Virus record (IMG/VR): IMGVR_UViG_3300042282_000085
Origin: a virus
Lineage: Duplodnaviria > Caudoviricetes
Strand: one strand, 5' to 3'
Length of the DNA stretch: 64,000 nt
In this document: positions 1 through 64,000 of the stretch, piece by piece
How positions within the stretch are numbered: the first letter of the stretch is position 1
Layout of the letters: the number at the start of each line of letters is the position of its first letter
Notes under the pieces: generated by a model
Database searches by the model: none
Told to the model about the DNA's origin: nothing
What the model saw: the letters and a program-made list of their open reading frames with translations, nothing else
Translations under genes and position numbers: made by a program

Positions 1-2381
1 TCATCGGTGGTTAGCAGCTCAGCGGCCCGTAGAATAAGGGGGATGAATTCGGTTGGCTCCCCCATCTCAGTAAGCAACTCTAAGGTAATGGGGTCAATGA
101 ACATATCCAACATGAGGTCAAGCTCACGTAGAATGTGACGACCAATCCCCATAGACGCTAGGACCTCGCCGTAGACACCCTTGCGGTTAAAGTCCGACGC
201 AGGTAGGGTACTGGTGATCCCTTTTACCGCCCGTAGACCACTGAGTACCATGGCACCCTGAGCATGACGGGTATCGATAATCAGCGACTCATCTTGGAAT
301 CGAATACGTTCTTCGTAGGGCTCCATCGCAGGACGGGTAGTTTTATCAATCCAACGATGGGGGATCTTCAGTGCAGCGATTACCTTATCCAGCCCCATGA
401 GGTAGCCTAAGGCCAAAGCAACAGGTACCGCTTTACCGTAGACATTAATATCCGCAAACTCGATAGGTCCGTCTCCCCATGCAGGATTAACGACAGCGAC
501 AAGCGAGCCTATAGACTCTATAGCGGTATCGGTAACGAGATGGAGAATTCCATCCATGGACATGGCGAGCATGGCCTTTCTACGGTTTGTAGGTTGACCA
601 CAGGGGGTTAGGTTAGCCTGTACCGCTTTAACCGTAAGGGTCTCCCCATAGACCTCAACCCAATCACCCACCGTAAATCGAAAACGGTAGTCTCCACTGG
701 TAAACTCGGCGACTTCGCGGGCGACGGCTGTAAAGGGGCGTGGAAGGCGTTCTTGTGGAAGGGGCTTAGTGGTATAAACGATGTCGGTTACGGTTGTGTC
801 GTTTACATCCATGGCCGCTTTGGTAATCTTACTGAGCAGCCAGCGACTGTAGTTGTTAACCGCTTTGGGATTACGGGTTACGAAGATTTTACCGAAGTAC
901 GAGGCCAGGGATACTTTATCTGGGGCGACCTTTCGAATGGGTAGGTCAAACTTCTGGTGGTCCAGTTTGTACTGTACACCCGCAACCGTATAAATACCCT
1001 CTTCATTTACAACTGGCAATTTAAAGGTAAGCTTAGATGGCTTACCGGCGATCGGTACTAAATCTACGGTATAGACCTTATAGTGGTTAAGGGCATCGCT
1101 GCGCTCCTCAATCGCATAGTCTTTAACCAGAACGCCGGCGTTCTGAATCGAGACCACGGCAGCTGCGACATCTGCCTCTAATAGCTCTTGGACATAGCGG
1201 CGATCAAAGTCCTTTAGCGTAGAACGCAACATGGACTTATCCAGGACAGCGGGGCGTTCAGGTAAGTTCTCTTTACGGGAATCTATTTTAACAGCTTCGG
1301 GTTTAGAGGTAATCAGGTTTTCCAATGTACCCTCACCCACTGGATTGGGCAATGACTTGTATCGAACAGCCAGTTCACTTAAACGACGCTGCTCAGCGGC
1401 ACTGAGCATGCCATTACTACCCAGCCCTTCAACCTGACGGTTAACGTGGTCTTCCCCGATAACCTCAACACTACCTGGATACAGTCCTGAGGTCACCTCT
1501 AGAATGGATTCAGCAGGCGACTCATCCGCTTCCAGTACCTCTTCTTCAGACAGTTCCCGCTCGGGTACACTCTCTGCGGTATCCGTAACCGTACGGGTTT
1601 CCAATATACGGGCTAATGAAGAAAGCAGGTATTTGCGAACTTCTTTAGGTGACTCCAATCCCCAAGTTAGAAAGTCATTGATGTGTAAGAAAGAGACCTT
1701 ACCCGATTCAATCCAGGCAACCATAACGTCATGGTTAAGGGCATGTAGTGGATGTTCAGGGTCCTCTACGGCCAACCAGAGTTCACGGATGAAGAGACGA
1801 CTCAGGTCCATCCATCTTTCGTGTCGGGAGATCGGAATAGGGTTCGGCAACTGATTGAGTTCGGACAGAGTAGGTACCATCTCAGGCAGCGCCAGGGGTA
1901 CAATGTGTACGGTTTCTTCAGTACCGACTGACAGCTGTGCATAGAGGGTCGAGAGTCGGTTGCTGAGCTTATCCATCTCAACCGTACGGCTGACGGGGTA
2001 AAGGTATTGACCCTCAACCAGTGAATAATCAAAGGCGACTGCGGCTTTCATGTAACTTAGACTGCGATCTAAATCCCGACTGCGTGTAATCGGCGCCTGT
2101 GCCTGTTTAAAATATTGCCGTTTACTGGCTTCCAGCGGCACTGCCTTCTTACGGGGATTACCCGCTGTGGCTACCAGGTCCTCTACGTGATGTACAAAGA
2201 CCCGTCCAGTACCTACAATCAATGGATGGGTAGATGGAATCCCCGTCTCAGGCCCATCGATAAAGTGTAGAACACTGTGATAGGGCAGTGCGATGGTATT
2301 TGTATCGGCGATGGTGGGCGACATGAGCTGGGTGACTGTACGGGCACATAGGCTCCGTTTAAACTCGATATACCGAACCAT
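1..2381 (-). CDS. rpoB: Virion RNA polymerase beta subunit, N-terminal part (phiKZ gp178-like); runs off the window edge
   Basis: Not in the ORF track because no stop lies in the window. ATG at 2381 with GGAG RBS at 2387-2390. Hand translation gives MVRYIEFKRS...VLDKSMLRSTLKDFDRRYV...DLPIRKVAPDKVSLASYFGKIFVTR, which I recognise as gp178-type. It sits directly downstream of the beta' gene, as in phiKZ. Confidence 0.85.
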   Translation of the reverse strand, partial: MVRYIEFKRSLCARTVTQLMSPTIADTNTIALPYHSVLHFIDGPETGIPSTHPLIVGTGRVFVHHVEDLVATAGNPRKKAVPLEASKRQYFKQAQAPITRSRDLDRSLSYMKAAVAFDYSLVEGQYLYPVSRTVEMDKLSNRLSTLYAQLSVGTEETVHIVPLALPEMVPTLSELNQLPNPIPISRHERWMDLSRLFIRELWLAVEDPEHPLHALNHDVMVAWIESGKVSFLHINDFLTWGLESPKEVRKYLLSSLARILETRTVTDTAESVPERELSEEEVLEADESPAESILEVTSGLYPGSVEVIGEDHVNRQVEGLGSNGMLSAAEQRRLSELAVRYKSLPNPVGEGTLENLITSKPEAVKIDSRKENLPERPAVLDKSMLRSTLKDFDRRYVQELLEADVAAAVVSIQNAGVLVKDYAIEERSDALNHYKVYTVDLVPIAGKPSKLTFKLPVVNEEGIYTVAGVQYKLDHQKFDLPIRKVAPDKVSLASYFGKIFVTRNPKAVNNYSRWLLSKITKAAMDVNDTTVTDIVYTTKPLPQERLPRPFTAVAREVAEFTSGDYRFRFTVGDWVEVYGETLTVKAVQANLTPCGQPTNRRKAMLAMSMDGILHLVTDTAIESIGSLVAVVNPAWGDGPIEFADINVYGKAVPVALALGYLMGLDKVIAALKIPHRWIDKTTRPAMEPYEERIRFQDESLIIDTRHAQGAMVLSGLRAVKGITSTLPASDFNRKGVYGEVLASMGIGRHILRELDLMLDMFIDPITLELLTEMGEPTEFIPLILRAAELLTTD

Positions 2382-2390
2382 AGTAACTCC

Positions 2391-2552
2391 TTACTTAAAT
2401 CCAGTGAAGCTACGCAATACGCGTTCAATGGTTTCTATGTTTGATCCGTTCGCTAAAGACCCAGAGGCATCGACGTAGTTCTCAACTGAGTTAAGCTTAG
2501 CGTCAATTTCAGCCACCGCATCCTCTGCAAACACAAAATGTGTGGAAACTCT
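2391..2552 (-). CDS. rpoC: Exon 2 of virion RNAP beta' subunit (gp180-like), 53 aa
   Basis: In-frame RVSTHFVFAEDAVAEIDAKLNSVENYVDASG...SFTGFK* follows the intron terminal G at 2553. Joining to exon 1 gives DYDGD-RVSTHFVF and a 542-aa protein. Confidence 0.82.
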   Translation of the reverse strand, partial: RVSTHFVFAEDAVAEIDAKLNSVENYVDASGSLANGSNIETIERVLRSFTGFK

Positions 2553-4252
2553 CGTTTCATTCAGTTTGGACGCTACGCCAAACCCGCACCCTTACGTGCC
2601 GCCCTAGGCTTTCCCTAGGATACTAGACCATATCTTCACCCTCCGTTGTCTAGAGGGGTCACCTATTTCGATTTAAGGGATATACCCGCCCGCTTGGGCC
2701 CTACTCCGCGCTACCGGATGGTCGTTGAACGTTCTTCCTAGCTTGCTTCACAGCAATCCGTAGAAGCTTCGCTGCTGATTGCCCATTCTTTATCGGGTTA
2801 GGCTTACGATCACCATACCGAATCCTGTCTATTTTCTCTAGCTTTCGCTCGCACTCACATTTGACCTTTCGGTCTATGTTGTTGCTAGACAGGCTTTAGG
2901 GGTTCCCAGCAATTAAGGTGAGATCAGACTGAGCGTTACCGCCCAGCTGGACAATAGTTATAGTTTATATGTTACAGTATAAGGACCAAATTCTACACGA
3001 CCCAACTCGTTTAGCTCTTTGGTTATCCTAGCCCTAGCCGTGGTATTTAGATAATTACACGCCGCGCGCATAGAGCCTTTAAATACAACCGACTCATCAT
3101 TACGATTTGAAACCACAACCTGTTTAACAGATGGGCATTTTTCGACATTTAGATCGGTTATTGGGACTAGGCTAAAAATAAAGCCATTTATAGGTTTTGG
3201 CTTGGATCTTCTGGTTGCCCGCATTATTGACTTTGTTGGTGCGGCGGTGTCCGCACTAGCGTCCGCGACTGTAGGCCACTTATACGGAACGTTTGACTCC
3301 AAATGCACGCCGTACACGGATCCGTCGCCTTGGTCAACCCCATCAATCCAAAATCTATAACCGTCATACACCTTACCCTTGCCCTGGTTTATCCGCCAAC
3401 GGACAGTCTCGCCACTGTATAGACCTAGGTACTCTGCACACCGGTGCATGCTAGGAAATCTCAATTGCTCTCCAGTGACTACGTTCTCTATGACTATCTG
3501 CTTAGCTTGCACCCTTAGACCTTTATCTGTAGCATGTCTACAGTTTTCTGACCTGGTACAGAATTCTAAGTTCGAAAGGTTGTCGTTACCGGGTACGCCG
3601 TCTATGTGGTTTACGTCTAACTTGTCCACGTTATCGGGGTAATTAAGAAAGGTATACGCTAGTGCTCGATGGCGTTTAACCCTAGTACTGCCACCGTCAC
3701 CTGCTAGGACGCAGCACCAATAGCCGCCAGTGGTATTTCGCCATTTATTAGCCAGCTGCATGTCCTGGACCCATTTAATGGGTCGTCCGGTAATACTGTT
3801 TAACAGGTCACCGTCCTTATTTATAACGTATCGGGTAACCATAGGTACGTGGTAAAATCCTGGAAACCTTTTAGACTCGATAGGTCCATCTTTAAACCTA
3901 TATCCTAGGTTACTCGGGTGTAGATTGCCGTTATCACCAATTGTGCTAAAGGGCACAATTGCAGGTATAACGTCATCTACTGGACGTTTAAAAGCCAGAA
4001 TAACGAGTTTTGCCACAAGTGTCTCTGATGTCCCGTAACCTAAATCAATATCGACAATAGAGTTACCCGAGCCATCTAGTCGTTTATCTAGCTTAGTCCC
4101 GTTCGCATCTAGAACCAAACCTTCTTTATTCACATATACACGGTTATTGTTGGGCCCGCGTACTTCTACAAAACCTTCTATGTCCTTATACTTGTAAAAC
4201 ATATTACACCATATTGTAGTTTACTTATACAATATGATGGTTATAACTTTTT
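2553..4252 (-). mobile_element. Group I self-splicing intron (~1700 nt) with a homing endonuclease ORF
   Basis: Minus-strand core elements: P AAUUGCUGGGAACC (2901-2914), Q GGGCAAUCAGCAGC (2771-2784), R GUUCAACGACCAUCC (2716-2730), S AAGAUAUGGUCUA (2624-2636). P7 GACCA/UGGUC and P3 UCACCU/AGGUGA pair. The 5' exon ends in U and the intron ends in G. Confidence 0.92.
2958..4202 (-). CDS. Intron-encoded HNH homing endonuclease
   Basis: HRALAYTFL...DVNHIDGVPGNDNLSNLEFCTRSENCRHA is an HNH motif, followed by NUMOD1-like C-terminal segments. The ORF lies inside the intron, 5' of the catalytic core. Confidence 0.92.
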   Translation of the reverse strand: MFYKYKDIEGFVEVRGPNNNRVYVNKEGLVLDANGTKLDKRLDGSGNSIVDIDLGYGTSETLVAKLVILAFKRPVDDVIPAIVPFSTIGDNGNLHPSNLGYRFKDGPIESKRFPGFYHVPMVTRYVINKDGDLLNSITGRPIKWVQDMQLANKWRNTTGGYWCCVLAGDGGSTRVKRHRALAYTFLNYPDNVDKLDVNHIDGVPGNDNLSNLEFCTRSENCRHATDKGLRVQAKQIVIENVVTGEQLRFPSMHRCAEYLGLYSGETVRWRINQGKGKVYDGYRFWIDGVDQGDGSVYGVHLESNVPYKWPTVADASADTAAPTKSIMRATRRSKPKPINGFIFSLVPITDLNVEKCPSVKQVVVSNRNDESVVFKGSMRAACNYLNTTARARITKELNELGRVEFGPYTVTYKL

Positions 4253-5719
4253 ATCGCCATCGTAGTCAGCCCCAAGGCCGACTAACGCAAATGGACTTAC
4301 GATCGTAGTTGAGATAAACTCGCTTTTACCGACAGTGTTTGGAAACTCAGGGTACACCTGTCCTTCTGATTCCAACTCCCAACTTTCATTATAAGTGTGT
4401 AGAATGTGTGAGGTTACGGTAGAGCGCAAGTACACCGTAGAGGGATACGTAGAACCCTGACCTGTAACTGGGTATCGGGTAATGTAGCAGCGCACGCGAT
4501 GTACGTACTGCTGGGCCTCAATGTAGAAATACTCCGCCCAGGTTAGAGGACGTACTGTAGAGGCATCCTTATCCTCGGGTAACTCAGCGATTGAGTCCAA
4601 TAGCTTGAAGCCTTTCTCATCCTGATAGACGAGTTTAAGGTAATGGTCGCTTACCATAATGGGTCGATGACGGCGTTCGACCTCACTGAAGGCTTTAATT
4701 AGCTTAGCTCGACCGGCCTCTGTAGCCCAACTCACACGCTCCGACTCATCTAACTTCACCCGGTGAGAGGTAAGGGTTTTAGGGTCAATGAGGTAGGGCT
4801 CATAATCGGCCTCTGCAATCAGGTTCCGTGCAATGCCATTAGGCATTTGAAAGCCGGTCATAACCGGTTCGGTGCCTTTAATGAACTGATAGATTCCCAC
4901 CTGTGTCGTCGTCAGGTCAAAGCTACGCGGTCCGTCCAAATCTGAACCCGCTGGATCCATAGCCGAAATTACGTTGGCTGTAGCAAAGGCAACTCGACGA
5001 GATCCCCATTTAGACTGTAGGAAGCCCTGTTTACCACCTAACATCCCCATGATAATCGTCCAAATCTGCTGAACGGAGGATTGGATAGACCAGCGCGTCG
5101 CATTGAGCACGGGGTCGTTCTTAAAGGCGAGGGCTTCTGAAATTCCGTTGGTAGCGGCAATCACCTTACGGTAGAGTTTATTGATCTCCTGCTCAACCGG
5201 ACGATCTTGCTCATCAATGTCCAGATCCCGAAGGCCTGCAGGCATGACGATTAAAAAGTTAAGGACAGACCTGTCTCTGTACTTATTAATGAGGTCAATG
5301 ACGATATCACGACGATAGGACTTCGTGCGGGGAATCTCGATCTCTTTAAAGTGCTTCATGAAGAAGGCATAGCCAGTTTCACCTTCGAGTACGTCTGACC
5401 GTACGAAGTCTTTTAGCTCAGCGTCCCAGATCGCATAGGCACGGCCTTGCATAATGTCTTTATACAGGCTCTTTAACCGGGTGATGTCTTCAAAGACCTT
5501 AGGGTGGAGAACTTGAGTCCGTAAGTTAATATACCCATGGCGGGTCATACGGCTATCACTACCGACAGGGCCAAAGATTAGATCAGAGTAGAGTCCTGTA
5601 GGATGGAACTCTCGACCCTGCACAAACATCTCTAATGACTTAACGGGTAAGAGACCCGCAATGCGTTGGAGACGATTTTCTAGCAGGGCAATGTTGAAAG
5701 GTTTACTTCTATTGGACAT
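4253..5719 (-). CDS. rpoC: Exon 1 of virion RNAP beta' subunit (phiKZ gp180-like)
   Basis: beta' motifs GLYSDLIFG, MPAGLRD, GKQGFLQSKW, RYP and catalytic GADYDGD. The unspliced ORF (4241..5719) stops three codons after DYDGD. Confidence 0.92.
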
Positions 5720-5832
5720 ACGGAGGTCCCTATGTGAGGTGAATCAAATCATTCCCTAAGTCAATAAACCACTATAGTGGACAGCGGTTGAATCATCTGA
5801 CAAGTGGTCAGTGACCTAAAAGGAGGTACTCT

Positions 5833-8800
5833 ATGGCCAAGTATGACGATGATGTTGATTTTGACATCGATGCCTTGGACGATCTCGATGTACCTGACAT
5901 CGACATAATGCCAGACGACAGTGCGGCAGCAGATAACCGCACGCCCGCCACGCGTGTGGCGGACGGGGCACTCAAATCAGTATTACGTACCAGTACAGCC
6001 CGTACCGCAGCCCGTGCAATTAAAGAGAATGCACTGCCGGAAGGCTATAGCATGGCCATTGATGCCGCGGATGACGCGCTGTCCTTAGGCCAGGATCTAT
6101 ATGATGCGGCAGCCAAAGAACTTGAGCCTGCGGTCAAAGCGGCTCAGAAAATGCTCCGTAAAAGCCAGGAAAAGGCGGATAAATATCTACCTAAATGGCT
6201 GGCGGATACGGTTAAGAAGCTGGGTGGTGAGGCCGAAGAGGCGAGGCAGTACGTAGACCCCAATGAGTCTGCGATAGCCGGTAGCCTGGGCTCTATCTTT
6301 GATAAGTACCGTGAAGCGACTGCCCAGACAGCCGCAACAGAGGCTAACCTGACACTGGAAGATAAGCAGCGTTCTGTTGACCGTAAAATTGCGATTGAGC
6401 AGGGCGACCGTCAGTACAATCAGCTTACCTCTATCAGTGAAGGTATCAGTAAACTGGTAGGGTATCAAGAATCGGTACTCTTTGACTACCAACGTAAGAG
6501 TCTGGAACTGCAGCACCGTCAGTATTTCGCAGCCCGTGACCTGTTAACGGTTACAAAAGCGATGGCGGATCAGAACTTACACGAACTCAAAGCGGTGGTT
6601 AAGAACACCGGTCTACCCGAGGCGGTTAAGTTACGGCTCTCCGAGCAATACGGTCAGGTTGCGACCAATCAGCTCATTGGTCGGGTGCAAGGCAGTGTGC
6701 ATGACTTTGTTGCGAACTACACCTCTGAGTTTCGAGAACGTGCCTTCAAGAAGATTACAGGCGCAGCCCGTGATCTTAAAGATGGTGTCCTCATGGGTGC
6801 CGACATGTACGAACAGATGTCGGAGATGGGTGAGACCATGGATGAGGCAGGTATTGACCGTGCCCGGATGGCTGGCGAGCAGTTAGGTGCCATGGGTACG
6901 TCCGCAGCCTTTAAATATGGTGCTAGGTTAGCGGGTGACCGTCTCGTTACACGCAATAAGTACCAGGAGCGTAGTCGTCTAATAAAACTACTGGATCCCG
7001 ATAACCGACTCTCTTCTCGTGCGGCTAAAGCACTAGAGGCCCGCATTCAGCAATATGAGGCTTCCGGTGAGCCTTTGGATCTACAGGCTTTGACGGATAA
7101 AGAGAGTTATGAGGATAAGCGGGTCGGTGAAGAGATTGCGGAAACGATCAGCACCAGTTCAGGTCTCTTCGGTGGACGCAAACGTAAAATCAATGCGCAG
7201 TTTAAACGCGTACTGAATGCCAGTGAAACGGTAGAGCGTGGTCGCTTCCTACGGGGCGCTGACACCATGCAGTACTTGATAGAGAATGCCCCTAAGGTGG
7301 CAAACGACTGGGCCCGTTCGGGGCGCAGTGTATTCGATAACGTGGAGGTAGAGAATGAAACCCTACAGCGATTACTGGAATCTGGCGGCGTACAAGCCGT
7401 GGAAGACTTCATACGAGAACTGGCGCCTACGTTCAAGGAGTCCTTCAGCGTTAATTCAAACCTGCATGCTGATGCAGCTAATGCCGTTGGCTTTGATCTG
7501 CTTACCCGTCGTTCAATCATTGAGATTATACCAGGCTATCTCTCCCGTATCCTCCAACAAGTAACAACAGTTGCCACAGGGGAATCAGCGGAGCGGATTA
7601 CCTACTCAACTGAACGGGAACAGTTTGTCAGTCAATCGACTCAGGATAACATTGTTGCCAGCCGACTATTTGATCAGCGCAATGTAGATAACCGGTTAAA
7701 TGATGCAGATGCTGTTACGAAGTTGTTAGGGGGTGAAAACCTTGACGATGACGTTAAGGCCGCGCTGAATAGAAGAATCCTCCAGTTAAGGGATGATGGT
7801 AGTACACTCTCACTGAACAATTTGCGTAAAACTTCAGTGGCCGGTGAGGATGAAGGACTAACCGCAGCATTGGAAACGTTCTTAGACTCGGAGGATATTA
7901 ACTTCGACTCTGAGAATAAGATCAAGCTCTCCAGACTTTATGACCGTATTACCGCGATGACACGGGACGTTAACCAAGGACTGGCGGATACAAACAAGGT
8001 TGCGGATAAGGAGACGCTGTACCGCTTGGGTATAGTAGATCCCAAAACCGGTAAGGTTAATGCGGAGAAGGTTAGAGCCTACATCGACGGAAGACTTAGA
8101 CCAGGGGAAGGGGGAGAGGGGCCTGCACCGTCAGCCGACCCCAGTCCATTACCTGCACCAGGTCCAGATACAGCGCCTATAGTGGGTGACACGCTCACGC
8201 ACGAGTATTTGGATCTTATCCTAGACGCTATTACTAGCGGTAATAGTGGCACGCTAACGGCGATAGAGGGCATTCAGTTTGATGCAGCCGACATCGGTAC
8301 CCACGAGCGGTTAGATACAATAGCCAGTACACTCTCAGAGGGCTTTGAGGGTACCTATGGTAGGTTAGACGCTATTACTAATAAGGCGGGCGAGACCGGT
8401 ACCTTTAGTAACACGGTTAACTACAACACCACTAGTACAGTGAATTGGGATGACTTCACGCCACAGCGTAAATTGTTGGTGGAAGAATTGTTCAGTCAGT
8501 TCACCACGCTGACCTCAACCTATGACGGTATACCTATCGCTGTAGATTTGCGCTCTGAGGCACCCCAGGGTACATTGGACGCCTCACCTACTCATGAGCG
8601 TTTAGACGCCATCTTAGACGCCATCAATGGCAATTTTGAAACCAACCATGTACTCTTACAGGCCGTTGCTGAAAATGCAGGTCGTGGGGGTGAGGGTGGC
8701 GACACTGTATCGGTGGAAGAGATGGGGTCTGGGTTACTGGGCAAACTGCGCTCTGGTGCAGGTAGCTTAGTAGGGATGCTGGGTAGCTACTACAGTTGGT

Positions 8801-11800
8801 TAGGTCGTACGTCTTTGAAGACCGTCCAGACGGCTAAAGATGTTGCTTTGGACGTGGGGAATCGGGTACTGAAGCGTACAGGTGCAACCGGTGTACGGGA
8901 TATCTACGTTAAAGGGAAGCCGGGCGTTGTTATCTCCGCAAAAGGACTGCGTAACGGCTGGTACTTCGATGCTGAAACCAAAGCCCCCATCGCTACTATG
9001 GAGGACATTCAGGGCCCCGTGGTAGATCTGGATGGCAATTTTGTACTCACCCAGGAAGACTATGACTTAGGGATTGAGGACCGCTTCGGCAATACCTTAA
9101 TAGAAGCCGGTAAGGGATTGATGCGGGGACTGGGTAGCATTTACGGCGCACAGTTTGCACTTATGGGCGCTGTACTAAAGGCACCCATGGCTGTAGTGCA
9201 GAAGGTGAAGGATCGCTTCGACGGGGTTAAAGATGTCTATGTAAAGGGTGAAGGCACACCGCGTATGCGTGCACTGCTCATGCGCAATGGCGGCTACATC
9301 TCCAGTCGGAGTCAGAAAGTCATCACACACCAAGGGCAAATTGACGGCGAAGTCTTAGACTCTAAGGGGAACATCGTTATTTCCTTGGACGATATTGAGA
9401 CGGGACTCGTTGACCGGTGGGGCATTAGCATTGAGGCTAAGGGACTCAGTGGGTTACTGGGTGGCCTGGCGGGGCGTGGCCTTGAACTAGGCGGTAAATT
9501 GCTAGGGAAAGGCGCTAAGCTGTACGGTCAATACCTGAAGGGTGTCGGCAAAGCTACCGCCGGTATAGCGGGTGGTATCTGGGGTGTTGCTAAGGAAGGC
9601 GGTCGACGCCTAGCCGGTGGCGGTGGCATGTCGCGTGAAGAGATGATGGCGATGTTTCGGGAGATGCAAGGGGGCGGTGCCCCTGAGCTGGACCCCAGTG
9701 AACGTGAAACCTTGTCACTCTGGCAGAAGCTGAAGGATCAGAACCTTACCCCTGATATGTTAAAGTCCATGGATTTGGATGAACTTAAAGCCCGCATACC
9801 CGATCTAAACATGGATGCGTTAAACGTAGGATCCATGGAAGAGCTCACGGCTAAACTCTCTGAGGTAGGGGAGTCTGTCCGACAGGCACTGACCGGTAAC
9901 CAGATGGACATTGGTAGTCGTAAACTACTGCCGGTGTTGATTGAACAGTTAAACGTTCAACAGGGTATCTACCGCCATCTGACGGGCGAGAGTTGGTCTA
10001 GTTCCGGTACTGACATTATCCGAGACAGCTATGACGACATTCTCGCTAACGATGATAATGTTAGTGGTTTGAAGGATACAGTTGCTAAAGTCACCGATAA
10101 CTTCGCCCGTGAAGTCGGTAAGGAAGACGACGAAGAAGGTCACCGTGCAGGGAGCTGGCGAGATCAGCGATCTCAGTTAACCCCTGAAGAAGTCAAGGTT
10201 AAGGAAGAGGAAAAGAAAGAAGAGAAGGAAGAAAAGAACTCTTGGCTTATGGACATCATTGGTTCGCTCGGTGGACTGTTCATGAGCGGCATTGGTGCGC
10301 TGGGTGATAAACTCATGATAGCGATGGGCATTAAGTCCGCCGCCAGTACAGCCGGTGACGTACTGGACGGTGTAGATGCCTTAGGTAACGCCAGAGGTAC
10401 GCCTCCGGGGGGTAGGAAACCAGGTTTACTTGGTAAGTCTTGGAACCTACTAAAACGAGGGGCTAAGGGTGCAGGTGGGCTGCTTAAACGCGGTGCACTT
10501 GCGGCTGCGCCATTACTAGCGTCGTCTAAGGTGGGTGCTGCCGTACTCGCAGGTGGAGCTAAGCTTGCATCTGGTGCCGCTGCGATTGGCGGTGCCATTG
10601 CGGCAGCGCCTGTAGGATTGATTATTGGAGGTGCAGTCGCGGTAGGCGCTGCAGCCTATGGTGGGTATAAACTCTGGAGCCATTTCAGGGACAATGCCTC
10701 ACTAGAACCATTGGAAGCCTTGCGCTTCATGCAGTACGGCATTGACACAACTGATCAAGAGTTCATCGCACATGTCCGTCGTATTGAGCGTGAGTTCATT
10801 GACGACATCAGCTGGGAAGGGATGCGGGCTACCTTTAAAGGTGACCAAGTTGAATATTTCCATGAGTTCGGTGAAGACATGGGGATGGACCTCAACAACA
10901 TGAATGATGCTACGGAGTGGCAGACTTGGTTTGTGAAACGCTTTGGTCCTATACTCTTAACACACCTGACCGTCTTGAAAAAGATTGATGAGGATGTGGA
11001 TGTCACGGATGTAGACGATGAGTTGGACCCTAAGTACCATGCGGACTATATTAAGCGTGTTCAGATTACCGCTGACGATGTCGCCAATGGCTTCAATCCG
11101 TACGAGTGGGTAGCCTCACCCTTTAAAGGCCATGAAGTACGCAACATGGTTGAGGAGATCTCAGAGTACACCGAGGTGCTACTGAAGGCGGCTGAAGCGG
11201 GTAACGTGGAAGACGTGGAGGTTGACTCTAAAGGTACCTTCAGTACCTTAGTTGAAGGAGCTAAGAAAGTCTACGGTGCCGTTGCTAAGGTAGTACCTGG
11301 TGTTGCGTTGATGGGTAGGGTCGCCAGCGGTGTCCATAGTGCGGTCAGTACGGTTGCTGATACGGTACGTGAGAAAGGCGTACTCGGTGCCGCTAAGGCA
11401 GGTATTACTGCGGTGGCGGGATCCATACCGTTCATTGGGGGTTTCTTTAAAAAGGATGAAGAAGAGGAAACTCAAACTAGCGGTAAACTGGCACCAAATG
11501 CTAAGTGGACATTGTTGCGGATGATGATGTACGGTCTGGGTAAGGATGCCAACCCGGAGGCGATTAAAGCCGTTATGGCGTTGGAGCGTAAGTTAGGGAA
11601 AGACACTGCGTCTATACGCAGCAGTGGCGAGTTGAAGGTTGATCGGTTTAAGCTCTATAAGGAAGTCGCAGCGAGCTTTAACCGTGACCCGAAGGACCGG
11701 AATAGTCAGCTAGTATGGATACAGTGGTTAACCGATCGATTTGCCCCCGCCTTCACCCGTTATATCCATTCTCTACATGCCGCCACAGGTGATGATCGTC

Positions 11801-14034
11801 TACTGGACTCGGATGCACGTCTGGATGAGATGGACGGTGAAACCCGTGCGCTCTTCTTGAAGCGCGTGAAGATGGAACAGATACCACCAGGGCTCCATAC
11901 CCATCCCTATGAGGTCATGAATAGTCCCTATGGGGGCGAGAAATCCATCGCTAGCAAAGAAGACATCTACGCGTACATTGAGTTACTCGCCAAAGCTGAA
12001 GAGGTGGAAACCCCTGAGGTGGCTGGTGCCAGTGGTGAGATGAAGCGTGGTCTTCTGGCCAGTATCTGGGGCAAGGTAGCGGAAAAGGCTGAGGGAATAA
12101 AGGCAGGCGTCAGTGCCGCGATTGAGACTGTCCGTGAGAAGGGGGTTGTGGGTGCACTGGGAGATGCACTAACCAAAGCAGCGCCTGCAATCGCGAAGGC
12201 GATACCGGGTGCCGGTGCGGTTATGTACTTAGGTGGCAAAGCAGTAGAAGCCTTGCGTAAGGATACGGAGGTGGAGCCTATTGAGGGACTGAGGCTCTTG
12301 CAGTACGGTGTAAACCTCAAGGACCGTACCTTTGTAAAACGGGTGCGTGAGTTGGAGTTACTTGCACTGGATGCGGTCACCTGGGTAGGCAAGCGTGCAG
12401 AGATAACGGAAGATCCCGAGTATTTCTTTAAGCAGATGGCCGAGTCGATGGGACTGTCCTTTACCAATGAGGCGAATGCCAAAGCCTGGACCACGTGGTT
12501 TGCTAAACGCTTTACTCCGGTACTCCTTACACACCTCCAAACCCTTAAACTGCTGGATGAGATTCTGGAGCTTGAGGAGATCGATAAGCGCATGTCCGTA
12601 GAGATGAAAATTGAATATGTAAACCGTGTTCAATTCACTGCGAATGACATTGCGTCTGGGAAGGACCCCTATGCGATCACGGATAGCCCCATGTACGGTG
12701 TAGTCGTAGAGTCGCTCAGGGAAGTGATTGCCGTGTATACGAAACGTCTGCTGGATACATTAGCGACGGGTCGGATCAACAACAATCAGTCCTTCATGCC
12801 ACCTGAGGTGAAGGCGAACGATAAAGCTACAGAGGCCATTTCGCAGGCGAAGGAAACGCAACAGGCTATTAGCAAACAGCGCAGTGAGGAGGCTAAGTCC
12901 AAGGCGGGTAACAACAGTCCAGTGGAAACCGCCAATGGCATGGGCCGCTCAGAGATGGGTAGTGCCTCTAATGGCGATGCACCGGATGCGGATGGCAATA
13001 TGCCTGCAGGTGTACCGGATGCACCCAGTAACATGAAACCATCTGGAGATGGCAGCATGCTCATGCCTGCACAGGGACGTATTAGCTCTGCGTACGGTCG
13101 CCGCATGCATCCAACTCGAAAGGAGATGCACGGTCATGGGGGGATCGACATTGCTGCACCTACTGGTACGCCGGTGTACGCGGCAATGGATGGCACTATC
13201 TCTCGTCAGTACCGCAGCAGTAGTTACGGCAACGTTATCTACATTAACCACCCTGATGGTCGCGCTACGCGCTACGCTCACTTGAGTCGGTTTGCGGCAG
13301 GGACAGGGGCTGGCGCTGTTGTGAAGCAGGGCCAGATAATTGGGTATGTAGGGTCAACGGGTGTCTCTACCGGTCCTCACTTGCACTTTGAGGTGAGAGA
13401 AGGCCATGCACAGCGCTCACCCACGGCGGATCCAATGAAGTTTATTGGTCCGGCACGGGAAATGCTGGCTCAGCAAGAGAAGGAGGTCAAGGAAGCTGAG
13501 AAGGGTGATGATATTGGGGATCAAGACTTCTCCTTGGAGGGCGTTGATACCATCGCATCGACTACCCTGAAGAAGCCTGTATTGGCGGACGCAGGTATCT
13601 CCGACGATGACCCCAGTGTTAATGCAACGGCTAACAACGACCCTGTAGCGAGCGCATTGCCTGTTAGTCCTAAGGTAGGGCCCAGTGGAGTAGACGGTAC
13701 CCTAACGGCTCAGACAGGCGGTACGGCTAACCTGCCGGATGTAGGGGCAGGCGCTGCCGGTGTGGACGTGGAGCGTTTAGTTGGCGAGCAAACGAAGCAT
13801 GCCTCTGAAGCACAACGTCTACGTGAACGTCAGGTCATGACCCAAGAAGAAACCAATGCGAAGATGGACCGACTCATTGCCGCTATTGAAAACCAGCAAC
13901 CTCCTCAGGTGAACGTATCTGCAGGAGAACCCAGTCAGCCTAAAGGCACTAAACCTAATACGCCTGTTGGACGGCGTAAAGGGGATTCCCAAGGATCGGG
14001 ATATAACGGTGTCGTTGGATTTGACTATTCATAA
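5833..14034 (+). CDS. Giant tail protein (phiKZ gp181-like) with a C-terminal M23 metallopeptidase domain
   Basis: 2733 aa with AGGAGG RBS, divergent from beta' as gp181 is. N-terminal YQRKSLELQHRQYF and RRSIIEIIPGYLSRI motifs. M23 motifs HGGID, YAHL and TGPHLHFE at ~13130-13395. Confidence 0.85.
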   Translation: MAKYDDDVDFDIDALDDLDVPDIDIMPDDSAAADNRTPATRVADGALKSVLRTSTARTAARAIKENALPEGYSMAIDAADDALSLGQDLYDAAAKELEPAVKAAQKMLRKSQEKADKYLPKWLADTVKKLGGEAEEARQYVDPNESAIAGSLGSIFDKYREATAQTAATEANLTLEDKQRSVDRKIAIEQGDRQYNQLTSISEGISKLVGYQESVLFDYQRKSLELQHRQYFAARDLLTVTKAMADQNLHELKAVVKNTGLPEAVKLRLSEQYGQVATNQLIGRVQGSVHDFVANYTSEFRERAFKKITGAARDLKDGVLMGADMYEQMSEMGETMDEAGIDRARMAGEQLGAMGTSAAFKYGARLAGDRLVTRNKYQERSRLIKLLDPDNRLSSRAAKALEARIQQYEASGEPLDLQALTDKESYEDKRVGEEIAETISTSSGLFGGRKRKINAQFKRVLNASETVERGRFLRGADTMQYLIENAPKVANDWARSGRSVFDNVEVENETLQRLLESGGVQAVEDFIRELAPTFKESFSVNSNLHADAANAVGFDLLTRRSIIEIIPGYLSRILQQVTTVATGESAERITYSTEREQFVSQSTQDNIVASRLFDQRNVDNRLNDADAVTKLLGGENLDDDVKAALNRRILQLRDDGSTLSLNNLRKTSVAGEDEGLTAALETFLDSEDINFDSENKIKLSRLYDRITAMTRDVNQGLADTNKVADKETLYRLGIVDPKTGKVNAEKVRAYIDGRLRPGEGGEGPAPSADPSPLPAPGPDTAPIVGDTLTHEYLDLILDAITSGNSGTLTAIEGIQFDAADIGTHERLDTIASTLSEGFEGTYGRLDAITNKAGETGTFSNTVNYNTTSTVNWDDFTPQRKLLVEELFSQFTTLTSTYDGIPIAVDLRSEAPQGTLDASPTHERLDAILDAINGNFETNHVLLQAVAENAGRGGEGGDTVSVEEMGSGLLGKLRSGAGSLVGMLGSYYSWLGRTSLKTVQTAKDVALDVGNRVLKRTGATGVRDIYVKGKPGVVISAKGLRNGWYFDAETKAPIATMEDIQGPVVDLDGNFVLTQEDYDLGIEDRFGNTLIEAGKGLMRGLGSIYGAQFALMGAVLKAPMAVVQKVKDRFDGVKDVYVKGEGTPRMRALLMRNGGYISSRSQKVITHQGQIDGEVLDSKGNIVISLDDIETGLVDRWGISIEAKGLSGLLGGLAGRGLELGGKLLGKGAKLYGQYLKGVGKATAGIAGGIWGVAKEGGRRLAGGGGMSREEMMAMFREMQGGGAPELDPSERETLSLWQKLKDQNLTPDMLKSMDLDELKARIPDLNMDALNVGSMEELTAKLSEVGESVRQALTGNQMDIGSRKLLPVLIEQLNVQQGIYRHLTGESWSSSGTDIIRDSYDDILANDDNVSGLKDTVAKVTDNFAREVGKEDDEEGHRAGSWRDQRSQLTPEEVKVKEEEKKEEKEEKNSWLMDIIGSLGGLFMSGIGALGDKLMIAMGIKSAASTAGDVLDGVDALGNARGTPPGGRKPGLLGKSWNLLKRGAKGAGGLLKRGALAAAPLLASSKVGAAVLAGGAKLASGAAAIGGAIAAAPVGLIIGGAVAVGAAAYGGYKLWSHFRDNASLEPLEALRFMQYGIDTTDQEFIAHVRRIEREFIDDISWEGMRATFKGDQVEYFHEFGEDMGMDLNNMNDATEWQTWFVKRFGPILLTHLTVLKKIDEDVDVTDVDDELDPKYHADYIKRVQITADDVANGFNPYEWVASPFKGHEVRNMVEEISEYTEVLLKAAEAGNVEDVEVDSKGTFSTLVEGAKKVYGAVAKVVPGVALMGRVASGVHSAVSTVADTVREKGVLGAAKAGITAVAGSIPFIGGFFKKDEEEETQTSGKLAPNAKWTLLRMMMYGLGKDANPEAIKAVMALERKLGKDTASIRSSGELKVDRFKLYKEVAASFNRDPKDRNSQLVWIQWLTDRFAPAFTRYIHSLHAATGDDRLLDSDARLDEMDGETRALFLKRVKMEQIPPGLHTHPYEVMNSPYGGEKSIASKEDIYAYIELLAKAEEVETPEVAGASGEMKRGLLASIWGKVAEKAEGIKAGVSAAIETVREKGVVGALGDALTKAAPAIAKAIPGAGAVMYLGGKAVEALRKDTEVEPIEGLRLLQYGVNLKDRTFVKRVRELELLALDAVTWVGKRAEITEDPEYFFKQMAESMGLSFTNEANAKAWTTWFAKRFTPVLLTHLQTLKLLDEILELEEIDKRMSVEMKIEYVNRVQFTANDIASGKDPYAITDSPMYGVVVESLREVIAVYTKRLLDTLATGRINNNQSFMPPEVKANDKATEAISQAKETQQAISKQRSEEAKSKAGNNSPVETANGMGRSEMGSASNGDAPDADGNMPAGVPDAPSNMKPSGDGSMLMPAQGRISSAYGRRMHPTRKEMHGHGGIDIAAPTGTPVYAAMDGTISRQYRSSSYGNVIYINHPDGRATRYAHLSRFAAGTGAGAVVKQGQIIGYVGSTGVSTGPHLHFEVREGHAQRSPTADPMKFIGPAREMLAQQEKEVKEAEKGDDIGDQDFSLEGVDTIASTTLKKPVLADAGISDDDPSVNATANNDPVASALPVSPKVGPSGVDGTLTAQTGGTANLPDVGAGAAGVDVERLVGEQTKHASEAQRLRERQVMTQEETNAKMDRLIAAIENQQPPQVNVSAGEPSQPKGTKPNTPVGRRKGDSQGSGYNGVVGFDYS

Positions 14035-14040
14035 GTAAGG

Positions 14041-14064
14041 GGGCCTAGCCCCCTTCTTTCTTTT
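14041..14064 (+). terminator. Short GC hairpin with U-rich tail
   Basis: GGGC-CTA-GCCC followed by CTTCTTTCTTTT just after the gp181-like stop; short stem. Confidence 0.35.
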
Positions 14065-14086
14065 GACATACTGTAGGAGTCTAGCT

Positions 14087-16144
14087 ATGGCTACCCCCAT
14101 CCCAGAGAGTGGAATACGGTCAGATGCCGACTGGATTCGACAAGCTTTCTTTGTACCCGGGTTAACCACCAAGAATGGCATTGGCGGTGCAAAGATACGG
14201 GATAGCGAATCTCGAGGGCAGCGGTTTTCATCTGCTGAACTCAAATACACAGATACCACACCGGGTGGTAACTTTGCGATTAACCCCCGTCCACAATTTA
14301 CCCGCTATTGTGACCCTAAGGTACCGGGAATCAATCCAGATAGCCGGGGTATGGGTGAATATTACTCTGAGGCTATTGATGACAATGCACAAATCATCCA
14401 TATGCAGTTTGGGGTACCCGAATATAACTCCCTCACCAACTTCTTTGGTCGATTTTACGATACGGCGGTAGGTCGCTTAGCCAATACCGGGGATGCCTCT
14501 GACTTTACATTCTTTGCAGGACAAGTGGTGGGGTATGTACTAACGGCCCCCTTCCAGGTCGTCAACAGCGTCATTAACTTTGTAAAACGTATCTGGAACT
14601 TTGTAAACGCGACACCCTATAGTCGGTTTTACTACATGAAGCCTGTGATGCCGATGTACTGGTCTACTGTCAGCCATCTGTTAAACCGTATTGGTGTGAA
14701 TATGGGGATTATAAATGGCCCCACACCTGATGACGTTACTCTGGATAGTGAGGGTAGCGCTACCAAGATTACGTATAACAATGGGTTAAGTGCCTCTGAG
14801 TTTGAAGTACTGAACCGGTTGTTACCCGACGTCATGACCTCCGATGGCGGTATAGACGTCTTTGCAATTTCGACTCGCGCCCAGCGCCTTGCGAATGCGC
14901 ATTATAAAACCTTAAATACCTTGGAAAAGAGTTTTCGAGGTCAACCTAAAGAGCTCTTCGATAACGCCGTGTTAAGTTATGTTGAGGGGAACTTTGACCC
15001 TAATCCCCCCAGTAAACATCGTAGCTTACCGGAGTATCTGAATACCTTCTATAAAGGGGGTACCATTGGTCAAGGGGTCGGGGCGGATGACCCTCAGGCA
15101 GCTGTAGATGCACATGCGACCGAAGGCAGCGCCGCAGATAGTGTACCCGACAAGCAAAATGGGAAGTCTATGTCCGATGGCGGTGTTGAGGTTGCCCGTG
15201 CATGGAACGACCCGTCCATGAAGGACTACTTCGATGGGGAGCTAGCCGATGGGGCTGCCTTTGTAAGTTTTGCGGTGGACCATGAAGGTTCAGTGTCGGA
15301 GTCATTTTCGAATAGCTTTAAATCCTCCGATATTGCGGATAAGCTTAACTCGATTAGCTCCTCTGGTCGATCTGCCTACTTCAACATGGCCGGTGGTAAC
15401 ATAGGGGACAATACCATTGTCAATGGCATTGAAAGTATGTTAGGGGGGATAAAGTCGTTCGTACAAGGGGCTTTAAATTCAGTCGGTCTTGGGGGACTCT
15501 CTGCCCTAGGGGGGGCGGCGTACGTCGATATCCCTGAGTTTTGGGACAGCGCCAGTGCGGATCTGCCCAAATCCAACTACACCATTAAACTGTCCTCGCC
15601 CTATGGGAACAAGCTTTCGATTCTACTGAACATTTATCTGCCGCTGTGTATGCTACTGGCAGGTGCGTTGCCGCGTACTACCGGTAAGAACTCTTACACC
15701 AGTCCGTTCCTGTGTAGCTTGTACGCACCGGGTCGTAACGTCATTAAACTGGGTATGATAGACAGTCTTTCCATTACCCGTGGTGATGATAGCATGGGGT
15801 GGTCAGCCGATGGGTTACCGACGTCGGTTGAAGTGAGTTTCTCAGTAGTGAACCTGTCTAAGATTCTACATGTACCGGTGTCAGAATTGGCAGGGCCTAC
15901 GGACGCACTGAAGCTATCCATGATCGATGAGGATACGCCCTTCACGGACTACATGGCGGTGCTAGGTGGACTCTCACTCTATGACCAGTATTACATTGAA
16001 CCCCGTTTGAAGTTAGCGTGGCGAAACCAAATAGCCGACTTTGAGCGTTGGTTCTCCATGTCACACTTTGCCTCGCACTTTGCTGGTACAGAGACTATGG
16101 CGAACCGCGTCATAGGTCCTTTATATCGTGCTGGCGATCGATAA
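14087..16144 (+). CDS. Virion structural/tail protein (phiKZ gp182-like)
   Basis: Follows the gp181-like gene. Motifs KYTDTTPGGNFAINPRPQFTRYCD, SPYGN and SYTSPFLC. ATG 14087 preceded by AGGAG is preferred over TTG 14063. Confidence 0.75.
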   Translation: MATPIPESGIRSDADWIRQAFFVPGLTTKNGIGGAKIRDSESRGQRFSSAELKYTDTTPGGNFAINPRPQFTRYCDPKVPGINPDSRGMGEYYSEAIDDNAQIIHMQFGVPEYNSLTNFFGRFYDTAVGRLANTGDASDFTFFAGQVVGYVLTAPFQVVNSVINFVKRIWNFVNATPYSRFYYMKPVMPMYWSTVSHLLNRIGVNMGIINGPTPDDVTLDSEGSATKITYNNGLSASEFEVLNRLLPDVMTSDGGIDVFAISTRAQRLANAHYKTLNTLEKSFRGQPKELFDNAVLSYVEGNFDPNPPSKHRSLPEYLNTFYKGGTIGQGVGADDPQAAVDAHATEGSAADSVPDKQNGKSMSDGGVEVARAWNDPSMKDYFDGELADGAAFVSFAVDHEGSVSESFSNSFKSSDIADKLNSISSSGRSAYFNMAGGNIGDNTIVNGIESMLGGIKSFVQGALNSVGLGGLSALGGAAYVDIPEFWDSASADLPKSNYTIKLSSPYGNKLSILLNIYLPLCMLLAGALPRTTGKNSYTSPFLCSLYAPGRNVIKLGMIDSLSITRGDDSMGWSADGLPTSVEVSFSVVNLSKILHVPVSELAGPTDALKLSMIDEDTPFTDYMAVLGGLSLYDQYYIEPRLKLAWRNQIADFERWFSMSHFASHFAGTETMANRVIGPLYRAGDR

Positions 16145-16186
16145 AGAAAAAAAGGACACAGCCACCGGGGGTAATCCCCGGTGGCT
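16143..16186. terminator. Terminator between convergent genes
   Basis: AGCCACCGGGG-GTAAT-CCCCGGTGGCT preceded by an A-run (U-tail on the minus strand). Confidence 0.75.
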
Positions 16187-16550
16187 AGTCTTCTATTTCA
16201 CCTTTATACGTAAACGCAATGCCTTCCGCACTACACGCTTTCTCGATCATCTCCTTTAACAGTAATCGATGACAGAACGCACCTGCTTTACAGTAGCAGG
16301 CGATAGCTACCTTAGGTTGACGCAATAGCTTGTCCCATTGTGTAGCGTTGACCCGATAACTCGTACGCATGAGTCGGTAATACTCGGTGCGGTACTCTTC
16401 GGCTGAGATCCGCCCGGCCTTATAATCGCCGAGTAACTTAGGGGTAGGGGCAAAACAACGGTTGCCGCTGCGCAGAGTAATGTCCAATAAAGGAATATCT
16501 TTCGCTTTAACTAACCGCCATTTTGCCAACTGTACTGTATAAAGCTCCAT
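16185..16550 (-). CDS. DUF488-like protein
   Basis: FAPT...Y..EY...CYC.....CHR pattern typical of the DUF488 family. Confidence 0.65.
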   Translation of the reverse strand: MELYTVQLAKWRLVKAKDIPLLDITLRSGNRCFAPTPKLLGDYKAGRISAEEYRTEYYRLMRTSYRVNATQWDKLLRQPKVAIACYCKAGAFCHRLLLKEMIEKACSAEGIAFTYKGEIED

Positions 16551-17683
16551 TATACCGCCAGAGATGGATATTGGGATTGGATGAGATACCCTAAGGACTT
16601 AGGATCGGTATTTAGCCCCTTCGCCATAATAGCGGTTGACTTAAGTGGGTCAAAGGAAGTAAAGACCCTGATCGCATCGTCAGAGGCATATCGAAAGAGG
16701 GTATAGTCGATAATCAACTCCCCATCTCGATCATAGGTTAAGCACCCTTCATCAATTAGATTAAGGTTATCGTAAAAGGCTTCTGCCATGCCACTATGGG
16801 CCGACTTAGGCTCAGCACGATCTAATCGATAGCTATTAAGTAAGCGGCGAACTGTGTCCCGACGCAAAGACGGTGTAGCACGGGAACCCATTGCTTCAAT
16901 GATTGCCGCGACCTGCGCATGGTTACCTGAGTTGGCCGCCGCTAAGGCGACCTGGGTCTGAATAAAGAGTTGCTCTTCAGGGGTTAACTCCGCTGCTTCA
17001 ATCTCAGCAACAATTTCCTCAGGCGTTAGGTAGGGGGTCTTAAGGATCGTTTCACTGTTCAGTGTTGCGAGAGTGCGCACCTTTGTCGGCAGAGGGTGGC
17101 GAGTCCCTAAGTCACTCAGCGTCTCCAGTACCTCTAGACGACTATCTCCCCGGGTAATACCGGCATCTAAATACAGGTCGTCACCGTTTAATTGTCCGCG
17201 ATCCATGGCCCCTAAAATCTGATTAACCGACTCGACGTGTACCGGTAACGTCTTGTTATTCAGTGACCGGTAATCGTCCGGTGACATGGTAGTCTGGATG
17301 AAAGTCAATAGGGCATTGATCTCATTAACACCCAAGCCCCGGAAGCGGTTAAAGAACTCAATGACATCTACCGCCAATGGGAATAGACTCTTGAGGAAGC
17401 TGCGGAGCTGTCCCACCGACAGGCCCAAGGAGAGTAGCTTCTCGAGCAAGAGTTCAAACCCACCCTGAGAGAGGGCAGCTTTCAATGCCTGTAAGTTTTG
17501 ACTCAGTGCCCTTTCAGCTTCTTCTGGGGACTGACCCTCTGCAGCAGCTTCCTGTGCAGCAGCGGCAGCAGCAGCGGCCCCTTCAAACGCACTTAAGATT
17601 TCCCCCTCACCGTATACGTCAACAACCCGCAAACTGTCGTCTGGACCTGTTTTAAAGACCGACTCTTTAGGTGCTACCGGCAT
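16550..17683 (-). CDS. Hypothetical protein, probably a virion protein
   Basis: 377-aa ORF. N-terminal FKTGPDD..VVDVY resembles phiKZ-like structural proteins; stop/start overlap with the next gene. Confidence 0.5.
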   Translation of the reverse strand: MPVAPKESVFKTGPDDSLRVVDVYGEGEILSAFEGAAAAAAAAQEAAAEGQSPEEAERALSQNLQALKAALSQGGFELLLEKLLSLGLSVGQLRSFLKSLFPLAVDVIEFFNRFRGLGVNEINALLTFIQTTMSPDDYRSLNNKTLPVHVESVNQILGAMDRGQLNGDDLYLDAGITRGDSRLEVLETLSDLGTRHPLPTKVRTLATLNSETILKTPYLTPEEIVAEIEAAELTPEEQLFIQTQVALAAANSGNHAQVAAIIEAMGSRATPSLRRDTVRRLLNSYRLDRAEPKSAHSGMAEAFYDNLNLIDEGCLTYDRDGELIIDYTLFRYASDDAIRVFTSFDPLKSTAIMAKGLNTDPKSLGYLIQSQYPSLAV

Positions 17684-17759
17684 GGTTAAACCCTCATCCA
17701 GTTAAAAAAAAAAAGAGGACCTGACTGATCCTCTTGATTTGCTATATTATCGCCTAGCC

Positions 17760-18251
17760 TTAGGTGGCATTGGGCGATAGCTTAACCAACGTCATTGGGA
17801 AGTCCTTAAGTACCTCCAACAACGTATCCCGTATCCGTGCCCAACGTCCACCTGCATGACCGGTCCCGATTAAAGGGAAGACGAAACGAACGTTCATTCC
17901 CTTATAATACTCAGCCAATCGATGACAGACTGTGGTAAATGCCTCGTAATCGAAGTGCTGCTCATAGGCCGGACCATACCGATACTGGCAATAGAGATTA
18001 TGTACAGATATGATGTAGTAGTCATCAATCTCCACACTGGCCATTGACCAGTGGCCAAGTTTCTCACGATCTCCTCGCCCGGTCATCTGATCGGCAATTT
18101 CCACTTCAGGCCACGCCATGGCTATGGCTTTCGCTGCGCCTGCCCCCATGCGGCACTGACAGTTTGCATTGTGTATAACGACAATGTGTTCAGTCCAGTT
18201 CTGTGGGTTTGTTTCAACAACGTCGACAAGGTTGCCGTACAACACATCCAT
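17760..18251 (-). CDS. Macro domain (Appr-1''-p processing / ADP-ribose binding) protein
   Basis: GNLV...HNANCQCRMGAGAAKAI...NLYCQY...FPLIGTGHAGGRW macro-domain signature. Confidence 0.85.
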   Translation of the reverse strand: MDVLYGNLVDVVETNPQNWTEHIVVIHNANCQCRMGAGAAKAIAMAWPEVEIADQMTGRGDREKLGHWSMASVEIDDYYIISVHNLYCQYRYGPAYEQHFDYEAFTTVCHRLAEYYKGMNVRFVFPLIGTGHAGGRWARIRDTLLEVLKDFPMTLVKLSPNAT

Positions 18252-18260
18252 AATGTCTCC

Positions 18261-18554
18261 TTAGTGTACCTTAGGGTCGGCTTCAGGTGCGTAACTGCAG
18301 AATAGACACGGCATGCTCCAGCCAATGAACCCATGTTGATCCACATCGCTTGTATAGTAGAGTTCCCCACCTACACTGGGGAGGGCCAGAATGCGATTCA
18401 ACGGCATATCCAGTGTACGACCCTGTGCCTCTATGTGTACGCTGTGCATTTCCTCATCCACAATAACGTTCAATATGGGATCTCGAATGACCCGACTGCC
18501 CTCTGACAATTTAGGGGCGAGCCGGGTATACAGGGTGTAAAATCCATCATCCAT
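18261..18554 (-). CDS. Hypothetical protein
   Basis: 97-aa ORF tightly packed in the minus-strand operon. Confidence 0.6.
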   Translation of the reverse strand: MDDGFYTLYTRLAPKLSEGSRVIRDPILNVIVDEEMHSVHIEAQGRTLDMPLNRILALPSVGGELYYTSDVDQHGFIGWSMPCLFCSYAPEADPKVH

Positions 18555-18555
18555 A

Positions 18556-19257
18556 TCACTGCCTCACCATCAGTCTCTGCCACCGCGTATCGATCATGCC
18601 ATCCTTGTCCTGAACCAGCGTATTGCTAAACGACATTCCATTGAAGTAATCCGCCGGAACTGTCATAGGCTCCCATCCAGTATACCGCATGCCAACACAT
18701 TGGAAGCGAGGATCCTCGAACCCCTCTACAATGTAGAGTGTGTCAGGAATAGCGGTTTCACCCGGTTTAAGGGTAGGGGTATTCCCTTCACGCAAGGAGG
18801 CAATCAGTGGATCTTCAACGGCACCGGTCTCGCGGTTAATCACATCGATCGCTACGATGCGGGTTTCATCTGATTCCCGCGTGGGAATAAGGTGTACCTC
18901 AAAGCGTATGGCCTTAAAGCGGCGGCCTGCCGTCAGAATTTGAAGTCCCTGATAAAAGTTAGACCATGTCAAGCTGTCACGGGACAGTGCCTTAACCAGG
19001 TTCCCTTTAAGGGAGATGATATCTGACTTTGCATCCGGTCCCCGAGTCTTGAGTTGTTCCTCATACCAGTCCTTGACACAGCGGTCCCAATCTTCAGCAC
19101 CGATTGGCTTTATCCCATGGGGTCCAGAGCCCGCCACCATTAGGGTCTTGGCCCAGAGTTTTGCCAGAATGTCATTCGCCCTGGCAAAAGCGGCTCTAAG
19201 GTCATTGAGCTTAGGGCGCATAGGGGATGAGCGCGTTTTCTTCATAAAGGTCTCCAC
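18556..19257 (-). CDS. Hypothetical protein
   Basis: 233-aa ORF in operon; start codon uncertain. Confidence 0.6.
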   Translation of the reverse strand: METFMKKTRSSPMRPKLNDLRAAFARANDILAKLWAKTLMVAGSGPHGIKPIGAEDWDRCVKDWYEEQLKTRGPDAKSDIISLKGNLVKALSRDSLTWSNFYQGLQILTAGRRFKAIRFEVHLIPTRESDETRIVAIDVINRETGAVEDPLIASLREGNTPTLKPGETAIPDTLYIVEGFEDPRFQCVGMRYTGWEPMTVPADYFNGMSFSNTLVQDKDGMIDTRWQRLMVRQ

Positions 19258-19260
19258 TGA

Positions 19261-19758
19261 CTAAAGTGACAATAGCAAGTCCACCAGTGAACGGGTACCA
19301 CTTTCTAAGGGCGATAGCTTACGTTCTACATAGTGAGGCTGTATGTCCACTAAAGTCTTCAGCTCTAAAAGAAGGGCCTCCAACGAAGCCGTATATTTAC
19401 TAAAAAAGTCGTCCACTGACATACCCCGGCGGTGAGTAGACTCCACCAGCCACTGGTGTGCCGAGGCAACCCCTACTTTAGGGGCGATGCCAGTTTGAAC
19501 ATAATTAAGTACACCGTCCTCTTCGAGTGACCTGCGCATAGACGCTACTAGATCCAACATTACCGTGACATCGGCTATGGTAGATTCAACCTGTAGGGTT
19601 CTTAATATTGCACGGTCTGAGGCACGGTGGCGTAAGCTATATAAAAGTGTAACGTAGGTTGCCAGCCTGTCGTAGTGTGTGGCGTTACGATCCTCCAATT
19701 TAAATAAGGTAAATTCCATGCACAGGCGTCGTAACCCATGCAGTAACTGTTTGACCAT
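19261..19758 (-). CDS. Hypothetical protein
   Basis: ATG 19758 has a GGAGG RBS and lies downstream of a TATATTAC motif. Confidence 0.6.
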   Translation of the reverse strand: MVKQLLHGLRRLCMEFTLFKLEDRNATHYDRLATYVTLLYSLRHRASDRAILRTLQVESTIADVTVMLDLVASMRRSLEEDGVLNYVQTGIAPKVGVASAHQWLVESTHRRGMSVDDFFSKYTASLEALLLELKTLVDIQPHYVERKLSPLESGTRSLVDLLLSL

Positions 19759-19808
19759 TCTGCCTCCTATGGCGCCTATAAGGGTCACAGTACACTCAAT
19801 ACATCAAG

Positions 19809-19822
19809 GTAATATAGGTTTT
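19809..19822 (-). promoter_or_regulatory. phiKZ-type early promoter (AAAACCTATATTAC)
   Basis: Exact TATATTAC, the phiKZ early-promoter consensus, with shared ACC upstream; intergenic; recurs four times in the window. Confidence 0.7.
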
Positions 19823-19889
19823 GCATTCACACGATTGGACTGCACGGTATGATTGTATGACTTTCACCTGCCTTTATTAGGGGTATACC

Positions 19890-20273
19890 ATGAGCAGTCC
19901 ATTAGACACCACCCCTGCATCAGTGTTAAGGCTTGTGCAGGAAAGACGTTTAGCGTTAATCAACGGCAAAGCAGAAGAGATTGATAAAAACCAGGTACAG
20001 GTTTTACGGGACTTGGCTAAAACCAGTATCGATGAGCTGCGGGTTAATGTCGAAGCAGAAGGGCTAGAGTTGGAACGTGAGATGGCGCAAGCCTTTACCC
20101 GTATTGCGGCTAAGGTTACGACCAACCCCTACTTACAAGGGGAAGTGGTTGACCGTCCTGACGTTACGCTCACGCACGATGACATTCCACCCGTTACACT
20201 TGTAGAGGGGGAAACGGCTACTGATCCATCTGATCTGGATTTCAAAACCTTTACTGATACAACCCGCATGTAG
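19890..20273 (+). CDS. Hypothetical protein
   Basis: 127-aa ORF followed by a strong hairpin at 20275-20308. Confidence 0.65.
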   Translation: MSSPLDTTPASVLRLVQERRLALINGKAEEIDKNQVQVLRDLAKTSIDELRVNVEAEGLELEREMAQAFTRIAAKVTTNPYLQGEVVDRPDVTLTHDDIPPVTLVEGETATDPSDLDFKTFTDTTRM

Positions 20274-20289
20274 TGAGTCCCACTGACCC

Positions 20290-21006
20290 TCAGGGGTCAG
20301 TGGGCTCTATATCGTCAGGCAACATAAGGCTAAAGTAACGCAGGGGCATCAACTCAAATACCGCCAACTCGGCAAAGAGCATTCTAAAGGCATTGCCGAT
20401 AAAGGTTTGAGGCGGTACCTCACCGCTACACTGTAAGATCTCCGGTGCGTAGAAGTCCAACTTCGGCATAGGGTTTTCGGTTAAAGCTTCACCGTGTAGC
20501 GTGAACCATTCATCCAGGTCATGCCAGATGAAGGTGTTGTACTGTGCAAGCGTGGTTGGAGTGAGCCAGTCGACTGACGTACTGGTTAGGCGAACATCGT
20601 CGATCTGTGTGACGGAGCGTAAGATATCACAATAAAGCGATTGCTCTTCGTCCGTAAGGCGATACGGGTGCGTATTAACAATCAATCTAAGGGTTACGAT
20701 ATCCGGCTTAATGGCATCCTTGCTCCGATACCGCTGCTGGATGTCGTACAGTAGAGGTACGACAAGGGTAGCCATGGAGAGCTTAAGGGTCTCAATGTCA
20801 CGGTCTTTCCACAGCCGTTTAAAGGCATCCGGATTGATCCGATCATCGAGCAGCCAAAGCTCATTCGTACGTCGACTATGGTACCGGTCGTCTTTCAGGA
20901 TATCCGCGGCTACCGATTGATCTATGCGAGCCACCGTACCCATGCGGGTATCGAGAAGGCTATCCATAGACGCATAGACGGTGTGATACTCCTTGTCTGA
21001 AACCAT
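20290..21006 (-). CDS. Conserved phiKZ-like hypothetical protein
   Basis: 238 aa with DSLLDTR motif; coupled (TAATG overlap) to the RNAP fragment gene. Confidence 0.6.
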   Translation of the reverse strand: MVSDKEYHTVYASMDSLLDTRMGTVARIDQSVAADILKDDRYHSRRTNELWLLDDRINPDAFKRLWKDRDIETLKLSMATLVVPLLYDIQQRYRSKDAIKPDIVTLRLIVNTHPYRLTDEEQSLYCDILRSVTQIDDVRLTSTSVDWLTPTTLAQYNTFIWHDLDEWFTLHGEALTENPMPKLDFYAPEILQCSGEVPPQTFIGNAFRMLFAELAVFELMPLRYFSLMLPDDIEPTDP

Positions 21007-21680
21007 TACTGCTCCCCAATCGTGTTATCCAGGTGTACTGACAATAGTAATGCGCGTAGCGTTTTAATTGCAGTAGGTTTGCTGCCTAAGGCTTCGATCG
21101 CTTTAACGTTAAAGGTACCGGATTCCCGAATAGCTTCCTTCATAGCGGCTAAGGCTACATCATCACCGCCTCGTACTTTAATCAGCTCCAGTAGACTGGT
21201 TTCCAAGCCTTTAGACTCGATCACCAATAACTCAGGCAGTGAGATCTTCCCGCCCTTAGAGTCGCCGGTTACCTGGCCAGAGAGATGGTCAACAACCCGG
21301 TCATCCTCAGGAATCGACTGCTTCTTAATCAGGTGCTGTGACTGACGGCGCATGGCCACATCCAGCACCATGTACGATAATGGCGTGGTGTATTCCTCAC
21401 CCGTCTCGGGGTCAGTTAAGACGAGTTGTTCAAAGAACTTTGCGCCTAACTCTTCGCCAACTTTAACGGTGCGGTTAATGTCAAGTTTGATGTCATTGGC
21501 ATTGGGGATAATGAGGTGGATGGTTTCACGTCCACTATCCAGCGCATCAATCCAGCGTTCAAACTCAGCGTCTGACATGGATTTAAATAATGCGGTGTAC
21601 AGGGCTGCGTTTACGTCACCGCCCTCTAATTCCTTTAGATATTTAATTACAGCGGCTTCTGCTGCTTTACGGTTAGCCAT
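21006..21680 (-). CDS. rpoB: Virion RNAP beta subunit, C-terminal fragment (phiKZ gp149-like)
   Basis: RRQSQHLIKK...DHLSGQVTGDSKGGKISLPE...ELIKVRGGD corresponds to the beta C-terminal TQQP.GG..FGEME...EMLT.KSDD region. Confidence 0.85.
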   Translation of the reverse strand: MANRKAAEAAVIKYLKELEGGDVNAALYTALFKSMSDAEFERWIDALDSGRETIHLIIPNANDIKLDINRTVKVGEELGAKFFEQLVLTDPETGEEYTTPLSYMVLDVAMRRQSQHLIKKQSIPEDDRVVDHLSGQVTGDSKGGKISLPELLVIESKGLETSLLELIKVRGGDDVALAAMKEAIRESGTFNVKAIEALGSKPTAIKTLRALLLSVHLDNTIGEQ

Positions 21681-21725
21681 ACTAGACCTCTAGATAGGTG
21701 GGTTCTATAGAATCCAGTCACCCCA

Positions 21726-22061
21726 CTACCCATACTGGTACCGCTCCATCGGGTACACGGTCTGTGTGGTATCCGGTAGGTTATAGTCCACGATCAGGGG
21801 TATGATCAAATGCTTGAACTGAGCCATGAATTCAGGTAACGTATTGCACCGTAACAGGGCCAAGGCAGTGAGATCTACCGGGTAGCCTCGGCTGGCCAGT
21901 TGGTCCAGCCAATAGTTGGTTGCCCATCGAATTTGGTTAGCTGCAGGTACTCGGTTTAGATTGGGGAGGTTAGCCGAGACGTGTTCTAAGAACCGCTCGG
22001 CATTATCACCATCGACCTCAATCATAATCTCGTAGTGCATGCCGTTGATGATATTTGACAT
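21726..22061 (-). CDS. Hypothetical protein
   Basis: 111-aa ORF between the recombinase and the RNAP fragment. Confidence 0.55.
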   Translation of the reverse strand: MSNIINGMHYEIMIEVDGDNAERFLEHVSANLPNLNRVPAANQIRWATNYWLDQLASRGYPVDLTALALLRCNTLPEFMAQFKHLIIPLIVDYNLPDTTQTVYPMERYQYG

Positions 22062-22071
22062 GTGTCACCTT

Positions 22072-23484
22072 TTATGTCTTTTTAGGGTACCACCAGGGTA
22101 CATACTGACCTGCCCGCATACGGAGTAGGTCCATTGTTGAGAGGAAAGGTTTCTCTTTTGATTCATCGCATTCAAAGACCCAGTAGTCGCGGGTATCTAG
22201 CAGAATATCCCAATCATACCCGAGCTCTTTAATGTCCTTATAGAGGACGTCTGGTGTGACATGGAGTGCAGGGTCAATGTCGGACCAATAGAGCTCCATC
22301 TGACGCAGCTGTGTAACAATCTCCAATGCCCGACACAGTTTCGGATCTTCATCGATCTTGCTACGGATTGTAGTGCGGGACAATGTCACCTCAGGATAGA
22401 TATCCAGTACGTACGTGGTATTGTTGCCGCTGAAGCCGTAATTCTGACCCTTCAGGAAATGGAAGTTAGTCAGATGGGGGAGTAAGCCTTCAGACTGTGA
22501 AATGACCAGCTCGAACTTAATGCCCGAGGGGCCATTTTTGTTACGGGTGTTGACCATGTGTACCACAGTCAGATCCGAGGTACCGGCGATACGGTCAGAG
22601 TCTGACTTCGGATATCGAGCAGACTTATCTGCACTCGAGTTGTACAATACCTTCGCATCGAAGATCTCGAACAGGTTATTGTTAATGAACGAGAACTTCT
22701 CCGGTACACCTTTGGTCTTAGTGCCACTGCGAGAGTGGGTCAGTTTAGGGGCCTTAGGGGCATAGGGGTCCATCTCTATACCCATGCCAATGTGAGCCAC
22801 CAGGAAGAAGTAAAGACCACCTTGTACCCCCATGTTAGGGAGCTGTGTGATAAGCTGTGTCTTAGCGGCACCGTCCTTCATGAACTGAGTGTTTGCCCCA
22901 GACTCACCGACTGCATTCTTGTCGACTAACTTATCCTGTACCGCTGACACCTTAAACTCAGTCAGACTGTCAATATTAACCAGCATCGGTGGTAGAATAG
23001 CAATCTGTTTACCCGAATCGTCATAAAAGGGTGTACCGATCTCCAGCTTCTTACTGGCCTTAGCGCGCTCACGAGACCCTTCTTTGATTAACTCAAAGTA
23101 GTCGTCACCCAGAATATCAGCGGACTGGGTAAGGCGCAGCTTGTTAGCCCCCTCAGCACTGGAGAAGTCCATGTCTTTAAGCTGCCAGTGTCGATTGGCG
23201 GCGCGGTTCAACCGCTTGTAGGTCATGGAGTTTTCAGTATCGTACGCGGCCCCTTGAGAGGGGCTGTAACGGGCCATGACCGTAAAGAAAAGGTAATTAA
23301 GTATCTCAGACTTAAAGGTATTACCTGGTCCTGCAATGGAGTTAACCGTGGAAACCCCTGCATTGAGGATGGACTCGCCATGTTGACCCAATACGTAGTT
23401 TCCAGTCGGTATATCAAACACAGACCCTACGTTTAGATGGGGGCGTAATTTAGGAGCCTGTGGCAATGAATCAAAAAATCCCAT
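22072..23484 (-). CDS. uvsX: RecA/UvsX-like recombinase (phiKZ gp152-like)
   Basis: Walker A-like GPGNTFKS, YDTENS, IDSLT and RNKNGPSG motifs; synteny with gp149 and RNase H. Confidence 0.82.
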   Translation of the reverse strand: MGFFDSLPQAPKLRPHLNVGSVFDIPTGNYVLGQHGESILNAGVSTVNSIAGPGNTFKSEILNYLFFTVMARYSPSQGAAYDTENSMTYKRLNRAANRHWQLKDMDFSSAEGANKLRLTQSADILGDDYFELIKEGSRERAKASKKLEIGTPFYDDSGKQIAILPPMLVNIDSLTEFKVSAVQDKLVDKNAVGESGANTQFMKDGAAKTQLITQLPNMGVQGGLYFFLVAHIGMGIEMDPYAPKAPKLTHSRSGTKTKGVPEKFSFINNNLFEIFDAKVLYNSSADKSARYPKSDSDRIAGTSDLTVVHMVNTRNKNGPSGIKFELVISQSEGLLPHLTNFHFLKGQNYGFSGNNTTYVLDIYPEVTLSRTTIRSKIDEDPKLCRALEIVTQLRQMELYWSDIDPALHVTPDVLYKDIKELGYDWDILLDTRDYWVFECDESKEKPFLSTMDLLRMRAGQYVPWWYPKKT

Positions 23485-23544
23485 TATCGTAATCCTTTCA
23501 GAGTGTCCTGTAGTAAACTATACCATCAAGAGGGACGGTTAGTT

Positions 23545-23937
23545 TTAACTGCAGTATTTCTTTGCGCGGTTAAACTCCATAAACGTCTGATTGGGAATCG
23601 CCGTAACAAATGTAACACCCTTGTGAAAACTAACCACGATAGCGACACCTTCATACATGTAAGTACCGTTACGACCACCAATTAGAACATCAATCCCCCC
23701 GCCCATCGCCAATTCCCCTTCTTCAAGCTTCACGTGCGGCATGGGTGTTCCTGGAACAATAATAGCTCCATCCGGATGTCCCACTGACACTATGTGTAGC
23801 GTGTTACGTTCTAGGTCTAACACGCAGTTTGTCTTCACTGGTGGCCCGAGTGTAATCTTTTCACCTGCTGGATGTTCCAAGAAACGCTTGACTTGGTCAC
23901 TGGTACCACGGCGTAGTTTAATTTTAAAGTCAGCCAT
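23545..23937 (-). CDS. Hypothetical protein
   Basis: 130-aa ORF overlapping the end of the upstream gene. Confidence 0.55.
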   Translation of the reverse strand: MADFKIKLRRGTSDQVKRFLEHPAGEKITLGPPVKTNCVLDLERNTLHIVSVGHPDGAIIVPGTPMPHVKLEEGELAMGGGIDVLIGGRNGTYMYEGVAIVVSFHKGVTFVTAIPNQTFMEFNRAKKYCS

Positions 23938-24181
23938 GCTCGGATTCCTCTAATTCATTGTCGTCCCAACCTACGTTAACAACTGGCACATCAACCCACA
24001 TTATGCCGTCGTGAACACCATCATTATACCGCTGTGCAACTTGGAGCGTCTCACGTCCATCTGGTTTACGTGCAAGTCGTAATGCTTTTGGGACAATACC
24101 CACACTACGCGCAGATTTGCACTCTCCAACCGTATTTGCCTGGAGACTGTCGCGCATTTCATCTACTCGGTTAATTCCCAT
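23930..24181 (-). CDS. Hypothetical protein
   Basis: 83-aa ORF with GGAG RBS. Confidence 0.55.
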   Translation of the reverse strand: MGINRVDEMRDSLQANTVGECKSARSVGIVPKALRLARKPDGRETLQVAQRYNDGVHDGIMWVDVPVVNVGWDDNELEESEHG

Positions 24182-24320
24182 TGCTTTCTCCTGTTGTAAT
24201 ACAGGATCGCAGTGTCATGTTATTGTAAATTTACACACATAGTACGGTTACTGCCTAAATCGTATGTCCATTGATTATTAGGGCATTCGCCCCTAACCCT
24301 CTGCCGAGATCGGAGTTTTT

Positions 24321-25157
24321 ATGAGCAACTTACTATTAGTATCCCTTCTAGAAGACCAACAGGCTGAGGCTGAACTCCAGTCAGTTGGTATTGAAGGGTT
24401 CACCCATTTGTTTGATTACCTGTCTGAGGTAGGCAATTTACTCTCGGGTCACTTTGGTGACATACTGAAGAAATTGGAACCGATCAATGCAGGCAGTGCC
24501 TTTAGTCGTAACCTGGTGAAGTTGATGGGTGAGATTCCCTACGACGTCGTCAGTAAGATTACCGTCTACCATCCCGTGGGTCTGTCGGAGTACATGGTGC
24601 CGTTTATCGTACACATGAACCGTTCACTGGAGATGTTGGATAAAATCGATGAGCGCCTGTATACGCCGCTCTCAACCTACATGGGTGAGCTATTGAGTCA
24701 GCCCGACAGTGCGGATAAGCTGTGGGTCGCCCGGGATCTGAAGCCAGTGGACATTGAATCAACGAAGGCAACCTTCGAGTCGTTCTTTGACCCACGCATT
24801 AAAGCACGTAGTACAACACTGACGGCTCCCTTTGAGAAACTATACCGCACCAATAGTGATTTTCTGGAAGCCGGCAAGCAGTTGAAACTGCTGATCGAAC
24901 GCATTAACGGCATTGACTTTAACCGTATCCGTAAAGCGGAAAAGACGCTGTCTGATCGCATTAAAGCCTACGCCGATTACGTACAGAAAAACGAAGACGC
25001 TGCGATTCGTAACAAACAGTCTCTGCGTAAGCTGGCGGATACGGTTCGCTCTATTGCAAATGAAACTGAATATTTCGCTTTGATGGTCTACACGGCTAAA
25101 ACGGTGCAGGTTGCCGTTTCAGATTCTGCTGAACGCCTTGAGAAGGCCTTAAAATAA
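24321..25157 (+). CDS. Putative virion head protein
   Basis: GGAG RBS; N-terminal SVGIEG fits the S/A/G-X-E prohead-protease site; position between UvsX and RNase H matches phiKZ gp153. Confidence 0.6.
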   Translation: MSNLLLVSLLEDQQAEAELQSVGIEGFTHLFDYLSEVGNLLSGHFGDILKKLEPINAGSAFSRNLVKLMGEIPYDVVSKITVYHPVGLSEYMVPFIVHMNRSLEMLDKIDERLYTPLSTYMGELLSQPDSADKLWVARDLKPVDIESTKATFESFFDPRIKARSTTLTAPFEKLYRTNSDFLEAGKQLKLLIERINGIDFNRIRKAEKTLSDRIKAYADYVQKNEDAAIRNKQSLRKLADTVRSIANETEYFALMVYTAKTVQVAVSDSAERLEKALK

Positions 25158-25168
25158 AGGAAAGAGAT

Positions 25169-26326
25169 ATGTACCCTACTGTATCTGGAAATACACTCGA
25201 TAGTGTAGCCGTGGAACAATTGTTCAATCTGGCTAATGGGTTAAGTAATATCATAGTCACATACGGTGACGAGTCCAAAGCACTACCGGTTGCTTGCGCC
25301 TGTGCCAGCGGCATCATTAAGGGCGTTGGGCTGGAAAGCGGTGAAATTGTTTCCATGGAAGGCATTGTGGATTGGTTGAAGAAGACCTACAATGCGATTA
25401 AAAACAAAATCAGTGACGCAATGGATGCCGTATCGGCTAAACTGTCAAAACTGTCCAGCGACGTTAAGATGCATAGTAAGGAATTTGACCTTGCGGTTAA
25501 GCAGTTTGATCGGGTGAAGGATAAAAAGGACGGACCGAAAACTGTAACCGTGGGCCCTACAATCTGGACACTTCTGATTGGTGAGAAGCTGCCTTCCGAT
25601 CTTGCGCGTGAGTTTAAACGCCTGTACGATGAGGCGCCCGACACCGGTGCCGCCAGTAAACTTATCGAGACACTGGTGGACGGAAGCACTGCGAAGAAAC
25701 TGCACGATGGATACAGGAAGGGCGGACTCGGCGACGCCGTGGGTGAACTGCAGGAGCTGAGTGACTCGACGCAAGAGGCGGTTGAGAAAACCACTCTGAA
25801 AAATACTAAACCCGTCAAACAATCGGACACAAATTTCAAAGGTAAGATCGAGGGTAAGCTCGTTGCAACGGACTATTACCTGGGTAATTGGCGTGCTATA
25901 TTTGAATTGCCTGCCGATAAAAAGGACATTGGTAGTACCCAGTGGGGCACGCAAAACATGCCAGGCACGGCCGGCAAGGATCGCTCTGAGTTAGAAACAC
26001 CGACTCTAACCGCTGGGGAAGTGGCTAACGCCGTTGGTGCACTGAAACCTATCTTTACCCAGTTGGCCGATAGCGAGAAAACCATCCGGGCACTTACAAA
26101 GGGATACAATACTCTTGTTAGTGCTGCAAATGAGATTGGCAGTTTTGCATCCTGGAGGGGGGAAAGCAAAGAGTGGTTTGACGCCTATAATAACCTTATC
26201 CGATACCAGCTAGACGTACTTAACATGATCGGTAGTCTGTATGCCGTCTATGGTAACCGAACATTGAATTCTGTCGCTACTTATACCCGGTACGTTAAAG
26301 CCTCTACCAAGGCTTTAGAAGGGTAA
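25169..26326 (+). CDS. Inner head protein (phiKZ gp93/gp162-like)
   Basis: Propeptide with VGLES and VSMEG cleavage motifs followed by IVDWLKKTYNAIK amphipathic helix. Confidence 0.65.
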   Translation: MYPTVSGNTLDSVAVEQLFNLANGLSNIIVTYGDESKALPVACACASGIIKGVGLESGEIVSMEGIVDWLKKTYNAIKNKISDAMDAVSAKLSKLSSDVKMHSKEFDLAVKQFDRVKDKKDGPKTVTVGPTIWTLLIGEKLPSDLAREFKRLYDEAPDTGAASKLIETLVDGSTAKKLHDGYRKGGLGDAVGELQELSDSTQEAVEKTTLKNTKPVKQSDTNFKGKIEGKLVATDYYLGNWRAIFELPADKKDIGSTQWGTQNMPGTAGKDRSELETPTLTAGEVANAVGALKPIFTQLADSEKTIRALTKGYNTLVSAANEIGSFASWRGESKEWFDAYNNLIRYQLDVLNMIGSLYAVYGNRTLNSVATYTRYVKASTKALEG

Positions 26327-26374
26327 AGAAAAAAAAGAATACTACACTCCACCGGGTAATCCCGGTGGAGTGTA
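26325..26374. terminator. Terminator between convergent genes
   Basis: TACACTCCACCGGG-TAAT-CCCGGTGGAGTGTA preceded by an A-run. Confidence 0.78.
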
Positions 26375-26377
26375 TGC

Positions 26378-26659
26378 TTATTTTGGCAACGATCCAAGTC
26401 TTAGGGTGTAAGGGTTGACAGTGTAGCCTTGGCGTTTTAGATACCCTAAAATACACATCTTAAGGTTATACTCCTCATTACGAGGATGGTAGGTCAGACG
26501 GTACTTACCCGTATACTGTTCTGTACCTACACAATAGTCATCAAATCTCTGGACGATTGTGTGGGTTCTAGAATGGGGTGCCTCGTAGAAGAATACGATC
26601 GTAGTGCCTGGTACCATATGCTCTTCTAGCTCAAAGTGATATACAGTAGTCATGCACAC
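26378..26659 (-). CDS. Hypothetical protein
   Basis: 93-aa ORF overlapping the kinase stop. Confidence 0.55.
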   Translation of the reverse strand: MCMTTVYHFELEEHMVPGTTIVFFYEAPHSRTHTIVQRFDDYCVGTEQYTGKYRLTYHPRNEEYNLKMCILGYLKRQGYTVNPYTLRLGSLPK

Positions 26660-27099
26660 ACCTGCTCCGCTAAGGCCACTACCCCATCTACGACATCTGG
26701 CGTAATCTCCCGACCCACCAGGATTCCATTAGGGTAATCCTCCCAGCGTTCGCGCATGTGGGCTATAGCGTCTTCCGGAACCCCATGTACGTTATCGTAA
26801 TCGCCCGTGCACTGTACCACCGCATAGGGGTGACCCATTGCCATGTACGCTTCCATCTCCCACAGACGGGTAAAGGTATTAGACACCACTACCGACTTAC
26901 CTTCCTCCAAGGCAGACTGCACGGCTTCTTGACACCACGCGTGGGCATCCTTAATGCGGGTACCGTCATACTCGTATTCACCCGACTCCGTTATAAAGTA
27001 CTGGTCGGCCTCTACATGTTTAAAGCCAAAGCGCTGCTTTAATGCGGTGGCCAGGGTACTCTTACCCGAACCCGGTAATCCACGTACAATAATGAGCAT
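26650..27099 (-). CDS. P-loop kinase/ATPase (AAA_33-like)
   Basis: IVRGLPGSGKST Walker A; VVVSNTF and NVHGVP motifs. Confidence 0.85.
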   Translation of the reverse strand: MLIIVRGLPGSGKSTLATALKQRFGFKHVEADQYFITESGEYEYDGTRIKDAHAWCQEAVQSALEEGKSVVVSNTFTRLWEMEAYMAMGHPYAVVQCTGDYDNVHGVPEDAIAHMRERWEDYPNGILVGREITPDVVDGVVALAEQVCA

Positions 27100-27134
27100 C
27101 TGTAATCTCCATCATAGGGTATATATCTACAACT

Positions 27135-27145
27135 GTAATATAGGT
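27135..27145 (-). promoter_or_regulatory. phiKZ-type early promoter (ACCTATATTAC)
   Basis: Exact motif about 35 nt upstream of the kinase start. Confidence 0.65.
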
Positions 27146-27493
27146 CTACATCTCAAGTAAACGGGCTACCTTGTTACGCATCTTACGACGCCATACAATC
27201 GGCATCCCCTTACCGTATCCTTCAAATACCTCTATTAGTTTAAAGAACTTGCCTCGGTGTGGCTCACCATAACAAACATAAATATAATCGACCCACCCAG
27301 GGCCCTGCCGAAGACTAAGCCGTTCTCTTATTATTTTAACCGCATCCTCATCTAACTCTACTACGGACATTCCATCAAAGGTACGGTAGTCTGGCTCATA
27401 TAGCTTAACCATCTCTGTAGCCCTACAACTCAATGACATACAAACCGGCTGTCTCCAGGGAATCCCCCTGGAGACACGGGTCAGCAGACCCAC
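27146..27493 (-). CDS. Hypothetical protein
   Basis: 115-aa ORF; start uncertain. Confidence 0.45.
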   Translation of the reverse strand: MGLLTRVSRGIPWRQPVCMSLSCRATEMVKLYEPDYRTFDGMSVVELDEDAVKIIRERLSLRQGPGWVDYIYVCYGEPHRGKFFKLIEVFEGYGKGMPIVWRRKMRNKVARLLEM

Positions 27494-27504
27494 CGGTAGT
27501 GTGA

Positions 27505-28977
27505 TTAAAGCGTAGGCTTTAGGTTACTAAAAGGACTTGCGTAGATGGCACGGTCGTCGTCTGCTTCGATGATTACCGCGTATCGGAACCCGGCGTTCTG
27601 TTGACCGTATTTAACCAGCACAACTTTCATATGATCGACTGTTTTACCCACGGCATTCAAATGGTTGCGGGTAGGGAGGTCGATATTGAAGGTGAGGGTT
27701 AAACTGATCGTCTTATTGCCGTGTAAAACAGGGATCGTGACGGCGGCGTCGCTGCCTTTAATCTCCTTTAACAACTTCCACTCTTTCTTACCTTTGGTTA
27801 CTAAGTGTTCAGTAATGTCCAGGTATTCAGTGCGGGTACAGCTGTGGTTAGTGGTATAGCGTTCTAATTGATCCAGTAGCTGCATTAAGGTGTCCACACC
27901 TTCATATGCGCGTCTGGGTGGTCTGACGTAAATCGTTAGCGGTTCTCCTTCCACCGTAACAATGTTCAGTCGCTTATGGTCCAAATGGGCCTTACCGTGG
28001 ACGGTCAACTGCTCCCAAATCGCGGGCTTAGTGACACGGTCCATCATCATAATGACCGGCTGGACAAAGTCATCCGGGGTTACTGCATTTTGATGCTCAA
28101 TGATTGCTTCAAACTGCTCAACCGGATTCGGGGTTACTAACACCGACATTAGGCTGTCGGGTGCTTCCGTTCCAAAGTGCTTACCGTTAAACCCACCGCG
28201 GTCGTCAAAGTTCGCTGACAAATAAATGTGGCGGTTATCGACTGTACGCATGGGGGTATTCGTGGTGAACACCAACCGCTTACCCGAGATGAGTTTATTA
28301 TAGGACGCGGGCTTGGGCCTACTGGACTTAGCAGCGCCCTCTGTACTGTCAGGGGTTTCCTCGGTGCCCTTCACCTGAATAACGAGGTCTTCTATTTTCT
28401 TTTCAGCCGCTAAACGGCCTCGGTTCGCATTCTGATCAGCACGCTCATTGCCAGGGTCATCGGAGTGACCCTTTACCCAGTGGTAGATGAGTTTGATCTT
28501 ACGCTGCTTTACATCCTGTTGAAGGCCGTCGATGGTTTGCCACATATCCATGTTGGAGATGGCATTACCTTCTTTCGTCTTCCAGCCATTCTTGCGCCAT
28601 CCTTTTATATGGCGCTCTGCCCCATCCAGTACATATCGACTATCAAAGTAGACATGTGCTTCTGCCCAGTGACCGGCTAACAGCAGCTCGAGTACCCGAA
28701 TGTAGGCCAGTAGTTCGGCGCGGTTATTCGTGACGACGTCACCAACATGACCAAAAATATCGAACTCGTTACCTGCATCGTCTTTACCGTAAATACCCAA
28801 ACCCCCCATGCCAGGGTTAGGGCGCGCTGAGCCATCACAGTAAAGGGTTAATACCTTACCTCCTTCCATTGCCTTAATCGCACTATAGCTATCGTCTTTA
28901 GCCAATAATGCATTACTCTCTTCTGCGCCTGCAGGTTCGTGTGTAACGTCCTGCTTATTCTTCTTCGCACGTCCCAT
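27505..28977 (-). CDS. rnhA: Ribonuclease HI with phage-specific C-terminal extension (phiKZ gp155-like)
   Basis: LYCDGSARPNPG, TNNRAEL, DSRYV and WVKGHSDDPGNERAD catalytic motifs. Confidence 0.93.
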   Translation of the reverse strand: MGRAKKNKQDVTHEPAGAEESNALLAKDDSYSAIKAMEGGKVLTLYCDGSARPNPGMGGLGIYGKDDAGNEFDIFGHVGDVVTNNRAELLAYIRVLELLLAGHWAEAHVYFDSRYVLDGAERHIKGWRKNGWKTKEGNAISNMDMWQTIDGLQQDVKQRKIKLIYHWVKGHSDDPGNERADQNANRGRLAAEKKIEDLVIQVKGTEETPDSTEGAAKSSRPKPASYNKLISGKRLVFTTNTPMRTVDNRHIYLSANFDDRGGFNGKHFGTEAPDSLMSVLVTPNPVEQFEAIIEHQNAVTPDDFVQPVIMMMDRVTKPAIWEQLTVHGKAHLDHKRLNIVTVEGEPLTIYVRPPRRAYEGVDTLMQLLDQLERYTTNHSCTRTEYLDITEHLVTKGKKEWKLLKEIKGSDAAVTIPVLHGNKTISLTLTFNIDLPTRNHLNAVGKTVDHMKVVLVKYGQQNAGFRYAVIIEADDDRAIYASPFSNLKPTL

Positions 28978-29350
28978 CTGTTCTTACTCCCTCGAGCCAG
29001 GTGTCAATTTGCCGTGTCCGTTTGAGCAATGCCTCTACCAGCTCTAACATACTGTCACGAGTCTGATAGGGAGTGATGTCAAATGCATCTTGCTCAATTA
29101 CCTTAACCAATCGCGTACAGAGCGTCTTCTGTGGCGAGGCATCGGCAGAAGGTGGACCGGAATCAGTGAATACCTGGGTGGTGATGGAGGGATAAGTGGT
29201 GGTTTGTGCGTACCCTGATCGGTGGTCAATCAGGGTGAGTTTAAGCTCCAGCGGTGGAGGCGGTGCGGGTGGTTGAGGGGAGGGTAGTATAACCATGCAT
29301 CCCGATAACACACTGCACCCTACCAATACCGCAGCACGTACATACTGCAT
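28955..29350 (-). CDS. Lipoprotein, candidate o-spanin
   Basis: From ATG 29350: MQYVRAAVLVGCSVLSGC lipobox then a Pro-rich stretch; TAATG coupling to the upstream membrane protein. Confidence 0.55.
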   Translation of the reverse strand: MQYVRAAVLVGCSVLSGCMVILPSPQPPAPPPPLELKLTLIDHRSGYAQTTTYPSITTQVFTDSGPPSADASPQKTLCTRLVKVIEQDAFDITPYQTRDSMLELVEALLKRTRQIDTWLEGVRTDGTCEEE

Positions 29351-29619
29351 TAAAGTTCTCCAGACTGATATTGCTGTAAGAGTGCTCGATAACGGTCCTG
29401 TTCTGAGGGCATCGTCCTGATAGGCTCTTCGGGTGGGGCAACGACTGTACATTCTTCACTGTTAATGGGTGTAGGAGGGGTAGCTACAGTGTCAAAGTAC
29501 CAGGTGGTACCTGAACCCGTGACTACCCCTATACACCCGTATACGAAGTACAGTAGTCGGTGTTTCAGCATAGGAGACTGTCTAACTTTCGTTAGGCAAA
29601 ATCGCAAGAACGCTTTCAT
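29350..29619 (-). CDS. Membrane-anchored protein, candidate i-spanin
   Basis: Basic N-terminus, one hydrophobic segment and a Pro-rich tail; directly upstream of the lipoprotein. Confidence 0.45.
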   Translation of the reverse strand: MKAFLRFCLTKVRQSPMLKHRLLYFVYGCIGVVTGSGTTWYFDTVATPPTPINSEECTVVAPPEEPIRTMPSEQDRYRALLQQYQSGEL

Positions 29620-29688
29620 TAGACCATCCTTATATGGCGTTCTAATATGGATGTGAACCAGATGATTCGCTCTGCGATTATTTTTAAC

Positions 29689-30249
29689 TTACAGGCATGT
29701 CCAGCTCACATCACTAACCTTAGCGACGTGTTGGTTAGCCTTCAGTATACCGCAACTACGGATGCGGGTACACTCGTGCACGGTACATATTTCCTTACCG
29801 TCCTCTACAATTCCCCAAAGATCGATACACTCCCACTCCATGGCATCCAGCACAGGGAAATAGGCATCTGCCAACTCTACTTCAGTATTCACTCTCGTTA
29901 GGTAGATACGGTTTGTATACGGAAGTGCATCCGCGTATACCTGAGCGCCCCCTACTACTATGGGCTGTAAACCAAGATCCAAAATACGGATGATGGCCTC
30001 TGGTAGGGACCTGACAATGATTAACCCTTCTTTAACCGGATAGTCTTCTTGTGACGTAATCATCACCGTCGTACGGCCAGGCAGAGGCTTACCGATAGAC
30101 TCGTATGTTTTACGACCCATAATCATTGCCTTACCCATGGTCGTGTCTTTAAACCACTGAAGGTCTTGAGGAATGTGCCAGGGAAGACCACCACCTACAC
30201 CGATCGCCCGATTGAGATCATGGGCTACAATCATTTCCAGTTCAATCAT
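29689..30249 (-). CDS. folA: Dihydrofolate reductase
   Basis: [41 protein letters not shown] and ADAYFP. Confidence 0.96.
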
Positions 30250-31187
30250 ACGGACACCTTCGCTTTAATAGCCGGATGCGGATTGTAATCTTCCAGAATA
30301 AAGTCTTCGTATTTATAATCGAAGATTGAATCGGGCTTACGGGCAAACCGCATCTTGGGTAAAGGTCTAGGGTCCCGACTAAGTTGCTCCTGTACAATGG
30401 TGGGGTCCTGGAGGTGGTCCTGGTACAGGTGTGTGTCACCGGTTACATGGATGTACTCGCCCAGCTCTAGGTCACACTGCTGTGCAATCATCATCGTCAA
30501 TAGTGCGTAGGAGGCGATATTAAACGGCGCGCCGAGTTGGCTATCACAGCTACGCTGCAGCATCATGCAGCTTAGTTTGCCATTCTGTACGTAGAACTGA
30601 AAAAACGTATGGCACGCCGGTAGGGCAGCCTTGCCATTACGGACATTGTCCTGAGGGGATATAGATTCATCAGGAAGGTCAGCCGGATTCCAAGCACTGA
30701 CAATAATGCGTCTGGAGTTAGGGTTCGTCTTCAACGTATCGATAACATTTTGAATCTGATTAATGGTACGTCTAACTACCGCTATCGGATGTCCAGTGAC
30801 CTCATCCAACACTAGGCCGTGGTACGTGTATCCCTGCTCAAGGTACCTGGCAATCCCCTCAGGGCGAATCATTTTGGTATCGTCCCAGCTCACCCACTGC
30901 TTGGAGTAGATTGGTCCTAGGCGACCATCCTCCAGTGCCCATTCATCCCAAATGCGTACACCGTTCTCTTTCAGGGTATTGTTGTTGGTATCGCCGGAGA
31001 GGAACCATAAGAGTTCATGGATAATGGATTTAAGGTGAACCTTTTTGGTGGTAAGCAGTGGGAAACCTGCGCTCAGGTCAAAGCGTAGCATGCGACCAAA
31101 GACCGAGCGCGTACCTGTACCTGTACGGTCGCCCTTATCAATGCCGTTGTCCAAGATATCTTGGAGCAGATTTAGATATTGCTGCAT
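30246..31187 (-). CDS. thyA: Thymidylate synthase
   Basis: [38 protein letters not shown] and PFNIASY. Confidence 0.97.
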
Positions 31188-31330
31188 GTGTAGCCCTCAA
31201 TAGCTTTACTGAATTACGATTACGGATGGCAAGGTGTTAACGCGTGGGTCGGGTCCAATTCATCGAGGGTCCGTTGCAGGTCCCCAACAGTTATTATTTC
31301 CATTGCCTCAGTGTCACTCATGGCAACCCC

Positions 31331-31813
31331 TCACAGCTCAAAGGCAATGGCAGGGCTGTGTTCTCCCAACCAACGGGTGAAAGACTTCCTTACTAGGGCA
31401 TGTGCGGATGGAAGATACTCAGCGTCGTCAAAAATCACCACACTCACGCCATCGAACAGACGATGAAGTTCGTCCAAGTCGTTCCGATATAGTTTGCCGA
31501 TCTGTCGCCAAGTAAAGATTAGGTGGCCCTCGTCCAATGCGTCAACTCGGCTCAGAAGGGTTTGAACCTGGGTGGCATCTCGACAAATCAAGGCCACGTC
31601 GCTGCGGCGACCGATGACGTCCATGGCCCACGTGGACTTACCGGACTGACGGGGCAAACGGCTGCCGTAGGTGCGGAGCTCTTGAAAGAACCGACCGGGG
31701 TCGCCCATGGCGTGGCGAAGATCGAGTTCGCGATCGGTACCTATCAACTTTAGGGCGTGCTGTTCAGCGTGCGCCAGCGTTTGATTCAGCATCTCTTTGG
31801 TGGCTTCGTACAT
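31331..31813 (-). CDS. Small protein with terminase-ATPase-like Walker motifs
   Basis: RLPRQSGKST and VVIFDDAE in only 160 aa. Confidence 0.55.
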   Translation of the reverse strand: MYEATKEMLNQTLAHAEQHALKLIGTDRELDLRHAMGDPGRFFQELRTYGSRLPRQSGKSTWAMDVIGRRSDVALICRDATQVQTLLSRVDALDEGHLIFTWRQIGKLYRNDLDELHRLFDGVSVVIFDDAEYLPSAHALVRKSFTRWLGEHSPAIAFEL

Positions 31814-31834
31814 AGCTGCTTCCTTTTCATTGTT

Positions 31835-32041
31835 TTAAACTGGCTGTCCGTCGAGTACTTCCTGCTCATTGTAGACAGGTAGGCAATATCGACATTTCTT
31901 GGTTAGGCTATATGCCCAGGTTTTACCGCCATCTATTGTACATTTGTATCCGTAAACGGAGCGGGTACCTGTGCCTGTACGGTCACCCTTATCGGTGCCA
32001 TTTTCGATAACGTCGGCGGGTAGATCTGGATACTGTTGCAT
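31835..32041 (-). pseudogene. Truncated thyA-like 5' fragment fused to unrelated sequence
   Basis: First 31 aa ([31 protein letters not shown]) align with the ThyA N-terminus, then similarity ends. Confidence 0.7.
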
Positions 32042-32205
32042 TATTTACCCTTATGTTTATTAAAGTGGTCATTTGCGTATTCGATAACGTCAAATAAGGT
32101 ACCGGCAGGCAAGACTGCGCCTGCCTCAGTAAGATACTGGGTGGCAGCTAAATACCCCACCTTGTCTTTCGTAAAGGGCCACTCTGTGTGCTCGTTTACA
32201 TCCAT
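32041..32205 (-). CDS. Small hypothetical protein (54 aa)
   Basis: Below the ORF-track cutoff. MDVNEHTEWPF...HKGK*, with GAGGAG RBS and TAATG overlap with the next ORF. Confidence 0.5.
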   Translation of the reverse strand: MDVNEHTEWPFTKDKVGYLAATQYLTEAGAVLPAGTLFDVIEYANDHFNKHKGK

Positions 32206-32287
32206 CAGATATTCTCCTCACTCTATGGGATAGTCTCCTACCCTATAAAGAAAAAAATAAATGGCTAGGGGCCCTATGGCCCCTTCC

Positions 32288-32785
32288 TTATACGGATAAA
32301 GCAATATCGAACTTTATCCGTCCACGCTTCGTAACTACGGTACCGGTTACTTGACCCAGGTCCTTATCTACCACGATATCGCCACGCGAAACGGCTTGAT
32401 CAAATCCAAGTTTCAGGTTACGATGCACATCGTTCCCTTTAAGAACCTTAGAGACCGTAAAGGGCGATACGTCCAGAATACCAGCCAGGTCTATCTGAGA
32501 GATGCTGTACTCCTTACTCAGCGCGTGTACGACCGCCACAATAAGGGCGTCGGGGTGTTTATCTAAAGAGGTCGTCTCAACCGTAACATTATCAGTTGAC
32601 CCTACAATATCCTTTACCGCCTGCACATCACACTTCAGAGCATCGGCGATGTCTTCCACACTGACATTATGTGCCAGTGCCGCCTCCACCAAACGGTTAC
32701 GTTCACGCACCACGTCATGTACGCGACGACCGACACTGTAAAGTTCTTGTTTAAACTGCTGGCTCTGCAACATACTGTACTCCAT
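32288..32785 (-). CDS. Helix-turn-helix DNA-binding protein
   Basis: SVEDIADALKC and ISQIDLAGILDVSPFTVSKVL HTH-like segments. Confidence 0.6.
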   Translation of the reverse strand: MEYSMLQSQQFKQELYSVGRRVHDVVRERNRLVEAALAHNVSVEDIADALKCDVQAVKDIVGSTDNVTVETTSLDKHPDALIVAVVHALSKEYSISQIDLAGILDVSPFTVSKVLKGNDVHRNLKLGFDQAVSRGDIVVDKDLGQVTGTVVTKRGRIKFDIALSV

Positions 32786-33122
32786 TGTACCAGATTCGAT
32801 AAGGTTCTGGTCTTAATCCATATGGTTTTACAAATACGTACCCACCTTTCAAGGGACTTACGGTTACGCCTAAAGGATAAAGGGCCTCGCTTAAATTTTC
32901 AATTAACCCTCCCTTTAACGTTGTGCGCTTCAGCATAAACTTAAGGTCTTCTTTGGATAAGAAGGTGGTGGGTGATACTGGAGGCGCTGGGACACTTAGA
33001 AAGGTTTGTTGCCGTGCGAGTGCCTGAGATATTGCGGTTCTCTGGTAAATTCCCAGGGCACCGTCTAGAAAGACTAGCAACTCATCGAGCGGCGGCAAGT
33101 CACGCTTACTACTCATACTCAC
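32751..33122 (-). CDS. Hypothetical protein
   Basis: 123-aa ORF in the minus-strand operon. Confidence 0.5.
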   Translation of the reverse strand: MSMSSKRDLPPLDELLVFLDGALGIYQRTAISQALARQQTFLSVPAPPVSPTTFLSKEDLKFMLKRTTLKGGLIENLSEALYPLGVTVSPLKGGYVFVKPYGLRPEPYRIWYNGVQYVAEPAV

Positions 33123-33128
33123 GACCCT

Positions 33129-33395
33129 CTATTCGTTAGTGGGGTTAAGGGTATCGTACCACTCAGCACGAGCACCCTCTATAAAGTCCGGATGAATAGG
33201 AAATGCATCCGCCCGATGGATGCCCTCTGGGTTATCAGGAGAGGTAGACCGATCTACCTTTACAACTGCATAGCCAAGATCACTCCACCAGATATCGGTG
33301 ACTGTTATCGCGTCTCCGGCCTGGATATCATGACTATCCTTACCAGCAATCATTGTGACGGGGGGTAAAAGTTTCATAGTGGTATCCTCATTCAA
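33129..33395 (-). CDS. Hypothetical protein
   Basis: About 82-88 aa; likely ATG at 33377 with GAGG RBS. Confidence 0.55.
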   Translation of the reverse strand: MNEDTTMKLLPPVTMIAGKDSHDIQAGDAITVTDIWWSDLGYAVVKVDRSTSPDNPEGIHRADAFPIHPDFIEGARAEWYDTLNPTNE

Positions 33396-33404
33396 AATGG
33401 ATAG

Positions 33405-33440
33405 CCCTCCCTACCCTAGCCTAGGCTAGGGTAGGGAGGG
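33405..33440. repeat. Perfect 36-bp palindrome
   Basis: CCCTCCCTACCCTAGCCT|AGGCTAGGGTAGGGAGGG, intergenic. Confidence 0.9.
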
Positions 33441-33559
33441 TGAGCCTTTATCGGTACTGCGATTAAACAATCGCATTGTCCTCTTAGAAGGTGGCTCATT
33501 TAATCTAAACACAGTGTTAAAATTAATTAATACTCAAAATAACCCCACCTTAGTCGTGG

Positions 33560-34768
33560 TTAGTAAAGTCCCTCACTATAGAGTTCATTGCCCGACCCAC
33601 CATTGCGTTTAAAGTCAACGGGCTGACCAGCAGCTAGCGCCACCAGCAACGCCTCATGGCGATCCATGTACGTTTCCCATTGATCAATGAAGCCTTGTTC
33701 CCACTTACGATCATCCACGTAACCTAATTTAAGGTAGGCCTCTGCTTGAACGTGCATAGTGGGACAGAAGTGACGTGGGCCGACCAACATATAGTCACCG
33801 TTTCTACAGGCAGCACATACGACCTTACGCAGAGGCACTTCGGAAACAGACGCCTGTAGCGGTGCTGCGTACAGAACCACCTTAGCGGTCTTACGGTCCC
33901 GAACTCCCATCAGAAGCACAGGGTAGGGTAGGTCCTCCAAGGGCGATTCTTTACCACCAACCAATACAGGGGTGCGCTCTACTGGATAGCCTTTATCCAC
34001 CGTGTGACTATCCAAATTACAGTGGATGTGGTCCAATAGACCGATGGCTACTTTAAGGTTTACCACCGAGTAAATTCCCTTAACAACCTCTGTATGCGGT
34101 GTGTCATGCTGCACTGACCGCAGCTCATCCGGCAAGTCGCGATCATGCGGATCCAGCTCCATGAAACGCTGAAGCGCAGCCTTCAACTGATCCCGCTCTT
34201 GTTCTGCTTCAAAAAGGCGCTTAATTGATACAAGGTGCGTATCTGAAGCTACAACTTCACGCAATCGCTCCACCTCAGCCTGCAGCGGTGCCATGAGTGC
34301 CTCTGCAAACTCATACACATACGGGTTTAGGTCTTCGGATCCATGCGGCTGGGTTTTCAGTTTGAAGCCATTGGCCAGGACAAGTTCCTTGACCTGTTCA
34401 CGCTGCACCGTCTTTTCTCCTCTCCGGAAAGGCACTACCCAGCGACTGTAGCTCTTGGAGTAGTTGTACCAATTCCCATCGCCAAAGCACAGGCCCCAGG
34501 CGTTGTAGGAATTGTTCTCGGTAGAGGACCAGGCGTATTCAATAGACTGCACAGATGCTACAGTTCGGGCGTCGTAAAGTGCATCTAAGATCATCCTATC
34601 GGGCAATTCATACCCAAGCCCATGACAGTATGCCACACCCTCATGCCAATCACACTCTCTCCACAGTGACTGAGGGGCTACGGCCCAATACTCCGTATCC
34701 GTGATATGGAAAACAGTATCTCCGTTATCCAGCACTGCGCCAACCTCAATTGCATTGCTACTAGTCAT
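33560..34768 (-). CDS. Mosaic protein: N-terminal CLec-like DGR-target domain fused to unrelated phage modules
   Basis: Residues ~1-117 (GAVLDNGD..WAVAPQS..YC.GLGYELP..YAWSSTE..AW..WVVPFRR) are homologous to the C-terminal domains of 57902 and 59906; the remainder is unrelated. Confidence 0.75.
   Translation of the reverse strand: MTSSNAIEVGAVLDNGDTVFHITDTEYWAVAPQSLWRECDWHEGVAYCHGLGYELPDRMILDALYDARTVASVQSIEYAWSSTENNSYNAWGLCFGDGNWYNYSKSYSRWVVPFRRGEKTVQREQVKELVLANGFKLKTQPHGSEDLNPYVYEFAEALMAPLQAEVERLREVVASDTHLVSIKRLFEAEQERDQLKAALQRFMELDPHDRDLPDELRSVQHDTPHTEVVKGIYSVVNLKVAIGLLDHIHCNLDSHTVDKGYPVERTPVLVGGKESPLEDLPYPVLLMGVRDRKTAKVVLYAAPLQASVSEVPLRKVVCAACRNGDYMLVGPRHFCPTMHVQAEAYLKLGYVDDRKWEQGFIDQWETYMDRHEALLVALAAGQPVDFKRNGGSGNELYSEGLY
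34421..34537 (-). repeat. DGR-type variable repeat copy 3 (VR3)
   Basis: 117 bp, ungapped match to VR1/VR2 with differences only at codon positions 1/2. Confidence 0.85.
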
Positions 34769-34770
34769 AG

Positions 34771-35019
34771 TTAAGTCCTTCGTTTACCCATCGGTATAAT
34801 TGACCACCAACCTACCTTCACTACCATCGTAATCATCGTCACCTCAGCGATTACCATAATGAAGGAAAAGTAAAAGGCGGCTTTGTATTTGCCGCCCACT
34901 ACATTCTGGCTTTGAAACCCACGTATAAAGACATAGGTGAAAGTGGATAAAAGTTGAATGAGATAAGACATCACGCCCATCCTACTGTATAAGTGACACC
35001 GCTCTAAATTCTTGCGCAA
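34771..35019 (-). CDS. Small membrane protein, possibly truncated
   Basis: Two hydrophobic segments; ends abruptly IIPMGKRRT two nt before the next start. Confidence 0.5.
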   Translation of the reverse strand: MRKNLERCHLYSRMGVMSYLIQLLSTFTYVFIRGFQSQNVVGGKYKAAFYFSFIMVIAEVTMITMVVKVGWWSIIPMGKRRT

Positions 35020-35026
35020 TCTTTAA

Positions 35027-35299
35027 TCAATCTATCGATTTGAGATAGATTCCTTTACCCGGCAGAAAATAAATATGCTGATAGAGCGTAATCAGCGGCT
35101 CCAGGTCCAAATCAAAGTGGACGCTGTTATAGTGTCCCTCATACCCCTCCAGCGTTAGGTTGGTGGAACTATTGCCCATTTCTATGGCGGTAACACGACA
35201 GACGTCCCCCACCGCAACGGAGGCGGGTGGTGTACCGGCGGGCGTATCGTGTCTACTGATGCACTTGGTTTCAATGGGTCGATTCAATGTAAAGCGCAT
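35027..35299 (-). CDS. Hypothetical protein
   Basis: 90 aa with GAGG RBS. Confidence 0.6.
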   Translation of the reverse strand: MRFTLNRPIETKCISRHDTPAGTPPASVAVGDVCRVTAIEMGNSSTNLTLEGYEGHYNSVHFDLDLEPLITLYQHIYFLPGKGIYLKSID

Positions 35300-35323
35300 A
35301 TCGTACCTCTACGTGTCTTTCGG

Positions 35324-35863
35324 TTAAGGGTTAACGGTGATGTCGACAGTGTAGCAGCTCTCTGTGTGACTATGATGTTCACAGAAGCTCTGGGCGGTGG
35401 GTGAGTGGGTACCGTCACTGTAAAAACAGTTTGTACCACTGCCCTTACGAACCTCATATGCCAGCTGCACGGATTGAGTAAAGAAGCCCTCCACCGGATC
35501 GTTCGGTGTGGTCGGGGTGTTCAGCACGAGATAGCCTGATACTGGCGGTTTATAGGCAACAACCGCTGGATTGTTGACCTCCCAATAGAAGACTTCCCAA
35601 TACCCAAAGAGTGAATAGCCCATGCAGCGATACAGGTGTCGGTACACTTCACTGTTCTTACCGTGCCCCAACGCATGCAGCAGAGGAACAAGGTCGTTTA
35701 ATGACAGAGGTAACAGGGCGGCCTCTACCTCCGGATCAGGCATCCACCGCAGGGTGCCCTGCGGGTCTCGGATGATGGGGTGGTTGTGATGGGCCTCCGT
35801 CGCCATCATCTCCTGGTATTCTTCCGGCAGTGCCTCGCGTGGCACAATCTCGTAAGTACCCAT
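35324..35863 (-). CDS. Hypothetical protein
   Basis: 179 aa, TAATG-coupled to the upstream ORF. Confidence 0.6.
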   Translation of the reverse strand: MGTYEIVPREALPEEYQEMMATEAHHNHPIIRDPQGTLRWMPDPEVEAALLPLSLNDLVPLLHALGHGKNSEVYRHLYRCMGYSLFGYWEVFYWEVNNPAVVAYKPPVSGYLVLNTPTTPNDPVEGFFTQSVQLAYEVRKGSGTNCFYSDGTHSPTAQSFCEHHSHTESCYTVDITVNP

Positions 35864-36249
35864 TACTGTTCTCCCTTTTCACTACCTTTGGCAGTATGGA
35901 CGACGTAATCGACTATGTCCCCCATCGCCTTGGACCCCTTGAAGTGCCCGCCTGTATCCCTGCACATAGCAGCCCACTCCTCACACATCTGCCGCCAGTC
36001 CCCGGTACTCTGTGGCAGATAGAAGTCCTCCAGATTAGGGTTATCTTTAACAACCTCCCCATCTTTCACTACCATACGGTAGCGGGCCCAGCGGCTCACG
36101 GACACCGTAAATCCAGGGTTTTCTTTGGACAGCTCAATAAGAGCTTCCTTACTAATGTGGTCACAAAACCAATCCTTGTTACCGCCCCGATCTACGGGAT
36201 GTACTACCTCTATATGAAAACGACTGTTCAAATCTGAATACTCGGACAT
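35863..36249 (-). CDS. Hypothetical protein
   Basis: 128 aa with AGGAG RBS; first gene after an early promoter motif. Confidence 0.62.
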   Translation of the reverse strand: MSEYSDLNSRFHIEVVHPVDRGGNKDWFCDHISKEALIELSKENPGFTVSVSRWARYRMVVKDGEVVKDNPNLEDFYLPQSTGDWRQMCEEWAAMCRDTGGHFKGSKAMGDIVDYVVHTAKGSEKGEQ

Positions 36250-36284
36250 GTTTACTCTCCTTAGAGTTAGGTATAGTCCCTAAG

Positions 36285-36298
36285 GTAATATAGGTTTT
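36285..36298 (-). promoter_or_regulatory. phiKZ-type early promoter (AAAACCTATATTAC)
   Basis: Identical over AAGGTAATATAGGTTTT (+ strand) to the 19809 site; drives the operon containing VR3. Confidence 0.72.
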
Positions 36299-36414
36299 CG
36301 TTAATCTAGAATAGTTAATCTAAAGAAAAAAAAAGAGGAGTATCCTCTTTTAGTGCTGGAGCCAGGCCTCCAGCTTCGCAATGTCACCCTGGTCTTTATT
36401 CCGTAGGCACGCTG

Positions 36415-38241
<1,827 letters not shown>

Positions 38242-38257
38242 CTATGTCATCCTAACA

Positions 38258-38270
38258 GTAATATAGGTTT
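38258..38270 (-). promoter_or_regulatory. phiKZ-type early promoter (AAACCTATATTAC)
   Basis: Exact motif about 50 nt upstream of ligA. Confidence 0.68.
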
Positions 38271-38562
38271 GTAGATACTACGACTCCATAGTCTATACTA
38301 CCCTCTATCCTACTAACAGTCATAAACCCCTATACCCCTCTAATGGGGATATAGGGTTATACCAGTATACTTATTAGTACAGTAGTAGTAGAGAGCATGG
38401 GTAGTACTCTATACTGTGGTAAATAATGTCCCTCCCTCATCTACTTACCTGCTCCGTTCCTATCCTTCGTTTCACTCAGTCTAGTCACTCCACAGCCGTA
38501 GCTGGGAAGGGGCTCTTTTTAGTACATCATCACAGACTACTGTTAAAATAAATAAATACCTA

Positions 38563-38588
38563 TACTCCTCCCCTTAGAGGGAGGAGTA
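38563..38588 (-). terminator. Intrinsic terminator
   Basis: TACTCCTCCC-CTTAGA-GGGAGGAGTA downstream of the 38601 stop, with a U-rich tract on the minus strand. Confidence 0.6.
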
Positions 38589-38600
38589 CAGTAGAGTTTA

Positions 38601-39929
38601 CTATTTAAGGTTACTGATACCTTTACCAGTAGCACCTACCAAAGCAGAGGCTACAGCTCCACCGTGGCGATAGAGTTCACGAGAGGTTATGCTCAAGGTA
38701 TTGCTCCAACGACGGATCATTATAATGCTGATGGTTGAAGGACGCATACTCGGTACCAAGGTACCAGCTAGCAGCAGTGCCAATTCTCGAGGAGGGAGTT
38801 TACGTAATCCATCTAAGGATGCCTTATGCTTGTCCATCACTGCAATGTTTGCTTTATGCTCCTGCTTCAGGTTAATCATCCCTTTAATAAGGTCTCCTGT
38901 AGCACGGTTAAGGTCCTCCAGATCCTTTTTAGAAGGCGCATTTGTCACAAAGCTATTAGACGCTTGTTTGTTTGCACGGTAGTCCGCCCTCATATCGAAT
39001 AGGTAAAGACGACCATACTCAGTAGAGTCGCCCTTAGGCTTACCGATAGAGGCCACGATGCGGATGCCACCCATCAAAGCATTCTTAGAAGCCATAAACT
39101 CCTTACTGAACAGGGCACTGGAAATAGCACCGAAGATACCCTTAGGCTCTGTGGTAACCGCTAGACCGTAATGCGACAGGATGGCTTTCTGTGCTGCCTC
39201 CATACGGTTATTGCGACTGTTAGTATTGCCTTCATCCTTAGACGCCTCCATAGCTACGTCCATCGCATCCCGTAGGGCGGACATATCGCTCCACTGCAGG
39301 ATGCCCTTTGTGAAGTCAGCCACATCCTTAGCGGTGGGGATAGCCTGCTTCTTACCCGGGATATAAAGATGCTTACCATTCTTGATCTTGAGGGTATCAT
39401 TCTTAGGTACATTGCCAATGCGACTCAAATCCGCGCGCTGTGCATCGACGCGTTTCTGAATGCCATTGAGGCGTGCGAAGAAGACGTCCCCAAACTTATT
39501 TAGGGCGTCTATATACCCTTCATAGAAAGCACCGAATTTCTTGATCACGCGCTGAACTGCGTCGCCGACACCCTCCATTGCGATATGCAAGTCAGCTGAG
39601 AGACTATCATTAGACTCGAAGGCAGGCGTAGCGATTGGCCATTCCTCGTCACAGAAAGCGAGGAGAGTAGTGGCCTGGTCATAGTACATCTGACCCATTT
39701 CCATAGAAACCGGAGTCTCAGTATCCTTAAGACGCGCATCCATCTTAAGGTAGAGATCCGACAACCCTTCAAGGGCAAACCCCATGCGGTCCAAGGCATC
39801 GGCGGTTTCTTCCAACGCGATGACTTCACTGGAGAGGTCATAATCCTCTTCATCCATGAAGCTATAAACCTCCACGTCATCGGTAAGGCTTTCCTGTGCA
39901 ATCGCTTGTGCAAGTATATTTTTCAACAT
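38601..39929 (-). CDS. Inner head protein with an acidic propeptide
   Basis: Acidic N-terminal ~120 aa with repeated AQES, ALEE, ALEG, SMEM, AFES and AMEG protease motifs, then a basic mature domain. Confidence 0.7.
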   Translation of the reverse strand: MLKNILAQAIAQESLTDDVEVYSFMDEEDYDLSSEVIALEETADALDRMGFALEGLSDLYLKMDARLKDTETPVSMEMGQMYYDQATTLLAFCDEEWPIATPAFESNDSLSADLHIAMEGVGDAVQRVIKKFGAFYEGYIDALNKFGDVFFARLNGIQKRVDAQRADLSRIGNVPKNDTLKIKNGKHLYIPGKKQAIPTAKDVADFTKGILQWSDMSALRDAMDVAMEASKDEGNTNSRNNRMEAAQKAILSHYGLAVTTEPKGIFGAISSALFSKEFMASKNALMGGIRIVASIGKPKGDSTEYGRLYLFDMRADYRANKQASNSFVTNAPSKKDLEDLNRATGDLIKGMINLKQEHKANIAVMDKHKASLDGLRKLPPRELALLLAGTLVPSMRPSTISIIMIRRWSNTLSITSRELYRHGGAVASALVGATGKGISNLK

Positions 39930-39994
39930 TGTTTTAAGTTCCTTTGTAGTGGGACCGTAAGTTCCTTAGCTAAGGTTTAACTTTAACGGGGGAG

Positions 39995-40939
39995 TTAATC
40001 TGCCTTTAACGACTGCATGCACCATCTGATAGCGAAGATACAGTAGTCGGCGTGGTCGTACCAGTCCCATAGGCCACCCACAAACCCATTAAGGTCTTGG
40101 TCCAGCGCTTGGTGGTAGAACACATCATAGAACTTATCGTACGCATGTTCAAAGTTTTCTTGGAACCGCTCATTGAACTCGGAGCCATCACTGTGATCAC
40201 CACCCATAACGGTGACAAAACTCTCCATGTCCACATTTGTAATGGTATCTGCAATCCATTTACCCACCTTTACAATGTCGTCGACAGTGGCTGACGGGAC
40301 CGACGCCAGTTGATCCAATTTCGGTTTTACAATGACCTTGGGCATTCGCCCATCCTTAATAAGGACATGGTTGCCCGGCATAGCTGGGGAAGGTAACTTA
40401 GCACGCTCGATGGGCCGCTTTAGTTTTTGGTAATCTGCAATGGCTCTCTTTACCGCAGCATCTACCTTATCTTCATCTTCAGTATTGGTTACGATATTCT
40501 CCACCCAACTAATGATCTCACTGATCGCCGCGTCTATATCTTCGGCATACCCGCGCAAGGTAGACATATACGGTACATATACTGTCTCGAAATAGTCAAT
40601 GGCTGTGGCGGGTGTAACAACCTTCCCATTAATCTGGAACAAGGCCTGATTAACTGGCGCCACCGTCTCGGCCATGTTTTCCCGAAAACGCTTACGTACC
40701 CAGCGCTCGTTACCTAAGGTATCCTTTACCATGGAAGCGAGCTTGCGATAATTGCGCTTAGTGATAACTTCCTCTAACTCTTTACCATTAGGACTGGTAT
40801 CAAAGAGGTCTTTAACCTTTTCCAGAAGACCTTCCATGGAGACACTTTCTATCTCCTCCATGTACGCCTCCAGCGGCCCCTTATCTAAATCTATTTCCAT
40901 ACCCCTGTTTGTGTACTGTGTGAGAATGTTCTTCAACAT
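39995..40939 (-). CDS. Putative inner head protein
   Basis: MLKNIL start shared with the neighbour; VSMEGLLEKVKDLF motif. Confidence 0.65.
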   Translation of the reverse strand: MLKNILTQYTNRGMEIDLDKGPLEAYMEEIESVSMEGLLEKVKDLFDTSPNGKELEEVITKRNYRKLASMVKDTLGNERWVRKRFRENMAETVAPVNQALFQINGKVVTPATAIDYFETVYVPYMSTLRGYAEDIDAAISEIISWVENIVTNTEDEDKVDAAVKRAIADYQKLKRPIERAKLPSPAMPGNHVLIKDGRMPKVIVKPKLDQLASVPSATVDDIVKVGKWIADTITNVDMESFVTVMGGDHSDGSEFNERFQENFEHAYDKFYDVFYHQALDQDLNGFVGGLWDWYDHADYCIFAIRWCMQSLKAD

Positions 40940-40984
40940 TGTTTTAGGTTCCTTTGTAATTAGAAAGGTTTGCTCTTGCAGATA

Positions 40985-41539
40985 TTACCATTCATACCAT
41001 GATTCCATGGAAGGTAGGTCTTTTATAACGTTTACCGGCCACGGTAGCCACCCGTAGGGCTCCTTACCAGAACGGTCGTCAAAGGCGTAATAGTACAGCT
41101 TGTCGCTAGACTTTGGCACTTCAATTTCTACACGGCCCAGATATTCCATATATGTTGGATCTATGATCCCATGTTCTTCAGTAATATGCGCGTCATGAAT
41201 GGCTCTTTGTTCGGTGAATGCCTTCGGCAGTATAATGCGTTCCCGTCCAGTAAACCTTGGCTTATACACGGCAAACGTCATCTTAGATCGCCCTCTTCCA
41301 CCAAATAGATGTTTAACATTGGCGTAGATAGCTTGAAAGCATTGCTCGATGGTCGGCGACACAGATATTTTAGCGATTACTGTTTCAGTAACCAAATCAA
41401 CGTTTTCCTCCGTGTAGTCGCCATCTGGCTCTACAGGCGTCCACCTTCCTTCAGGATCATGGTTAGTGCGACTGTGGTAGAGGTCAGGTAGGTTTCTATT
41501 TACACGTATCGCCAGGCGTATTAAATCCTCACCGTTCAT
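40985..41539 (-). CDS. Hypothetical protein with C-terminal PSMESWYEW
   Basis: 184 aa; ISVSPTIEQCF and HDAHITEEH motifs. Confidence 0.6.
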   Translation of the reverse strand: MNGEDLIRLAIRVNRNLPDLYHSRTNHDPEGRWTPVEPDGDYTEENVDLVTETVIAKISVSPTIEQCFQAIYANVKHLFGGRGRSKMTFAVYKPRFTGRERIILPKAFTEQRAIHDAHITEEHGIIDPTYMEYLGRVEIEVPKSSDKLYYYAFDDRSGKEPYGWLPWPVNVIKDLPSMESWYEW

Positions 41540-41761
41540 ACCAAGATTCCGTAGATGGCAATGGTCCGTTCCCCACAGTCACCCTGCGTACTGTACTTAC
41601 CTTCGTACATAGTAGTCTCCTTAGATCTTACGGCATTGATAGTTGTAAACAATCTTGAGTATCATGAGACAATGGTTGGGTATGTCATCCAAGTATTATA
41701 GGTCTTCCCGTTTCATGAATGTAGCATAAACCCCTATCCACGTTAGGCGTGGGTAGGGAAA

Positions 41762-42304
41762 TCACCATTGTAGCCAGCCACACACGGACTCAGTGGATAT
41801 AGCTCTACTGTCCCTTCGCCACATCCAAAAGGTAACACGATCGCCATCGACTGTAACCTCATCAATGACAGTATAGCCCATCCGGCGATTTATTTCTGCC
41901 ATTGCTGGATCAGAGGAGCGGGTGCTGGTGGAAGTAAGAATGAGCGTATAGTTAGCGTGTAGCTCCTCCTTTAGTGCTAAAGCCATCCCTTTACCTCGAT
42001 AGCCTGGCCGCACCATGAGACTGCTTATCCATGTTTGGTGTTTGCCCAAATATCGGTATTTTTCTTGCCAGGGATTGACATCGGTAAGATACGGCTTGAA
42101 ATTAATCGCAGCGACCAGGACATTTCTCTGGTAGATGCCATAGACTCGTCGGACATCGGCCTGTACCTCACGGCGCAGCTTGTCGACGTCCTGATTAAAC
42201 TGACCGCTGCCTTTTCCCCAGACCAAGTAATCCAATCGCATATAGTCTTCGATTTCACTCTTGCTGGATAGCGTCACAATTTTATATTTAATGCGAACGG
42301 ACAT
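41762..42304 (-). CDS. GNAT-family acetyltransferase
   Basis: ISSLMVRPGYRGKGMA acetyl-CoA binding motif; INRRMGY. Confidence 0.8.
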   Translation of the reverse strand: MSVRIKYKIVTLSSKSEIEDYMRLDYLVWGKGSGQFNQDVDKLRREVQADVRRVYGIYQRNVLVAAINFKPYLTDVNPWQEKYRYLGKHQTWISSLMVRPGYRGKGMALALKEELHANYTLILTSTSTRSSDPAMAEINRRMGYTVIDEVTVDGDRVTFWMWRRDSRAISTESVCGWLQW

Positions 42305-42325
42305 CTCTGGTATCCCCTTTGATTG

Positions 42326-42655
42326 CTATGTTACTGGCGAGTGTATTTTAGCTACGTACCGTATTGGGTTAGATTGGCTCGAATGGTCGAAACCACCGAC
42401 CGGACGGTGGCCGGAACGATCTAGTGCGTGAGGTCGAAGTCCAAGACGCTGACAATCTCTGCGATGGCGTAACCTACCTACAAAGCCCTCTAAGGCGGGT
42501 ACGTCAGTGACTGATACATTATAGGGGGTAAGTACTGAATTGACGATAGACATGTACATTAGGTCAGGTACATCCCCTCTTTTTGCCTCTAGCGCCCTTA
42601 AGGTCTGCGTAATGTGTTGTAGGTGGTACTCAGTTGTATCCATTATTTTCTCCAA
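42326..42655 (-). CDS. Hypothetical protein, possibly a degraded head-protein remnant
   Basis: Propeptide-like N-terminus ending PALEG, followed by an atypical tail. Confidence 0.4.
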   Translation of the reverse strand: MEKIMDTTEYHLQHITQTLRALEAKRGDVPDLMYMSIVNSVLTPYNVSVTDVPALEGFVGRLRHRRDCQRLGLRPHALDRSGHRPVGGFDHSSQSNPIRYVAKIHSPVT

Positions 42656-43306
42656 TTACCATTTATACCATGCTTCCATAGAGGGTAGAGGTTTATTTCC
42701 AACCACGACCTTACGATGTTCGCTAACCGGGATAGGGTTACGGGTGTAGATCATCAAATGGGGCACGGTAGCTGCGTACATATCTTTGATCTCATCATAA
42801 TAGTCCAGAGATGGAATCTTAAGGTAGGCCTCTCGGCTGAACCCGGGTTTGAATTTAGCCAGCCCTTTCTCCAGTCCCTTAACATCGTCTCCCTGCTCAT
42901 GGAAGAGCTTACGGCTGGTGGCGAGTGTCTTGAAAAATAACCGTTTATACCAAACATTCTCATACCAGGGTAAGTGGTCTAAGAATAACATGGTTATGGG
43001 GGTCTCCACTATCTGCCACCCGTAAATATCCAGGTTAGAGGTATCTATAACGTGCTCTACTAGACGGTTACCTGCCCGCCACGTGTGGTGATCATTGGGG
43101 AAGATCGTCCCCAGTATATCTAGCGGGGCGGGCTCCATAAAGAAGGAGATGTGGTCCGTATAGGGCCCCGGGTCCCCTCGAAAATTAGCGGCAGCGGTAG
43201 CATCCTCCCGTTGTTGTGCTGTTACCGCACCCTGTAACTCACGAGTAAGCAATGACGAGAAGCGCTTTTGGTTATAATGATAGAGTTTCATTACCATTCC
43301 ATCCAC
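42656..43306 (-). CDS. Hypothetical virion-associated protein with C-terminal PSMEAWYKW
   Basis: 216 aa; YTDHISFF.EPAP and YAATVPHLMIY motifs; adjacent to the SNF2 helicase. Confidence 0.62.
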   Translation of the reverse strand: MDGMVMKLYHYNQKRFSSLLTRELQGAVTAQQREDATAAANFRGDPGPYTDHISFFMEPAPLDILGTIFPNDHHTWRAGNRLVEHVIDTSNLDIYGWQIVETPITMLFLDHLPWYENVWYKRLFFKTLATSRKLFHEQGDDVKGLEKGLAKFKPGFSREAYLKIPSLDYYDEIKDMYAATVPHLMIYTRNPIPVSEHRKVVVGNKPLPSMEAWYKW

Positions 43307-45363
43307 TTGGTAGAGTTTGAGTGTACAGCAGGTTCAATGGGCGGTAACGCTGCAACCAGATCAACGATACCTTCCATTGAGGGCTCAGATAGTGTATCGG
43401 TCCCATCGTATTCTACCTTAAATGGCGATTCCATTTTCATAATCGCCTCAATCTGATCCTGAGACCATTGTAGAATATCGAGGTTACGGCTACTGATGTT
43501 ACTTTCTTCACCTGTATCCAGAATTGCCGTATACACGTACGTTTGGGTATCCGACCCCAGTCGATGAATACGAGATACTGCCTGCTGCAATACGTAGTCA
43601 CGGAACGGCATGTTGATCAGGATCATGGTATCAGCCATCACCAAAGGCACCGCCGTTGAGAGACTATCGTAGGTGGCAATCAGTGGATTAAGCTCCGGAT
43701 TACCCTCAAAGCGCCGTACAGTGTCCGCTAAGACCTTTGTGTTCTTTCCATAGACCGTAACCGGTTTTAACTTAAGGCTCTCCAGATGGCGGTGTGTGGC
43801 CTCTAGTGCCTCTACGTAACTTGTGAAGACCACGGTCTTTTTCGTGGTCGTACCCATGACGCCCTCAAAGTCGATATGTTTAACCATGTCGACATGGGCA
43901 TTAATACGTTCACGCCCTAAGACACGCCCCAAGCACTCACCCTGCACCTTAAGCTTTAAATACTTAACAACAGTCTTGGCCTCTTTAAAGGCTTTACGTA
44001 ACTCTGGATCGGCAATGCGCGGCATAATGACATTACGCTCGTAGAGATTGGTTTCTTTAATCTCTTCGGTCACTGACTGCAAACGTCCTCGGTTATGTGC
44101 ATCGATTACAGTCGCCACTAACCGACGGTAGCGCTTAAATGCTTTCTCGGCCTCCAACCACTCTTTAGTGTCATCGGTTTCGCCTTCCCAACAAGCACTG
44201 GCCTTAATGCCCCGGTCATAGATATCCTGATACTCAGCCTTATGCTTTAGGTAGTACCCCACACGCTCTTCGATAAACCGCTGCATCTTAATACTGATCG
44301 CGGTCAATGTATAGTCCTTCGCATTCGGTATTTTCACCACCAGGTTTCGAAAGATCGGGGGCTCTAGCTTAAGTTCCGCCTTCTCTACCTTAAAGGACAT
44401 AACACCTAAGCGCTCGGCCAGTATAGAAGTAGCTTTGTTGGCGTCCCCTGCAAAGATGCGTTTGAACCGATCCATGACCACATCGGTAAATTGAGGGTCA
44501 ATGGCTTTAAAGACCGAGATGGTTTCTAAGGTACTGGCCTTTATAGGGGTACCGGATGCTAGCACTACGTCTTGGGTATCAATGCGGTTACAGAAGTCTA
44601 TAAACCGCTGGGTGCGCTGCGAAGTCATCTCAGCCATGTTGTGGGACTCATCGAGAATCACCAAGGTCTTACGCTTCTCTAGGTACCGTACTTCAGAGAA
44701 GGCCTCTTTGAGGGCTTCATAGTGGTAGATAAGGATCTTCTCCTTATTGTATCGTTGACCACTACTATAGTACCAATAGCTAGGGGTCTTCTTGTAAACA
44801 CTTTCGATATTAGCAGTCCATACCCGCTCAACCGCATTCTTAGGACAGATAATGATGATGTTGTCGGCCTCTAGGCATTCGCCCAAGGCAAGGCCTGTAA
44901 AGGTCTTACCGGAGCCGGCAGTAGCGGAGAGCAGCATACCCCGTAATCCGTACTGGGGTACGACCTGAGAATAGGTCTCTAAGAACCGCTGCTGAAAATC
45001 CAACGGTGTCCATTTCAGGTTATTAAGCTGACGGAAGTTAAGGCGCTCAGGCATTACGATCTGGGTATTCGCTAACCAAGTATTGGCCAGTAACCCTTCC
45101 TTTATATGGTGCAGTGCTCGTACACTGGTGCCCACCGTACGGGACTTAGAGAGCTTATCGACAATGTGGTAAAACTCCAGCGCAAAGAAGCTTTCAATTA
45201 CAACACTGCCTCTGGAGACATCAGAGAAGATGTATTTAGAGACACGGGAGGTATTGAACATCCGCTTAATATCCCCTTCCATGGTGCGGGTGTGGATGTT
45301 CTTAATGTAGATACGGTTATCCCGCTCCTCCACCTTAGGTTTACCTAGAATAAAATACGACAT
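43291..45363 (-). CDS. SNF2-like / DExH-box helicase (phiKZ gp203-like)
   Basis: ATAGSGKT Walker A, ILDESH, ASGTP and QAVSRIHRLG helicase motifs. Confidence 0.88.
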   Translation of the reverse strand: MSYFILGKPKVEERDNRIYIKNIHTRTMEGDIKRMFNTSRVSKYIFSDVSRGSVVIESFFALEFYHIVDKLSKSRTVGTSVRALHHIKEGLLANTWLANTQIVMPERLNFRQLNNLKWTPLDFQQRFLETYSQVVPQYGLRGMLLSATAGSGKTFTGLALGECLEADNIIIICPKNAVERVWTANIESVYKKTPSYWYYSSGQRYNKEKILIYHYEALKEAFSEVRYLEKRKTLVILDESHNMAEMTSQRTQRFIDFCNRIDTQDVVLASGTPIKASTLETISVFKAIDPQFTDVVMDRFKRIFAGDANKATSILAERLGVMSFKVEKAELKLEPPIFRNLVVKIPNAKDYTLTAISIKMQRFIEERVGYYLKHKAEYQDIYDRGIKASACWEGETDDTKEWLEAEKAFKRYRRLVATVIDAHNRGRLQSVTEEIKETNLYERNVIMPRIADPELRKAFKEAKTVVKYLKLKVQGECLGRVLGRERINAHVDMVKHIDFEGVMGTTTKKTVVFTSYVEALEATHRHLESLKLKPVTVYGKNTKVLADTVRRFEGNPELNPLIATYDSLSTAVPLVMADTMILINMPFRDYVLQQAVSRIHRLGSDTQTYVYTAILDTGEESNISSRNLDILQWSQDQIEAIMKMESPFKVEYDGTDTLSEPSMEGIVDLVAALPPIEPAVHSNSTKWMEW

Positions 45364-45471
45364 AGTGCCTGCCCAAGTCAGTTAAAGTTCGTTATACCAT
45401 CTTGGACAATTGGATTCTATAGGTATGTACCGGTCGGATGCTAGCCCCGACACAACCTTAAGGAAGTTACC

Positions 45472-46752
45472 ATGAGCTATGAAATTAGACTCTTTGGGGT
45501 AATACACCGATGTCTGGACGCAGTCATCGGTAATACTGCCCCACTGGGAGAACTGTCGCCCTATGGGCGTACTTTCAGTACACAGAAAACCAAGATTGCA
45601 GATACCGTACACGAGAACGTGCACGCTTTGGTATTTAACTGCGCTCGGGATGGGGTTGATCAGCCCATGCCCATTGGTGCTGACCAAGCCATACTCTCTG
45701 TACTGGAAACCTTAGTAGAAGACTTTGATAGTACACTGGATTTCCAAGGTCAGGTGAATAGCCGTTTCCCCGAGATTGCGGATACAGTAGAGTTTCACAC
45801 CTTTGTCAGTTTTAATGGCTTCATTCTACCGGGGTACTTTGAGTGGACTGAAGTCGTTAATGGAAACGATGTTCGGTTTATGGTGTGGTTATCGGACAGT
45901 GTTTTCCGTGAAACCTATGACCTCTATGAGATTCGGGTAGTCCCCCCTCTTCCGAACCTCGCTGATCTGGAAACCTCTGAGGCTAACGTCCGTGAGGCGC
46001 TGGATAACTATTCTGTTACACAGCAAATTGCAGCCCAAGAGGATGCACGTGGCGAGGACAGCGTTACCAAGAACACCGCGCTAACCCTGAAATGGGTAGA
46101 CCCTGACACCAGTGCGGTGCTGAACCTTACCTGGTTGCTCTTGGTATTCGGTCCTGAGGGTCTACGGTATGAAAACCAGATCGAGGCCATTCGCAATTTC
46201 CTTAGGGATGAAACCGGACATATACCCCCACACTGGATCGAGCTTATTCCCGAGTTAGACAATCGGACAGAGCTTACCTTCCTACCCCTATGGCATCAGA
46301 TCGCCCTGCGCTCGAGCGGTTCAGTGGACTATGTACACTCTCCGGTCATTAACCATACTGCGTTTACTGAAACACTGCGCAGGCGTAGCGGTGAGGATCC
46401 CGATATGGACCTAGTGGCCGAAACGGATTACGCCATTACCTATTATAAGTCAATTGGCTTTATGGTGTACCCGGAGGGGGAAACCAGTGACCCCATGCGC
46501 TTTACTGAACTCTACCCTGACTATGCGATGATTTCGGTCAATGATGTTAACTTGAACCGTTTACACGCGAATACCCGTGAGGCCTTAAAGGCTATTGAGC
46601 GAGGCATTCGTATTGCAGAGGTCGATGAGGGAGGGGATCTGCCAGAAGGTTTCTTCCGCCAAACCGAGCCACGGTTAAGTTTTATCTGTTACAGTGTCGG
46701 AGGCGTTATACACCGTATCGCCACTCGCCAATCGTTTAACGCAGCGGGGTAA
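45472..46752 (+). CDS. Putative virion structural protein
   Basis: 426 aa with PLGELSPYGRTFS motif; start of the structural module. Confidence 0.6.
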   Translation: MSYEIRLFGVIHRCLDAVIGNTAPLGELSPYGRTFSTQKTKIADTVHENVHALVFNCARDGVDQPMPIGADQAILSVLETLVEDFDSTLDFQGQVNSRFPEIADTVEFHTFVSFNGFILPGYFEWTEVVNGNDVRFMVWLSDSVFRETYDLYEIRVVPPLPNLADLETSEANVREALDNYSVTQQIAAQEDARGEDSVTKNTALTLKWVDPDTSAVLNLTWLLLVFGPEGLRYENQIEAIRNFLRDETGHIPPHWIELIPELDNRTELTFLPLWHQIALRSSGSVDYVHSPVINHTAFTETLRRRSGEDPDMDLVAETDYAITYYKSIGFMVYPEGETSDPMRFTELYPDYAMISVNDVNLNRLHANTREALKAIERGIRIAEVDEGGDLPEGFFRQTEPRLSFICYSVGGVIHRIATRQSFNAAG

Positions 46753-46755
46753 GCC

Positions 46756-47364
46756 ATGTATCCAGTCCCTATTATAGATGCATTGGGGACCTATACGGCC
46801 AAGGCACCCTTTGTTATAGAAGACGGTTCGATCTATATTTCGAAAGCGATTGAGGATTTTACTGCACTGTCAGATCGAGGAATCGATGTTTACAGTCAGT
46901 ATTATCAGCCCAACGGGCTATCCGAGGCACAGTATGCTGAAGATGCGGGACTTGGGGTTAAGATTGTAACCCTCTACTCCACCACGGGTCACCCTACGCT
47001 TTATATCCCGACCAGCTACATTCTAAGCTTCCCCTCAAAGTCACTGGTCCCGTATACGGACCTGGTTATGTCGGTCAGTTTAGGATTGGTGCCGGATGCG
47101 GTCTCCATGTCAATGCTAGAGAGTGATGTGGATCAGGCCGTACAAGATCGAATAGGCGTTGTCCCTAAGATCGAGCTACACCGTCTACCCTTGAATGGTG
47201 GCGTAGACTACACTACCCACGTTCGATTGGAAACACTCAGGGCTGCTAAGTTGCAGTATAAGCCGACTCCCACTGCACAGTTAAACTATTTCATTCAACG
47301 GATCTCAGAACTCGAAGCTGAGAAACTGAGACTGGAAGAAGCACTCACCGCAACACAGCCATAA
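46756..47364 (+). CDS. Putative virion structural protein
   Basis: 202 aa with YIPTSYILSFP and VSLG.VPD motifs and a C-terminal coiled coil. Confidence 0.6.
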   Translation: MYPVPIIDALGTYTAKAPFVIEDGSIYISKAIEDFTALSDRGIDVYSQYYQPNGLSEAQYAEDAGLGVKIVTLYSTTGHPTLYIPTSYILSFPSKSLVPYTDLVMSVSLGLVPDAVSMSMLESDVDQAVQDRIGVVPKIELHRLPLNGGVDYTTHVRLETLRAAKLQYKPTPTAQLNYFIQRISELEAEKLRLEEALTATQP

Positions 47365-47367
47365 GTA

Positions 47368-47393
47368 AGACTCCCTCCAGCTGGAGGGAGTCT
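47368..47393. terminator. Perfect 26-bp palindrome between convergent genes
   Basis: AGACTCCCTCCAG|CTGGAGGGAGTCT. Confidence 0.72.
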
Positions 47394-47397
47394 ACCT

Positions 47398-48696
47398 TTA
47401 TGTTTTATGTAGTGTATACAGATTCACCATGTATCCGCCCAGTATAATAGGGCGGGGTGGTTTCTTCGCAGTTTTAGATAAAGCCGGTAAGCGATCTCGT
47501 ATAATAGTGTCGTCTATCTTCGGTAGGTAAATACCACCGGTCATCGCAATAGACGCTACGTCACCATCATACCCATCCACTGTATAGTCCCAGATCCGTG
47601 CTCGTTCAGAGACAGCAATGCCTGTGGGCGGATAAGGGTAATTAAAAACGCCTGGAATGTCCGTACGGCTTAAAGGACGCTTAGCCAGGTTAACGTCATT
47701 ATTGCGTATAATAATGAGACCACTGAATCCGGCGGTTAACAATGGCATAGGGTCAAACTGACTTAACCCTACCCCCTGCCCATGGAGGTTCATGGGTTGG
47801 TAGGTGGGGCGATACTGAATCGGAGTATCCAGTACATATTCAGCACAGGTCTTAAGGTGGAGGGAGAGTATGGCCGTATGGGCATCGAACACATCCACCG
47901 CTGACATCAGAAGCTGGGGATGGCCATCGACTACTAAATAAAGCGTAGCGTCACTTAGGTTACGCTCAGTAACCATTCGATACCGTTTAATGTCCCGTGC
48001 CTTATCCGTTGGAGTCTGAGCTAGAGGTTTAAGTTCATCGGCCGTCAGCGGATGCCATTCAATGGACCCTACCCCCGAGAAATTCCAGACACTCAATGTT
48101 TCAATTCCGTCACCACACTCGGCCATAAACCGTCGAGCGTTGGGTAAAAAGATCCGATCGTTAATGCGGGTAGGCGGTAGGATACGACCATTCACTGTAA
48201 ACAGACACTGCTCGGACAGGAGTGTAGCATGTCCATCGGTATTGCTACGGGTTGTAAGGACTACGTCCGTGCGGTAGGCCGTTGGAATGGGGGTGCCGGG
48301 ACCATAGTTAAGGTTACCAATGGAGACGTCTACAGGGTAATCCCAAACATCGGTTACGTGAAGGTGCCCTGCATACGCCAGTTCCTGGAGTTCACTGTCT
48401 CCGACTAAGGACCCCTCGGCTTGTTTACTGAGCCAATCGCGAATCGTCCATCCACGGTCCAGGTTATTAAGACGGGCATACACCAAGGACAGATCTAATT
48501 GAATCATCTCAGTCTCGCCGGCCTGTACAAAAAGCTGAGCGGCGGGATACTCGTAGTTGGCCATCGCGATTGTAAGGTGGCCAATTTCAATCCGTTTCCA
48601 CCCCGTAGGGGTACGGCCATACGCCTTAATCAATTGATACATAGAAGCTCCTCCCGTACCGGGGTCGGGGTTAATAAAGAAGGTATAGGATTCCAC
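47398..48696 (-). CDS. Putative virion structural protein
   Basis: About 415-432 aa with CLFTVNGR motif; start uncertain. Confidence 0.55.
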   Translation of the reverse strand: MESYTFFINPDPGTGGASMYQLIKAYGRTPTGWKRIEIGHLTIAMANYEYPAAQLFVQAGETEMIQLDLSLVYARLNNLDRGWTIRDWLSKQAEGSLVGDSELQELAYAGHLHVTDVWDYPVDVSIGNLNYGPGTPIPTAYRTDVVLTTRSNTDGHATLLSEQCLFTVNGRILPPTRINDRIFLPNARRFMAECGDGIETLSVWNFSGVGSIEWHPLTADELKPLAQTPTDKARDIKRYRMVTERNLSDATLYLVVDGHPQLLMSAVDVFDAHTAILSLHLKTCAEYVLDTPIQYRPTYQPMNLHGQGVGLSQFDPMPLLTAGFSGLIIIRNNDVNLAKRPLSRTDIPGVFNYPYPPTGIAVSERARIWDYTVDGYDGDVASIAMTGGIYLPKIDDTIIRDRLPALSKTAKKPPRPIILGGYMVNLYTLHKT

Positions 48697-48814
48697 CGGC
48701 TAAATAGTATGATTAAATAGCCGATTTCGCTATGACGGATGGGTCGTATAGACGCCGTCCACCGGTAGGCGTTATGCGTTTCGATTAGCCCTCCAGATTA
48801 TAAAGGCCTTTATT

Positions 48815-49804
48815 ATGTCATTATTCCCATTCGACCCCACAGGGCGACTGAATGCCAACCGCATTCAAAACGAAGCCCATACGGTCACCGCGATCAACGG
48901 CGTCGACCACAACTATTTGATACCGGTAAATGCCCCTTTCTTTAATGAAAGCATGACCGTTATCAACCTCGCTACAGGTGAGGCCCTGACCGAAAACGAA
49001 GACTTCTATTTCGGCTACAGTTTCGCACAGGCAACCGAACAAACGGGGAAAGCAATCTCCGGTGCGATTGTCTTCATCGACCCGGATTTGACCGGCCAGT
49101 TTTACCTGAACTATCAGACACTGGGTGGTGAGTATGTCGATGAGGAAACACGCGCCATTGAAGATGGTCTAGACGCCCTGGATCGGCTGCTGAACCCAGA
49201 TTGGAGTGATCTGGTTAACGTACCGGCTGTGTTTCCGCCAACCCCCCATATGCTGCGCTTGGATGAGGTGGTGGGTGTTGCTGAAATCATTGCACGACTG
49301 GATGAGATCGAGATTGCACTGCGTGATGATCCCCGCCGCATTACAATGGGGGATATTGTCGATCTAGAAGAATCCTACACGGGACCGCTGCTCAATAGCC
49401 TAGGTGAAATTGCACAAGCCATCGAGCAGATTACCCAAGCGTCCGCCATTCACTATGTCGAAGACAATACGGTTACCCGTAACAGTGACATTATTGATCC
49501 GTTACCGGATACCTGGTATCCCACGGGGGCGACCGTAACCATAGCGAAATCGGGCACGTACCATCTTACCGTATCCGGTAACCCCAGGGTACTGGGCAGT
49601 GTGATTCCAATTGAGGCAGTGCTGCGTTTTACGGTGGACGGCGTCCCAGTGTCCCAGTCCATCCTATCCACTACTGTTATTGGTCTGACCGCTGGACAGC
49701 AGGTTGCCGTTGACGTAATTGCTCTGGGTGCAGGAGGGACACGTATCGCAACGAGTGGCCCCACTTATGGCTGTGGATTAACCCTACTAAGAGTGAGTGA
49801 CTGA
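48815..49804 (+). CDS. Baseplate/tail-fibre-associated protein (FDPTG family)
   Basis: FPFDPTG...N.I.NE.H...P..APFF, YQTLGG and FPPTPH motifs typical of phiKZ-like tail proteins. Confidence 0.68.
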   Translation: MSLFPFDPTGRLNANRIQNEAHTVTAINGVDHNYLIPVNAPFFNESMTVINLATGEALTENEDFYFGYSFAQATEQTGKAISGAIVFIDPDLTGQFYLNYQTLGGEYVDEETRAIEDGLDALDRLLNPDWSDLVNVPAVFPPTPHMLRLDEVVGVAEIIARLDEIEIALRDDPRRITMGDIVDLEESYTGPLLNSLGEIAQAIEQITQASAIHYVEDNTVTRNSDIIDPLPDTWYPTGATVTIAKSGTYHLTVSGNPRVLGSVIPIEAVLRFTVDGVPVSQSILSTTVIGLTAGQQVAVDVIALGAGGTRIATSGPTYGCGLTLLRVSD

Positions 49805-51494
49805 TATGGCCGCACAGGATTATAAATACGACCCCAGTGGTCAGAGTCCCGAGAATACAATAGAGGGCGAGGTTCATCCGCTATCGGCCTCAGTCGGGGT
49901 ATTCCCAACCGCGGGCCCATTTTTCCGACATACGTTATCGGTAGAAGGAAGCTACGATGGAGTACGATTCACACCTCTGACCGCCCGTATCGACTACCGT
50001 TTCTCCCCGCTATTTATGCGCCCCAGTGCCGATCTGGGACGGGAAATTAACAGCTACATTGTTGTACATGGTGACTGGCAGTACGTTCGCCTTAGCTACC
50101 AAGCCTTAGGGCAGTATGAGGACGTGGCGCTACTTACAGAAGTGGCACGATTAAACTTTAATCGCCGTGACCCCAGAGCCTGGACACAGATACGAGCACA
50201 AGGCATCATTGACCCCTCTTCATTTAATCGAGAGTGGAAAGGGCTAGGTGAGGCCGAAGCCGTAAGTCAGGGCTTCGTAAAGATAAAGGATGCCATTGAG
50301 CGGTTAAAGGGACAAGGCGATAAGGCAACCCTGGAGCAGGTGACAGCGCTAGAGCTACGTCAGACCGAGGTAGAGACGCTGGTGGATGGCTCTGAAGCAA
50401 ACGTCAGTGACCTGATGGCAGAGTTTGCTAACCTGTGGGAGCTTTACCATACGTTGGAGGATTACTTCCTTCATGGTGGACAGGGCAATACGCATTACCC
50501 TGAAGGGTATACGTATAACTCAGACGGTGCCTTAGACGTTCATACGGTAGTCCACGGGCTAAATACCGATGAAATACACTGTGACTTCTGGCAGTTGGAT
50601 CTGGATGGGAACTATGTGCCCTTCGAGGGTCAGGTTCGAATCGCAGACGTTAACCAGATTGAGTTAACAATCGGTACCCCTACCAAAGTCATCGGCGTAG
50701 TAAGGCCTGCCTCGGACTTTGGATACGTCTATACGGCAGATACTGAAAGCTCAGTGCACACCGTGGCACATAACTTGGATACCGGGTTTCCGGCTATAAG
50801 TGTATGGCGTCAAAGTTTGGACGGGTGGGTCAAGGATACACAGTATACCGCGACGCTGGTAGACGGTAACACCATCACCGTATCGAGGATACAACCGGCT
50901 GTCCTCCGCGTCGTAGTAGAGCCGCCAACCCCTAGAGCCTTCATATTTAAAGCCCAGGATCCTGCACTGCGGCACCTGATTACCCATTATTTACGTTGTC
51001 AGTATTTTACACTGACGTTATGGGTTAAAGGGAGTGATGGGGACTTTAAAGAGATTGCGGGTGAGCCTTCGGTAGTCCTACCGTCCTTAAACCATCTGGA
51101 TGTGGAACTCACTACAGCCAGTGAAGTGAAGGCGGTATTGCATCCGGTTGGGCTAACTGAGGTTAACTTCGATCAGGATCTTCAGGCTAAACAAATTGAG
51201 CTTGAAGATACGCAGTCTCGTATAGAGGCTCGGTTAACACAGATTACCGAGGCCATTGACCTTCTCTCGATTGTCACAACGTATGAGTACGACTCTAGTG
51301 CACCGAGTTTGGTGCATACAGTTACCCATAGTTTGGACTCGGTATTTGTAGAGGCCACAGTGTGGGTAGATGATGGAAATGGGAACTTCCAAATTGAGTA
51401 CCCTACGATTACAGGTCTGGATAAGGATCGAATTATCGTTTCATTGACCGAGAGTGCCAACGTACATGTGATGGTACGTCGCGGCAGGGTATAA
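49797..51494 (+). CDS. Tail-associated protein (YDPSG family) with four HTVxHxL beta-rich repeats
   Basis: YKYDPSG..PEN.I.GE.H N-terminus; repeats VHTVVHGL, VHTVAHNL, RHLITHYL and VHTVTHSL. Confidence 0.65.
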   Translation: MTDMAAQDYKYDPSGQSPENTIEGEVHPLSASVGVFPTAGPFFRHTLSVEGSYDGVRFTPLTARIDYRFSPLFMRPSADLGREINSYIVVHGDWQYVRLSYQALGQYEDVALLTEVARLNFNRRDPRAWTQIRAQGIIDPSSFNREWKGLGEAEAVSQGFVKIKDAIERLKGQGDKATLEQVTALELRQTEVETLVDGSEANVSDLMAEFANLWELYHTLEDYFLHGGQGNTHYPEGYTYNSDGALDVHTVVHGLNTDEIHCDFWQLDLDGNYVPFEGQVRIADVNQIELTIGTPTKVIGVVRPASDFGYVYTADTESSVHTVAHNLDTGFPAISVWRQSLDGWVKDTQYTATLVDGNTITVSRIQPAVLRVVVEPPTPRAFIFKAQDPALRHLITHYLRCQYFTLTLWVKGSDGDFKEIAGEPSVVLPSLNHLDVELTTASEVKAVLHPVGLTEVNFDQDLQAKQIELEDTQSRIEARLTQITEAIDLLSIVTTYEYDSSAPSLVHTVTHSLDSVFVEATVWVDDGNGNFQIEYPTITGLDKDRIIVSLTESANVHVMVRRGRV

Positions 51495-51662
51495 ATAGCT
51501 TACTTACCCGCTCCTCTATGGGGCGGGTAAGGGCTATACCTATTTATTAAAAATCACAGATAATATAGCGGGTCACAGTTACTTTACATTCCGTTATTTG
51601 GGCCCCTCGTAGAGTGACTCCGCTTAGTAACATCTTCCAATTTCATATCTGAGGATATTCTC

Positions 51663-53159
51663 ATGGCATTTCGTAAACATCACGGTATTACGCTGGCGAA
51701 CAACAGCTGGATCGAAAACATGCATGTTGAGCGCCTGGCAGCCGATCCGAGCCCGCTGGTCGCAGGTCGTCTCTGGTACAATGAGACCGACAAACTTCTG
51801 CGCTTCTCTACCCTGGATGCCGGCGGCGCCGTCATCATCCGCGCTATCGCCTCTGCTGAGCAGCTGCAGAGCGAAATTACTAACCTGAATACCACCCTGA
51901 CCACCTACGTAGACGACGAAATCGCCCTGGTCCAGGGTCAGGTAGATGCGCTGGGTAATGCGTTCAACTACGTTGGCGTACTGCCGGCACAGACCGGTGT
52001 AACCGGCACTGGTACCGATATCGACCCGTTCGTACTGGACGGTATGTCACCTGGATTCAAAGATGCCGGTGATTACTACAAGGTCACTCAGTCTGGTTAC
52101 TATCAGTTTGGCGCTACTGCAGCCATCTACGTTGATGTAAACGATGGCCTGGTATTCAACACCGCCGGTTCCCTGGACCGCATCAACAACCAGCAGTCTG
52201 ATGTTGCTGGTACTACTGATGAAGTAGTGGTGACTGGTTCTGTTGAAACAGGTTTCGTTGTCTCTATCGCTCAGGCGATTAAGGACTCTATCGCCGCTAA
52301 TGCCCAGGCAGTAGTGGACGAGGCGTCCCGCGCCCAGTCTGTAGAAGGTGACCTGGTTAACCTGACCACCACCGACAAAACCAACCTGGTTGCTGCTGTA
52401 AACGAAGTAGACGCTAACGCTGATGCTAACGCTACCGCTATCGCTCAGGAAGTAGCTGACCGTACGGCCGCTGACGTAGTCCTGCAGGGTAACATCGACG
52501 CTGAAGCTACTGCCCGTGGTGACGCTGATGCCCTGATTCAGGGTGAGTTGGATGCCACTCAGGCTGGTGCCGGTCTGGGTACCGATGGCGCCTACGTTGC
52601 TAATGCAGCAGCTAACTACATCGCTACCGCTACTAGCCTGAAGGGCGCTGATGACGCACTGGACGCTGCACTGAAGGCCGAAGCCGATCGTGCCGCTGCC
52701 GCTGAAGCTGTTAACGCTCAGGCTATCGCTGATGAAGTGACCCGTGCCACTGGTGCTGAGGGTACCCTGCAGGGTAATATCGATGCCGAAGCTCAGGCTC
52801 GTGCAGCTGCTGATGGCGACCTGACTACTTTGGCTACCACTGATAAAACCAACCTGGTTGCAGCAATCAACGAAGTACTGGGTCTGGCCGGCGACGGTAC
52901 TGACGCCCTGAAGACCGCTATCAACGGTAAGAAGGCCATCTACACTGCCGCTACTGCTCAGCTCTCACATACCTTCAACCACGGTTTCGCTGGTTCTGAC
53001 CTGGTCGTTACTGTACTGGTGTACGATAACTCTAACAGCAAGTGGTACAACGATTCTGTACTGGTTGAAGTGGATCCGGCCACCACTACCGTCACTGTAC
53101 CGTTGCAGGTTGCGGCCATCGTCAAGATCATCGTTGAAGATCTGTCTGACATCGCCTAA
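51663..53159 (+). CDS. Fibre protein with an Ala-rich coiled-coil shaft
   Basis: Repeats GDL..L.TTDKTNLVAA.NEV (x2) and LQGNIDAEA (x2); strong CTG/GGT/GCT codon bias; own terminator. Confidence 0.7.
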   Translation: MAFRKHHGITLANNSWIENMHVERLAADPSPLVAGRLWYNETDKLLRFSTLDAGGAVIIRAIASAEQLQSEITNLNTTLTTYVDDEIALVQGQVDALGNAFNYVGVLPAQTGVTGTGTDIDPFVLDGMSPGFKDAGDYYKVTQSGYYQFGATAAIYVDVNDGLVFNTAGSLDRINNQQSDVAGTTDEVVVTGSVETGFVVSIAQAIKDSIAANAQAVVDEASRAQSVEGDLVNLTTTDKTNLVAAVNEVDANADANATAIAQEVADRTAADVVLQGNIDAEATARGDADALIQGELDATQAGAGLGTDGAYVANAAANYIATATSLKGADDALDAALKAEADRAAAAEAVNAQAIADEVTRATGAEGTLQGNIDAEAQARAAADGDLTTLATTDKTNLVAAINEVLGLAGDGTDALKTAINGKKAIYTAATAQLSHTFNHGFAGSDLVVTVLVYDNSNSKWYNDSVLVEVDPATTTVTVPLQVAAIVKIIVEDLSDIA

Positions 53160-53178
53160 GGCCTAGACGCCTGATACA

Positions 53179-53208
53179 GAGGACGGGCCCTTAGGGGTCC
53201 GTCCTTTG
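53179..53208 (+). terminator. Intrinsic terminator
   Basis: AGGACGGGCCC-TTAG-GGGTCCGTCCT followed by TTG. Confidence 0.65.
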
Positions 53209-53243
53209 CTATTTAGTCTGTCAGACGAATACGGAGAACCCAC

Positions 53244-53459
53244 ATGGTACCCTACCCCTACAAGGACCCTGCGTATTTTACAACTGTAGACGCCGTTTTG
53301 GAGGAGATTGATCGAATTCTAGCCCACCTAGAGTCCCAGACGGTTAATATCGACGACTATACTCGGGAGACAGACCAACTCGTGTGGTATGGTAACCAGG
53401 TACAGTGGTTAAAGTTGTACTACGAACGTGCCGAGAGGTTGATGTTAAATGAATCATAA
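53244..53459 (+). CDS. Hypothetical protein
   Basis: 71 aa with GGAG RBS. Confidence 0.55.
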   Translation: MVPYPYKDPAYFTTVDAVLEEIDRILAHLESQTVNIDDYTRETDQLVWYGNQVQWLKLYYERAERLMLNES

Positions 53460-53658
53460 TTTGTCGGGTCATTTTAAACAATGGTTCCAAGTTTCACGTA
53501 CACAACTCGATGAAATTCGCGCCTCTCGTGAAACTGCACCTGTAGAGGTACAACTAACACAGCTGCGACAGCAGTACAGTCGCATGGCACATATACTCCG
53601 AGTCTGTCAAGGAAAGGCGTATTTTGTTGGCGTGCCCCGTATTACATTGAACAATTGA
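53449..53658 (+). CDS. Hypothetical protein
   Basis: 69 aa overlapping the upstream ORF. Confidence 0.5.
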   Translation: MNHNLSGHFKQWFQVSRTQLDEIRASRETAPVEVQLTQLRQQYSRMAHILRVCQGKAYFVGVPRITLNN

Positions 53659-53668
53659 GGACACACGT

Positions 53669-54589
53669 ATGACACGTTCATTGCAGTTTTTGAGCTCCAC
53701 CCAGTACACTGAGGTTGCAGCTCTGCCGGATAATCCGACGGTTGGTCAAACCGCCTTCATGAATGGCATTCTCTACATCTATGCCAGTCTGAATGGCGTT
53801 ACGACCTGGTTCCCGCTGAACCAACCCCAGTCGTTCTACATCCATAGCCAGGGTCTGGCCAAACTGACCTGGGAAATTCACCATAACCTGGGTAGCCGCG
53901 ATGCGATCATTGCGGTCTATGACATGGATAACCGCATGATGGATGCGGACATTCAGCATATCCAGAATACCGAAACCGGCGAGTGGTATATTGTTGCAAC
54001 CTTTACAGAAGCTGTTATGGGATACGCGGTGGTCTTTGGCCGTGAGAATATCTCTGCACCTTCTGTCGATGCTCAGGTCATTAACGCGACCGATGGTATT
54101 TACGTCGGCGGTGTCTCCGTGGCACTGGAAACCGATGTTGGTTTGTTGCTGCTGGAGCTGGACAAGAAGGTCGCCACGCTCGATATTGAAGATACTGTTA
54201 CCTCTACTGACGCTACCGTACCGTTGTCTGCCAACCAAGGTCGCGTGTTGAAAGGGCTGATCGACAATATCAATGCCCTGTTGGCGTCTGACGACACCAC
54301 GTTGGATGAACTCCAGGAAGTGGTCAACTTCATCAAACAGAACAAGGCCACCTTGGATAGTCTGGGCATCTCCAGCATTGCAGGTCTTCAGGATGCGTTG
54401 GATACACTGACCAACAACTTGGCAACCGAAGTGAGTCGTGCGACCGGTGCGGAAGCTACCCTGCAAACTAACATTGATGTCAAGTTGGATAAAACCGGCG
54501 TAGCAGCCGATTCCAGTAAGTTAGGGAATCTGCCTGCCTCGGATTACATCACTGTCCACGATACCATCGATATGGGTGAGATTGCATAA
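53669..54589 (+). CDS. Tail fibre-like protein
   Basis: TWEIHHNLG domain, PLSANQGRVLK and LDELQEV fibre repeats, AADSSKLG, and C-terminal IDMGEI. Confidence 0.7.
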   Translation: MTRSLQFLSSTQYTEVAALPDNPTVGQTAFMNGILYIYASLNGVTTWFPLNQPQSFYIHSQGLAKLTWEIHHNLGSRDAIIAVYDMDNRMMDADIQHIQNTETGEWYIVATFTEAVMGYAVVFGRENISAPSVDAQVINATDGIYVGGVSVALETDVGLLLLELDKKVATLDIEDTVTSTDATVPLSANQGRVLKGLIDNINALLASDDTTLDELQEVVNFIKQNKATLDSLGISSIAGLQDALDTLTNNLATEVSRATGAEATLQTNIDVKLDKTGVAADSSKLGNLPASDYITVHDTIDMGEIA

Positions 54590-54635
54590 CACCTAGTGCC
54601 GGGGATACTGTCCCCGGCTTTTAAGGAGCCTATAC

Positions 54636-55292
54636 ATGCATTGTGAGTTATTACGTGGTACTGAGAAGATACGAGGGCCTCTACCCTATAAGCCCGCAAT
54701 GCTGGCTAAGGTGTTTGCCCGATTGGGACTAAAGTTCCCGCCTTTACCGCAAACCTTAACGGCTCCGGTCTCTGATCTCAGTGCCACCCATACCCTTTAC
54801 CCTGTTACAATTAACAAACCACCCGCCTCTCGGCAGGAGGACAGTGTCCTAGCCAGCCGTACTGTGGATGCGAATGGTGTTACCTATACGTACAATACAG
54901 TACCCCGTAACTATGATGCACTTAGATTACAGCTAAAGGAACGCATTTCGGGACGCCATGCCCTCTATGAGCTCAATTACGTAACCTTTGATTCGGTTGC
55001 AATTAAAGCCGACCTAGAAGCCCGTATTAATGCTGCTGAAATCGTGGAGAGTTTTCAAAAAGGTAAAATCAACAGCATTAAGTGGCGCGGTAAGAATGGC
55101 AAGATAACGGTTGAAAGCATCGAAACCATGCAGGCTATCTATGACACTATCTTCCGGTACCTGCATATAGGGTTTGCGGCTAAAGAGATCGCAGAAGACA
55201 CGGTTGATACCTCTAGTGATGCAGAGTTGGTATCTTTAGATCCGATTGCTATATTCGATACCGCCGTAACGACCTTAGAGTCTGTAATGTAG
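54636..55292 (+). CDS. Tail-fibre assembly/chaperone-like protein (DUF4376-like)
   Basis: DLEARINA...IKWRGKNG...MQAIYD; paralog of 59159..59839. Confidence 0.55.
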   Translation: MHCELLRGTEKIRGPLPYKPAMLAKVFARLGLKFPPLPQTLTAPVSDLSATHTLYPVTINKPPASRQEDSVLASRTVDANGVTYTYNTVPRNYDALRLQLKERISGRHALYELNYVTFDSVAIKADLEARINAAEIVESFQKGKINSIKWRGKNGKITVESIETMQAIYDTIFRYLHIGFAAKEIAEDTVDTSSDAELVSLDPIAIFDTAVTTLESVM

Positions 55293-55304
55293 GAGGATGG
55301 ATGA

Positions 55305-56033
55305 ATGAGACGTTCCCATGGTTTTAGCTTCCTACCGGGTGCGCGGGCGAGGAATTTCAGAGTAGATCGGTATCCGGTCTCACCCGAAGACCTTCTAGAA
55401 GAAGGACGCGTGTGGTATGGAGAAGATGACGACACCCTGCGGTACAGTAAAACAGAAAGTGGCCTATTGGTTCCACGCCGAGTGTTAGATTCTGAACCCA
55501 AGTGGGCGGACTTAACCGCACCGATTAATCCCGACAGTGGGGTAGGGGTTAGTACCCCAAGCTGGGAAGCATTTAGGGGTGACTTTTCGGCAATGCTGTT
55601 TTTGTCAAATAAGAGTCAATCGGTTCAGGTGGCCTTCCACATTAACCACGACTATGCACTGGGTACCGAGATCTTCCCTCATGTCCATTGGACCAATAAG
55701 GTACCTGGTGAAACAGGTACAGTGCGGTGGGGGGTTGACCTGCTAGTGGCGCAGGGTCACCAACAAGATAACTTCAATGGTGTGATTGACACGATCTACA
55801 TCGAGCAAGCTGGGGTAGGGGGTACCTTGGACCATATGGTGGCCGAGTCTACGGTAGGATTCTATGACCCGCGACTGGAACCCGATACATTGGTGTATTG
55901 TCGAATATTCAGAGACTCCGGTCACCCGAACGATACCGCCGGTAACGTGTACGGGCTTACGATAGATGTACACTATCAGCTCGATGACGTGGGTACTCCA
56001 TCTAAGTCGCCTGACTTTTACGCGCGTAATTAA
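55305..56033 (+). CDS. Putative tail-associated protein
   Basis: N-terminus (HGFSF...NFRVDR...GRVWY...LRYS) is paralogous to that of 51663..53159; beta-rich C-terminal domain. Confidence 0.55.
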   Translation: MRRSHGFSFLPGARARNFRVDRYPVSPEDLLEEGRVWYGEDDDTLRYSKTESGLLVPRRVLDSEPKWADLTAPINPDSGVGVSTPSWEAFRGDFSAMLFLSNKSQSVQVAFHINHDYALGTEIFPHVHWTNKVPGETGTVRWGVDLLVAQGHQQDNFNGVIDTIYIEQAGVGGTLDHMVAESTVGFYDPRLEPDTLVYCRIFRDSGHPNDTAGNVYGLTIDVHYQLDDVGTPSKSPDFYARN

Positions 56034-56096
56034 TCCTTTCAATGACTAGGCCCTACGGGTGACTGGTTGCTATAAAGGGACATATGAGGCCTTATT

Positions 56097-56927
56097 ATGT
56101 TTCAATTCGAGAACATCCAATTCAAGCGTGGTGATAAAGCCACGAACGATGCGTACGTAGGGAAACCCGGTACCATCTCCATCGACCGTGAGTCCATGAA
56201 CGTCCGTGTGCACGATGGTGTGACACCGGGCGGTTTATTCAGTGTAACCCGGGGCGCTGCCTTTGATGAGTTGGCGGCAGAGTTTATTGTTGCCAGCGAT
56301 AGCTTTACAGCGACCATGGGTCAAACCGTTTTTACCTTGACCAATGTAAGTCTGGAGAACCCAGACCGTGTGAAGGTTAAGATCAACGGCATGCAGACCA
56401 ACAACTGGGTGGTCAGTGGCGTTAACCGCATTACGGTGAACGACAGTATTCTGATCAACGACACCATTTTGATTTACCAGTACCGTACGCTGGATGATGT
56501 GGTCAGTGCAGCGGTTGAAGGTATGGACGTTGAGGCACTGCTAATTAGCATGCTGGAGTCTGTAACCAACATCGGTGGCATTAACATTGATGACATCCTA
56601 ACCGTTAACAGCACAGGTGCCTTTGAGCAGATGGTGGTGGATGCGATTGGTTCTGCTTTGGGTGAGTCGGGTAGCTTGGCTAACTTGGTAACCACAGACA
56701 CCTTGCAGTCTGCGATTAATGGCATAGACATTACGGCTGCTGTTCGTCGCGTACTGGACGGTATTCCTGATGTCGATTATCCGATTACCCATGTACTGAC
56801 TACTGCGGATAACATTGACCTAGGTCACATGGAGTTTGTCTTTGACGGTAACGAGTCTCTGGACCCCAGTGTCCCGAACGATACGCTGACTGTCTTTGAC
56901 CGCATTGACTTTGGTATCGTGAACTAA
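56097..56927 (+). CDS. Tail fibre protein with an Mtd-like N-terminal domain
   Basis: IQFKRG...YVGKPGTISID...VRVHDGVTPGG matches the Bordetella BPP-1 Mtd N-terminal pattern; no variable repeat. Confidence 0.7.
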   Translation: MFQFENIQFKRGDKATNDAYVGKPGTISIDRESMNVRVHDGVTPGGLFSVTRGAAFDELAAEFIVASDSFTATMGQTVFTLTNVSLENPDRVKVKINGMQTNNWVVSGVNRITVNDSILINDTILIYQYRTLDDVVSAAVEGMDVEALLISMLESVTNIGGINIDDILTVNSTGAFEQMVVDAIGSALGESGSLANLVTTDTLQSAINGIDITAAVRRVLDGIPDVDYPITHVLTTADNIDLGHMEFVFDGNESLDPSVPNDTLTVFDRIDFGIVN

Positions 56928-56945
56928 GGTTAGAGGTGACAATCG

Positions 56946-57398
56946 ATGGGATTTCTATATGAAGGTGAGGATATAGGGCGGTATATCGAAATCCGGGATG
57001 GCCGTGAAACGTTCGTGGTCACACGGGAGACCATTCGAGACGTTAAGGTAGTGCCTACCGATATCGTACTACCCGACCACTGGAAAGGTAAGGCCTTTTA
57101 CCGATTACGGATGGACTTTGATATTTTCGGTACGCTAATACCGAAGCACTACACCTCAGACGGTGCCAGTGTACCCAGGCTGTTCTGGTCCCTCTATCCG
57201 CCGGTAGGGCGCTACCTGTTAGCGGCCTTTTTGCATGATTGGAAATTGGACCAGCGTCATGGATGGGACGAATCAAACCGTGCCTTTGATGAAGCTATGC
57301 GTCACATCGGTATCGCGCGTCGCCGTCATTGGGTAATCATGCGCTCGGTTCAATTAAACGGGTGGGTACAATCCACCTTTTTTGGGGACCCTAAATAG
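56946..57398 (+). CDS. DUF1353-domain protein
   Basis: IP..YTSDGASVPRLFW...AAFLHDW. Confidence 0.8.
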   Translation: MGFLYEGEDIGRYIEIRDGRETFVVTRETIRDVKVVPTDIVLPDHWKGKAFYRLRMDFDIFGTLIPKHYTSDGASVPRLFWSLYPPVGRYLLAAFLHDWKLDQRHGWDESNRAFDEAMRHIGIARRRHWVIMRSVQLNGWVQSTFFGDPK

Positions 57399-57407
57399 GA
57401 GAGCTCA

Positions 57408-57773
57408 ATGAAACGACATATCGCAGGCTTCTTATTCGTCGCGGCTGTATCGTTGGTGTTACCCGCGTGCACTACATCCCAACCGGCTGTATTGGAAGAC
57501 GGGTACCAGCTCGGGGATGCCTCTAAAGTAGTCGCCGGGGAAGCTTTTAATTTAATGATGCTGCGGTACCGATATTGTTATACGTATGCCCCTGAGTCCA
57601 GGGACGCTATCCTGGAGATTATTCAGGCCTTCTATCCGGAGTATCCCACTGAAGGGATTTGTACGGATATGGGTGATCTGGTAAAGCAATTGAAGGGTGT
57701 GGATGCTACTACACTCGAAAAGGCATACGACCTACCGAAGGATATCGACCACGAGTCAAGTGGGTTAGAGTAA
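57408..57773 (+). CDS. Lipoprotein
   Basis: MKRH + hydrophobic core + LPAC lipobox; AGGAG RBS. Confidence 0.68.
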   Translation: MKRHIAGFLFVAAVSLVLPACTTSQPAVLEDGYQLGDASKVVAGEAFNLMMLRYRYCYTYAPESRDAILEIIQAFYPEYPTEGICTDMGDLVKQLKGVDATTLEKAYDLPKDIDHESSGLE

Positions 57774-57901
57774 AGGACACTAATTCACGTTTTACAGGGT
57801 GGCTCTACTGTAACCCTCTGACAGAAAATTGCAGTGGAGGAACTACCCTGCCGTTTTAAAATAGCCCCTTGATTAACCGTTAGTAACTGTAGGAAGGACT
57901 T

Positions 57902-58972
57902 ATGGCCTTAAAACAAATGAGCGGTGTGGTTACGTGGAAGCGCTTTACCACGAACAGCATCGAAACGTACTTGGGTAAGCCGGGTGAACCGATTGTCGAC
58001 ATGCGCACTGGTGAGCCGGCAATTCGTTTATGTGATGGATTGACACCGATGGGTCACCCAATTGGGGTTATTCCAACGTTGACTGGTGTGGCACGCCCTA
58101 TCATTATTAGCCCGGTTAATAATGCTACAGATGTCGATACCTCACCGGTGATTACTGCCAGTCAATTTAACGGCATTAACGGCGACGGCAGTATCCCAAC
58201 ACATGCGGCGACTATCTGGAACATTGCAACGGATGCCGCCTTTACCCAGATGACGTATAATAGTGGTGAAACGGCACTGAATAAAACGACACTGGATCTT
58301 TCCAGTGTAGGAGTAACACTGGAGCAAGGTAGTGTTTACTATATACGCGTAGCGTATAAGAGTGACAGTGGTGTGGTGTCCGACTGGAGTGCTACCGTTA
58401 AGATTACGACCAGTACTATGGGAATTGGCACAGTACTACCGGACGGTGGTATCGTTTTCGGTCAGGAAGGGGGCGACTGGCTGGTAGTAGCCCCGGCTTC
58501 ACAGCGTACGACTAAAATGTGGGGACTCTACGGTACCGATACCAGTCTTCCAAACTGGACGAGTGGCAGTGGGACTACTACTACCCCTACTGACCCTAAC
58601 TCATCAGAGTACAATACTGACGTACTGACGAGTCCTACTTATAACTCCATTAACGATGGACAGGGTAGTATCGGCTCACCCGCTGCAGAGTACTGCCGTA
58701 GTCTAGGGTACGACTTACCCAATGCGAGGGATCTGCAGCTTATTTACAATAATCGAGCTCAGATCGATGCAGCGGACTCTAGTGGAGGCGGTGCCACACT
58801 CTCCGCTATTCAATCTGGCACTGCACCCGGCTCCTCCACGACGTACGTCTGGTCCTCTACCGAGTACGGTTCCAACTTCGCCTGGTACCTGCTCTTTGGC
58901 AATGGGAATTGGTACAACATCAACAAGAACGTCAGTATCTGGGTAGTGCCTTTCCGGAGAATACCCGTTTAA
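57902..58972 (+). CDS. Mtd-like receptor-binding protein, DGR target 1
   Basis: Mtd-like N-terminus (WKR...YLGKPGEPIVD...LCDGLTPMG), Ig/FN3-like middle (YYIRVAY...SDWS) and C-terminal CLec-like domain ending YVWSSTE...AW...WVVPFRRIPV. Confidence 0.85.
   Translation: MALKQMSGVVTWKRFTTNSIETYLGKPGEPIVDMRTGEPAIRLCDGLTPMGHPIGVIPTLTGVARPIIISPVNNATDVDTSPVITASQFNGINGDGSIPTHAATIWNIATDAAFTQMTYNSGETALNKTTLDLSSVGVTLEQGSVYYIRVAYKSDSGVVSDWSATVKITTSTMGIGTVLPDGGIVFGQEGGDWLVVAPASQRTTKMWGLYGTDTSLPNWTSGSGTTTTPTDPNSSEYNTDVLTSPTYNSINDGQGSIGSPAAEYCRSLGYDLPNARDLQLIYNNRAQIDAADSSGGGATLSAIQSGTAPGSSTTYVWSSTEYGSNFAWYLLFGNGNWYNINKNVSIWVVPFRRIPV
58844..58960 (+). repeat. DGR-type variable repeat copy 1 (VR1)
   Basis: 17 differences to VR2 in 117 bp, none at a third codon position. 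Confidence 0.88.
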
Positions 58973-58982
58973 ACGGGTATTC
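58959..58982. other. Perfect 24-bp palindrome abutting VR1 (candidate DGR target hairpin)
   Basis: GAATACCCGTTT|AAACGGGTATTC. Confidence 0.7.
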
Positions 58983-59032
58983 ACTTTTAATACCGAGTCA
59001 CAGTGAGTGTCCTTTAAAGGACACTGCTTTTA

Positions 59033-59121
59033 GGGCTTGCCCTTTGTAGGGCTGCCCTTACTACCCTTACTCCATTTAAAAGCCCTACAGGCCACCCAGG
59101 CCCTTTGTAGGGACTGGGTCC
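59033..59121 (+). repeat. 89-bp structured non-coding repeat, copy A
   Basis: Matches 60925-61013 apart from a 10-nt central block and 2 substitutions; two CCCT-TTGT-AGGG stem-loops. Confidence 0.88.
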
Positions 59122-59158
59122 AAATTTACAATACTTCTTTCATAAAAGGATTATTCCA

Positions 59159-59839
59159 ATGAAATGTGAAATCATTCGTAATGGCAACACCATCGTTTCT
59201 GAGATGGACTTTAACGTAAACCGTGTACGTGACATTGTTGCCCGTCAGGGTGGCGATTACCGCCTCGTACCCAATGCTCTAACTGCTGCCATCCATATTG
59301 GCTCTATTCAGATCCTCCCAGTTAAATACGATATGCCAGTTACTACTCAGGCCCAGCGCTGCGGTAAGCCGGTACGTACCGTATCAGACTCACTGGTTAC
59401 CTACTCTTACCCGGTTGAAGAGAAAACCGAAGACGAGCTTCGCAATGAGCTTCTTACCCAGGTGTCCCGTATTCATGAAAGTTATGACAGCGGTCGTATG
59501 GAGTATCAGGGCGTCTCAATTGCGGTAGACCTGGAGGCCCGTGTCAATGCAGAAGGCGTACTCAAGCGTTTTGAGCGTGGTCTGATGTCGGCTACTCAGT
59601 GGAATGGTCAGGCGGTAACCTCAACCGATGAGAACGGTAATGAGGTCACTGGTCCTTCTAAGGTGGCCATTGGCTCTACCGCTGATATGCAGGCGCTGTA
59701 TGATGCAGTCTTTGCACACCTCGAAGCCGGTTTCATAGCTAAAGAAATGCTCAAAGCGGAGCTCGAATCTGCTGATGCCGTTACATTGGCGACTGTAGAC
59801 GTTAATGCGCGTTGGAATGAGATTGTAGAGACACTCTAA
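59159..59839 (+). CDS. Tail-fibre assembly/chaperone-like protein (DUF4376-like)
   Basis: MKCEII...DLEARVNA...QWNG...MQALYD; paralog of 54636..55292. Confidence 0.55.
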   Translation: MKCEIIRNGNTIVSEMDFNVNRVRDIVARQGGDYRLVPNALTAAIHIGSIQILPVKYDMPVTTQAQRCGKPVRTVSDSLVTYSYPVEEKTEDELRNELLTQVSRIHESYDSGRMEYQGVSIAVDLEARVNAEGVLKRFERGLMSATQWNGQAVTSTDENGNEVTGPSKVAIGSTADMQALYDAVFAHLEAGFIAKEMLKAELESADAVTLATVDVNARWNEIVETL

Positions 59840-59905
59840 GGTGTAACTAGTGATTAGGGGGTGGGTGCCCACCCCCTTTGTATACGGTTTATAGGAGCAT
59901 GTAAG

Positions 59906-60892
59906 ATGCCAGATTTACAATTGAAACGCGGTACACCGGCTCAGGTAGATGCCTATCAGGGGCCAGCGGGTGAAATCGTAGTCGATAGCCAGAACTGGAA
60001 TATGCGGCTACAGGACGGTGTTACAGCTGGTGGTGTATTACTAGGCAGTAACGAGAACCTGATTGCACGCCCTGAGATTTTGAGTCCCATTCAGGGTAGT
60101 GTCATTGGGGACCAGAGCCCTATTCTGGTTAGTACCGCGTATAGTGGGGAAGGGGTCCACAGTGCGAGTCAGTGGCAGATCAGTGGAGAGGTTGGGTTTG
60201 TAAACCTTATCCACGATAGCGGACGCAATACAGTTAGTCTATTGAGCTATAACTTACTGGATGCAGGTGTAACCTTGACCCGTGGGGTAACGCTGTACGT
60301 ACGGGTGCGTCACGAATCCGGTACTGCAGGCTGGAGTGAATGGAGTGAAGCACTAAGCTTCAGTGTACAGGCAATGGAGCCGGGTACTGTACTGGATGAC
60401 GGTGGCATTATATTTGCACAGGATGGTAATGATTGGCTCGTTGTAGCGCCTGCTAGTCTGCGTGCACTGAGAACCTGGAACGATGGGTCTACTAGTTGGG
60501 TAGACACCCCACTCCCTAACTATACTTCTAATCCAGAGCAAGACGTTAACGATGGTACTTACAATACGGATGTACTGGTTAACGTGACGCAGGAGCAGAA
60601 GGCCGCTACCTACTGCCGTTCTATCGGCTATGATTTGCCGAATGCGGCAGAGCTTCGTTTAATTTACAATAATCGAGCTCAGATCGATGCAGCAGATACC
60701 AGCGGAGGCGGGGCCACACTCTCCGCTATCCAATCCGGCACTGCACCCGGCTCCACCACGGCGTACGTCTGGTCCTCTACCGAGTACAATTCCTTCGTCG
60801 CCTGGGCCCTGTACTTTGGCAATGGGAATTGGTACGCCAGCATCAAGCACAACAGTGTCTGGGTAGTGCCTTTCCGGAGAATCCCAGTCTAA
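59906..60892 (+). CDS. Mtd-like receptor-binding protein, DGR target 2
   Basis: ATG 59906 with AGGAG RBS. LQLKRGT...YQGPAGEIVVD...LQDGVTAGG Mtd-like N-terminus; same architecture as 57902. Confidence 0.87.
   Translation: MPDLQLKRGTPAQVDAYQGPAGEIVVDSQNWNMRLQDGVTAGGVLLGSNENLIARPEILSPIQGSVIGDQSPILVSTAYSGEGVHSASQWQISGEVGFVNLIHDSGRNTVSLLSYNLLDAGVTLTRGVTLYVRVRHESGTAGWSEWSEALSFSVQAMEPGTVLDDGGIIFAQDGNDWLVVAPASLRALRTWNDGSTSWVDTPLPNYTSNPEQDVNDGTYNTDVLVNVTQEQKAATYCRSIGYDLPNAAELRLIYNNRAQIDAADTSGGGATLSAIQSGTAPGSTTAYVWSSTEYNSFVAWALYFGNGNWYASIKHNSVWVVPFRRIPV
60764..60880 (+). repeat. DGR-type variable repeat copy 2 (VR2)
   Basis: 117-bp ungapped homolog of VR1 and VR3. Confidence 0.88.
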
Positions 60893-60917
60893 TCGCCTTA
60901 AGGCGATGACTGGGATT
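60880..60917. other. Hairpin abutting VR2 (candidate DGR target hairpin)
   Basis: AATCCCAGTC-ta-ATCGCCTT|AAGGCGAT-GACTGGGATT. Confidence 0.7.
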
Positions 60918-60924
60918 TGCCTTT

Positions 60925-61013
60925 GGGCTTGCCCTTTGTAGGGCTGCCCTTACTACTTTGAGTACTTTTAAAAGCCGTACAGGCTACCCAGGCCCTTTGT
61001 AGGGACTGGGTCC
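60925..61013 (+). repeat. 89-bp structured non-coding repeat, copy B
   Basis: See copy A at 59033-59121. Confidence 0.88.
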
Positions 61014-61042
61014 TTTTCATTACGATATAGACTCACACCACA

Positions 61043-61084
61043 TACTCTTTAAGGCCTATCCTAGCGGATAGGCCTTAAAGAGTA
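61043..61084. terminator. 19-bp-stem inverted repeat
   Basis: TACTCTTTAAGGCCTATCC-TAGC-GGATAGGCCTTAAAGAGTA. Confidence 0.6.
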
Positions 61085-61182
61085 ATTTTCAGAGTGACTG
61101 GCGTGGGTCAAATCCTATAGCCTTGTAGCCGGTGCACTATAGTCACACGGCTGACACTCGTCACGATTATAGGACACCTACT

Positions 61183-62046
61183 ATGTCTGAACTATTAGAC
61201 CTTCGTTATCAATTTGACCCTACTGGTCACTCCACCGATAACCTTATTATCGATGAGCTACACACTGTTTCACAGTCGGGTCCCGCACTTATCATTCCAC
61301 GGGAAGGCCTGATGTACACTCCAGGCTTTACGGTGCGCCGGGCATCCTCTAACGTACCGCTTATCCAGAATACGGACTTCCACTTTATTTCTCTGGACGA
61401 ATTCATTACCGCAAAAACGGGTATTGAAACCGCCTCCGCGATTCAGTTTGATAAAGCTGAACACTTTGGCGACTTTGTAATCACCTACCAGGCTGTCGGT
61501 GGATATGAGGGGCGCTTTAACCGTCTGGTACAAGACCTAATCGATGCCATCGAGCGTGCTAAGGATGCTGACGTTGAATGGACTCGAGTTAAGAATAAAC
61601 CGGCTCAGTATCCTCCAGAGTACCATAACCATGAACTCATCTCCATTACTGGATGGGAGAAGTTTACGGTTAAGCTCCATGAATTAAAGGAGGCTATTAT
61701 CGATAGTCATTCCCTAGGTTCATCTGCACTCTCCCTTTCTCAAGCGGATTCGCGTATCCTAGCCCTCATTGCCGAGATGCAGCGGGAGATACAGTACCTG
61801 AATGGGGACATTGCGGATATCCTGGAGCGCATGAAGCGCTACATGGAGTTTGACATTGACTTTGGGGAGCTTGGTAAATTGCGAGAGTGGCCTGAGCGTG
61901 ACGTGTTCTACGTATCCTCAATTGACCTGCAAGAGAAGTCCAATCCCTTTATGGACTTTGGTGAGATTAAGGGTCCAGAACGCAATCAGTGGGATGATGT
62001 ACCGAATGTCAGCTCCTATGACATGGGTGAGCTTTCCAACAATTAA
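61183..62046 (+). CDS. Baseplate/tail-associated protein (FDPTG family) with three C-terminal D[FM]GE motifs
   Basis: YQFDPTG..DNLI.DE.H, YQAVGG and YPPEYH; ATG 61183 preferred over GTG 61132. Confidence 0.68.
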   Translation: MSELLDLRYQFDPTGHSTDNLIIDELHTVSQSGPALIIPREGLMYTPGFTVRRASSNVPLIQNTDFHFISLDEFITAKTGIETASAIQFDKAEHFGDFVITYQAVGGYEGRFNRLVQDLIDAIERAKDADVEWTRVKNKPAQYPPEYHNHELISITGWEKFTVKLHELKEAIIDSHSLGSSALSLSQADSRILALIAEMQREIQYLNGDIADILERMKRYMEFDIDFGELGKLREWPERDVFYVSSIDLQEKSNPFMDFGEIKGPERNQWDDVPNVSSYDMGELSNN

Positions 62047-62084
62047 CGGCATAAAACCTCAGAGCCCCGAAGGGCTCTGAGTCT

Positions 62085-62258
62085 TTACCGAGCATAGCGC
62101 AACTCTTTATTCAACTTCAGTAATTGACGCTTCGCCTTTTCCAGTCGGCGTTTCGCATCTTTTTCTTTATTTGAATGAGGAGTAGCCTCTGCCAATACTG
62201 CACTTGCTTCTCGAATGGCTTTTTCAGTATTGCGGATTTTGTTTTGCAGATCGATCAT
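62085..62258 (-). CDS. Small basic coiled-coil protein (57 aa)
   Basis: Below the cutoff. MIDLQNKIRNTEK...KELRYAR*, with AGGA RBS and a CTCAGAGCCC-CGAA-GGGCTCTGAG hairpin downstream. Confidence 0.5.
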   Translation of the reverse strand: MIDLQNKIRNTEKAIREASAVLAEATPHSNKEKDAKRRLEKAKRQLLKLNKELRYAR

Positions 62259-62267
62259 CGGGGGTCC

Positions 62268-62420
62268 TTATTCGCTATAGCCAAATGCGTTATTCGCCGC
62301 CATTAGACAGCGATAGAGTGTCTCGTTAGTCTCGGCAACCGAGCCTGATTCGATATGCAGTCCTAACGAAGGGAGTGTTTTGGTATCCAGACTTACGTCG
62401 TACATTGTCTTAGCCTCCAT
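62268..62420 (-). CDS. Small hypothetical protein (50 aa)
   Basis: MEAKTMYDVSL...FGYSE*, tandem with the 57-aa ORF. Confidence 0.4.
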   Translation of the reverse strand: MEAKTMYDVSLDTKTLPSLGLHIESGSVAETNETLYRCLMAANNAFGYSE

Positions 62421-62469
62421 GTTTAATCCATATCATACCGAGTACAATAATTCCTTAGGAGGAATCCTT

Positions 62470-63099
62470 ATGTCCACTAAACCGACTGTAGAAAACATCA
62501 TTTTAACCGTCATGGAAATTGAATCCGGACGTAAACTGATAGGCCAAAAGATTGATCCCAATGATACGAATGGGGGCTACACGAATGACCCCGACGATCC
62601 GGGCGGAGAGACTAATTGGGGTTGGACAGAAGGCACTCTTAAGGCCCACGGCATTAAAACGCATCCCCGTGACCTTACGTTCCAGCAAGCCTTTGACTAT
62701 TATAAGCGTATTTTCTGGACACGTTCGGGTGCGGAAGCGGTCTACGATTTTCAACCCTGGCTGGCCCGTACAATTTTTAATTACGGTGTGCACGCTGGAT
62801 ACCATAAGGCTGCACGTAACCTACAGACCCTTTTAAACCTCCATAATAACCAAGGCAAGCGTTGGGCAGACCTGATCGTTGATGGGGCGGTGGGTGCACG
62901 AACACTGGATGCACTGCAGGCCTACATCCGTATTCGCAAGGGGGAGATTGGTGAGGATGTACTCTTTACCGACTATGCGATTATGATGGGTGCTTTCTAC
63001 CAAGAGCTTGCCATTAAAAACGACCGTTATGAGAAGTATACGTATGGGTTCTCTACTCGTGCGATGTTAGAGCTGAAAGAATATTTTACTCGCAGTTAA
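62470..63099 (+). CDS. Glycoside hydrolase family 108 endolysin with a peptidoglycan-binding domain
   Basis: GGYTNDPDDPGGETNWG, LQ..LN, LIVDGAVGARTL and EKYTYGF..R; ATG 62470 with AGGAGG RBS. Confidence 0.88.
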   Translation: MSTKPTVENIILTVMEIESGRKLIGQKIDPNDTNGGYTNDPDDPGGETNWGWTEGTLKAHGIKTHPRDLTFQQAFDYYKRIFWTRSGAEAVYDFQPWLARTIFNYGVHAGYHKAARNLQTLLNLHNNQGKRWADLIVDGAVGARTLDALQAYIRIRKGEIGEDVLFTDYAIMMGAFYQELAIKNDRYEKYTYGFSTRAMLELKEYFTRS

Positions 63100-63128
63100 C
63101 CACAGGTCTATGTAATGAGGATTGGAGT

Positions 63129-63740
63129 ATGCGCAAGGATCACTCGATACAGCGGTACTATACCGGCATAGGGTCCCGTCAGGCCCCTGCATGGGCACAA
63201 ACCCTTGCTACTGAGATAGCCGCTAAGCTCTCTGCTACACACGTTCTACGCCACGGGGATGCCAGTGGCATGGATGAGGCCTTTAGTCAGGGATCGGCCG
63301 GGAGAGAGGAGATATGGGCCCCCTGGAAGGGGTTCCGTAAAGACGAGCGCTCTTCCATTACCCGACAGCGCATCCAATCCCCTGCACAGCAGATCGAATC
63401 GGGCAACATGCTTATTCGAGAAGGCATCTGCCCGCACTTCTTTAACATGAAGCCCTCTATTCAGGCACTCTTTGCCCGTAACGTGTTTCAGATTACTGGT
63501 CAGCGTTCTGAGATGGGTGAGTGTGATCCCCTATCGGATTTTGTCGTCTATTGGGCACCAGAAAACACTAAGGGTGTCATATCCGGAGGTACTCGAATAG
63601 CTGTTTACCTGGCCCGCAGTATGGGAATTCCTACCTACAACCTTGACATTAAATCTCAACGTGATGAAATTCTAGACCACCTTGACATTCAATATGTAGA
63701 GGATGATGACTGGTACTCCGCACCATATTTAACAGTATAA
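63129..63740 (+). CDS. DprA/SMF-like (SLOG superfamily) protein
   Basis: YTGIGSR, LRHGDASGMDEAF, RNVFQI and GGTRIAV..A....IPTYNL. Confidence 0.78.
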   Translation: MRKDHSIQRYYTGIGSRQAPAWAQTLATEIAAKLSATHVLRHGDASGMDEAFSQGSAGREEIWAPWKGFRKDERSSITRQRIQSPAQQIESGNMLIREGICPHFFNMKPSIQALFARNVFQITGQRSEMGECDPLSDFVVYWAPENTKGVISGGTRIAVYLARSMGIPTYNLDIKSQRDEILDHLDIQYVEDDDWYSAPYLTV

Positions 63741-63815
63741 ACTATCCCCGTCCATTTTGGACGGGGATATCCATATATGCTGTAATCGGCATAGGTCAAG
63801 CGATAGACCGGTTAC

Positions 63816-64000
63816 TTAGCCTGTCGTGGATGTGTTCCCAGCTTCCTCTAGCGCGCTCACACGACTAATTAGTGACTGAATGGTAGCTGACATATCCGCA
63901 AGGTCACTGTTTAGATTAGACGCCGCGGTTTCTAACGAATTTACCTTATCCGATAGTGCCACTAACCCATCGGCAACATCTTTAACCCTACTATCCAGCT
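63816..64000 (-). CDS. C-terminal end of a coiled-coil protein (partial)
   Basis: ...LDSRVKDVADGLVALSDKVNSLE...ISRVSALEEAGNTSTTG*, with a hairpin at 63744-63768 downstream. Confidence 0.55.
   Translation of the reverse strand, partial: LDSRVKDVADGLVALSDKVNSLETAASNLNSDLADMSATIQSLISRVSALEEAGNTSTTG

What the first reader, a model, noticed from the sequence alone, without database searches (positions are those of the whole stretch)
33560..34768. Remote third DGR target with an internal VR in an early-operon mosaic gene
Seen: 24 kb from the tail targets, on the opposite strand, a 402-aa ORF starts with a compact version of the same domain. Its VR encodes residues 78-116, after which the frame continues for ~285 aa into unrelated modules. 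Outside the VR the DNA has diverged from the tail genes, yet the VR third positions are identical, implying recent overwriting from the same template. The operon is headed by a TATATTAC early-promoter motif (36285). Established: most DGR VRs are C-terminal, and AAY mutagenesis cannot create stop codons, so an internal VR is tolerable. Inference: an intracellular early protein with a hypervariable binding domain, e.g. for host takeover or anti-defence, would be a new use of a phage DGR. The upstream membrane ORF ends abruptly 2 nt before the start, compatible with insertion of this module.
Basis: partly seen in the sequence, partly recalled or inferred. Interest (0 to 1): 0.88.

Follow-up and report, generated by a model that had tools for sequence, protein, structure and literature searches.

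The report
Rarely rewritten DGR repeat, early phage gene
A giant phage's early, apparently non-virion gene carries a repeat that the phage's diversity-generating retroelement (DGR) has clearly written, at the front of a patchwork protein, but this copy lacks the DNA hairpin of the tail-fibre copies and stays fixed in samples where those vary.

Summary
ORF 33560-34768(-) encodes 402 aa. Codons 78-116 are a third copy of the 117-nt repeat that ends the two tail-fibre genes. All 25 variable columns are at codon positions 1-2. From template position 9 to 120, every mismatch to the template repeat (TR) of a sister phage falls on a TR adenine, and the flanks are unrelated. The domain has a C-type-lectin (Lcl_C-like) fold.

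The fusion is real. It is identical in at least 11 assemblies, and orthologues exist in other lineages. The gene is a three-part mosaic: lectin-VR domain, a neighbour's 124-aa gene, then a T4_Y16D domain.

On one 43-kb contig VR1 and VR2 each differ from the window at 17 TR-adenine sites and VR3 at none. VR3 has one allele in 12 contigs. VR3 and all early-region VRs lack the hairpin that abuts every tail or cis VR. Between lineages, however, orthologous internal VRs differ at A sites (22/41 shared, flanks 92-95% identical), so this target class is rewritten, but rarely.

Function is unknown. Read-level data could not be obtained.

The parts
33560..34768 (-). 402-aa ORF: lectin-VR domain, coiled-coil module, then T4_Y16D-containing domain
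   Evidence: Open frame. Residues 59-402, the part JGI called, are identical in at least 11 independent assemblies. Orthologues P0002-P0008 exist in other lineages. AF2 model pLDDT 83.7.
34406..34768 (-). N-terminal C-type-lectin (Lcl_C-like) domain, aa 1-121
   Evidence: Foldseek best hit is 8q4e, Legionella Lcl C-terminal domain (E 3e-6, TM 0.75), followed by Bd2740 and many C-type lectins. dN/dS is 0.11-0.35 over codons 7-68, so the start at 34768 is real and the JGI call at M59 is too short.
34421..34537 (-). VR3, the variable repeat (aa 78-116); the tract matching the TR without a non-A mismatch is 34421-34532
   Evidence: Against the sister phage's TR there are no non-A mismatches from TR position 9 to 120 and 15 mismatches at TR adenines. 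No third-position variation.
34095..34423 (-). Middle module (aa ~117-224), derived from a separate 124-aa gene; includes the former RBS GGAGAGGAGA and the former start codon, now GTG V121 (34406-34408)
   Evidence: About 90% DNA identity to L038:1-385, where it is a stand-alone gene (P0181) directly upstream of the 316-aa orthologue. PHROG 5217. Predicted as long helices.
33563..34108 (-). C-terminal alpha/beta domain (aa 221-402); the T4_Y16D core is aa ~309-402 (33563-33844)
   Evidence: PHROG 839 at E 4e-27. Precomputed Pfam PF26092 T4_Y16D. 806 homologues, mostly stand-alone proteins of 90-190 aa. Atlas TM 0.80 to a T4_Y16D cluster. No PDB fold match.
34361..34420 (-). 3' flank of VR3: no VR-adjacent hairpin
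   Evidence: DNA fold z-score -0.97, against -2.5 and -6.5 for the VR1 and VR2 flanks.
34771..35019 (-). Upstream 82-aa membrane ORF (holin-like PHROG 7045) ending 2 nt before the 402-aa start
36285..36296 (-). Promoter-like motif AACCTATATTAC heading the five-gene unit
   Evidence: The 10-nt core CCTATATTAC has four exact copies, all on the minus strand and intergenic. It resembles the phiKZ (TATATTAC) and EL (AAACCTACATTAT) promoter consensus in PMC7058600 Table 2.
36331..36351 (-). Terminator-like hairpin closing the ligase unit just upstream of the promoter motif
33399..33416 (-). Terminator-like hairpin downstream of the 402-aa ORF
   Evidence: weak consensus match
58841..58980 (+). VR1 (58841-58960) at the C-terminus of the 356-aa tail target, plus the abutting hairpin ATACCCGT-TTAA-ACGGGTAT (58961-58980)
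   Evidence: All 18 positions that vary between samples sit on TR adenines.
60761..60916 (+). VR2 (60761-60880) at the C-terminus of the 343/328-aa Mtd_N-type tail target, plus the abutting 36-nt hairpin (60881-60916)
   Evidence: All 25 positions that vary between samples sit on TR adenines.

Best explanation
The 402-aa gene belongs to a five-gene, probably early, unit of a phiKZ-like jumbo phage. Its product looks cytoplasmic and non-virion, and it has three parts. (1) An N-terminal C-type-lectin domain of the Lcl_C type, whose ligand-binding strands are encoded by a true DGR variable repeat. (2) A helical coiled-coil module, captured from a neighbouring 124-aa gene. (3) A C-terminal domain ending in the phage-specific T4_Y16D module, of unknown activity. 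VR3 has been written from the phage's single template repeat, acting in trans. It is a poor target because it lacks the hairpin that directly follows every tail-fibre and cis VR. As a result it is rewritten only occasionally. It is fixed in the sampled population, while orthologues in other lineages differ at template-adenine sites. Shown here: the repeat, the adenine signature, the fold, the mosaic origin, the missing hairpin, the stasis within the population and the variation between lineages. Inferred: early expression, intracellular location, the idea that the lectin domain aims the Y16D domain at a host or phage ligand, and the idea that the missing hairpin causes the low rate.
For: The TR of sister phage G001 (target, bAvd-like gene, TR, RT) is identical but for 1 nt to the TR of a second lineage, so it is a fair proxy for the window's own TR. 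VR3 has 0 non-A and 15 A-site mismatches over TR positions 9-120. The adjacent N-domain codons have dS 0.8-1.2 between lineages, and the flanks are random with respect to the tail genes. Orthologous internal VRs in L030, L032 and L017 have 15-18 A-site and only 2-4 non-A mismatches, and each pattern is different. Between L030 and L032 the flanks are 92-95% identical and VR non-A sites agree at 74/79, but VR A sites agree at only 22/41. The lectin fold is supported. Fusions of the same N-domain to Y16D occur in eight other proteins, once in tandem, and to other C-termini in P0009 and P0010. The Y16D-containing C-terminal domain also exists on its own (P0032, P0033). Stasis: P0001, which includes VR3, is exact in 12 contigs and alone in its 90% cluster. 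Contig Ga0451655_000886 shows 17 changes in VR1, 17 in VR2 and 0 in VR3. Hairpins abut all five tail or cis VRs examined and none of the eight early-region VRs. Guo et al. 2011 (PMC3240598) showed that such a hairpin is needed for efficient retrohoming. The neighbours are a ligase, thymidylate synthase, DHFR and RNase H. Promoter motif and flanking terminator-like hairpins.
Against: No read-level data could be obtained. Rare VR3 variants, or their complete absence, therefore remain untested, and purifying selection on one allele could produce the same stasis. The window's own TR and RT lie outside the window and its assembly is not held. Early timing rests only on a promoter motif; the bare 8-mer is not enriched (4 found against 2.7 expected), and phiKZ_IP (internal head protein family) genes lie nearby. 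No function is known for T4_Y16D and no fold match was found. The fusion placed a good RBS and a GTG in frame at codon 121, so a shorter product without the lectin domain may be the main one.
Confidence: 0.55

Rival explanations
1. Fossil VR. The lectin domain was once a DGR target (or a copy of one), but the locus is no longer hit. In the window's lineage the 3' cis region was replaced when the neighbour gene was fused in exactly at the VR end. The sequence is now maintained only by ordinary selection on a fixed binding specificity.
For: There is one VR3 allele in 12 contigs, against at least 4 alleles each for VR1 and VR2. There is no hairpin. The fusion junction coincides with the TR 3' boundary. 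Paralogues in G001 show graded decay, with 4-22 non-A mismatches and degenerate 3' ends.
Against: The window's VR3 is the freshest of all internal VRs, with no non-A change in 112 nt, whereas neighbouring synonymous sites are saturated between lineages. Hairpin-less orthologous VRs have nevertheless been rewritten independently in several lineages.
Confidence: 0.25
2. VR3 is refreshed not by cDNA homing but by gene conversion from the actively diversified tail VRs (or from TR DNA). Homology is limited to the repeat, so conversion tracts would have the same boundaries.
For: Homology between VR3 and VR1/VR2 is confined to the repeat. A non-A variant (TG to CA at TR positions 57-58) is shared by tail and early VRs of several lineages although neither TR carries it.
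Against: No VR3 pattern equals a known VR1 or VR2 allele. Perfect-identity runs between the copies are short. The adenine-only signature relative to the TR is complete.
Confidence: 0.1
3. Full-rate target under strong purifying selection. VR3 is mutagenised as often as VR1 and VR2, but only one allele is viable because the ligand is invariant.
For: Assemblies show only the consensus. Roux et al. 2021 (PMC8144416) report steadier change in viral structural targets than in non-structural ones and leave open whether control or selection is the cause.
Against: The cis hairpin needed for efficient homing is missing (PMC3240598). No variant fragment exists in a collection of 15 billion proteins.
Confidence: 0.07
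4. Artefact. The read-through fusion is an assembly or sequencing error, or the gene really starts at M59 as in the JGI call, so that no lectin domain is made.
For: The JGI gene call starts at M59.
Against: The DNA is identical in at least 8 separately assembled samples. Orthologous fusions are called full-length in other lineages. dN/dS is 0.11-0.35 across the codons upstream of M59. The lectin fold needs residues 1-58, which have pLDDT around 90. AAGGA lies 7 nt before the ATG at 34768.
Confidence: 0.02

Closest known systems
Bordetella phage BPP-1 DGR (Mtd, TR, Avd, bRT) and its target-site rules (Guo et al. 2011, PMC3240598)
   Same: Adenine-specific TR-to-VR transfer. C-type-lectin-fold target domain. 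VR ending in a conserved 3' block. For VR1, VR2 and the cis VR, a hairpin with a 4-nt loop lies immediately downstream. One tail target has an Mtd_N domain.
   Different: VR3 is internal, far from the cassette (about 70 kb from the TR at the orthologous sites of the sister phage), on the opposite strand to the tail VRs, without the hairpin, and in a gene that looks non-structural.
Tentaclins (Baykov et al. 2023, PMC10743442)
   Same: A phage DGR second target with an N-terminal C-lectin domain, so the VR is internal and followed by other domains.
   Different: Tentaclins continue with Ig-like domains and are proposed virion adhesins. Here the partners are a coiled coil and T4_Y16D, in an early DNA-metabolism operon. 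No Ig domain was found.
Legionella Lcl C-terminal domain / Pfam Lcl_C (PF07603, formerly DUF1566) and the Bdellovibrio Bd2740 fibre tip
   Same: Best structural matches of aa 1-120 (8q4e TM 0.75; 8oks TM 0.68). The tail targets hit Lcl_C weakly.
   Different: In those proteins the domain is the C-terminal tip of an extracellular trimeric fibre. Here it is N-terminal and has no signal peptide. The 402-aa protein itself gives no Pfam hit.
Cytoplasmic DGR targets of multicellular bacteria (Dore et al. 2024, PMC10907252)
   Same: A diversified lectin-fold domain fused to intracellular effector or signalling modules. VRs served by the same DGR locus differ in activity.
   Different: Those are cellular defence sensors with C-terminal VRs. 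This is a phage gene with an N-terminal VR domain.
Phage T4 Y16D (arn.3) family, PF26092 / PHROG 839
   Same: The C-terminal ~90 aa are 42-53% identical to stand-alone proteins of T4-like, T5-like and Aeromonas phages.
   Different: Those proteins are small and stand alone. Only this jumbo-phage clade carries the lectin-VR domain in front.

Membership tests
DGR variable repeat (target site) | TR/VR pair whose mismatches fall on TR adenines | tested here: met
   Against the TRs of two sister lineages, 15 of 15 mismatches over TR positions 9-120 are at adenines. Three non-A differences lie in the first 8 nt. The window's own TR is outside the window.
DGR variable repeat (target site) | A DGR-type RT, an accessory protein (Avd) and a TR in the same genome | not testable with these tools
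   The window's assembly is not held. The sister phage G001 has target, bAvd-like gene, TR and RT. An unchecked first-stage note places a full cassette 34.6 kb before the window. VR1 and VR2 vary between near-clonal contigs only at A sites, which shows an active DGR in this population.
DGR variable repeat (target site) | VR at the C-terminus with the cis elements (IMH region plus hairpin/cruciform) just downstream | tested here: not met
   The VR covers aa 78-116 of 402. The flank folds no better than shuffles (z -0.97) and there is no abutting inverted repeat. The conserved 3' block TGGGTAGTGCCTTTCCGGAGA is present.
DGR variable repeat (target site) | Variability at the VR in populations or between close relatives | tested here: inconclusive
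   Within the sampled population there are 0 changes in 12 contigs, while VR1 and VR2 change. Between lineages, A sites agree at 22/41 against 92-95% identity in the flanks. Reads were not obtainable.
DGR variable repeat (target site) | VR encoded within a C-type-lectin fold | tested here: met
   AF2 model with Foldseek: 8q4e at E 3e-6, followed by many C-type-lectin domains.
Pfam Lcl_C (PF07603) | Score above the gathering threshold (34.9 bits) | tested here: not met
   The 402-aa protein gives no hit at E<=0.1. The tail targets score 21-27 bits. The resemblance is structural only.
Pfam T4_Y16D (PF26092) | Sequence match to the family | tested here: inconclusive
   The local Pfam scan gave no hit. 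However, the collection's precomputed Pfam label is PF26092, PHROG 839 matches at E 4e-27, and the atlas gives TM 0.80 to a cluster that is 97% T4_Y16D.
Tentaclins | N-terminal C-lectin domain followed by Ig-like domains, with a consensus C-terminal Ig domain | tested here: not met
   The N-terminal lectin domain is present, but the rest is helical plus an alpha/beta domain, and there is no Ig domain hit.
phiKZ-like early promoter | TATATTAC-type motif upstream of early genes, with experimentally early transcription | tested here: inconclusive
   The motif and its position fit (PMC7058600 Table 2). Timing cannot be tested here.

The most novel reading that the evidence does not exclude
A nucleus-forming jumbo phage uses its DGR not only on tail fibres but also, at a lower rate, to re-aim the lectin-type targeting domain of intracellular early proteins. 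These include a T4_Y16D effector here and up to six paralogues in a sister phage. That would be a phage-side, antibody-like system for host takeover or counter-defence. It would also show that retrohoming can work on internal VRs without the canonical hairpin.
Probability: 0.25. Interest if true: 0.85.

Novelty: new variant of a known kind. Interest (0 to 1): 0.6.

Why it matters
Phage DGR targets are almost always virion receptor-binding proteins with C-terminal VRs. The usual explanation is that the cis elements must lie outside coding sequence (PMC8144416). This clade places DGR-written lectin domains at the N-terminus of non-structural-looking early proteins. It also offers a natural comparison within one genome: hairpin-bearing VRs that turn over within a near-clonal population, against hairpin-less VRs that turn over only between lineages. 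That comparison makes two questions testable. How much does the hairpin set the homing rate in vivo? Can a phage diversify an intracellular effector's specificity? The practical value is limited until the ligand and the T4_Y16D activity are known.

Tried and rejected
- Own genome: not held. JGI contigs behind the loci could not be searched as records.
- Megablast of the locus against isolate phages found nothing. The phage is distant from cultured phages (ligase about 36% identical to Serratia jumbo phages).
- A further paralogue of the N-domain in the window: none found by tblastn.
- C-terminal domain function: no PDB sequence hit. Foldseek gave E>=0.8. VIA-align gave Z<=4.0, a weak hot-dog-like match covering only aa 221-306. 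None of these is evidence of a new fold.
- VR3-variant fragments on short contigs: none among proteins of 30-220 aa.
- Bare TATATTAC enrichment: 4 found against 2.7 expected, not significant. Only the extended motif and its placement are informative.
- A hairpin 24 nt downstream of VR3 (CAGGTCAAG-GAA-CTTGTCCTG) is no better than shuffles and lies in the captured gene.
- Assembly artefact and the M59 start were rejected.
- The compost-phage paper (PMC13220884) and the jumbo-phage review (PMC7824862) contain nothing on this system.

Full report
**1.

- ORF 33560-34768(-) is open for 402 codons.
- A repeat search finds the 117-nt segment 34421-34537(-) again at 58844-58960 and 60764-60880, at 82-84% identity. 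The two invariant blocks occur exactly three times in the window, against 0 to 0.15 expected.
- The segment encodes residues 78-116, and 286 residues follow.
- Of the 117 columns 25 vary: 13 at codon position 1, 12 at position 2, none at position 3.
- Outside the repeat, VR3's flanks are 45-49% identical to the tail genes, no better than shuffled DNA.

**2. It is a DGR variable repeat**

- The window holds no template and no RT, and its own assembly is not held.
- The nearest record, a 195.5-kb IMG/VR contig (G001), carries a canonical cassette. It consists of a 431-aa Lcl_C-type target, a bAvd-like gene, a non-coding TR at 176555-176676 and an RVT_1 reverse transcriptase.
- A second lineage (L036) has the same TR but for one base. 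The TR is therefore very stable in this clade and can stand in for the window's own.
- Against this TR:
  - VR1 has 15 adenine-site mismatches out of 16.
  - VR2 has 19 out of 20.
  - VR3 has 17 out of 21. Its non-adenine differences all lie in the first 8 nt or beyond the 3' end, so from TR position 9 to 120 there are 15 adenine-site changes and no other change.
- Neighbouring codons of the same domain have dS of 0.8-1.2 between lineages. VR3 was therefore overwritten from the template long after the domain diverged.

**3. The gene is real and is a mosaic**

- Residues 59-402, the part JGI called as a gene, are encoded identically in at least 11 contigs from a JGI sample series. The DNA is 99.85-100% identical over 4-16 kb.
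- The codons upstream of M59 are under purifying selection (dN/dS 0.11-0.35). They are needed for the fold, so the ATG at 34768 is the start.
- The AlphaFold model has mean pLDDT 83.7.
  - Residues 1-120 form a C-type-lectin fold. The best PDB match is the Legionella Lcl C-terminal domain (8q4e, E 3e-6, TM 0.75), then Bdellovibrio Bd2740 and many C-type-lectin domains.
  - Residues about 123-217 are long helices.
  - Residues 221-402 form a confident alpha/beta domain. Its last ~90 residues belong to the phage family T4_Y16D (PHROG 839 at E 4e-27; precomputed PF26092; atlas TM 0.80). No solved fold or function could be attached to it.
- Eight orthologues of about 315 aa (one of them 440 aa, with two tandem lectin-VR domains) have the lectin domain joined directly to the Y16D domain. 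P0009 and P0010 join the same lectin domain to other C-termini. P0032 and P0033 are the C-terminal domain on its own.
- The window's middle module is about 90% identical in DNA to a separate 124-aa gene. In relative L038 that gene lies immediately upstream of the 316-aa orthologue.
- Homology with L038 begins at that gene's ribosome-binding site. The window's V121 (GTG) is its former start codon, and the junction coincides with the 3' end of the VR.
The documented seam is at the VR's 3' end, not at the membrane ORF.

**4. Context**

- The unit runs from a terminator-like hairpin (36351-36331) and the motif AACCTATATTAC (36296-36285) through five ORFs to 33560.
- The 10-nt core CCTATATTAC occurs four times in the window, always on the minus strand, always intergenic, and 29-55 nt before a start codon. 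It resembles the published phiKZ and EL promoter consensus (PMC7058600, Table 2).
- The neighbours are an NAD ligase, thymidylate synthase, DHFR and RNase H. phiKZ_IP genes (internal head protein family) are also nearby.
- Early, non-virion expression is thus plausible but inferred.

**5. Is VR3 being diversified now?**

Two lines of evidence say not in the sampled population.

- *Stasis in assemblies.*
  - The protein that includes VR3 is exact in 12 contigs and is the only member of its 90% cluster.
  - The VR1 and VR2 proteins each have seven variants that differ almost only in the VR.
  - One 43-kb contig (Ga0451655_000886) carries all three repeats. Compared with the window it has 17 changes in VR1, 17 in VR2 and none in VR3.
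  - Every position that varies between samples (18 in VR1, 25 in VR2) sits on a TR adenine. The DGR is therefore active in this population.
- *Missing hairpin.*
  - Each tail or cis VR in both phages is followed at once by a perfect hairpin with a 4-nt loop (z -2.5 and -6.5).
  - VR3 and every early-region VR examined lack it (VR3 flank z -0.97).
  - Such a hairpin is required for efficient retrohoming in BPP-1 (PMC3240598). The usual C-terminal position of VRs is attributed to this need (PMC8144416).

**6. The target class does turn over between lineages**

- Orthologous internal VRs in L030, L032 and L017 share an identical hairpin-less 3' flank. Each has 15-18 adenine-site and only 2-4 other mismatches to the TR, and each pattern is different.
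- Between L030 and L032 the flanks are 92-95% identical and VR non-adenine sites agree at 74/79, but adenine sites agree at only 22/41.
- In G001 the syntenic region holds six lectin-domain paralogues with 4-22 non-adenine mismatches, a graded series from fresh to decayed.

**7. Verdict**

- The best reading (confidence about 0.55) is a genuine but inefficient trans target: rewritten rarely, fixed in this population, and located in a probably early, non-virion modular protein. Its lectin domain would provide an adjustable binding specificity for the T4_Y16D module.
- Rivals:
  - a fossil VR (0.25);
  - refreshment by gene conversion from the tail VRs (0.10);
  - full-rate mutagenesis hidden by selection (0.07);
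  - an artefact (0.02, rejected).
- An internal N-terminal lectin VR has precedent in tentaclins (PMC10743442). Intracellular DGR targets, and VRs within one DGR locus that differ in activity, have precedent in multicellular bacteria (PMC10907252).
- I found no description of a phage DGR repeat in an early T4_Y16D-type gene, nor of a hairpin-linked hierarchy within one phage. The finding is a new variant of a known kind.
- Read-level data, expression timing and the ligand are the missing pieces.

Noticed in passing
L010 (G001:100000-112000) 4659-9515: The sister phage has six lectin-domain paralogues (152, 161, 315, 214, 189 and 134 aa) in the region syntenic to the window's single gene. The 189- and 214-aa ORFs are near copies of the tail-fibre tip domain. 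Non-adenine decay ranges from 4 to 22 mismatches.
   Followed up: partly
window 57902-60892 vs P0021/P0026 (contig of 199512 bp): The two tail target proteins of the G001-like lineage are identical to the window's outside the VR, although the early region is only 70-77% identical. This points to a recent exchange of the tail module between lineages.
   Followed up: no
window 41445-41480, 44491-44578, 55835-56013: There are tight clusters of substitutions (7 in 36 nt, 10 in 88 nt, 5 in 179 nt) between otherwise near-identical contigs. They are not related to the TR. One contig (L023) ends at the first cluster. They may be recombination patches or another variable locus.
   Followed up: partly
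window 33367-33434: A 68-nt stretch downstream of the 402-aa ORF is absent from three of the eight contigs (L019, L022, L026). This changes the start of the next small gene (74 versus 82 aa in JGI calls).
   Followed up: no
TR positions 57-58 (window equivalents 34483-34484; G001 and L032 VRs): A non-adenine variant (TTTGGC to TTCAGC, Gly to Ser) is shared by several early VRs and one hairpin-bearing tail VR in different lineages, although neither known TR carries it. This hints at an older TR allele or at exchange among VRs.
   Followed up: no
window 34406-34430: The fusion left GGAGAGGAGA 7 nt before an in-frame GTG (codon 121), the former RBS and start of the captured gene. A 282-aa product lacking the lectin domain could therefore also be made.
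   Followed up: partly
window 59030-59121 and 60922-61013: A 92-nt element (90% identical) with paired stem-loops follows both tail targets, beyond the VR-adjacent hairpins (repeat family D2).
   Followed up: no
window 31102-31187 and 31956-32041: An 86-nt direct repeat (74% identical) duplicates the 5' end of the thymidylate synthase gene as a 68-aa ORF, with a 160-aa ORF between the copies. This may be the footprint of an inserted element.
   Followed up: no
L032 3507-4829 (P0002): A close relative with the same gene order has two tandem lectin-VR domains before the Y16D domain. The first is decayed (8 internal non-A mismatches) and the second is fresh (2).
   Followed up: partly

Follow-up and report, generated by a model that had tools for sequence, protein, structure and literature searches.

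What has diversified 14 codons of a 117-nt repeat in three genes of a phiKZ-like jumbo phage and left every third codon position untouched? The window, by which we mean the whole stretch of 64,000 nucleotides that was analysed, contains three in-frame copies of this 39-codon repeat, two on the plus strand and one on the minus strand. We hold with high confidence that they are the variable repeats (VRs) of one trans-acting multi-target diversity-generating retroelement (DGR) of this phage. The features of the window are as follows.

57902 to 58972, plus strand: target gene a, encoding an Mtd-like candidate tail fibre or receptor-binding protein of 356 aa whose C-terminal domain is Lcl_C/DUF1566
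58844 to 58960, plus strand: VR_a, at the C-terminal end of tail target a; homology to the template repeat (TR) starts at about 58836
58959 to 58982, plus strand: perfect hairpin directly abutting VR_a, with a 10-bp stem and a 4-nt loop (z -3.08)
59861 to 60892, plus strand: target gene b, an ORF of 343 aa (328 aa if translated from the ATG at 59906)
60764 to 60880, plus strand: VR_b, at the C-terminal end of tail target b
60880 to 60917, plus strand: hairpin directly abutting VR_b, longer and of different sequence (z -5.07)
33560 to 34768, minus strand: target gene c, 402 aa, with an N-terminal DUF1566-like domain ending in the VR
34421 to 34537, minus strand: VR_c, internal, residues 78-116 of the 402-aa protein
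58939 to 58960 (plus), 60859 to 60880 (plus) and 34421 to 34442 (minus): IMH-like invariant 3' end of the three VRs

The positions given for the three copies in the sequence-only reading proved exact, and a scripted count agreed with it that 14 codons vary among the VRs and that no third position does; in all, 25 columns are variable. The 21-nt 3' end and the 15-nt 5' block of the repeat each occurred exactly three times, with 0.00 and 0.15 occurrences, respectively, expected from shuffles. In the 150 nt upstream of the repeat the two tail paralogs differed at 28 sites, 18 of which were third positions. Therefore, the repeat has sharp boundaries, as had been proposed; homology to the TR reaches about 8-9 nt further 5' at VR_a. 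Within the 64-kb window we found no fourth copy, no TR and no reverse transcriptase (RT), and for the latter two the renewed search gave the same result as the first reading.

The template was read in two relatives, namely G001, which is collinear with the window and its nearest relative (about 92% identity), and the sister contig L038, which carries an intact cassette. The cassette of G001 has the order target, Avd-like gene, TR and RT. The positions are:

175632 to 175748 of G001: cassette-adjacent VR
176558 to 176674 of G001: TR
4913 to 5029 of L038: TR

The TR is an AAC-rich, non-coding copy of 117-125 nt with 16 AAY codons, and ends about 8 nt upstream of the RT ORF in both contigs. Between the two it is identical at 117 of 117 positions, and its flanks are 88% identical. 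The earlier reading had deduced a single A-rich template from the three VRs; compared by eye, this template matches the TR of the relatives at every position, and its ambiguity codes resolve to G, G, A and G. Of the 14 variable codons, 13 correspond to AAY codons of the TR. Mismatches between the VRs of the window and the TR fell on TR adenines in 46 of 47 cases, while adenines make up 40 of the 117 positions (binomial p 1.1e-20). All 14 mismatches of VR_a and all 17 of VR_b were at adenines, as were 15 of the 16 in VR_c, the exception being T5C. An exact scan of IMG/VR with a TR 38-mer matched G001 only. The 21-nt VR end was found in G001, in one 23-kb viral contig and in one ENA metagenome contig, and both of these additional contigs carry VR_c orthologs. 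Among 50,697 phage records, blastn found no match to the VR region.

The sequence-only reading had asked for a DGR-class RT and an Avd-like gene, and both adjoin the TR in G001 and L038. The RT (377 aa) starts 8 nt after the TR, and its ORF is intact in both contigs. It contains the motifs PIGxLxSQ and YxDD (YVDD), and the G001 protein matches RVT_1 with an E of 1.7e-18. Moreover, the RT matched PDB chain 8ub7_A (328 aa) over its full length (E 7.5e-31), and the L038 protein is 30% identical to the annotated Brt of BPP-1 (E 3e-36). We infer that 8ub7 is BPP-1 Brt, since the residues aligned in 8ub7_A and in the annotated protein coincide; no paper citing this entry was found. The ORF between target and TR encodes 146-157 aa, and its position and size fit Avd. 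The HMM scores of this protein were below the cut-offs: NF033474 DivGenRetAVD gave an E of 8.5e-7 with 29 bits (cut-off 80), and the Pfam bAvd match (E 8e-4) was below the curated cut-off. No similarity to bAvd was detected by BLASTP, and a PDB sequence search with the Avd-like protein returned nothing useful. As to the window's own genome, the TR and RT start of L038 share 133 of 165 index words with a stretch 34.6 kb upstream of the window, and synteny predicts the cassette at about 35.7 kb upstream. This word-index match supports the presence of the TR-RT sequence in the same genome, about 35 kb before the window start.

We then considered whether the VRs might be fixed alleles, that is, the frozen footprint of a past DGR whose RT or TR is now lost or broken in the phage of the window. 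The TR and RT lie outside the window, the cassette itself was read in G001 and L038 and seen in the own genome by index match, and decay of targets is evident from six degenerate VR-like copies of G001, which have a mutated 3' end and 3-20 non-A changes. Nevertheless, positions 56562-64000 of the window (7.4 kb) are identical to G001 except for 42 differences, all of which lie inside VR_a and VR_b. At TR-A positions we counted 40 of these 42 (p 8.7e-17); VR_a differed from G001 at 18 sites and VR_b at 24, all 24 being TR-A positions. The complete lack of substitutions outside the VRs, as opposed to 42 inside, implies that the VRs were rewritten very recently in the lineage of the window, in that of G001 or in both. 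Stepwise variants exist as well. Target a was represented in public metagenomes by seven protein variants, two of which (P0030 and P0032) are a single VR residue apart, and target b by six, five of them identical outside the VR and one (P0028) with four changes there. For both tail targets most variants were identical outside the VR, and the three most divergent ones carried a few extra substitutions. The intact RT ORF in G001 and L038, the TR kept perfectly between flanks of only 88% identity and the index match in the window's own genome also speak against a frozen relic, which we consider improbable and rejected.

Gene conversion among the paralogous lectin-domain genes, combined with diversifying selection on contact residues, would also produce variable repeats, and would do so without reverse transcription. 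In its favour, all targets belong to one paralogous domain family, and several G001 copies have in common the non-A pair T54C/G55A, which is absent from the TR and suggests exchange between paralogs. The G001 copies at 84364 and 106771, for example, carry 2 and 4 non-A differences, respectively, including this pair. Judging from these differences, paralog-to-paralog conversion or an older TR allele may have contributed in part. As the full explanation, however, conversion with selection is the least probable reading and was rejected: the variable sites are all adenines in one non-coding copy situated about 8 nt before an RT, synonymous third positions stay fixed despite otherwise unrelated flanks, and along 7.4 kb of identity the changes do not leave the 117 nt. 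Such A-specificity, frozen third positions and VR-confined changes are not accounted for by selection alone. VR_c orthologs behaved similarly, with difference rates of 38-58% at A sites and 5-9% at non-A sites, and their upstream coding DNA differed at 21-60%. Third-position or other non-A variation among relatives, which the first reading had named as evidence for conversion, was almost absent, and VR changes occurred at template-A positions. The DGR interpretation proposed there is supported by the A-specific relation of VR and TR, by the RT and Avd-like gene of the relatives and by the VR-restricted divergence.

By analogy with the BPP-1 paradigm, the AAC-rich template would be transcribed, and the DGR RT together with Avd would copy the template RNA into cDNA, misincorporating opposite template adenines. 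Replacement of the individual VRs by this cDNA would follow, with the invariant 3' end as anchor. The TR and all clean VRs share this 22-nt block without a single difference, even at its three adenines, and its loss coincides with decay in the six degenerate G001 copies. The hairpins abutting the VRs of the two tail genes probably assist the replacement. The one at VR_a recurs in G001 behind the cassette-adjacent VR; it is a candidate for a cruciform element of target recognition and may also be a terminator. Neither VR_c (z 0.06) nor the TR (z -0.27) is followed by a comparable hairpin. As outcome, a DUF1566/Lcl_C lectin-like domain would be randomised at 13-16 codons of its ligand-binding face; this domain is present in two Mtd-like tail-fibre candidates, one non-tail protein and the cassette-adjacent target outside the window.

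The targets were examined by domain searches and a structural model. Target a matched Lcl_C (E 3.9e-4) and phrog_4245. Target b has the domain order Mtd_N, FN3-like and Lcl_C-like (Mtd_N E 1.2e-3; Lcl_C E 6.6e-6), and its N-terminus is 38% identical to that of BPP-1 Mtd over 47 aa. A PDB sequence search with target b returned nothing useful. Its AF2 model (pLDDT 89.9) had BPP-1 Mtd variants as top Foldseek matches, and aligned with the Lcl C-terminal domain 8q4e at 117 of 131 residues (Z 12.5, rmsd 2.8). Lcl_C belongs to the CLec superfamily. Genes neighbouring the tail targets matched tail-fibre and virion PHROGs. Targets a and b are accordingly described here as tail-fibre-like proteins and candidate receptor binders, on the analogy to Mtd, and the VR appears to be the ligand-binding end of the predicted DUF1566/Lcl_C lectin-like domain. 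In target c the DUF1566-like domain is fused to about 285 aa with no assigned function, and the target as such matched phrog_839 and phrog_5217, both of unknown function. With the start codons used here, exact look-ups of target c and of the RT ORFs in the protein collection gave no entry. The gene of target c lies among replication and early genes and adjoins a DNA ligase gene (36415-38205). G001 also encodes a family of small stand-alone DUF1566 proteins.

The assignment to a phiKZ-like jumbo phage, made in the sequence-only reading, is supported by two sets of split multisubunit RNAP beta/beta' genes, by PhuZ and by synteny. The window contains the RNAP beta pieces phrog_3148 and phrog_2986, and in G001 the counterparts of phiKZ gp055, 071, 073, 074 and 080 follow each other in phiKZ order. 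The G001 contig has 195,544 bp at a CheckV completeness of 71%, and related contigs extend to 199,512 bp, compared to the more than 200 kb expected of a phiKZ-like genome. A homolog of the phiKZ PhuZ, gp039, is located at 187.4-188.5 kb of G001 (E 6.6e-22), outside the region of the window. The chimallin query phiKZ gp054 had no match in G001 or the window, including by tblastn; the G001 contig breaks at the chimallin slot, its ends falling exactly between the homologs of gp052 and gp055.

Many properties of the cassette are shared with the BPP-1 DGR (mtd-avd-TR-brt). These comprise the gene order of target, avd (here an Avd-like gene), TR and RT, an RT whose full-length alignment with Brt gives 30% identity and which has PIGxLxSQ and YxDD in common with it, adenine-specific mutagenesis on AAY codons, an invariant VR 3' end followed by a hairpin (here at VR_a and VR_b) and an Mtd_N-type N-terminus of a target whose best Foldseek match is BPP-1 Mtd. 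However, BPP-1, a temperate podophage of 42 kb, has one DGR target only, and the VR2 annotated in it is a separate repeat region, whereas the phiKZ-like genome has at least 4 clean VRs. These are distributed over the two strands, and in G001 coordinates the most remote lies about 94 kb from the TR. As VR domain, the Lcl_C/DUF1566 type is found here and the Mtd CLec sequence family in BPP-1. The distance from the TR end to the RT ORF is about 8 nt compared to 144 nt in BPP-1, and the TR follows the Avd-like gene after about 160 nt. The Avd-like protein resembles bAvd at the HMM level only.

In bacterial multi-target DGRs, as in Treponema denticola, Legionella and cyanobacteria, a common TR/RT acts in trans on several remote VRs. 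Their targets are paralogous lectin-fold domains, among which DUF1566/Lcl_C is recurrent. These systems are chromosomal and cellular and diversify surface lipoproteins or signalling proteins, whereas the system described here resides in a virus genome and two of its targets are tail-fibre-like. The closest RTs (44-60% identical) were found in IMG/VR phage contigs of 24-94 kb (L016-L021). Their DGRs have the same layout of VR, TR and RT, with the TR abutting the RT. The TR/VR pairs were cleanly A-specific in four of these six loci, with 13/14, 10/10, 11/11 and 18/19 mismatches at A; the pair of L021 had 7/11, and in L019 there was a truncated pair only. The TRs of L016, L017, L018 and L020 are homologous and encode the same WSST/NAW/NNNNK/W-V-P-R-R type of domain tip. 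A phiKZ-type RNAP was not found in the five contigs searched for it (L016-L020). Unlike the jumbo phage, each retrieved locus has one TR/VR pair. This pool of ordinary-sized phages is the probable source of the cassette of the jumbo phage, in which the VR domain would afterwards have spread to further genes.

The best-known DGRs are those of temperate phages and bacteria. The mechanism is canonical and well known, and it is the phage lineage carrying it that is undescribed. Our literature search found no paper describing a DGR in phiKZ-like phages. A survey of 224 jumbo phages reported no DGR-type FGS lectin domains (PMC7824862), and neither RTs nor DGRs come up in recent reviews on jumbo and nucleus-forming phages (PMC13282480, PMC12625630, PMC7162821).

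It is conceivable, though we regard it as rather doubtful, that the phage is an obligately lytic, nucleus-forming chimallivirus in which this DGR works and diversifies tail-fibre tips as well as a non-structural early-region protein in each infection cycle. If so, phage DNA inside the chimallin shell would have to be accessible to RT-Avd and to the template RNA or cDNA, which raises the question of how mutagenic retrohoming gets to DNA sequestered in a phage nucleus. Target c and the small stand-alone DUF1566 proteins of G001 would then form a diversified non-structural set, and DGRs would have a use beyond receptor binding, for example as a source of variable binders of host or defence factors. 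Provided that the multi-target DGR works, lytic jumbo phages could use programmed hypermutation for host-range plasticity, which in phiKZ-like phages is relevant to ecology and to the phage-therapy candidates of the family. Besides, since VRs that have a hairpin, VRs that lack it and decayed VRs are all served by a single TR, the system offers natural material for studying the rules of target recognition.

A 117-nt segment occurring three times in the window had been interpreted as the footprint of a multi-target diversity-generating retroelement (DGR). Each copy was recovered in frame within a target gene:

58844-58960, + strand: VR_a, 117-nt variable repeat (VR) in the target a ORF (57902-58972, +; 356 aa)
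60764-60880, + strand: VR_b, 117-nt VR in the target b ORF (59861-60892, +; 343 aa)
34421-34537, - strand: VR_c, 117-nt VR in the target c ORF (33560-34768, -; 402 aa)

The repeat is not due to chance, as the shuffle expectation was 0.00 matches for its common 21-mer and 0.15 for its 15-mer. A scripted count across the copies gave 14 variable codons and no variable third position, as the sequence-only reading had described, with 25 variable columns. Of the 150 sites upstream of the repeat, 28 differ between the tail paralogs a and b, 18 being third positions, and the repeat boundaries are therefore as sharp as had been claimed. Sensitive blastn and tblastn searches of the 64-kb window detected no fourth copy, template repeat (TR) or reverse transcriptase (RT), and the sequence-only reading had likewise seen neither TR nor RT in it.

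An A-rich template beside an RT and a gene resembling the accessory variability determinant (Avd) was found in two relatives, G001 and L038. G001 (IMG/VR UViG 3300042255_000023; 195,544 bp, 71% complete) is the nearest record to the window, whose positions 1-64000 are collinear over the whole length with G001 140808-79324 (reversed) at ~92% identity. It carries 11 copies of the repeat. L038 (JGI 3300042284) is a sister contig encoding exactly P0006, a 445-aa cassette-type target.

G001 176558-176674: TR, AAC-rich with 16 AAY codons, 8 nt upstream of the RT ORF
L038 3985-4101: VR
L038 4305-4745: Avd-like ORF
L038 4913-5029: TR
L038 5038-6171: RT, intact

In G001 the TR is preceded by a 431-aa target whose VR is C-terminal and by a 157-aa Avd-like ORF (NF033474 E 8.5e-7, bAvd E 8e-4, both under the curated cut-offs), and is followed by a 377-aa RT (RVT_1 E 1.7e-18), which is the textbook DGR order of target, avd, TR and RT. 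Along its entire length the RT can be aligned to 8ub7_A, a chain of 328 aa (E 7.5e-31); the 8ub7_A residues visible there match annotated BPP-1 Brt exactly. Brt itself is 30% identical to the cassette RT (E 3e-36), which keeps the PIGxLxSQ motif typical of DGRs as well as the YxDD box. Compared by eye, the G001 TR agrees at every position with the template that had been proposed. In BPP-1 the gap between TR and RT is 144 nt, whereas in both relatives the TR ends ~8 nt before the RT ORF (L012, a G001 sub-stretch, 6559-6684; L038 4745-5038), with ~160 nt of non-coding sequence between the Avd-like gene and the TR. Thus, any RNA structure serving as spacer or for priming must overlap the RT coding region or sit upstream of the TR.

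The two TRs are identical (117/117) while their flanks are just 88% identical, and the L038 TR/VR pair, at an offset of 928 nt, shows 13 mismatches, all at A. The window's exact target proteins, as well as P0006, are present on contigs up to 155,597 bp. Moreover, 133 of 165 index words of the L038 TR and RT start were matched in a stretch of the window's genome lying 34.6 kb upstream of position 1, and synteny with G001 predicts the cassette at ~35.7 kb. On this basis we take the window's phage to carry the cassette, whose sequence was read in G001 and L038.

One AAY-rich template had been suggested to diversify all three VRs by adenine-type hypermutation. VR_a differs from the TR at 14 positions and VR_b at 17, all at TR adenines, and VR_c at 16, of which 15 are at TR adenines. 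This amounts to 46 of 47 differences on adenines, the base at 40 of the template's 117 positions (p 1.1e-20). Similar results were obtained among relatives. Over window positions 56562-64000 (7.4 kb) the only departures from G001 are 18 within VR_a and 24 within VR_b, and 40 of these 42 fall on template adenines (p 8.7e-17). In VR_c orthologs (window, G001 and the contigs L024 and L025) pairwise divergence is 38-58% at template-A sites of the VR and 5-9% at non-A sites, compared with 21-60% in the upstream coding DNA. Such a pattern is expected if the VR is repeatedly homogenised to the TR and then mutagenised at A. In public metagenome contigs target b is represented by six full-length variants and target a by seven. 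In most of them the first ~285-310 residues are invariant and differences, sometimes of one residue, occur only at AAY-templated VR positions; the three most divergent (P0028, P0033, P0034) have a few additional substitutions. Judged from these sequence comparisons the element is active now or was so very recently. The earlier interpretation was thus borne out by A-specific TR/VR pairs, an RT in relatives and VR-restricted divergence: this is a real, recently active, multi-target DGR in an unusual, mechanistically interesting host genome.

The 22-nt 3' end is invariant in the TR and all clean VRs, and its adenines never vary. Six degenerate G001 copies have a mutated 3' end and 3-20 non-A changes and are therefore relic or never-targeted paralogs. 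Five G001 copies (84364, 106771, 108976, 73, 109362) share a non-adenine pair, T54C/G55A (Phe-Ser, not Phe-Gly), that occurs neither in the TR nor in any window VR; conversion between paralogs or an older TR allele may be its source. In BPP-1, hairpins at the VR serve as cruciform target-recognition elements. Two window VRs are abutted by hairpins:

58959-58982: hairpin abutting VR_a, z -3.1
60880-60917: hairpin abutting VR_b, z -5.1

VR_a shares its hairpin with the cassette-adjacent VR of G001, and none abuts VR_c or the TR. By analogy these hairpins may be cruciform recognition elements, and they may act as terminators as well.

In the confidently predicted fold of target b (pLDDT 89.9) an N-terminus of Mtd_N type (Pfam E 1.2e-3; 38% identity to that of BPP-1 Mtd) is followed by an FN3-like middle domain and a C-terminal domain resembling that of Legionella Lcl (Z 12.5, 117/131 residues aligned). 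Its best Foldseek matches are BPP-1 Mtd variants. Since genes with tail-fibre and virion PHROG matches neighbour targets a and b, both are probably receptor-binding fibres. Target c lies 24 kb away on the opposite strand, adjoining a DNA ligase gene; its minimal DUF1566-like domain, at the end of which lies the VR, is fused to ~285 aa without assigned function. Six small DUF1566 proteins that stand alone are clustered at this locus in G001; they have VR-like ends, mostly decayed, and the window retains one of them, with the C-terminal extension fused. Conservation between window and G001 is lowest in this region (G001 104.6-109.5 kb, or 4659-9515 of its sub-stretch L011; window 31191-35974).

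The assignment to a phiKZ-like jumbo phage was upheld by split RNAP beta subunits in the window, helicase best matches to such phages (Noxifer, LucasX and PhiPA3, among others; 40-45% identity) and G001 homologs, in phiKZ order, of PhuZ, both DNA polymerases and nvRNAP and vRNAP subunits. "Nucleus-forming" is only an inference, because the shell protein chimallin was not found in the window or in G001, although the G001 contig breaks exactly at the expected slot. This contig begins within a VR-like copy (73-189), and the gp052 and gp055 homologs are separated by its ends (1-200, 194.8-195.5 kb); the assembly probably broke at this dispersed repeat, and the slot expected for chimallin is absent.

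The mechanism and cassette follow the canonical DGR scheme, and multi-target DGRs have been described before; what appears new is the lineage context. A survey of 224 jumbo-phage genomes reported no DGR-type FGS lectin domains (PMC7824862), and reviews and surveys of jumbo and nucleus-forming phages do not mention RTs or DGRs. Our literature search found no description of a DGR in the phiKZ-like lineage, although large metagenomic catalogues (PMC8144416, PMC8241571) may include examples that they do not single out. Horizontal acquisition of the cassette is probable, as suggested by the nearest RTs (44-60% identity), which are on 24-94 kb phage contigs, with no phiKZ-type RNAP in the five searched, and by TR/VR pairs that are cleanly A-specific, their TRs homologous, in four of the six nearest-RT loci.

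Besides, a 1.3-kb segment (2951-4252) with an HNH endonuclease ORF (2958-4202; phrog_59) separates two RNAP beta gene pieces and is missing in G001, where its flanks are contiguous; it looks like a presence/absence polymorphism of a mobile intron or homing endonuclease. A giant 2733-aa ORF (5833-14034) lies beside the RNAP genes, and endolysin-like (phrog_315) and DprA-like (phrog_768) ORFs are located at 62380-63740, just downstream of the tail-target block.

Follow-up and report, generated by a model that had tools for sequence, protein, structure and literature searches.

In a diversity-generating retroelement (DGR), a template is copied by a reverse transcriptase that makes its mistakes at adenines. 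Among the known systems closest to the locus described here is that of the 42-kb temperate Bordetella phage BPP-1, in which the tropism determinant Mtd (PDB 1yu0-1yu4) combines an Mtd_N attachment domain with a beta-sandwich middle and a lectin-like end, and in which the variable repeat (VR) lies at the extreme C-terminus and is matched to a template (TR) that follows an AAC-codon logic. The BPP-1 DGR has one target, which adjoins the reverse transcriptase (RT), and the invariant 3' end of its repeat is followed immediately by a hairpin. The rule for this hairpin has been defined experimentally: it must lie at the repeat end, and the requirement is specific for the loop but leaves the stem free (PMC3240598).

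Variable repeats are also found in DUF1566-type C-type-lectin-like domains, as in the Legionella surface lipoprotein LdtA (“category d”, CLec2), and these were classed apart from Mtd-type VRs by Wu et al. (2018, PMC5758913). Lcl's C-terminal domain (Lcl-CTD, 8q4e), which is not diversified, is C-type-lectin-like and trimeric, and its ligand is bound on the top surface (PMC11162425). DGRs with multiple targets and DGRs with remote targets are already known; some 15% of DGRs possess more than a single target, examples being those of Treponema denticola and of Stenotrophomonas, the latter with eight tandem targets, and in such systems one TR serves several VRs, the targets can be far from the RT, and the 5' boundaries and mutation patterns can vary by target (PMC5758913). 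A pairing of a tail fibre with a DUF4376 fibre chaperone is found in the Alteromonas phages V22 (gp26/gp27) and A5 (gp8/gp9).

The stretch of DNA analyzed here, referred to below as the window, comprises 64,000 nucleotides of an uncultured phiKZ-like jumbo phage related to the Chimalliviridae. It contains two neighbouring tail-fibre-like genes, A and B, in each of which the C-terminal repeat has been separately rewritten by the DGR of the phage. The mechanism at work in the A/B system is a known one, of which this is a clean natural case; the kind of phage is unusual. It resembles BPP-1 in the N-terminal domain, the beta-sandwich middle, the position of the repeat in a lectin-like end, the codon logic of the template and the hairpin that follows the repeat, but it differs in that two tandem targets lie 90 kb or more from the RT (as located in the relative G001) and are accompanied by further targets, in that the lectin domain is of the DUF1566/Lcl_C type and the middle is a canonical FN3 domain, and in that the phage is a lytic-type jumbo phage. 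The VR-bearing domain is shared in type with LdtA and matches the Lcl structure, although in A and B it is joined to Mtd_N and FN3 domains. The known multi-target DGRs are mostly cellular, or have their targets within the cassette, whereas the present one belongs to a Chimalliviridae-related jumbo phage, and the independent rewriting of two targets can be seen directly in natural haplotypes. No DGR in a jumbo phage of this kind was found in the literature searched or among the GenBank phage RT matches listed; a compost-phage paper considered in this connection (PMC13220884) concerns a different phage, which has no DGR. The genes and repeats of the locus are as follows.

57902-58972, + strand: gene A, an ORF of 356 aa with a diverged Mtd_N-like N-terminus, an FN3-like middle and a DUF1566/Lcl_C-type lectin-like C-terminus that ends in VR_A
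58835-58960, + strand: VR_A, a 126-nt variable repeat forming the last 42 full codons before I-P-V-stop
59159-59839, + strand: DUF4376-fold gene of 226 aa, a probable tail-fibre chaperone, between A and B
59906-60892, + strand: gene B, 328 aa, with Mtd_N-like residues 1-48, FN3 at 50-157 and a DUF1566/Lcl_C-type lectin-like domain at about 156-326; its C-terminus ends in VR_B
60755-60880, + strand: VR_B, a 126-nt variable repeat at the end of gene B
34421-34536, - strand: VR_C, a third variable repeat belonging to this DGR, close to the 5' end of the ORF 33560-34768 (-)

Both reading frames are present where a first-pass annotation of the sequence had placed them, with gene B read from the ATG at 59906; this is its likely start, since it yields the 328-aa form beginning MPDLQLKRGT that matches an entry in a protein collection, and the GTG at 59861 chosen by the ORF tool lies in frame further upstream. 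The two proteins are paralogs that align over their full length with 48% identity, and the 3' 285 nt of A (58691-58975) and of B (60611-60895) are 83% identical. Within the last ~76 codons the differences cluster at codon positions 1-2, where the inferred template reads AAC or AAT, and some third-position changes are seen as well upstream of the VR.

The annotation had also proposed a three-part architecture of the Mtd kind for both proteins. The three parts are recovered by profiles, AF2 modelling, Foldseek and VIA, but the likeness to Mtd holds for the N-terminus and not for the lectin domain, which belongs to the DUF1566/Lcl_C type represented by Legionella LdtA. An Mtd_N-type N-terminus is present in the A/B family: the Pfam model Mtd_N (PF18454) matches 6 of 14 family members (best E 2.3e-9) and gene B itself at E 1.1e-3 (19.3 bits, under the 26.3 cut-off), a family profile matches residues 2-48 of Mtd at E 1.5e-3, and the motif QLKRGT...GEIVVD...DGVTAGG of gene B has a diverged counterpart in gene A (KRFT...GEPIVD...DGLTPMG), where the domain is visible only via alignment to B. 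The C-terminal part is a DUF1566/Lcl_C C-type-lectin-like domain in both sequence and fold. Lcl_C matches 10 of the 14 family members in Pfam, with gene B at E 7e-6 and gene A at E 3.9e-4, both under the 34.9-bit cut-off, and the family profile matches 8q4e at E 0.011, a match that is lost when a profile of the C-terminal part only is used. The AF2 monomer model of gene B (pLDDT 94.8) includes a C-type-lectin-like fold, with VIA scores of Z 13.3 to 4eps and Z 12.8 to the Lcl-CTD 8q4e (115 residues aligned, 25% identity), as well as Z 10-12.4 to FN3 domains. The top five Foldseek matches of the same model are Mtd variants (E 7e-6 to 2e-5), with a TM of only ~0.2 over the whole chain. Gene B had no match among GenBank phage proteins, and NCBIfam gave nothing useful for the proteins of the module.

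The gene between A and B, which begins 187 bases past gene A, had been described as chaperone-like, and this is consistent with what is found. Its AF2 model (pLDDT 92.7) has as its top matches in BFVD a set of DUF4376 proteins (E 3e-12 to 1e-10), although the Pfam DUF4376 match of the 226-aa protein (E 1.4e-3) is under the cut-off, and among solved folds no chain reached Z 8 or above. A paralog (E 5e-32) lies at 54636-55292 behind another fibre gene, so the window holds two pairs of fibre and DUF4376 genes (53669-54589 with 54636-55292, and gene A with 59159-59839). A predicted DUF4376 fold encoded directly behind a fibre gene is the arrangement of V22 and A5, and it suggests that the product is probably a tail-fibre chaperone that would assist the folding of fibre A; the present case differs from those phages in that the Pfam match falls below the cut-off, the chaperone role being predicted from the fold, and in that gene B has no downstream DUF4376 gene of its own.

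These domains and neighbours suggest that A and B would be trimeric receptor-binding fibres on the virion. It is rather unlikely, though worth weighing, that they are genuine DGR targets whose products do something else, as decorations of the capsid or tail or as non-virion binding proteins that act during infection. FN3/Ig domains commonly decorate the heads and tails of phages, the lectin-like part matches phrog_4245 (E 2.6e-12 to gene A), a family with no known function, and short lectin-like proteins encoded outside the structural module are likewise targets of this DGR. Against this, the N-terminus matches Mtd_N, the domain that serves for attachment in the tropism determinant of BPP-1, and the best fold matches in the PDB are Mtd variants; the genes sit in a structural module that contains fibre repeats, tail-fibre PHROGs, the DUF4376 chaperone-type gene, the phrog_2163 virion structural protein and an endolysin; and the hairpin and 92-nt element described below are confined to the three fibre-type targets.

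The template with which the repeats are compared here is the TR of G001, a closely related 195-kb phage record which is 99.2% identical to the window over 8.1 kb spanning the A-B region. It can serve as a proxy for the TR of the window phage because 125/126 of its positions are conserved in a lineage in which the flanking sequence shows no more than 93.8% identity. Every mismatch of VR_A (15/15) and of VR_B (18/18) falls on a template adenine; adenines occupy 42 of 125 template positions, and the bias is far beyond chance. The TR and the VRs all agree in their final 21 nt, save for VR_A of the lineage L026, and the adenines within this end are never mutated. A non-adenine marker in the template, T118C, is accompanied by the same change in the cognate VR of the lineage that carries it, and in L026 it is the sole difference of VR_B from the TR that does not involve an adenine. 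The VR_A of L026, on the other hand, has seven non-adenine differences, three of them inside the invariant 3' end, so gene A may be decaying in that lineage.

Comparison of nearly identical natural genomes separates the change in the repeats from any change in their surroundings. Over 5,881 bases, all 34 differences between the window and the contig L012 lie inside the 252 bases of the two VRs (17 in each) and none elsewhere, and over the 7.4 kb at 56562-64000 all 42 differences from G001 lie in the VRs (18 in VR_A and 24 in VR_B). Between otherwise identical contigs VR_A differs at 17-18 sites and VR_B at 17-24, and the protein variants include seven distinct forms of VR_A and six of VR_B, the seven variants of gene A differing almost solely at VR codons. 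Both repeats are being diversified in natural populations. Numerous contigs are broken off where VR_A ends or where VR_B starts, as would be expected if a single sample contained several versions of the repeats. Each repeat is rewritten independently of the other, because contigs with identical VR_A sequences (L028 and L029) have unrelated VR_Bs; in addition, L012 and L028 differ at 3 sites in VR_A and 18 in VR_B, and the window and L027 share VR_B exactly (0 sites) and differ at 1 site in VR_A. The annotation had proposed that the two determinants are randomised separately from one template, with one retained while the other explores. The separate randomisation, and haplotypes in which one fibre is kept while the other changes, are seen directly in the L028/L029 and window/L027 comparisons. 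For a single template the evidence is the TR of G001; searches of the window with two invariant cores (<=3 mismatches) and with the G001 TR (word-7 blastn) gave only the three VRs, and Avd and RT are also absent from it.

Recombination or gene conversion among VR-like copies or co-infecting strains could in principle generate variable repeats without mutagenesis by an RT, and G001, with its approximately 10 repeat copies, offers possible donors. In addition, at TR positions 63-64 the VR_As of G001 and L026 have the same double change away from adenines, which looks inherited or exchanged, and this counts against RT mutagenesis, since full-length homing should have erased such a change. That origin is nevertheless highly improbable for the variation as a whole. 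Apart from these two sites in the VR_A of G001, near-identical sibling contigs differ from the TR on adenines only; no VR variant copies another VR of the same genome; the flanks are base-identical, with 0 differences in 5.9-7.4 kb; and a 1-codon insertion in an AAC run, found in one VR_B variant, fits the template slippage described for DGRs.

The best overall explanation, which is very probably correct, is that A and B are duplicated tail-fibre-type proteins rewritten separately from one DGR cassette. In each, an Mtd_N-like domain would provide attachment and a single FN3 domain would act as a spacer ahead of a C-type-lectin-like DUF1566 domain, whose final ~42 codons would constitute the variable repeat. 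A single cassette elsewhere in the genome, made up of a fibre-type target, Avd, TR and RT, would yield adenine-mutagenised cDNA from a 126-nt template rich in AAC/AAT codons, and this cDNA would, in events separate from one another, take the place of the repeat in gene A, gene B and further targets. The invariant 21-nt end of the repeat and a TTAA-loop DNA hairpin immediately behind it would be the likely targeting signals, and a 92-nt element may also contribute.

Such a cassette is carried by G001, where the TR lies just upstream of an RT (RVT_1, 67.5-68.7 bits; only 28.6% identity to Brt) and is preceded by a candidate Avd with a weak bAvd match (E 8e-4, under the cut-off). Scans for TR-copy patterns recovered G001 only among viral contigs and one further contig, L025, in a single metagenome; the cognate-target contig L024 stops short of the TR. 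The annotation's count of two determinants is too low. VR_C, whose ortholog lies at 106351-107470 in G001, has 15 of its 16 mismatches on TR adenines and appears to belong to a non-virion binding protein; a third fibre-type target of 431 aa is found in G001 just upstream of avd-TR-RT; and about six shorter repeat copies are present in that genome besides the fibre-type targets.

The kilobase-identical genomes that differ only in two 126-base tracts form a very clean natural record of DGR action. In the haplotypes one fibre tip is constant and the neighbouring tip is replaced, a pattern that supports the idea that several diversified fibres allow a phage to explore new receptors while keeping a working one. 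They also locate in a phiKZ-like jumbo phage a DGR that is active, has multiple targets and acts remotely. Phages of this kind are usually viewed as strictly lytic, and the Chimalliviridae shield their DNA in a protein nucleus. This prompts the question at which site reverse transcription and homing occur; should the phage build a nucleus, that would have to be the place of action for the RT, Avd and template RNA.

The sequence elements that might direct homing lie directly behind the two repeats.

58959-58982, + strand: hairpin/cruciform A, a stem of 10 bp whose TTAA loop includes the stop codon, beginning 2 nt before the repeat end
59007-59024, + strand: a perfect 18-nt palindrome, the second after gene A, unique in the window
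59030-59121, + strand: 92-nt conserved element, copy A, two hairpins with the common motif GCCCTTTGTAGGG
60880-60917, + strand: hairpin/cruciform B, a TTAA loop on a stem of about 17 paired bases whose sequence is unlike that of hairpin A
60922-61013, + strand: 92-nt conserved element, copy B, 90% identical to copy A

The invariant 3' end is thus followed at once by a hairpin or cruciform in both genes, and the position of hairpin A fits the BPP-1 rule (PMC3240598). As DNA, hairpin A folds with -10.1 kcal/mol (z -2.3) and hairpin B with -16.3 kcal/mol (z -5.5, with 0/200 shuffles equally stable); hairpin A also stands directly after the cognate target in G001 and L024, and a hairpin of the B type after the cognate VR in L025, while none follows VR_C. 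The fold of copy A of the 92-nt element has a z of -3.8, and in the whole of G001 the element occurs in exactly three copies, one behind each fibre-type target. Neither the hairpins nor the 92-nt element match an Rfam family; the only match, one to a miRNA model below the threshold, lies at a palindrome (61043-61084) and was taken as chance.

These elements may direct homing to the repeats. It is also conceivable, if somewhat doubtful, that they are ordinary terminators or regulatory repeats which were co-duplicated with a fibre gene and have no part in DGR targeting. A scan for promoters and terminators, whose counts were not clearly above those of shuffled sequences, placed a terminator-like flag on hairpin A only, which has a T-rich tail; the second hairpin of copy B of the element is followed by TTTT; and the three fibre-type targets are paralogs, so a common 3' flank could be inherited. 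Inheritance accounts less readily for two hairpins that agree in the TTAA loop and in their offset from the repeat end although their stems are unrelated, a combination which fits the experimental requirement in BPP-1 (PMC3240598). Nor does it readily account for an element that is 90-100% conserved although it is separated from the VR by 40-70 nt that lack such conservation, or for the greater non-adenine drift of those targets that lack a hairpin.

A broader picture can tentatively be drawn. The phage, of lytic type and a jumbo-sized relative of the nucleus-forming Chimalliviridae, would use one trans-acting DGR to hypermutate separately, over ~100 kb, several non-virion lectin-like genes and no fewer than three fibre-type genes for receptor binding, A and B among them, with efficient targets marked by a composite tag made up of the 21-nt invariant end, the TTAA-loop hairpin and a dedicated 92-nt element not previously described for DGRs. 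The targets with and without the hairpin and 92-nt element together constitute a natural test of DGR target-site rules.

The first-pass annotation described two tandem fibre-type genes with closely similar ends and another gene lodged between them, and this description is accurate: both ORFs are present, their 3'-terminal 285 nt are 83% identical, and a 226-aa gene separates them.

57902-58972, plus strand: gene A, ORF of 356 aa
59159-59839, plus strand: 226-aa gene with a DUF4376-type fold, between genes A and B
59906-60892, plus strand: gene B, ORF of 328 aa, beginning MPDLQLKRGT

For gene B the ORF tool gives a GTG start at 59861, while the ATG at 59906 yields the form present in the protein collection. 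Over their full lengths the two proteins are 48% identical, so the genes are paralogs, and their differences in the last ~76 codons fall mostly at codon positions 1-2 of particular codons. In contig L026, whose lineage shares 95% identity with the window, the gene A ortholog (244-1623) has an additional repeat of the Ig/FN3 type and encodes 459 aa.

When the invariant cores of the 126-nt variable repeats of these genes (VR_A and VR_B) are used as the query, a third copy, VR_C, is found within the minus-strand ORF 33560-34768, at 34421-34536. Adenine at every variable site is found in 0/3 of these copies, so none of them is the template, and a sensitive blastn search of the whole window yielded no fourth copy or template repeat (TR). 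The closest record, IMGVR_UViG_3300042255_000023 (G001; 195,544 bp, estimated 71% complete), is 99.2% identical to the window across 8.1 kb of the A-B region and contains 13 repeat matches. It encodes an RVT_1 reverse transcriptase (RT), just upstream of which lie an A-rich TR of 126 nt with 13 AAC and 3 AAT codons, a weakly bAvd-like ORF and a 431-aa fibre-type target, the cognate target. When the G001 TR, in which adenine occupies 42 of 125 template positions, is used for comparison, the mismatches that fall at template adenines are 15/15 for VR_A, 18/18 for VR_B and 15/16 for VR_C. This TR can reasonably stand in for that of the window, because the TR of the L025 lineage is identical to it at 125/126 positions though the flanks are only 93.8% identical. 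The adenine pattern identifies the window repeats as variable repeats of a diversity-generating retroelement (DGR), with a template predicted to lie outside the window; in G001 the distance from the A and B targets to the RT is at least 90 kb.

Both repeats are being rewritten at present, each separately. Between the window and G001, across 56562-64000, there are 18 differences in VR_A, 24 in VR_B and none elsewhere, and a 5,881-base comparison of the window with contig L012 yields 34 differences (17 in VR_A, 17 in VR_B, 0 elsewhere). Protein clusters at 90% identity hold six distinct variants of B and seven of A, whose differences are nearly confined to VR codons; in one of the B variants a codon is inserted within the AAC run, and DGR template slippage is on record as a source of such insertions (PMC5758913). 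Many contigs break where VR_A ends or VR_B starts, as would be expected of assemblies when a sample is heterogeneous. The independence of the two repeats follows from pairs of haplotypes. Contigs L028 and L029, each with 0 non-VR differences from the window, have 0 differences in VR_A and unrelated VR_Bs, that of L029 with a one-codon insertion; L012 and L028, again with 0 non-VR differences from the window each, differ at 3 positions in VR_A (in its 3' part) and 18 in VR_B; and the window and L027 differ at 1 position in VR_A (in the 3'-most variable codon), 0 in VR_B and 6 outside the VRs. The first of these pairs bears out the proposal that the two repeats are randomised separately, and together the comparisons provide exceptionally clean population evidence that two adjacent fibres are rewritten independently. 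A non-adenine substitution adds to this picture: T118C occurs in the TR of the L025 lineage and likewise in its cognate VR, a natural marker of transfer from TR to VR, and it is the sole non-adenine difference in VR_B of L026, which is assumed to share the TR variant of L025.

The VR_A ortholog of G001 (84364-84488) and that of L026 (1486-1611) share a non-adenine double change at TR positions 63-64 (TTT GGC to TTC AGC, Gly to Ser), on either side of which their adenine-site patterns differ. Simple full-length homing does not readily account for this pattern, which may instead stem from selection or from patchy incorporation of cDNA. VR_A of L026 carries 7 non-adenine changes, 3 of them synonymous in the otherwise invariant 3' end; these 3' changes suggest drift, and target A may be decaying or drifting in that lineage while VR_B stays current.

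The 21 nt at the 3' end of the repeat do not differ between the TR and any of the VRs, and the adenines there are never mutated. In genes A and B this end is followed by the structures listed here.

58959-58982, plus strand: hairpin A, 10-bp stem, TTAA loop containing the stop codon, directly after the invariant end
60880-60917, plus strand: hairpin B, ~17-bp stem unlike that of A, TTAA loop, directly after the invariant end
59030-59121 and 60922-61013, plus strand: copies A and B of a 92-nt element, 90% identical to each other

The cognate targets of G001, L024 and L025 each have a hairpin of type A or type B, and none follows the repeat at VR_C, at another short-protein copy in G001 or at the TR. 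In phage BPP-1 the VR is directly followed by the hairpin, which has a stem of free sequence and a sequence-specific loop (PMC3240598), and the window hairpins fit this rule in position, free stem and fixed loop. The 92-nt element is a double hairpin sharing the motif GCCCTTTGTAGGG; it matches no Rfam family, is better conserved than the stretch separating it from the VR, and occurs in exactly 3 copies in the 195 kb of G001, one per fibre-type target (one at 175818-175909). It may act as a new cis element of the DGR, or serve these genes as a common terminator or regulatory signal. Perfect or near-perfect palindromes lie beside the elements (61043-61084 and 59007-59024); a sub-threshold Rfam match of one of them to a miRNA was taken as chance.

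The proposed Mtd architecture holds in its layout logic and in its N-terminal domain, while the lectin domain is of another class. A whole-chain PDB search with the gene B model (AlphaFold2, 38-sequence alignment, pLDDT 94.8) placed five Mtd variants best (E 7e-6 to 2e-5, TM ~0.2), and the N-terminal domain of the family is homologous to that of BPP-1 Mtd, the family profile matching Mtd residues 2-48 in sequence (E 1.5e-3). Structure comparison by domain assigns residues 50-157 to FN3 (Z 10-12.4) and matches residues ~156-326 to the Bacteroides fimbrial protein 4eps (Z 13.3) and the C-terminal domain of Legionella Lcl (8q4e, Z 12.8, 25% identity), a C-type-lectin-like DUF1566 domain that forms trimers, with ligand binding at the top surface (PMC11162425). 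The window lectin domain thus falls in the class of DGR targets with a DUF1566 domain, of which Legionella LdtA is a representative (PMC5758913). Among 14 family members Pfam matches Mtd_N in 6 and Lcl_C in 10, the window proteins scoring under the curated cut-offs. We infer that A and B are displayed on the virion and bind receptors.

The intervening gene had been called chaperone-like, and its predicted fold agrees: the model (pLDDT 92.7) finds DUF4376 proteins as its best viral structure matches (E 3e-12 to 1e-10) and, more weakly, that of Pseudomonas phage Noxifer (E 6.5e-7), with no match among solved structures. DUF4376 proteins encoded just after the fibre genes of Alteromonas phages V22 and A5 are experimentally defined fibre chaperones, and the window gene, similarly placed, would by analogy have this role. 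Two further genes of these types lie upstream.

54636-55292: paralog of the 226-aa gene, after fibre gene 53669-54589 (Phage_fiber_rpt)
56097-56927, plus strand: Mtd_N-like fibre gene without a VR (IQFKRGD...GTISID...DGVTPGG)

The product of the latter has the Mtd_N-like N-terminus without the lectin domain and is probably a further fibre with the common attachment domain. Phrog_2163 virion structural proteins, tail-fibre PHROGs and a GH108 endolysin are encoded nearby, and the gene neighbourhood is consistent with a late module for structure and lysis. The small ORF 57408-57773 (plus strand; start placed further downstream by gene callers on sibling contigs, giving 93 aa), immediately 5' of gene A, encodes an N-terminus resembling a signal peptide, with LPAC as a possible lipobox; its product could, with some uncertainty, be a phage lipoprotein adjoining the fibre genes. 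Internal direct repeats occur at 52339-52877 within a 498-aa tail-fibre gene (51663-53159).

By its gene content the phage is classed as phiKZ-like: it has a match to the phiKZ internal head protein family, and its closest cultured relative by SNF2 helicase is Noxifer (Chimalliviridae; 44.8% amino-acid identity). The closest GenBank relatives of the RT are in Burkholderia, Pseudomonas and Shewanella phages of 42-57 kb (~44% identity), and the largest genome among 70-odd of 107 RT-bearing GenBank phage records is 137 kb. The mechanism is not new, since earlier work describes multi-target DGRs (~15% of DGRs, with up to eight targets), remote targets (in Treponema) and VRs of the DUF1566 type (PMC5758913). 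What is particular here is the phiKZ-like phage type, for which no DGR description was found in the literature searched, the joining of a DUF1566 lectin domain to a fibre N-terminus of the Mtd_N kind, and the remoteness of targets A and B from the RT in G001.

The mosaic protein that carries VR_C close to its N-terminus has 402 aa (ORF 33560-34768, minus strand) and is encoded in an apparently non-structural region near a DNA ligase gene. The 5' ends of two genes on the minus strand hold a pair of 86-nt repeats (31102-32041). At the VR_C locus of G001 (104.9-109.5 kb) there is an expanded cluster of about six VR-like copies, and several of these have many non-adenine changes.
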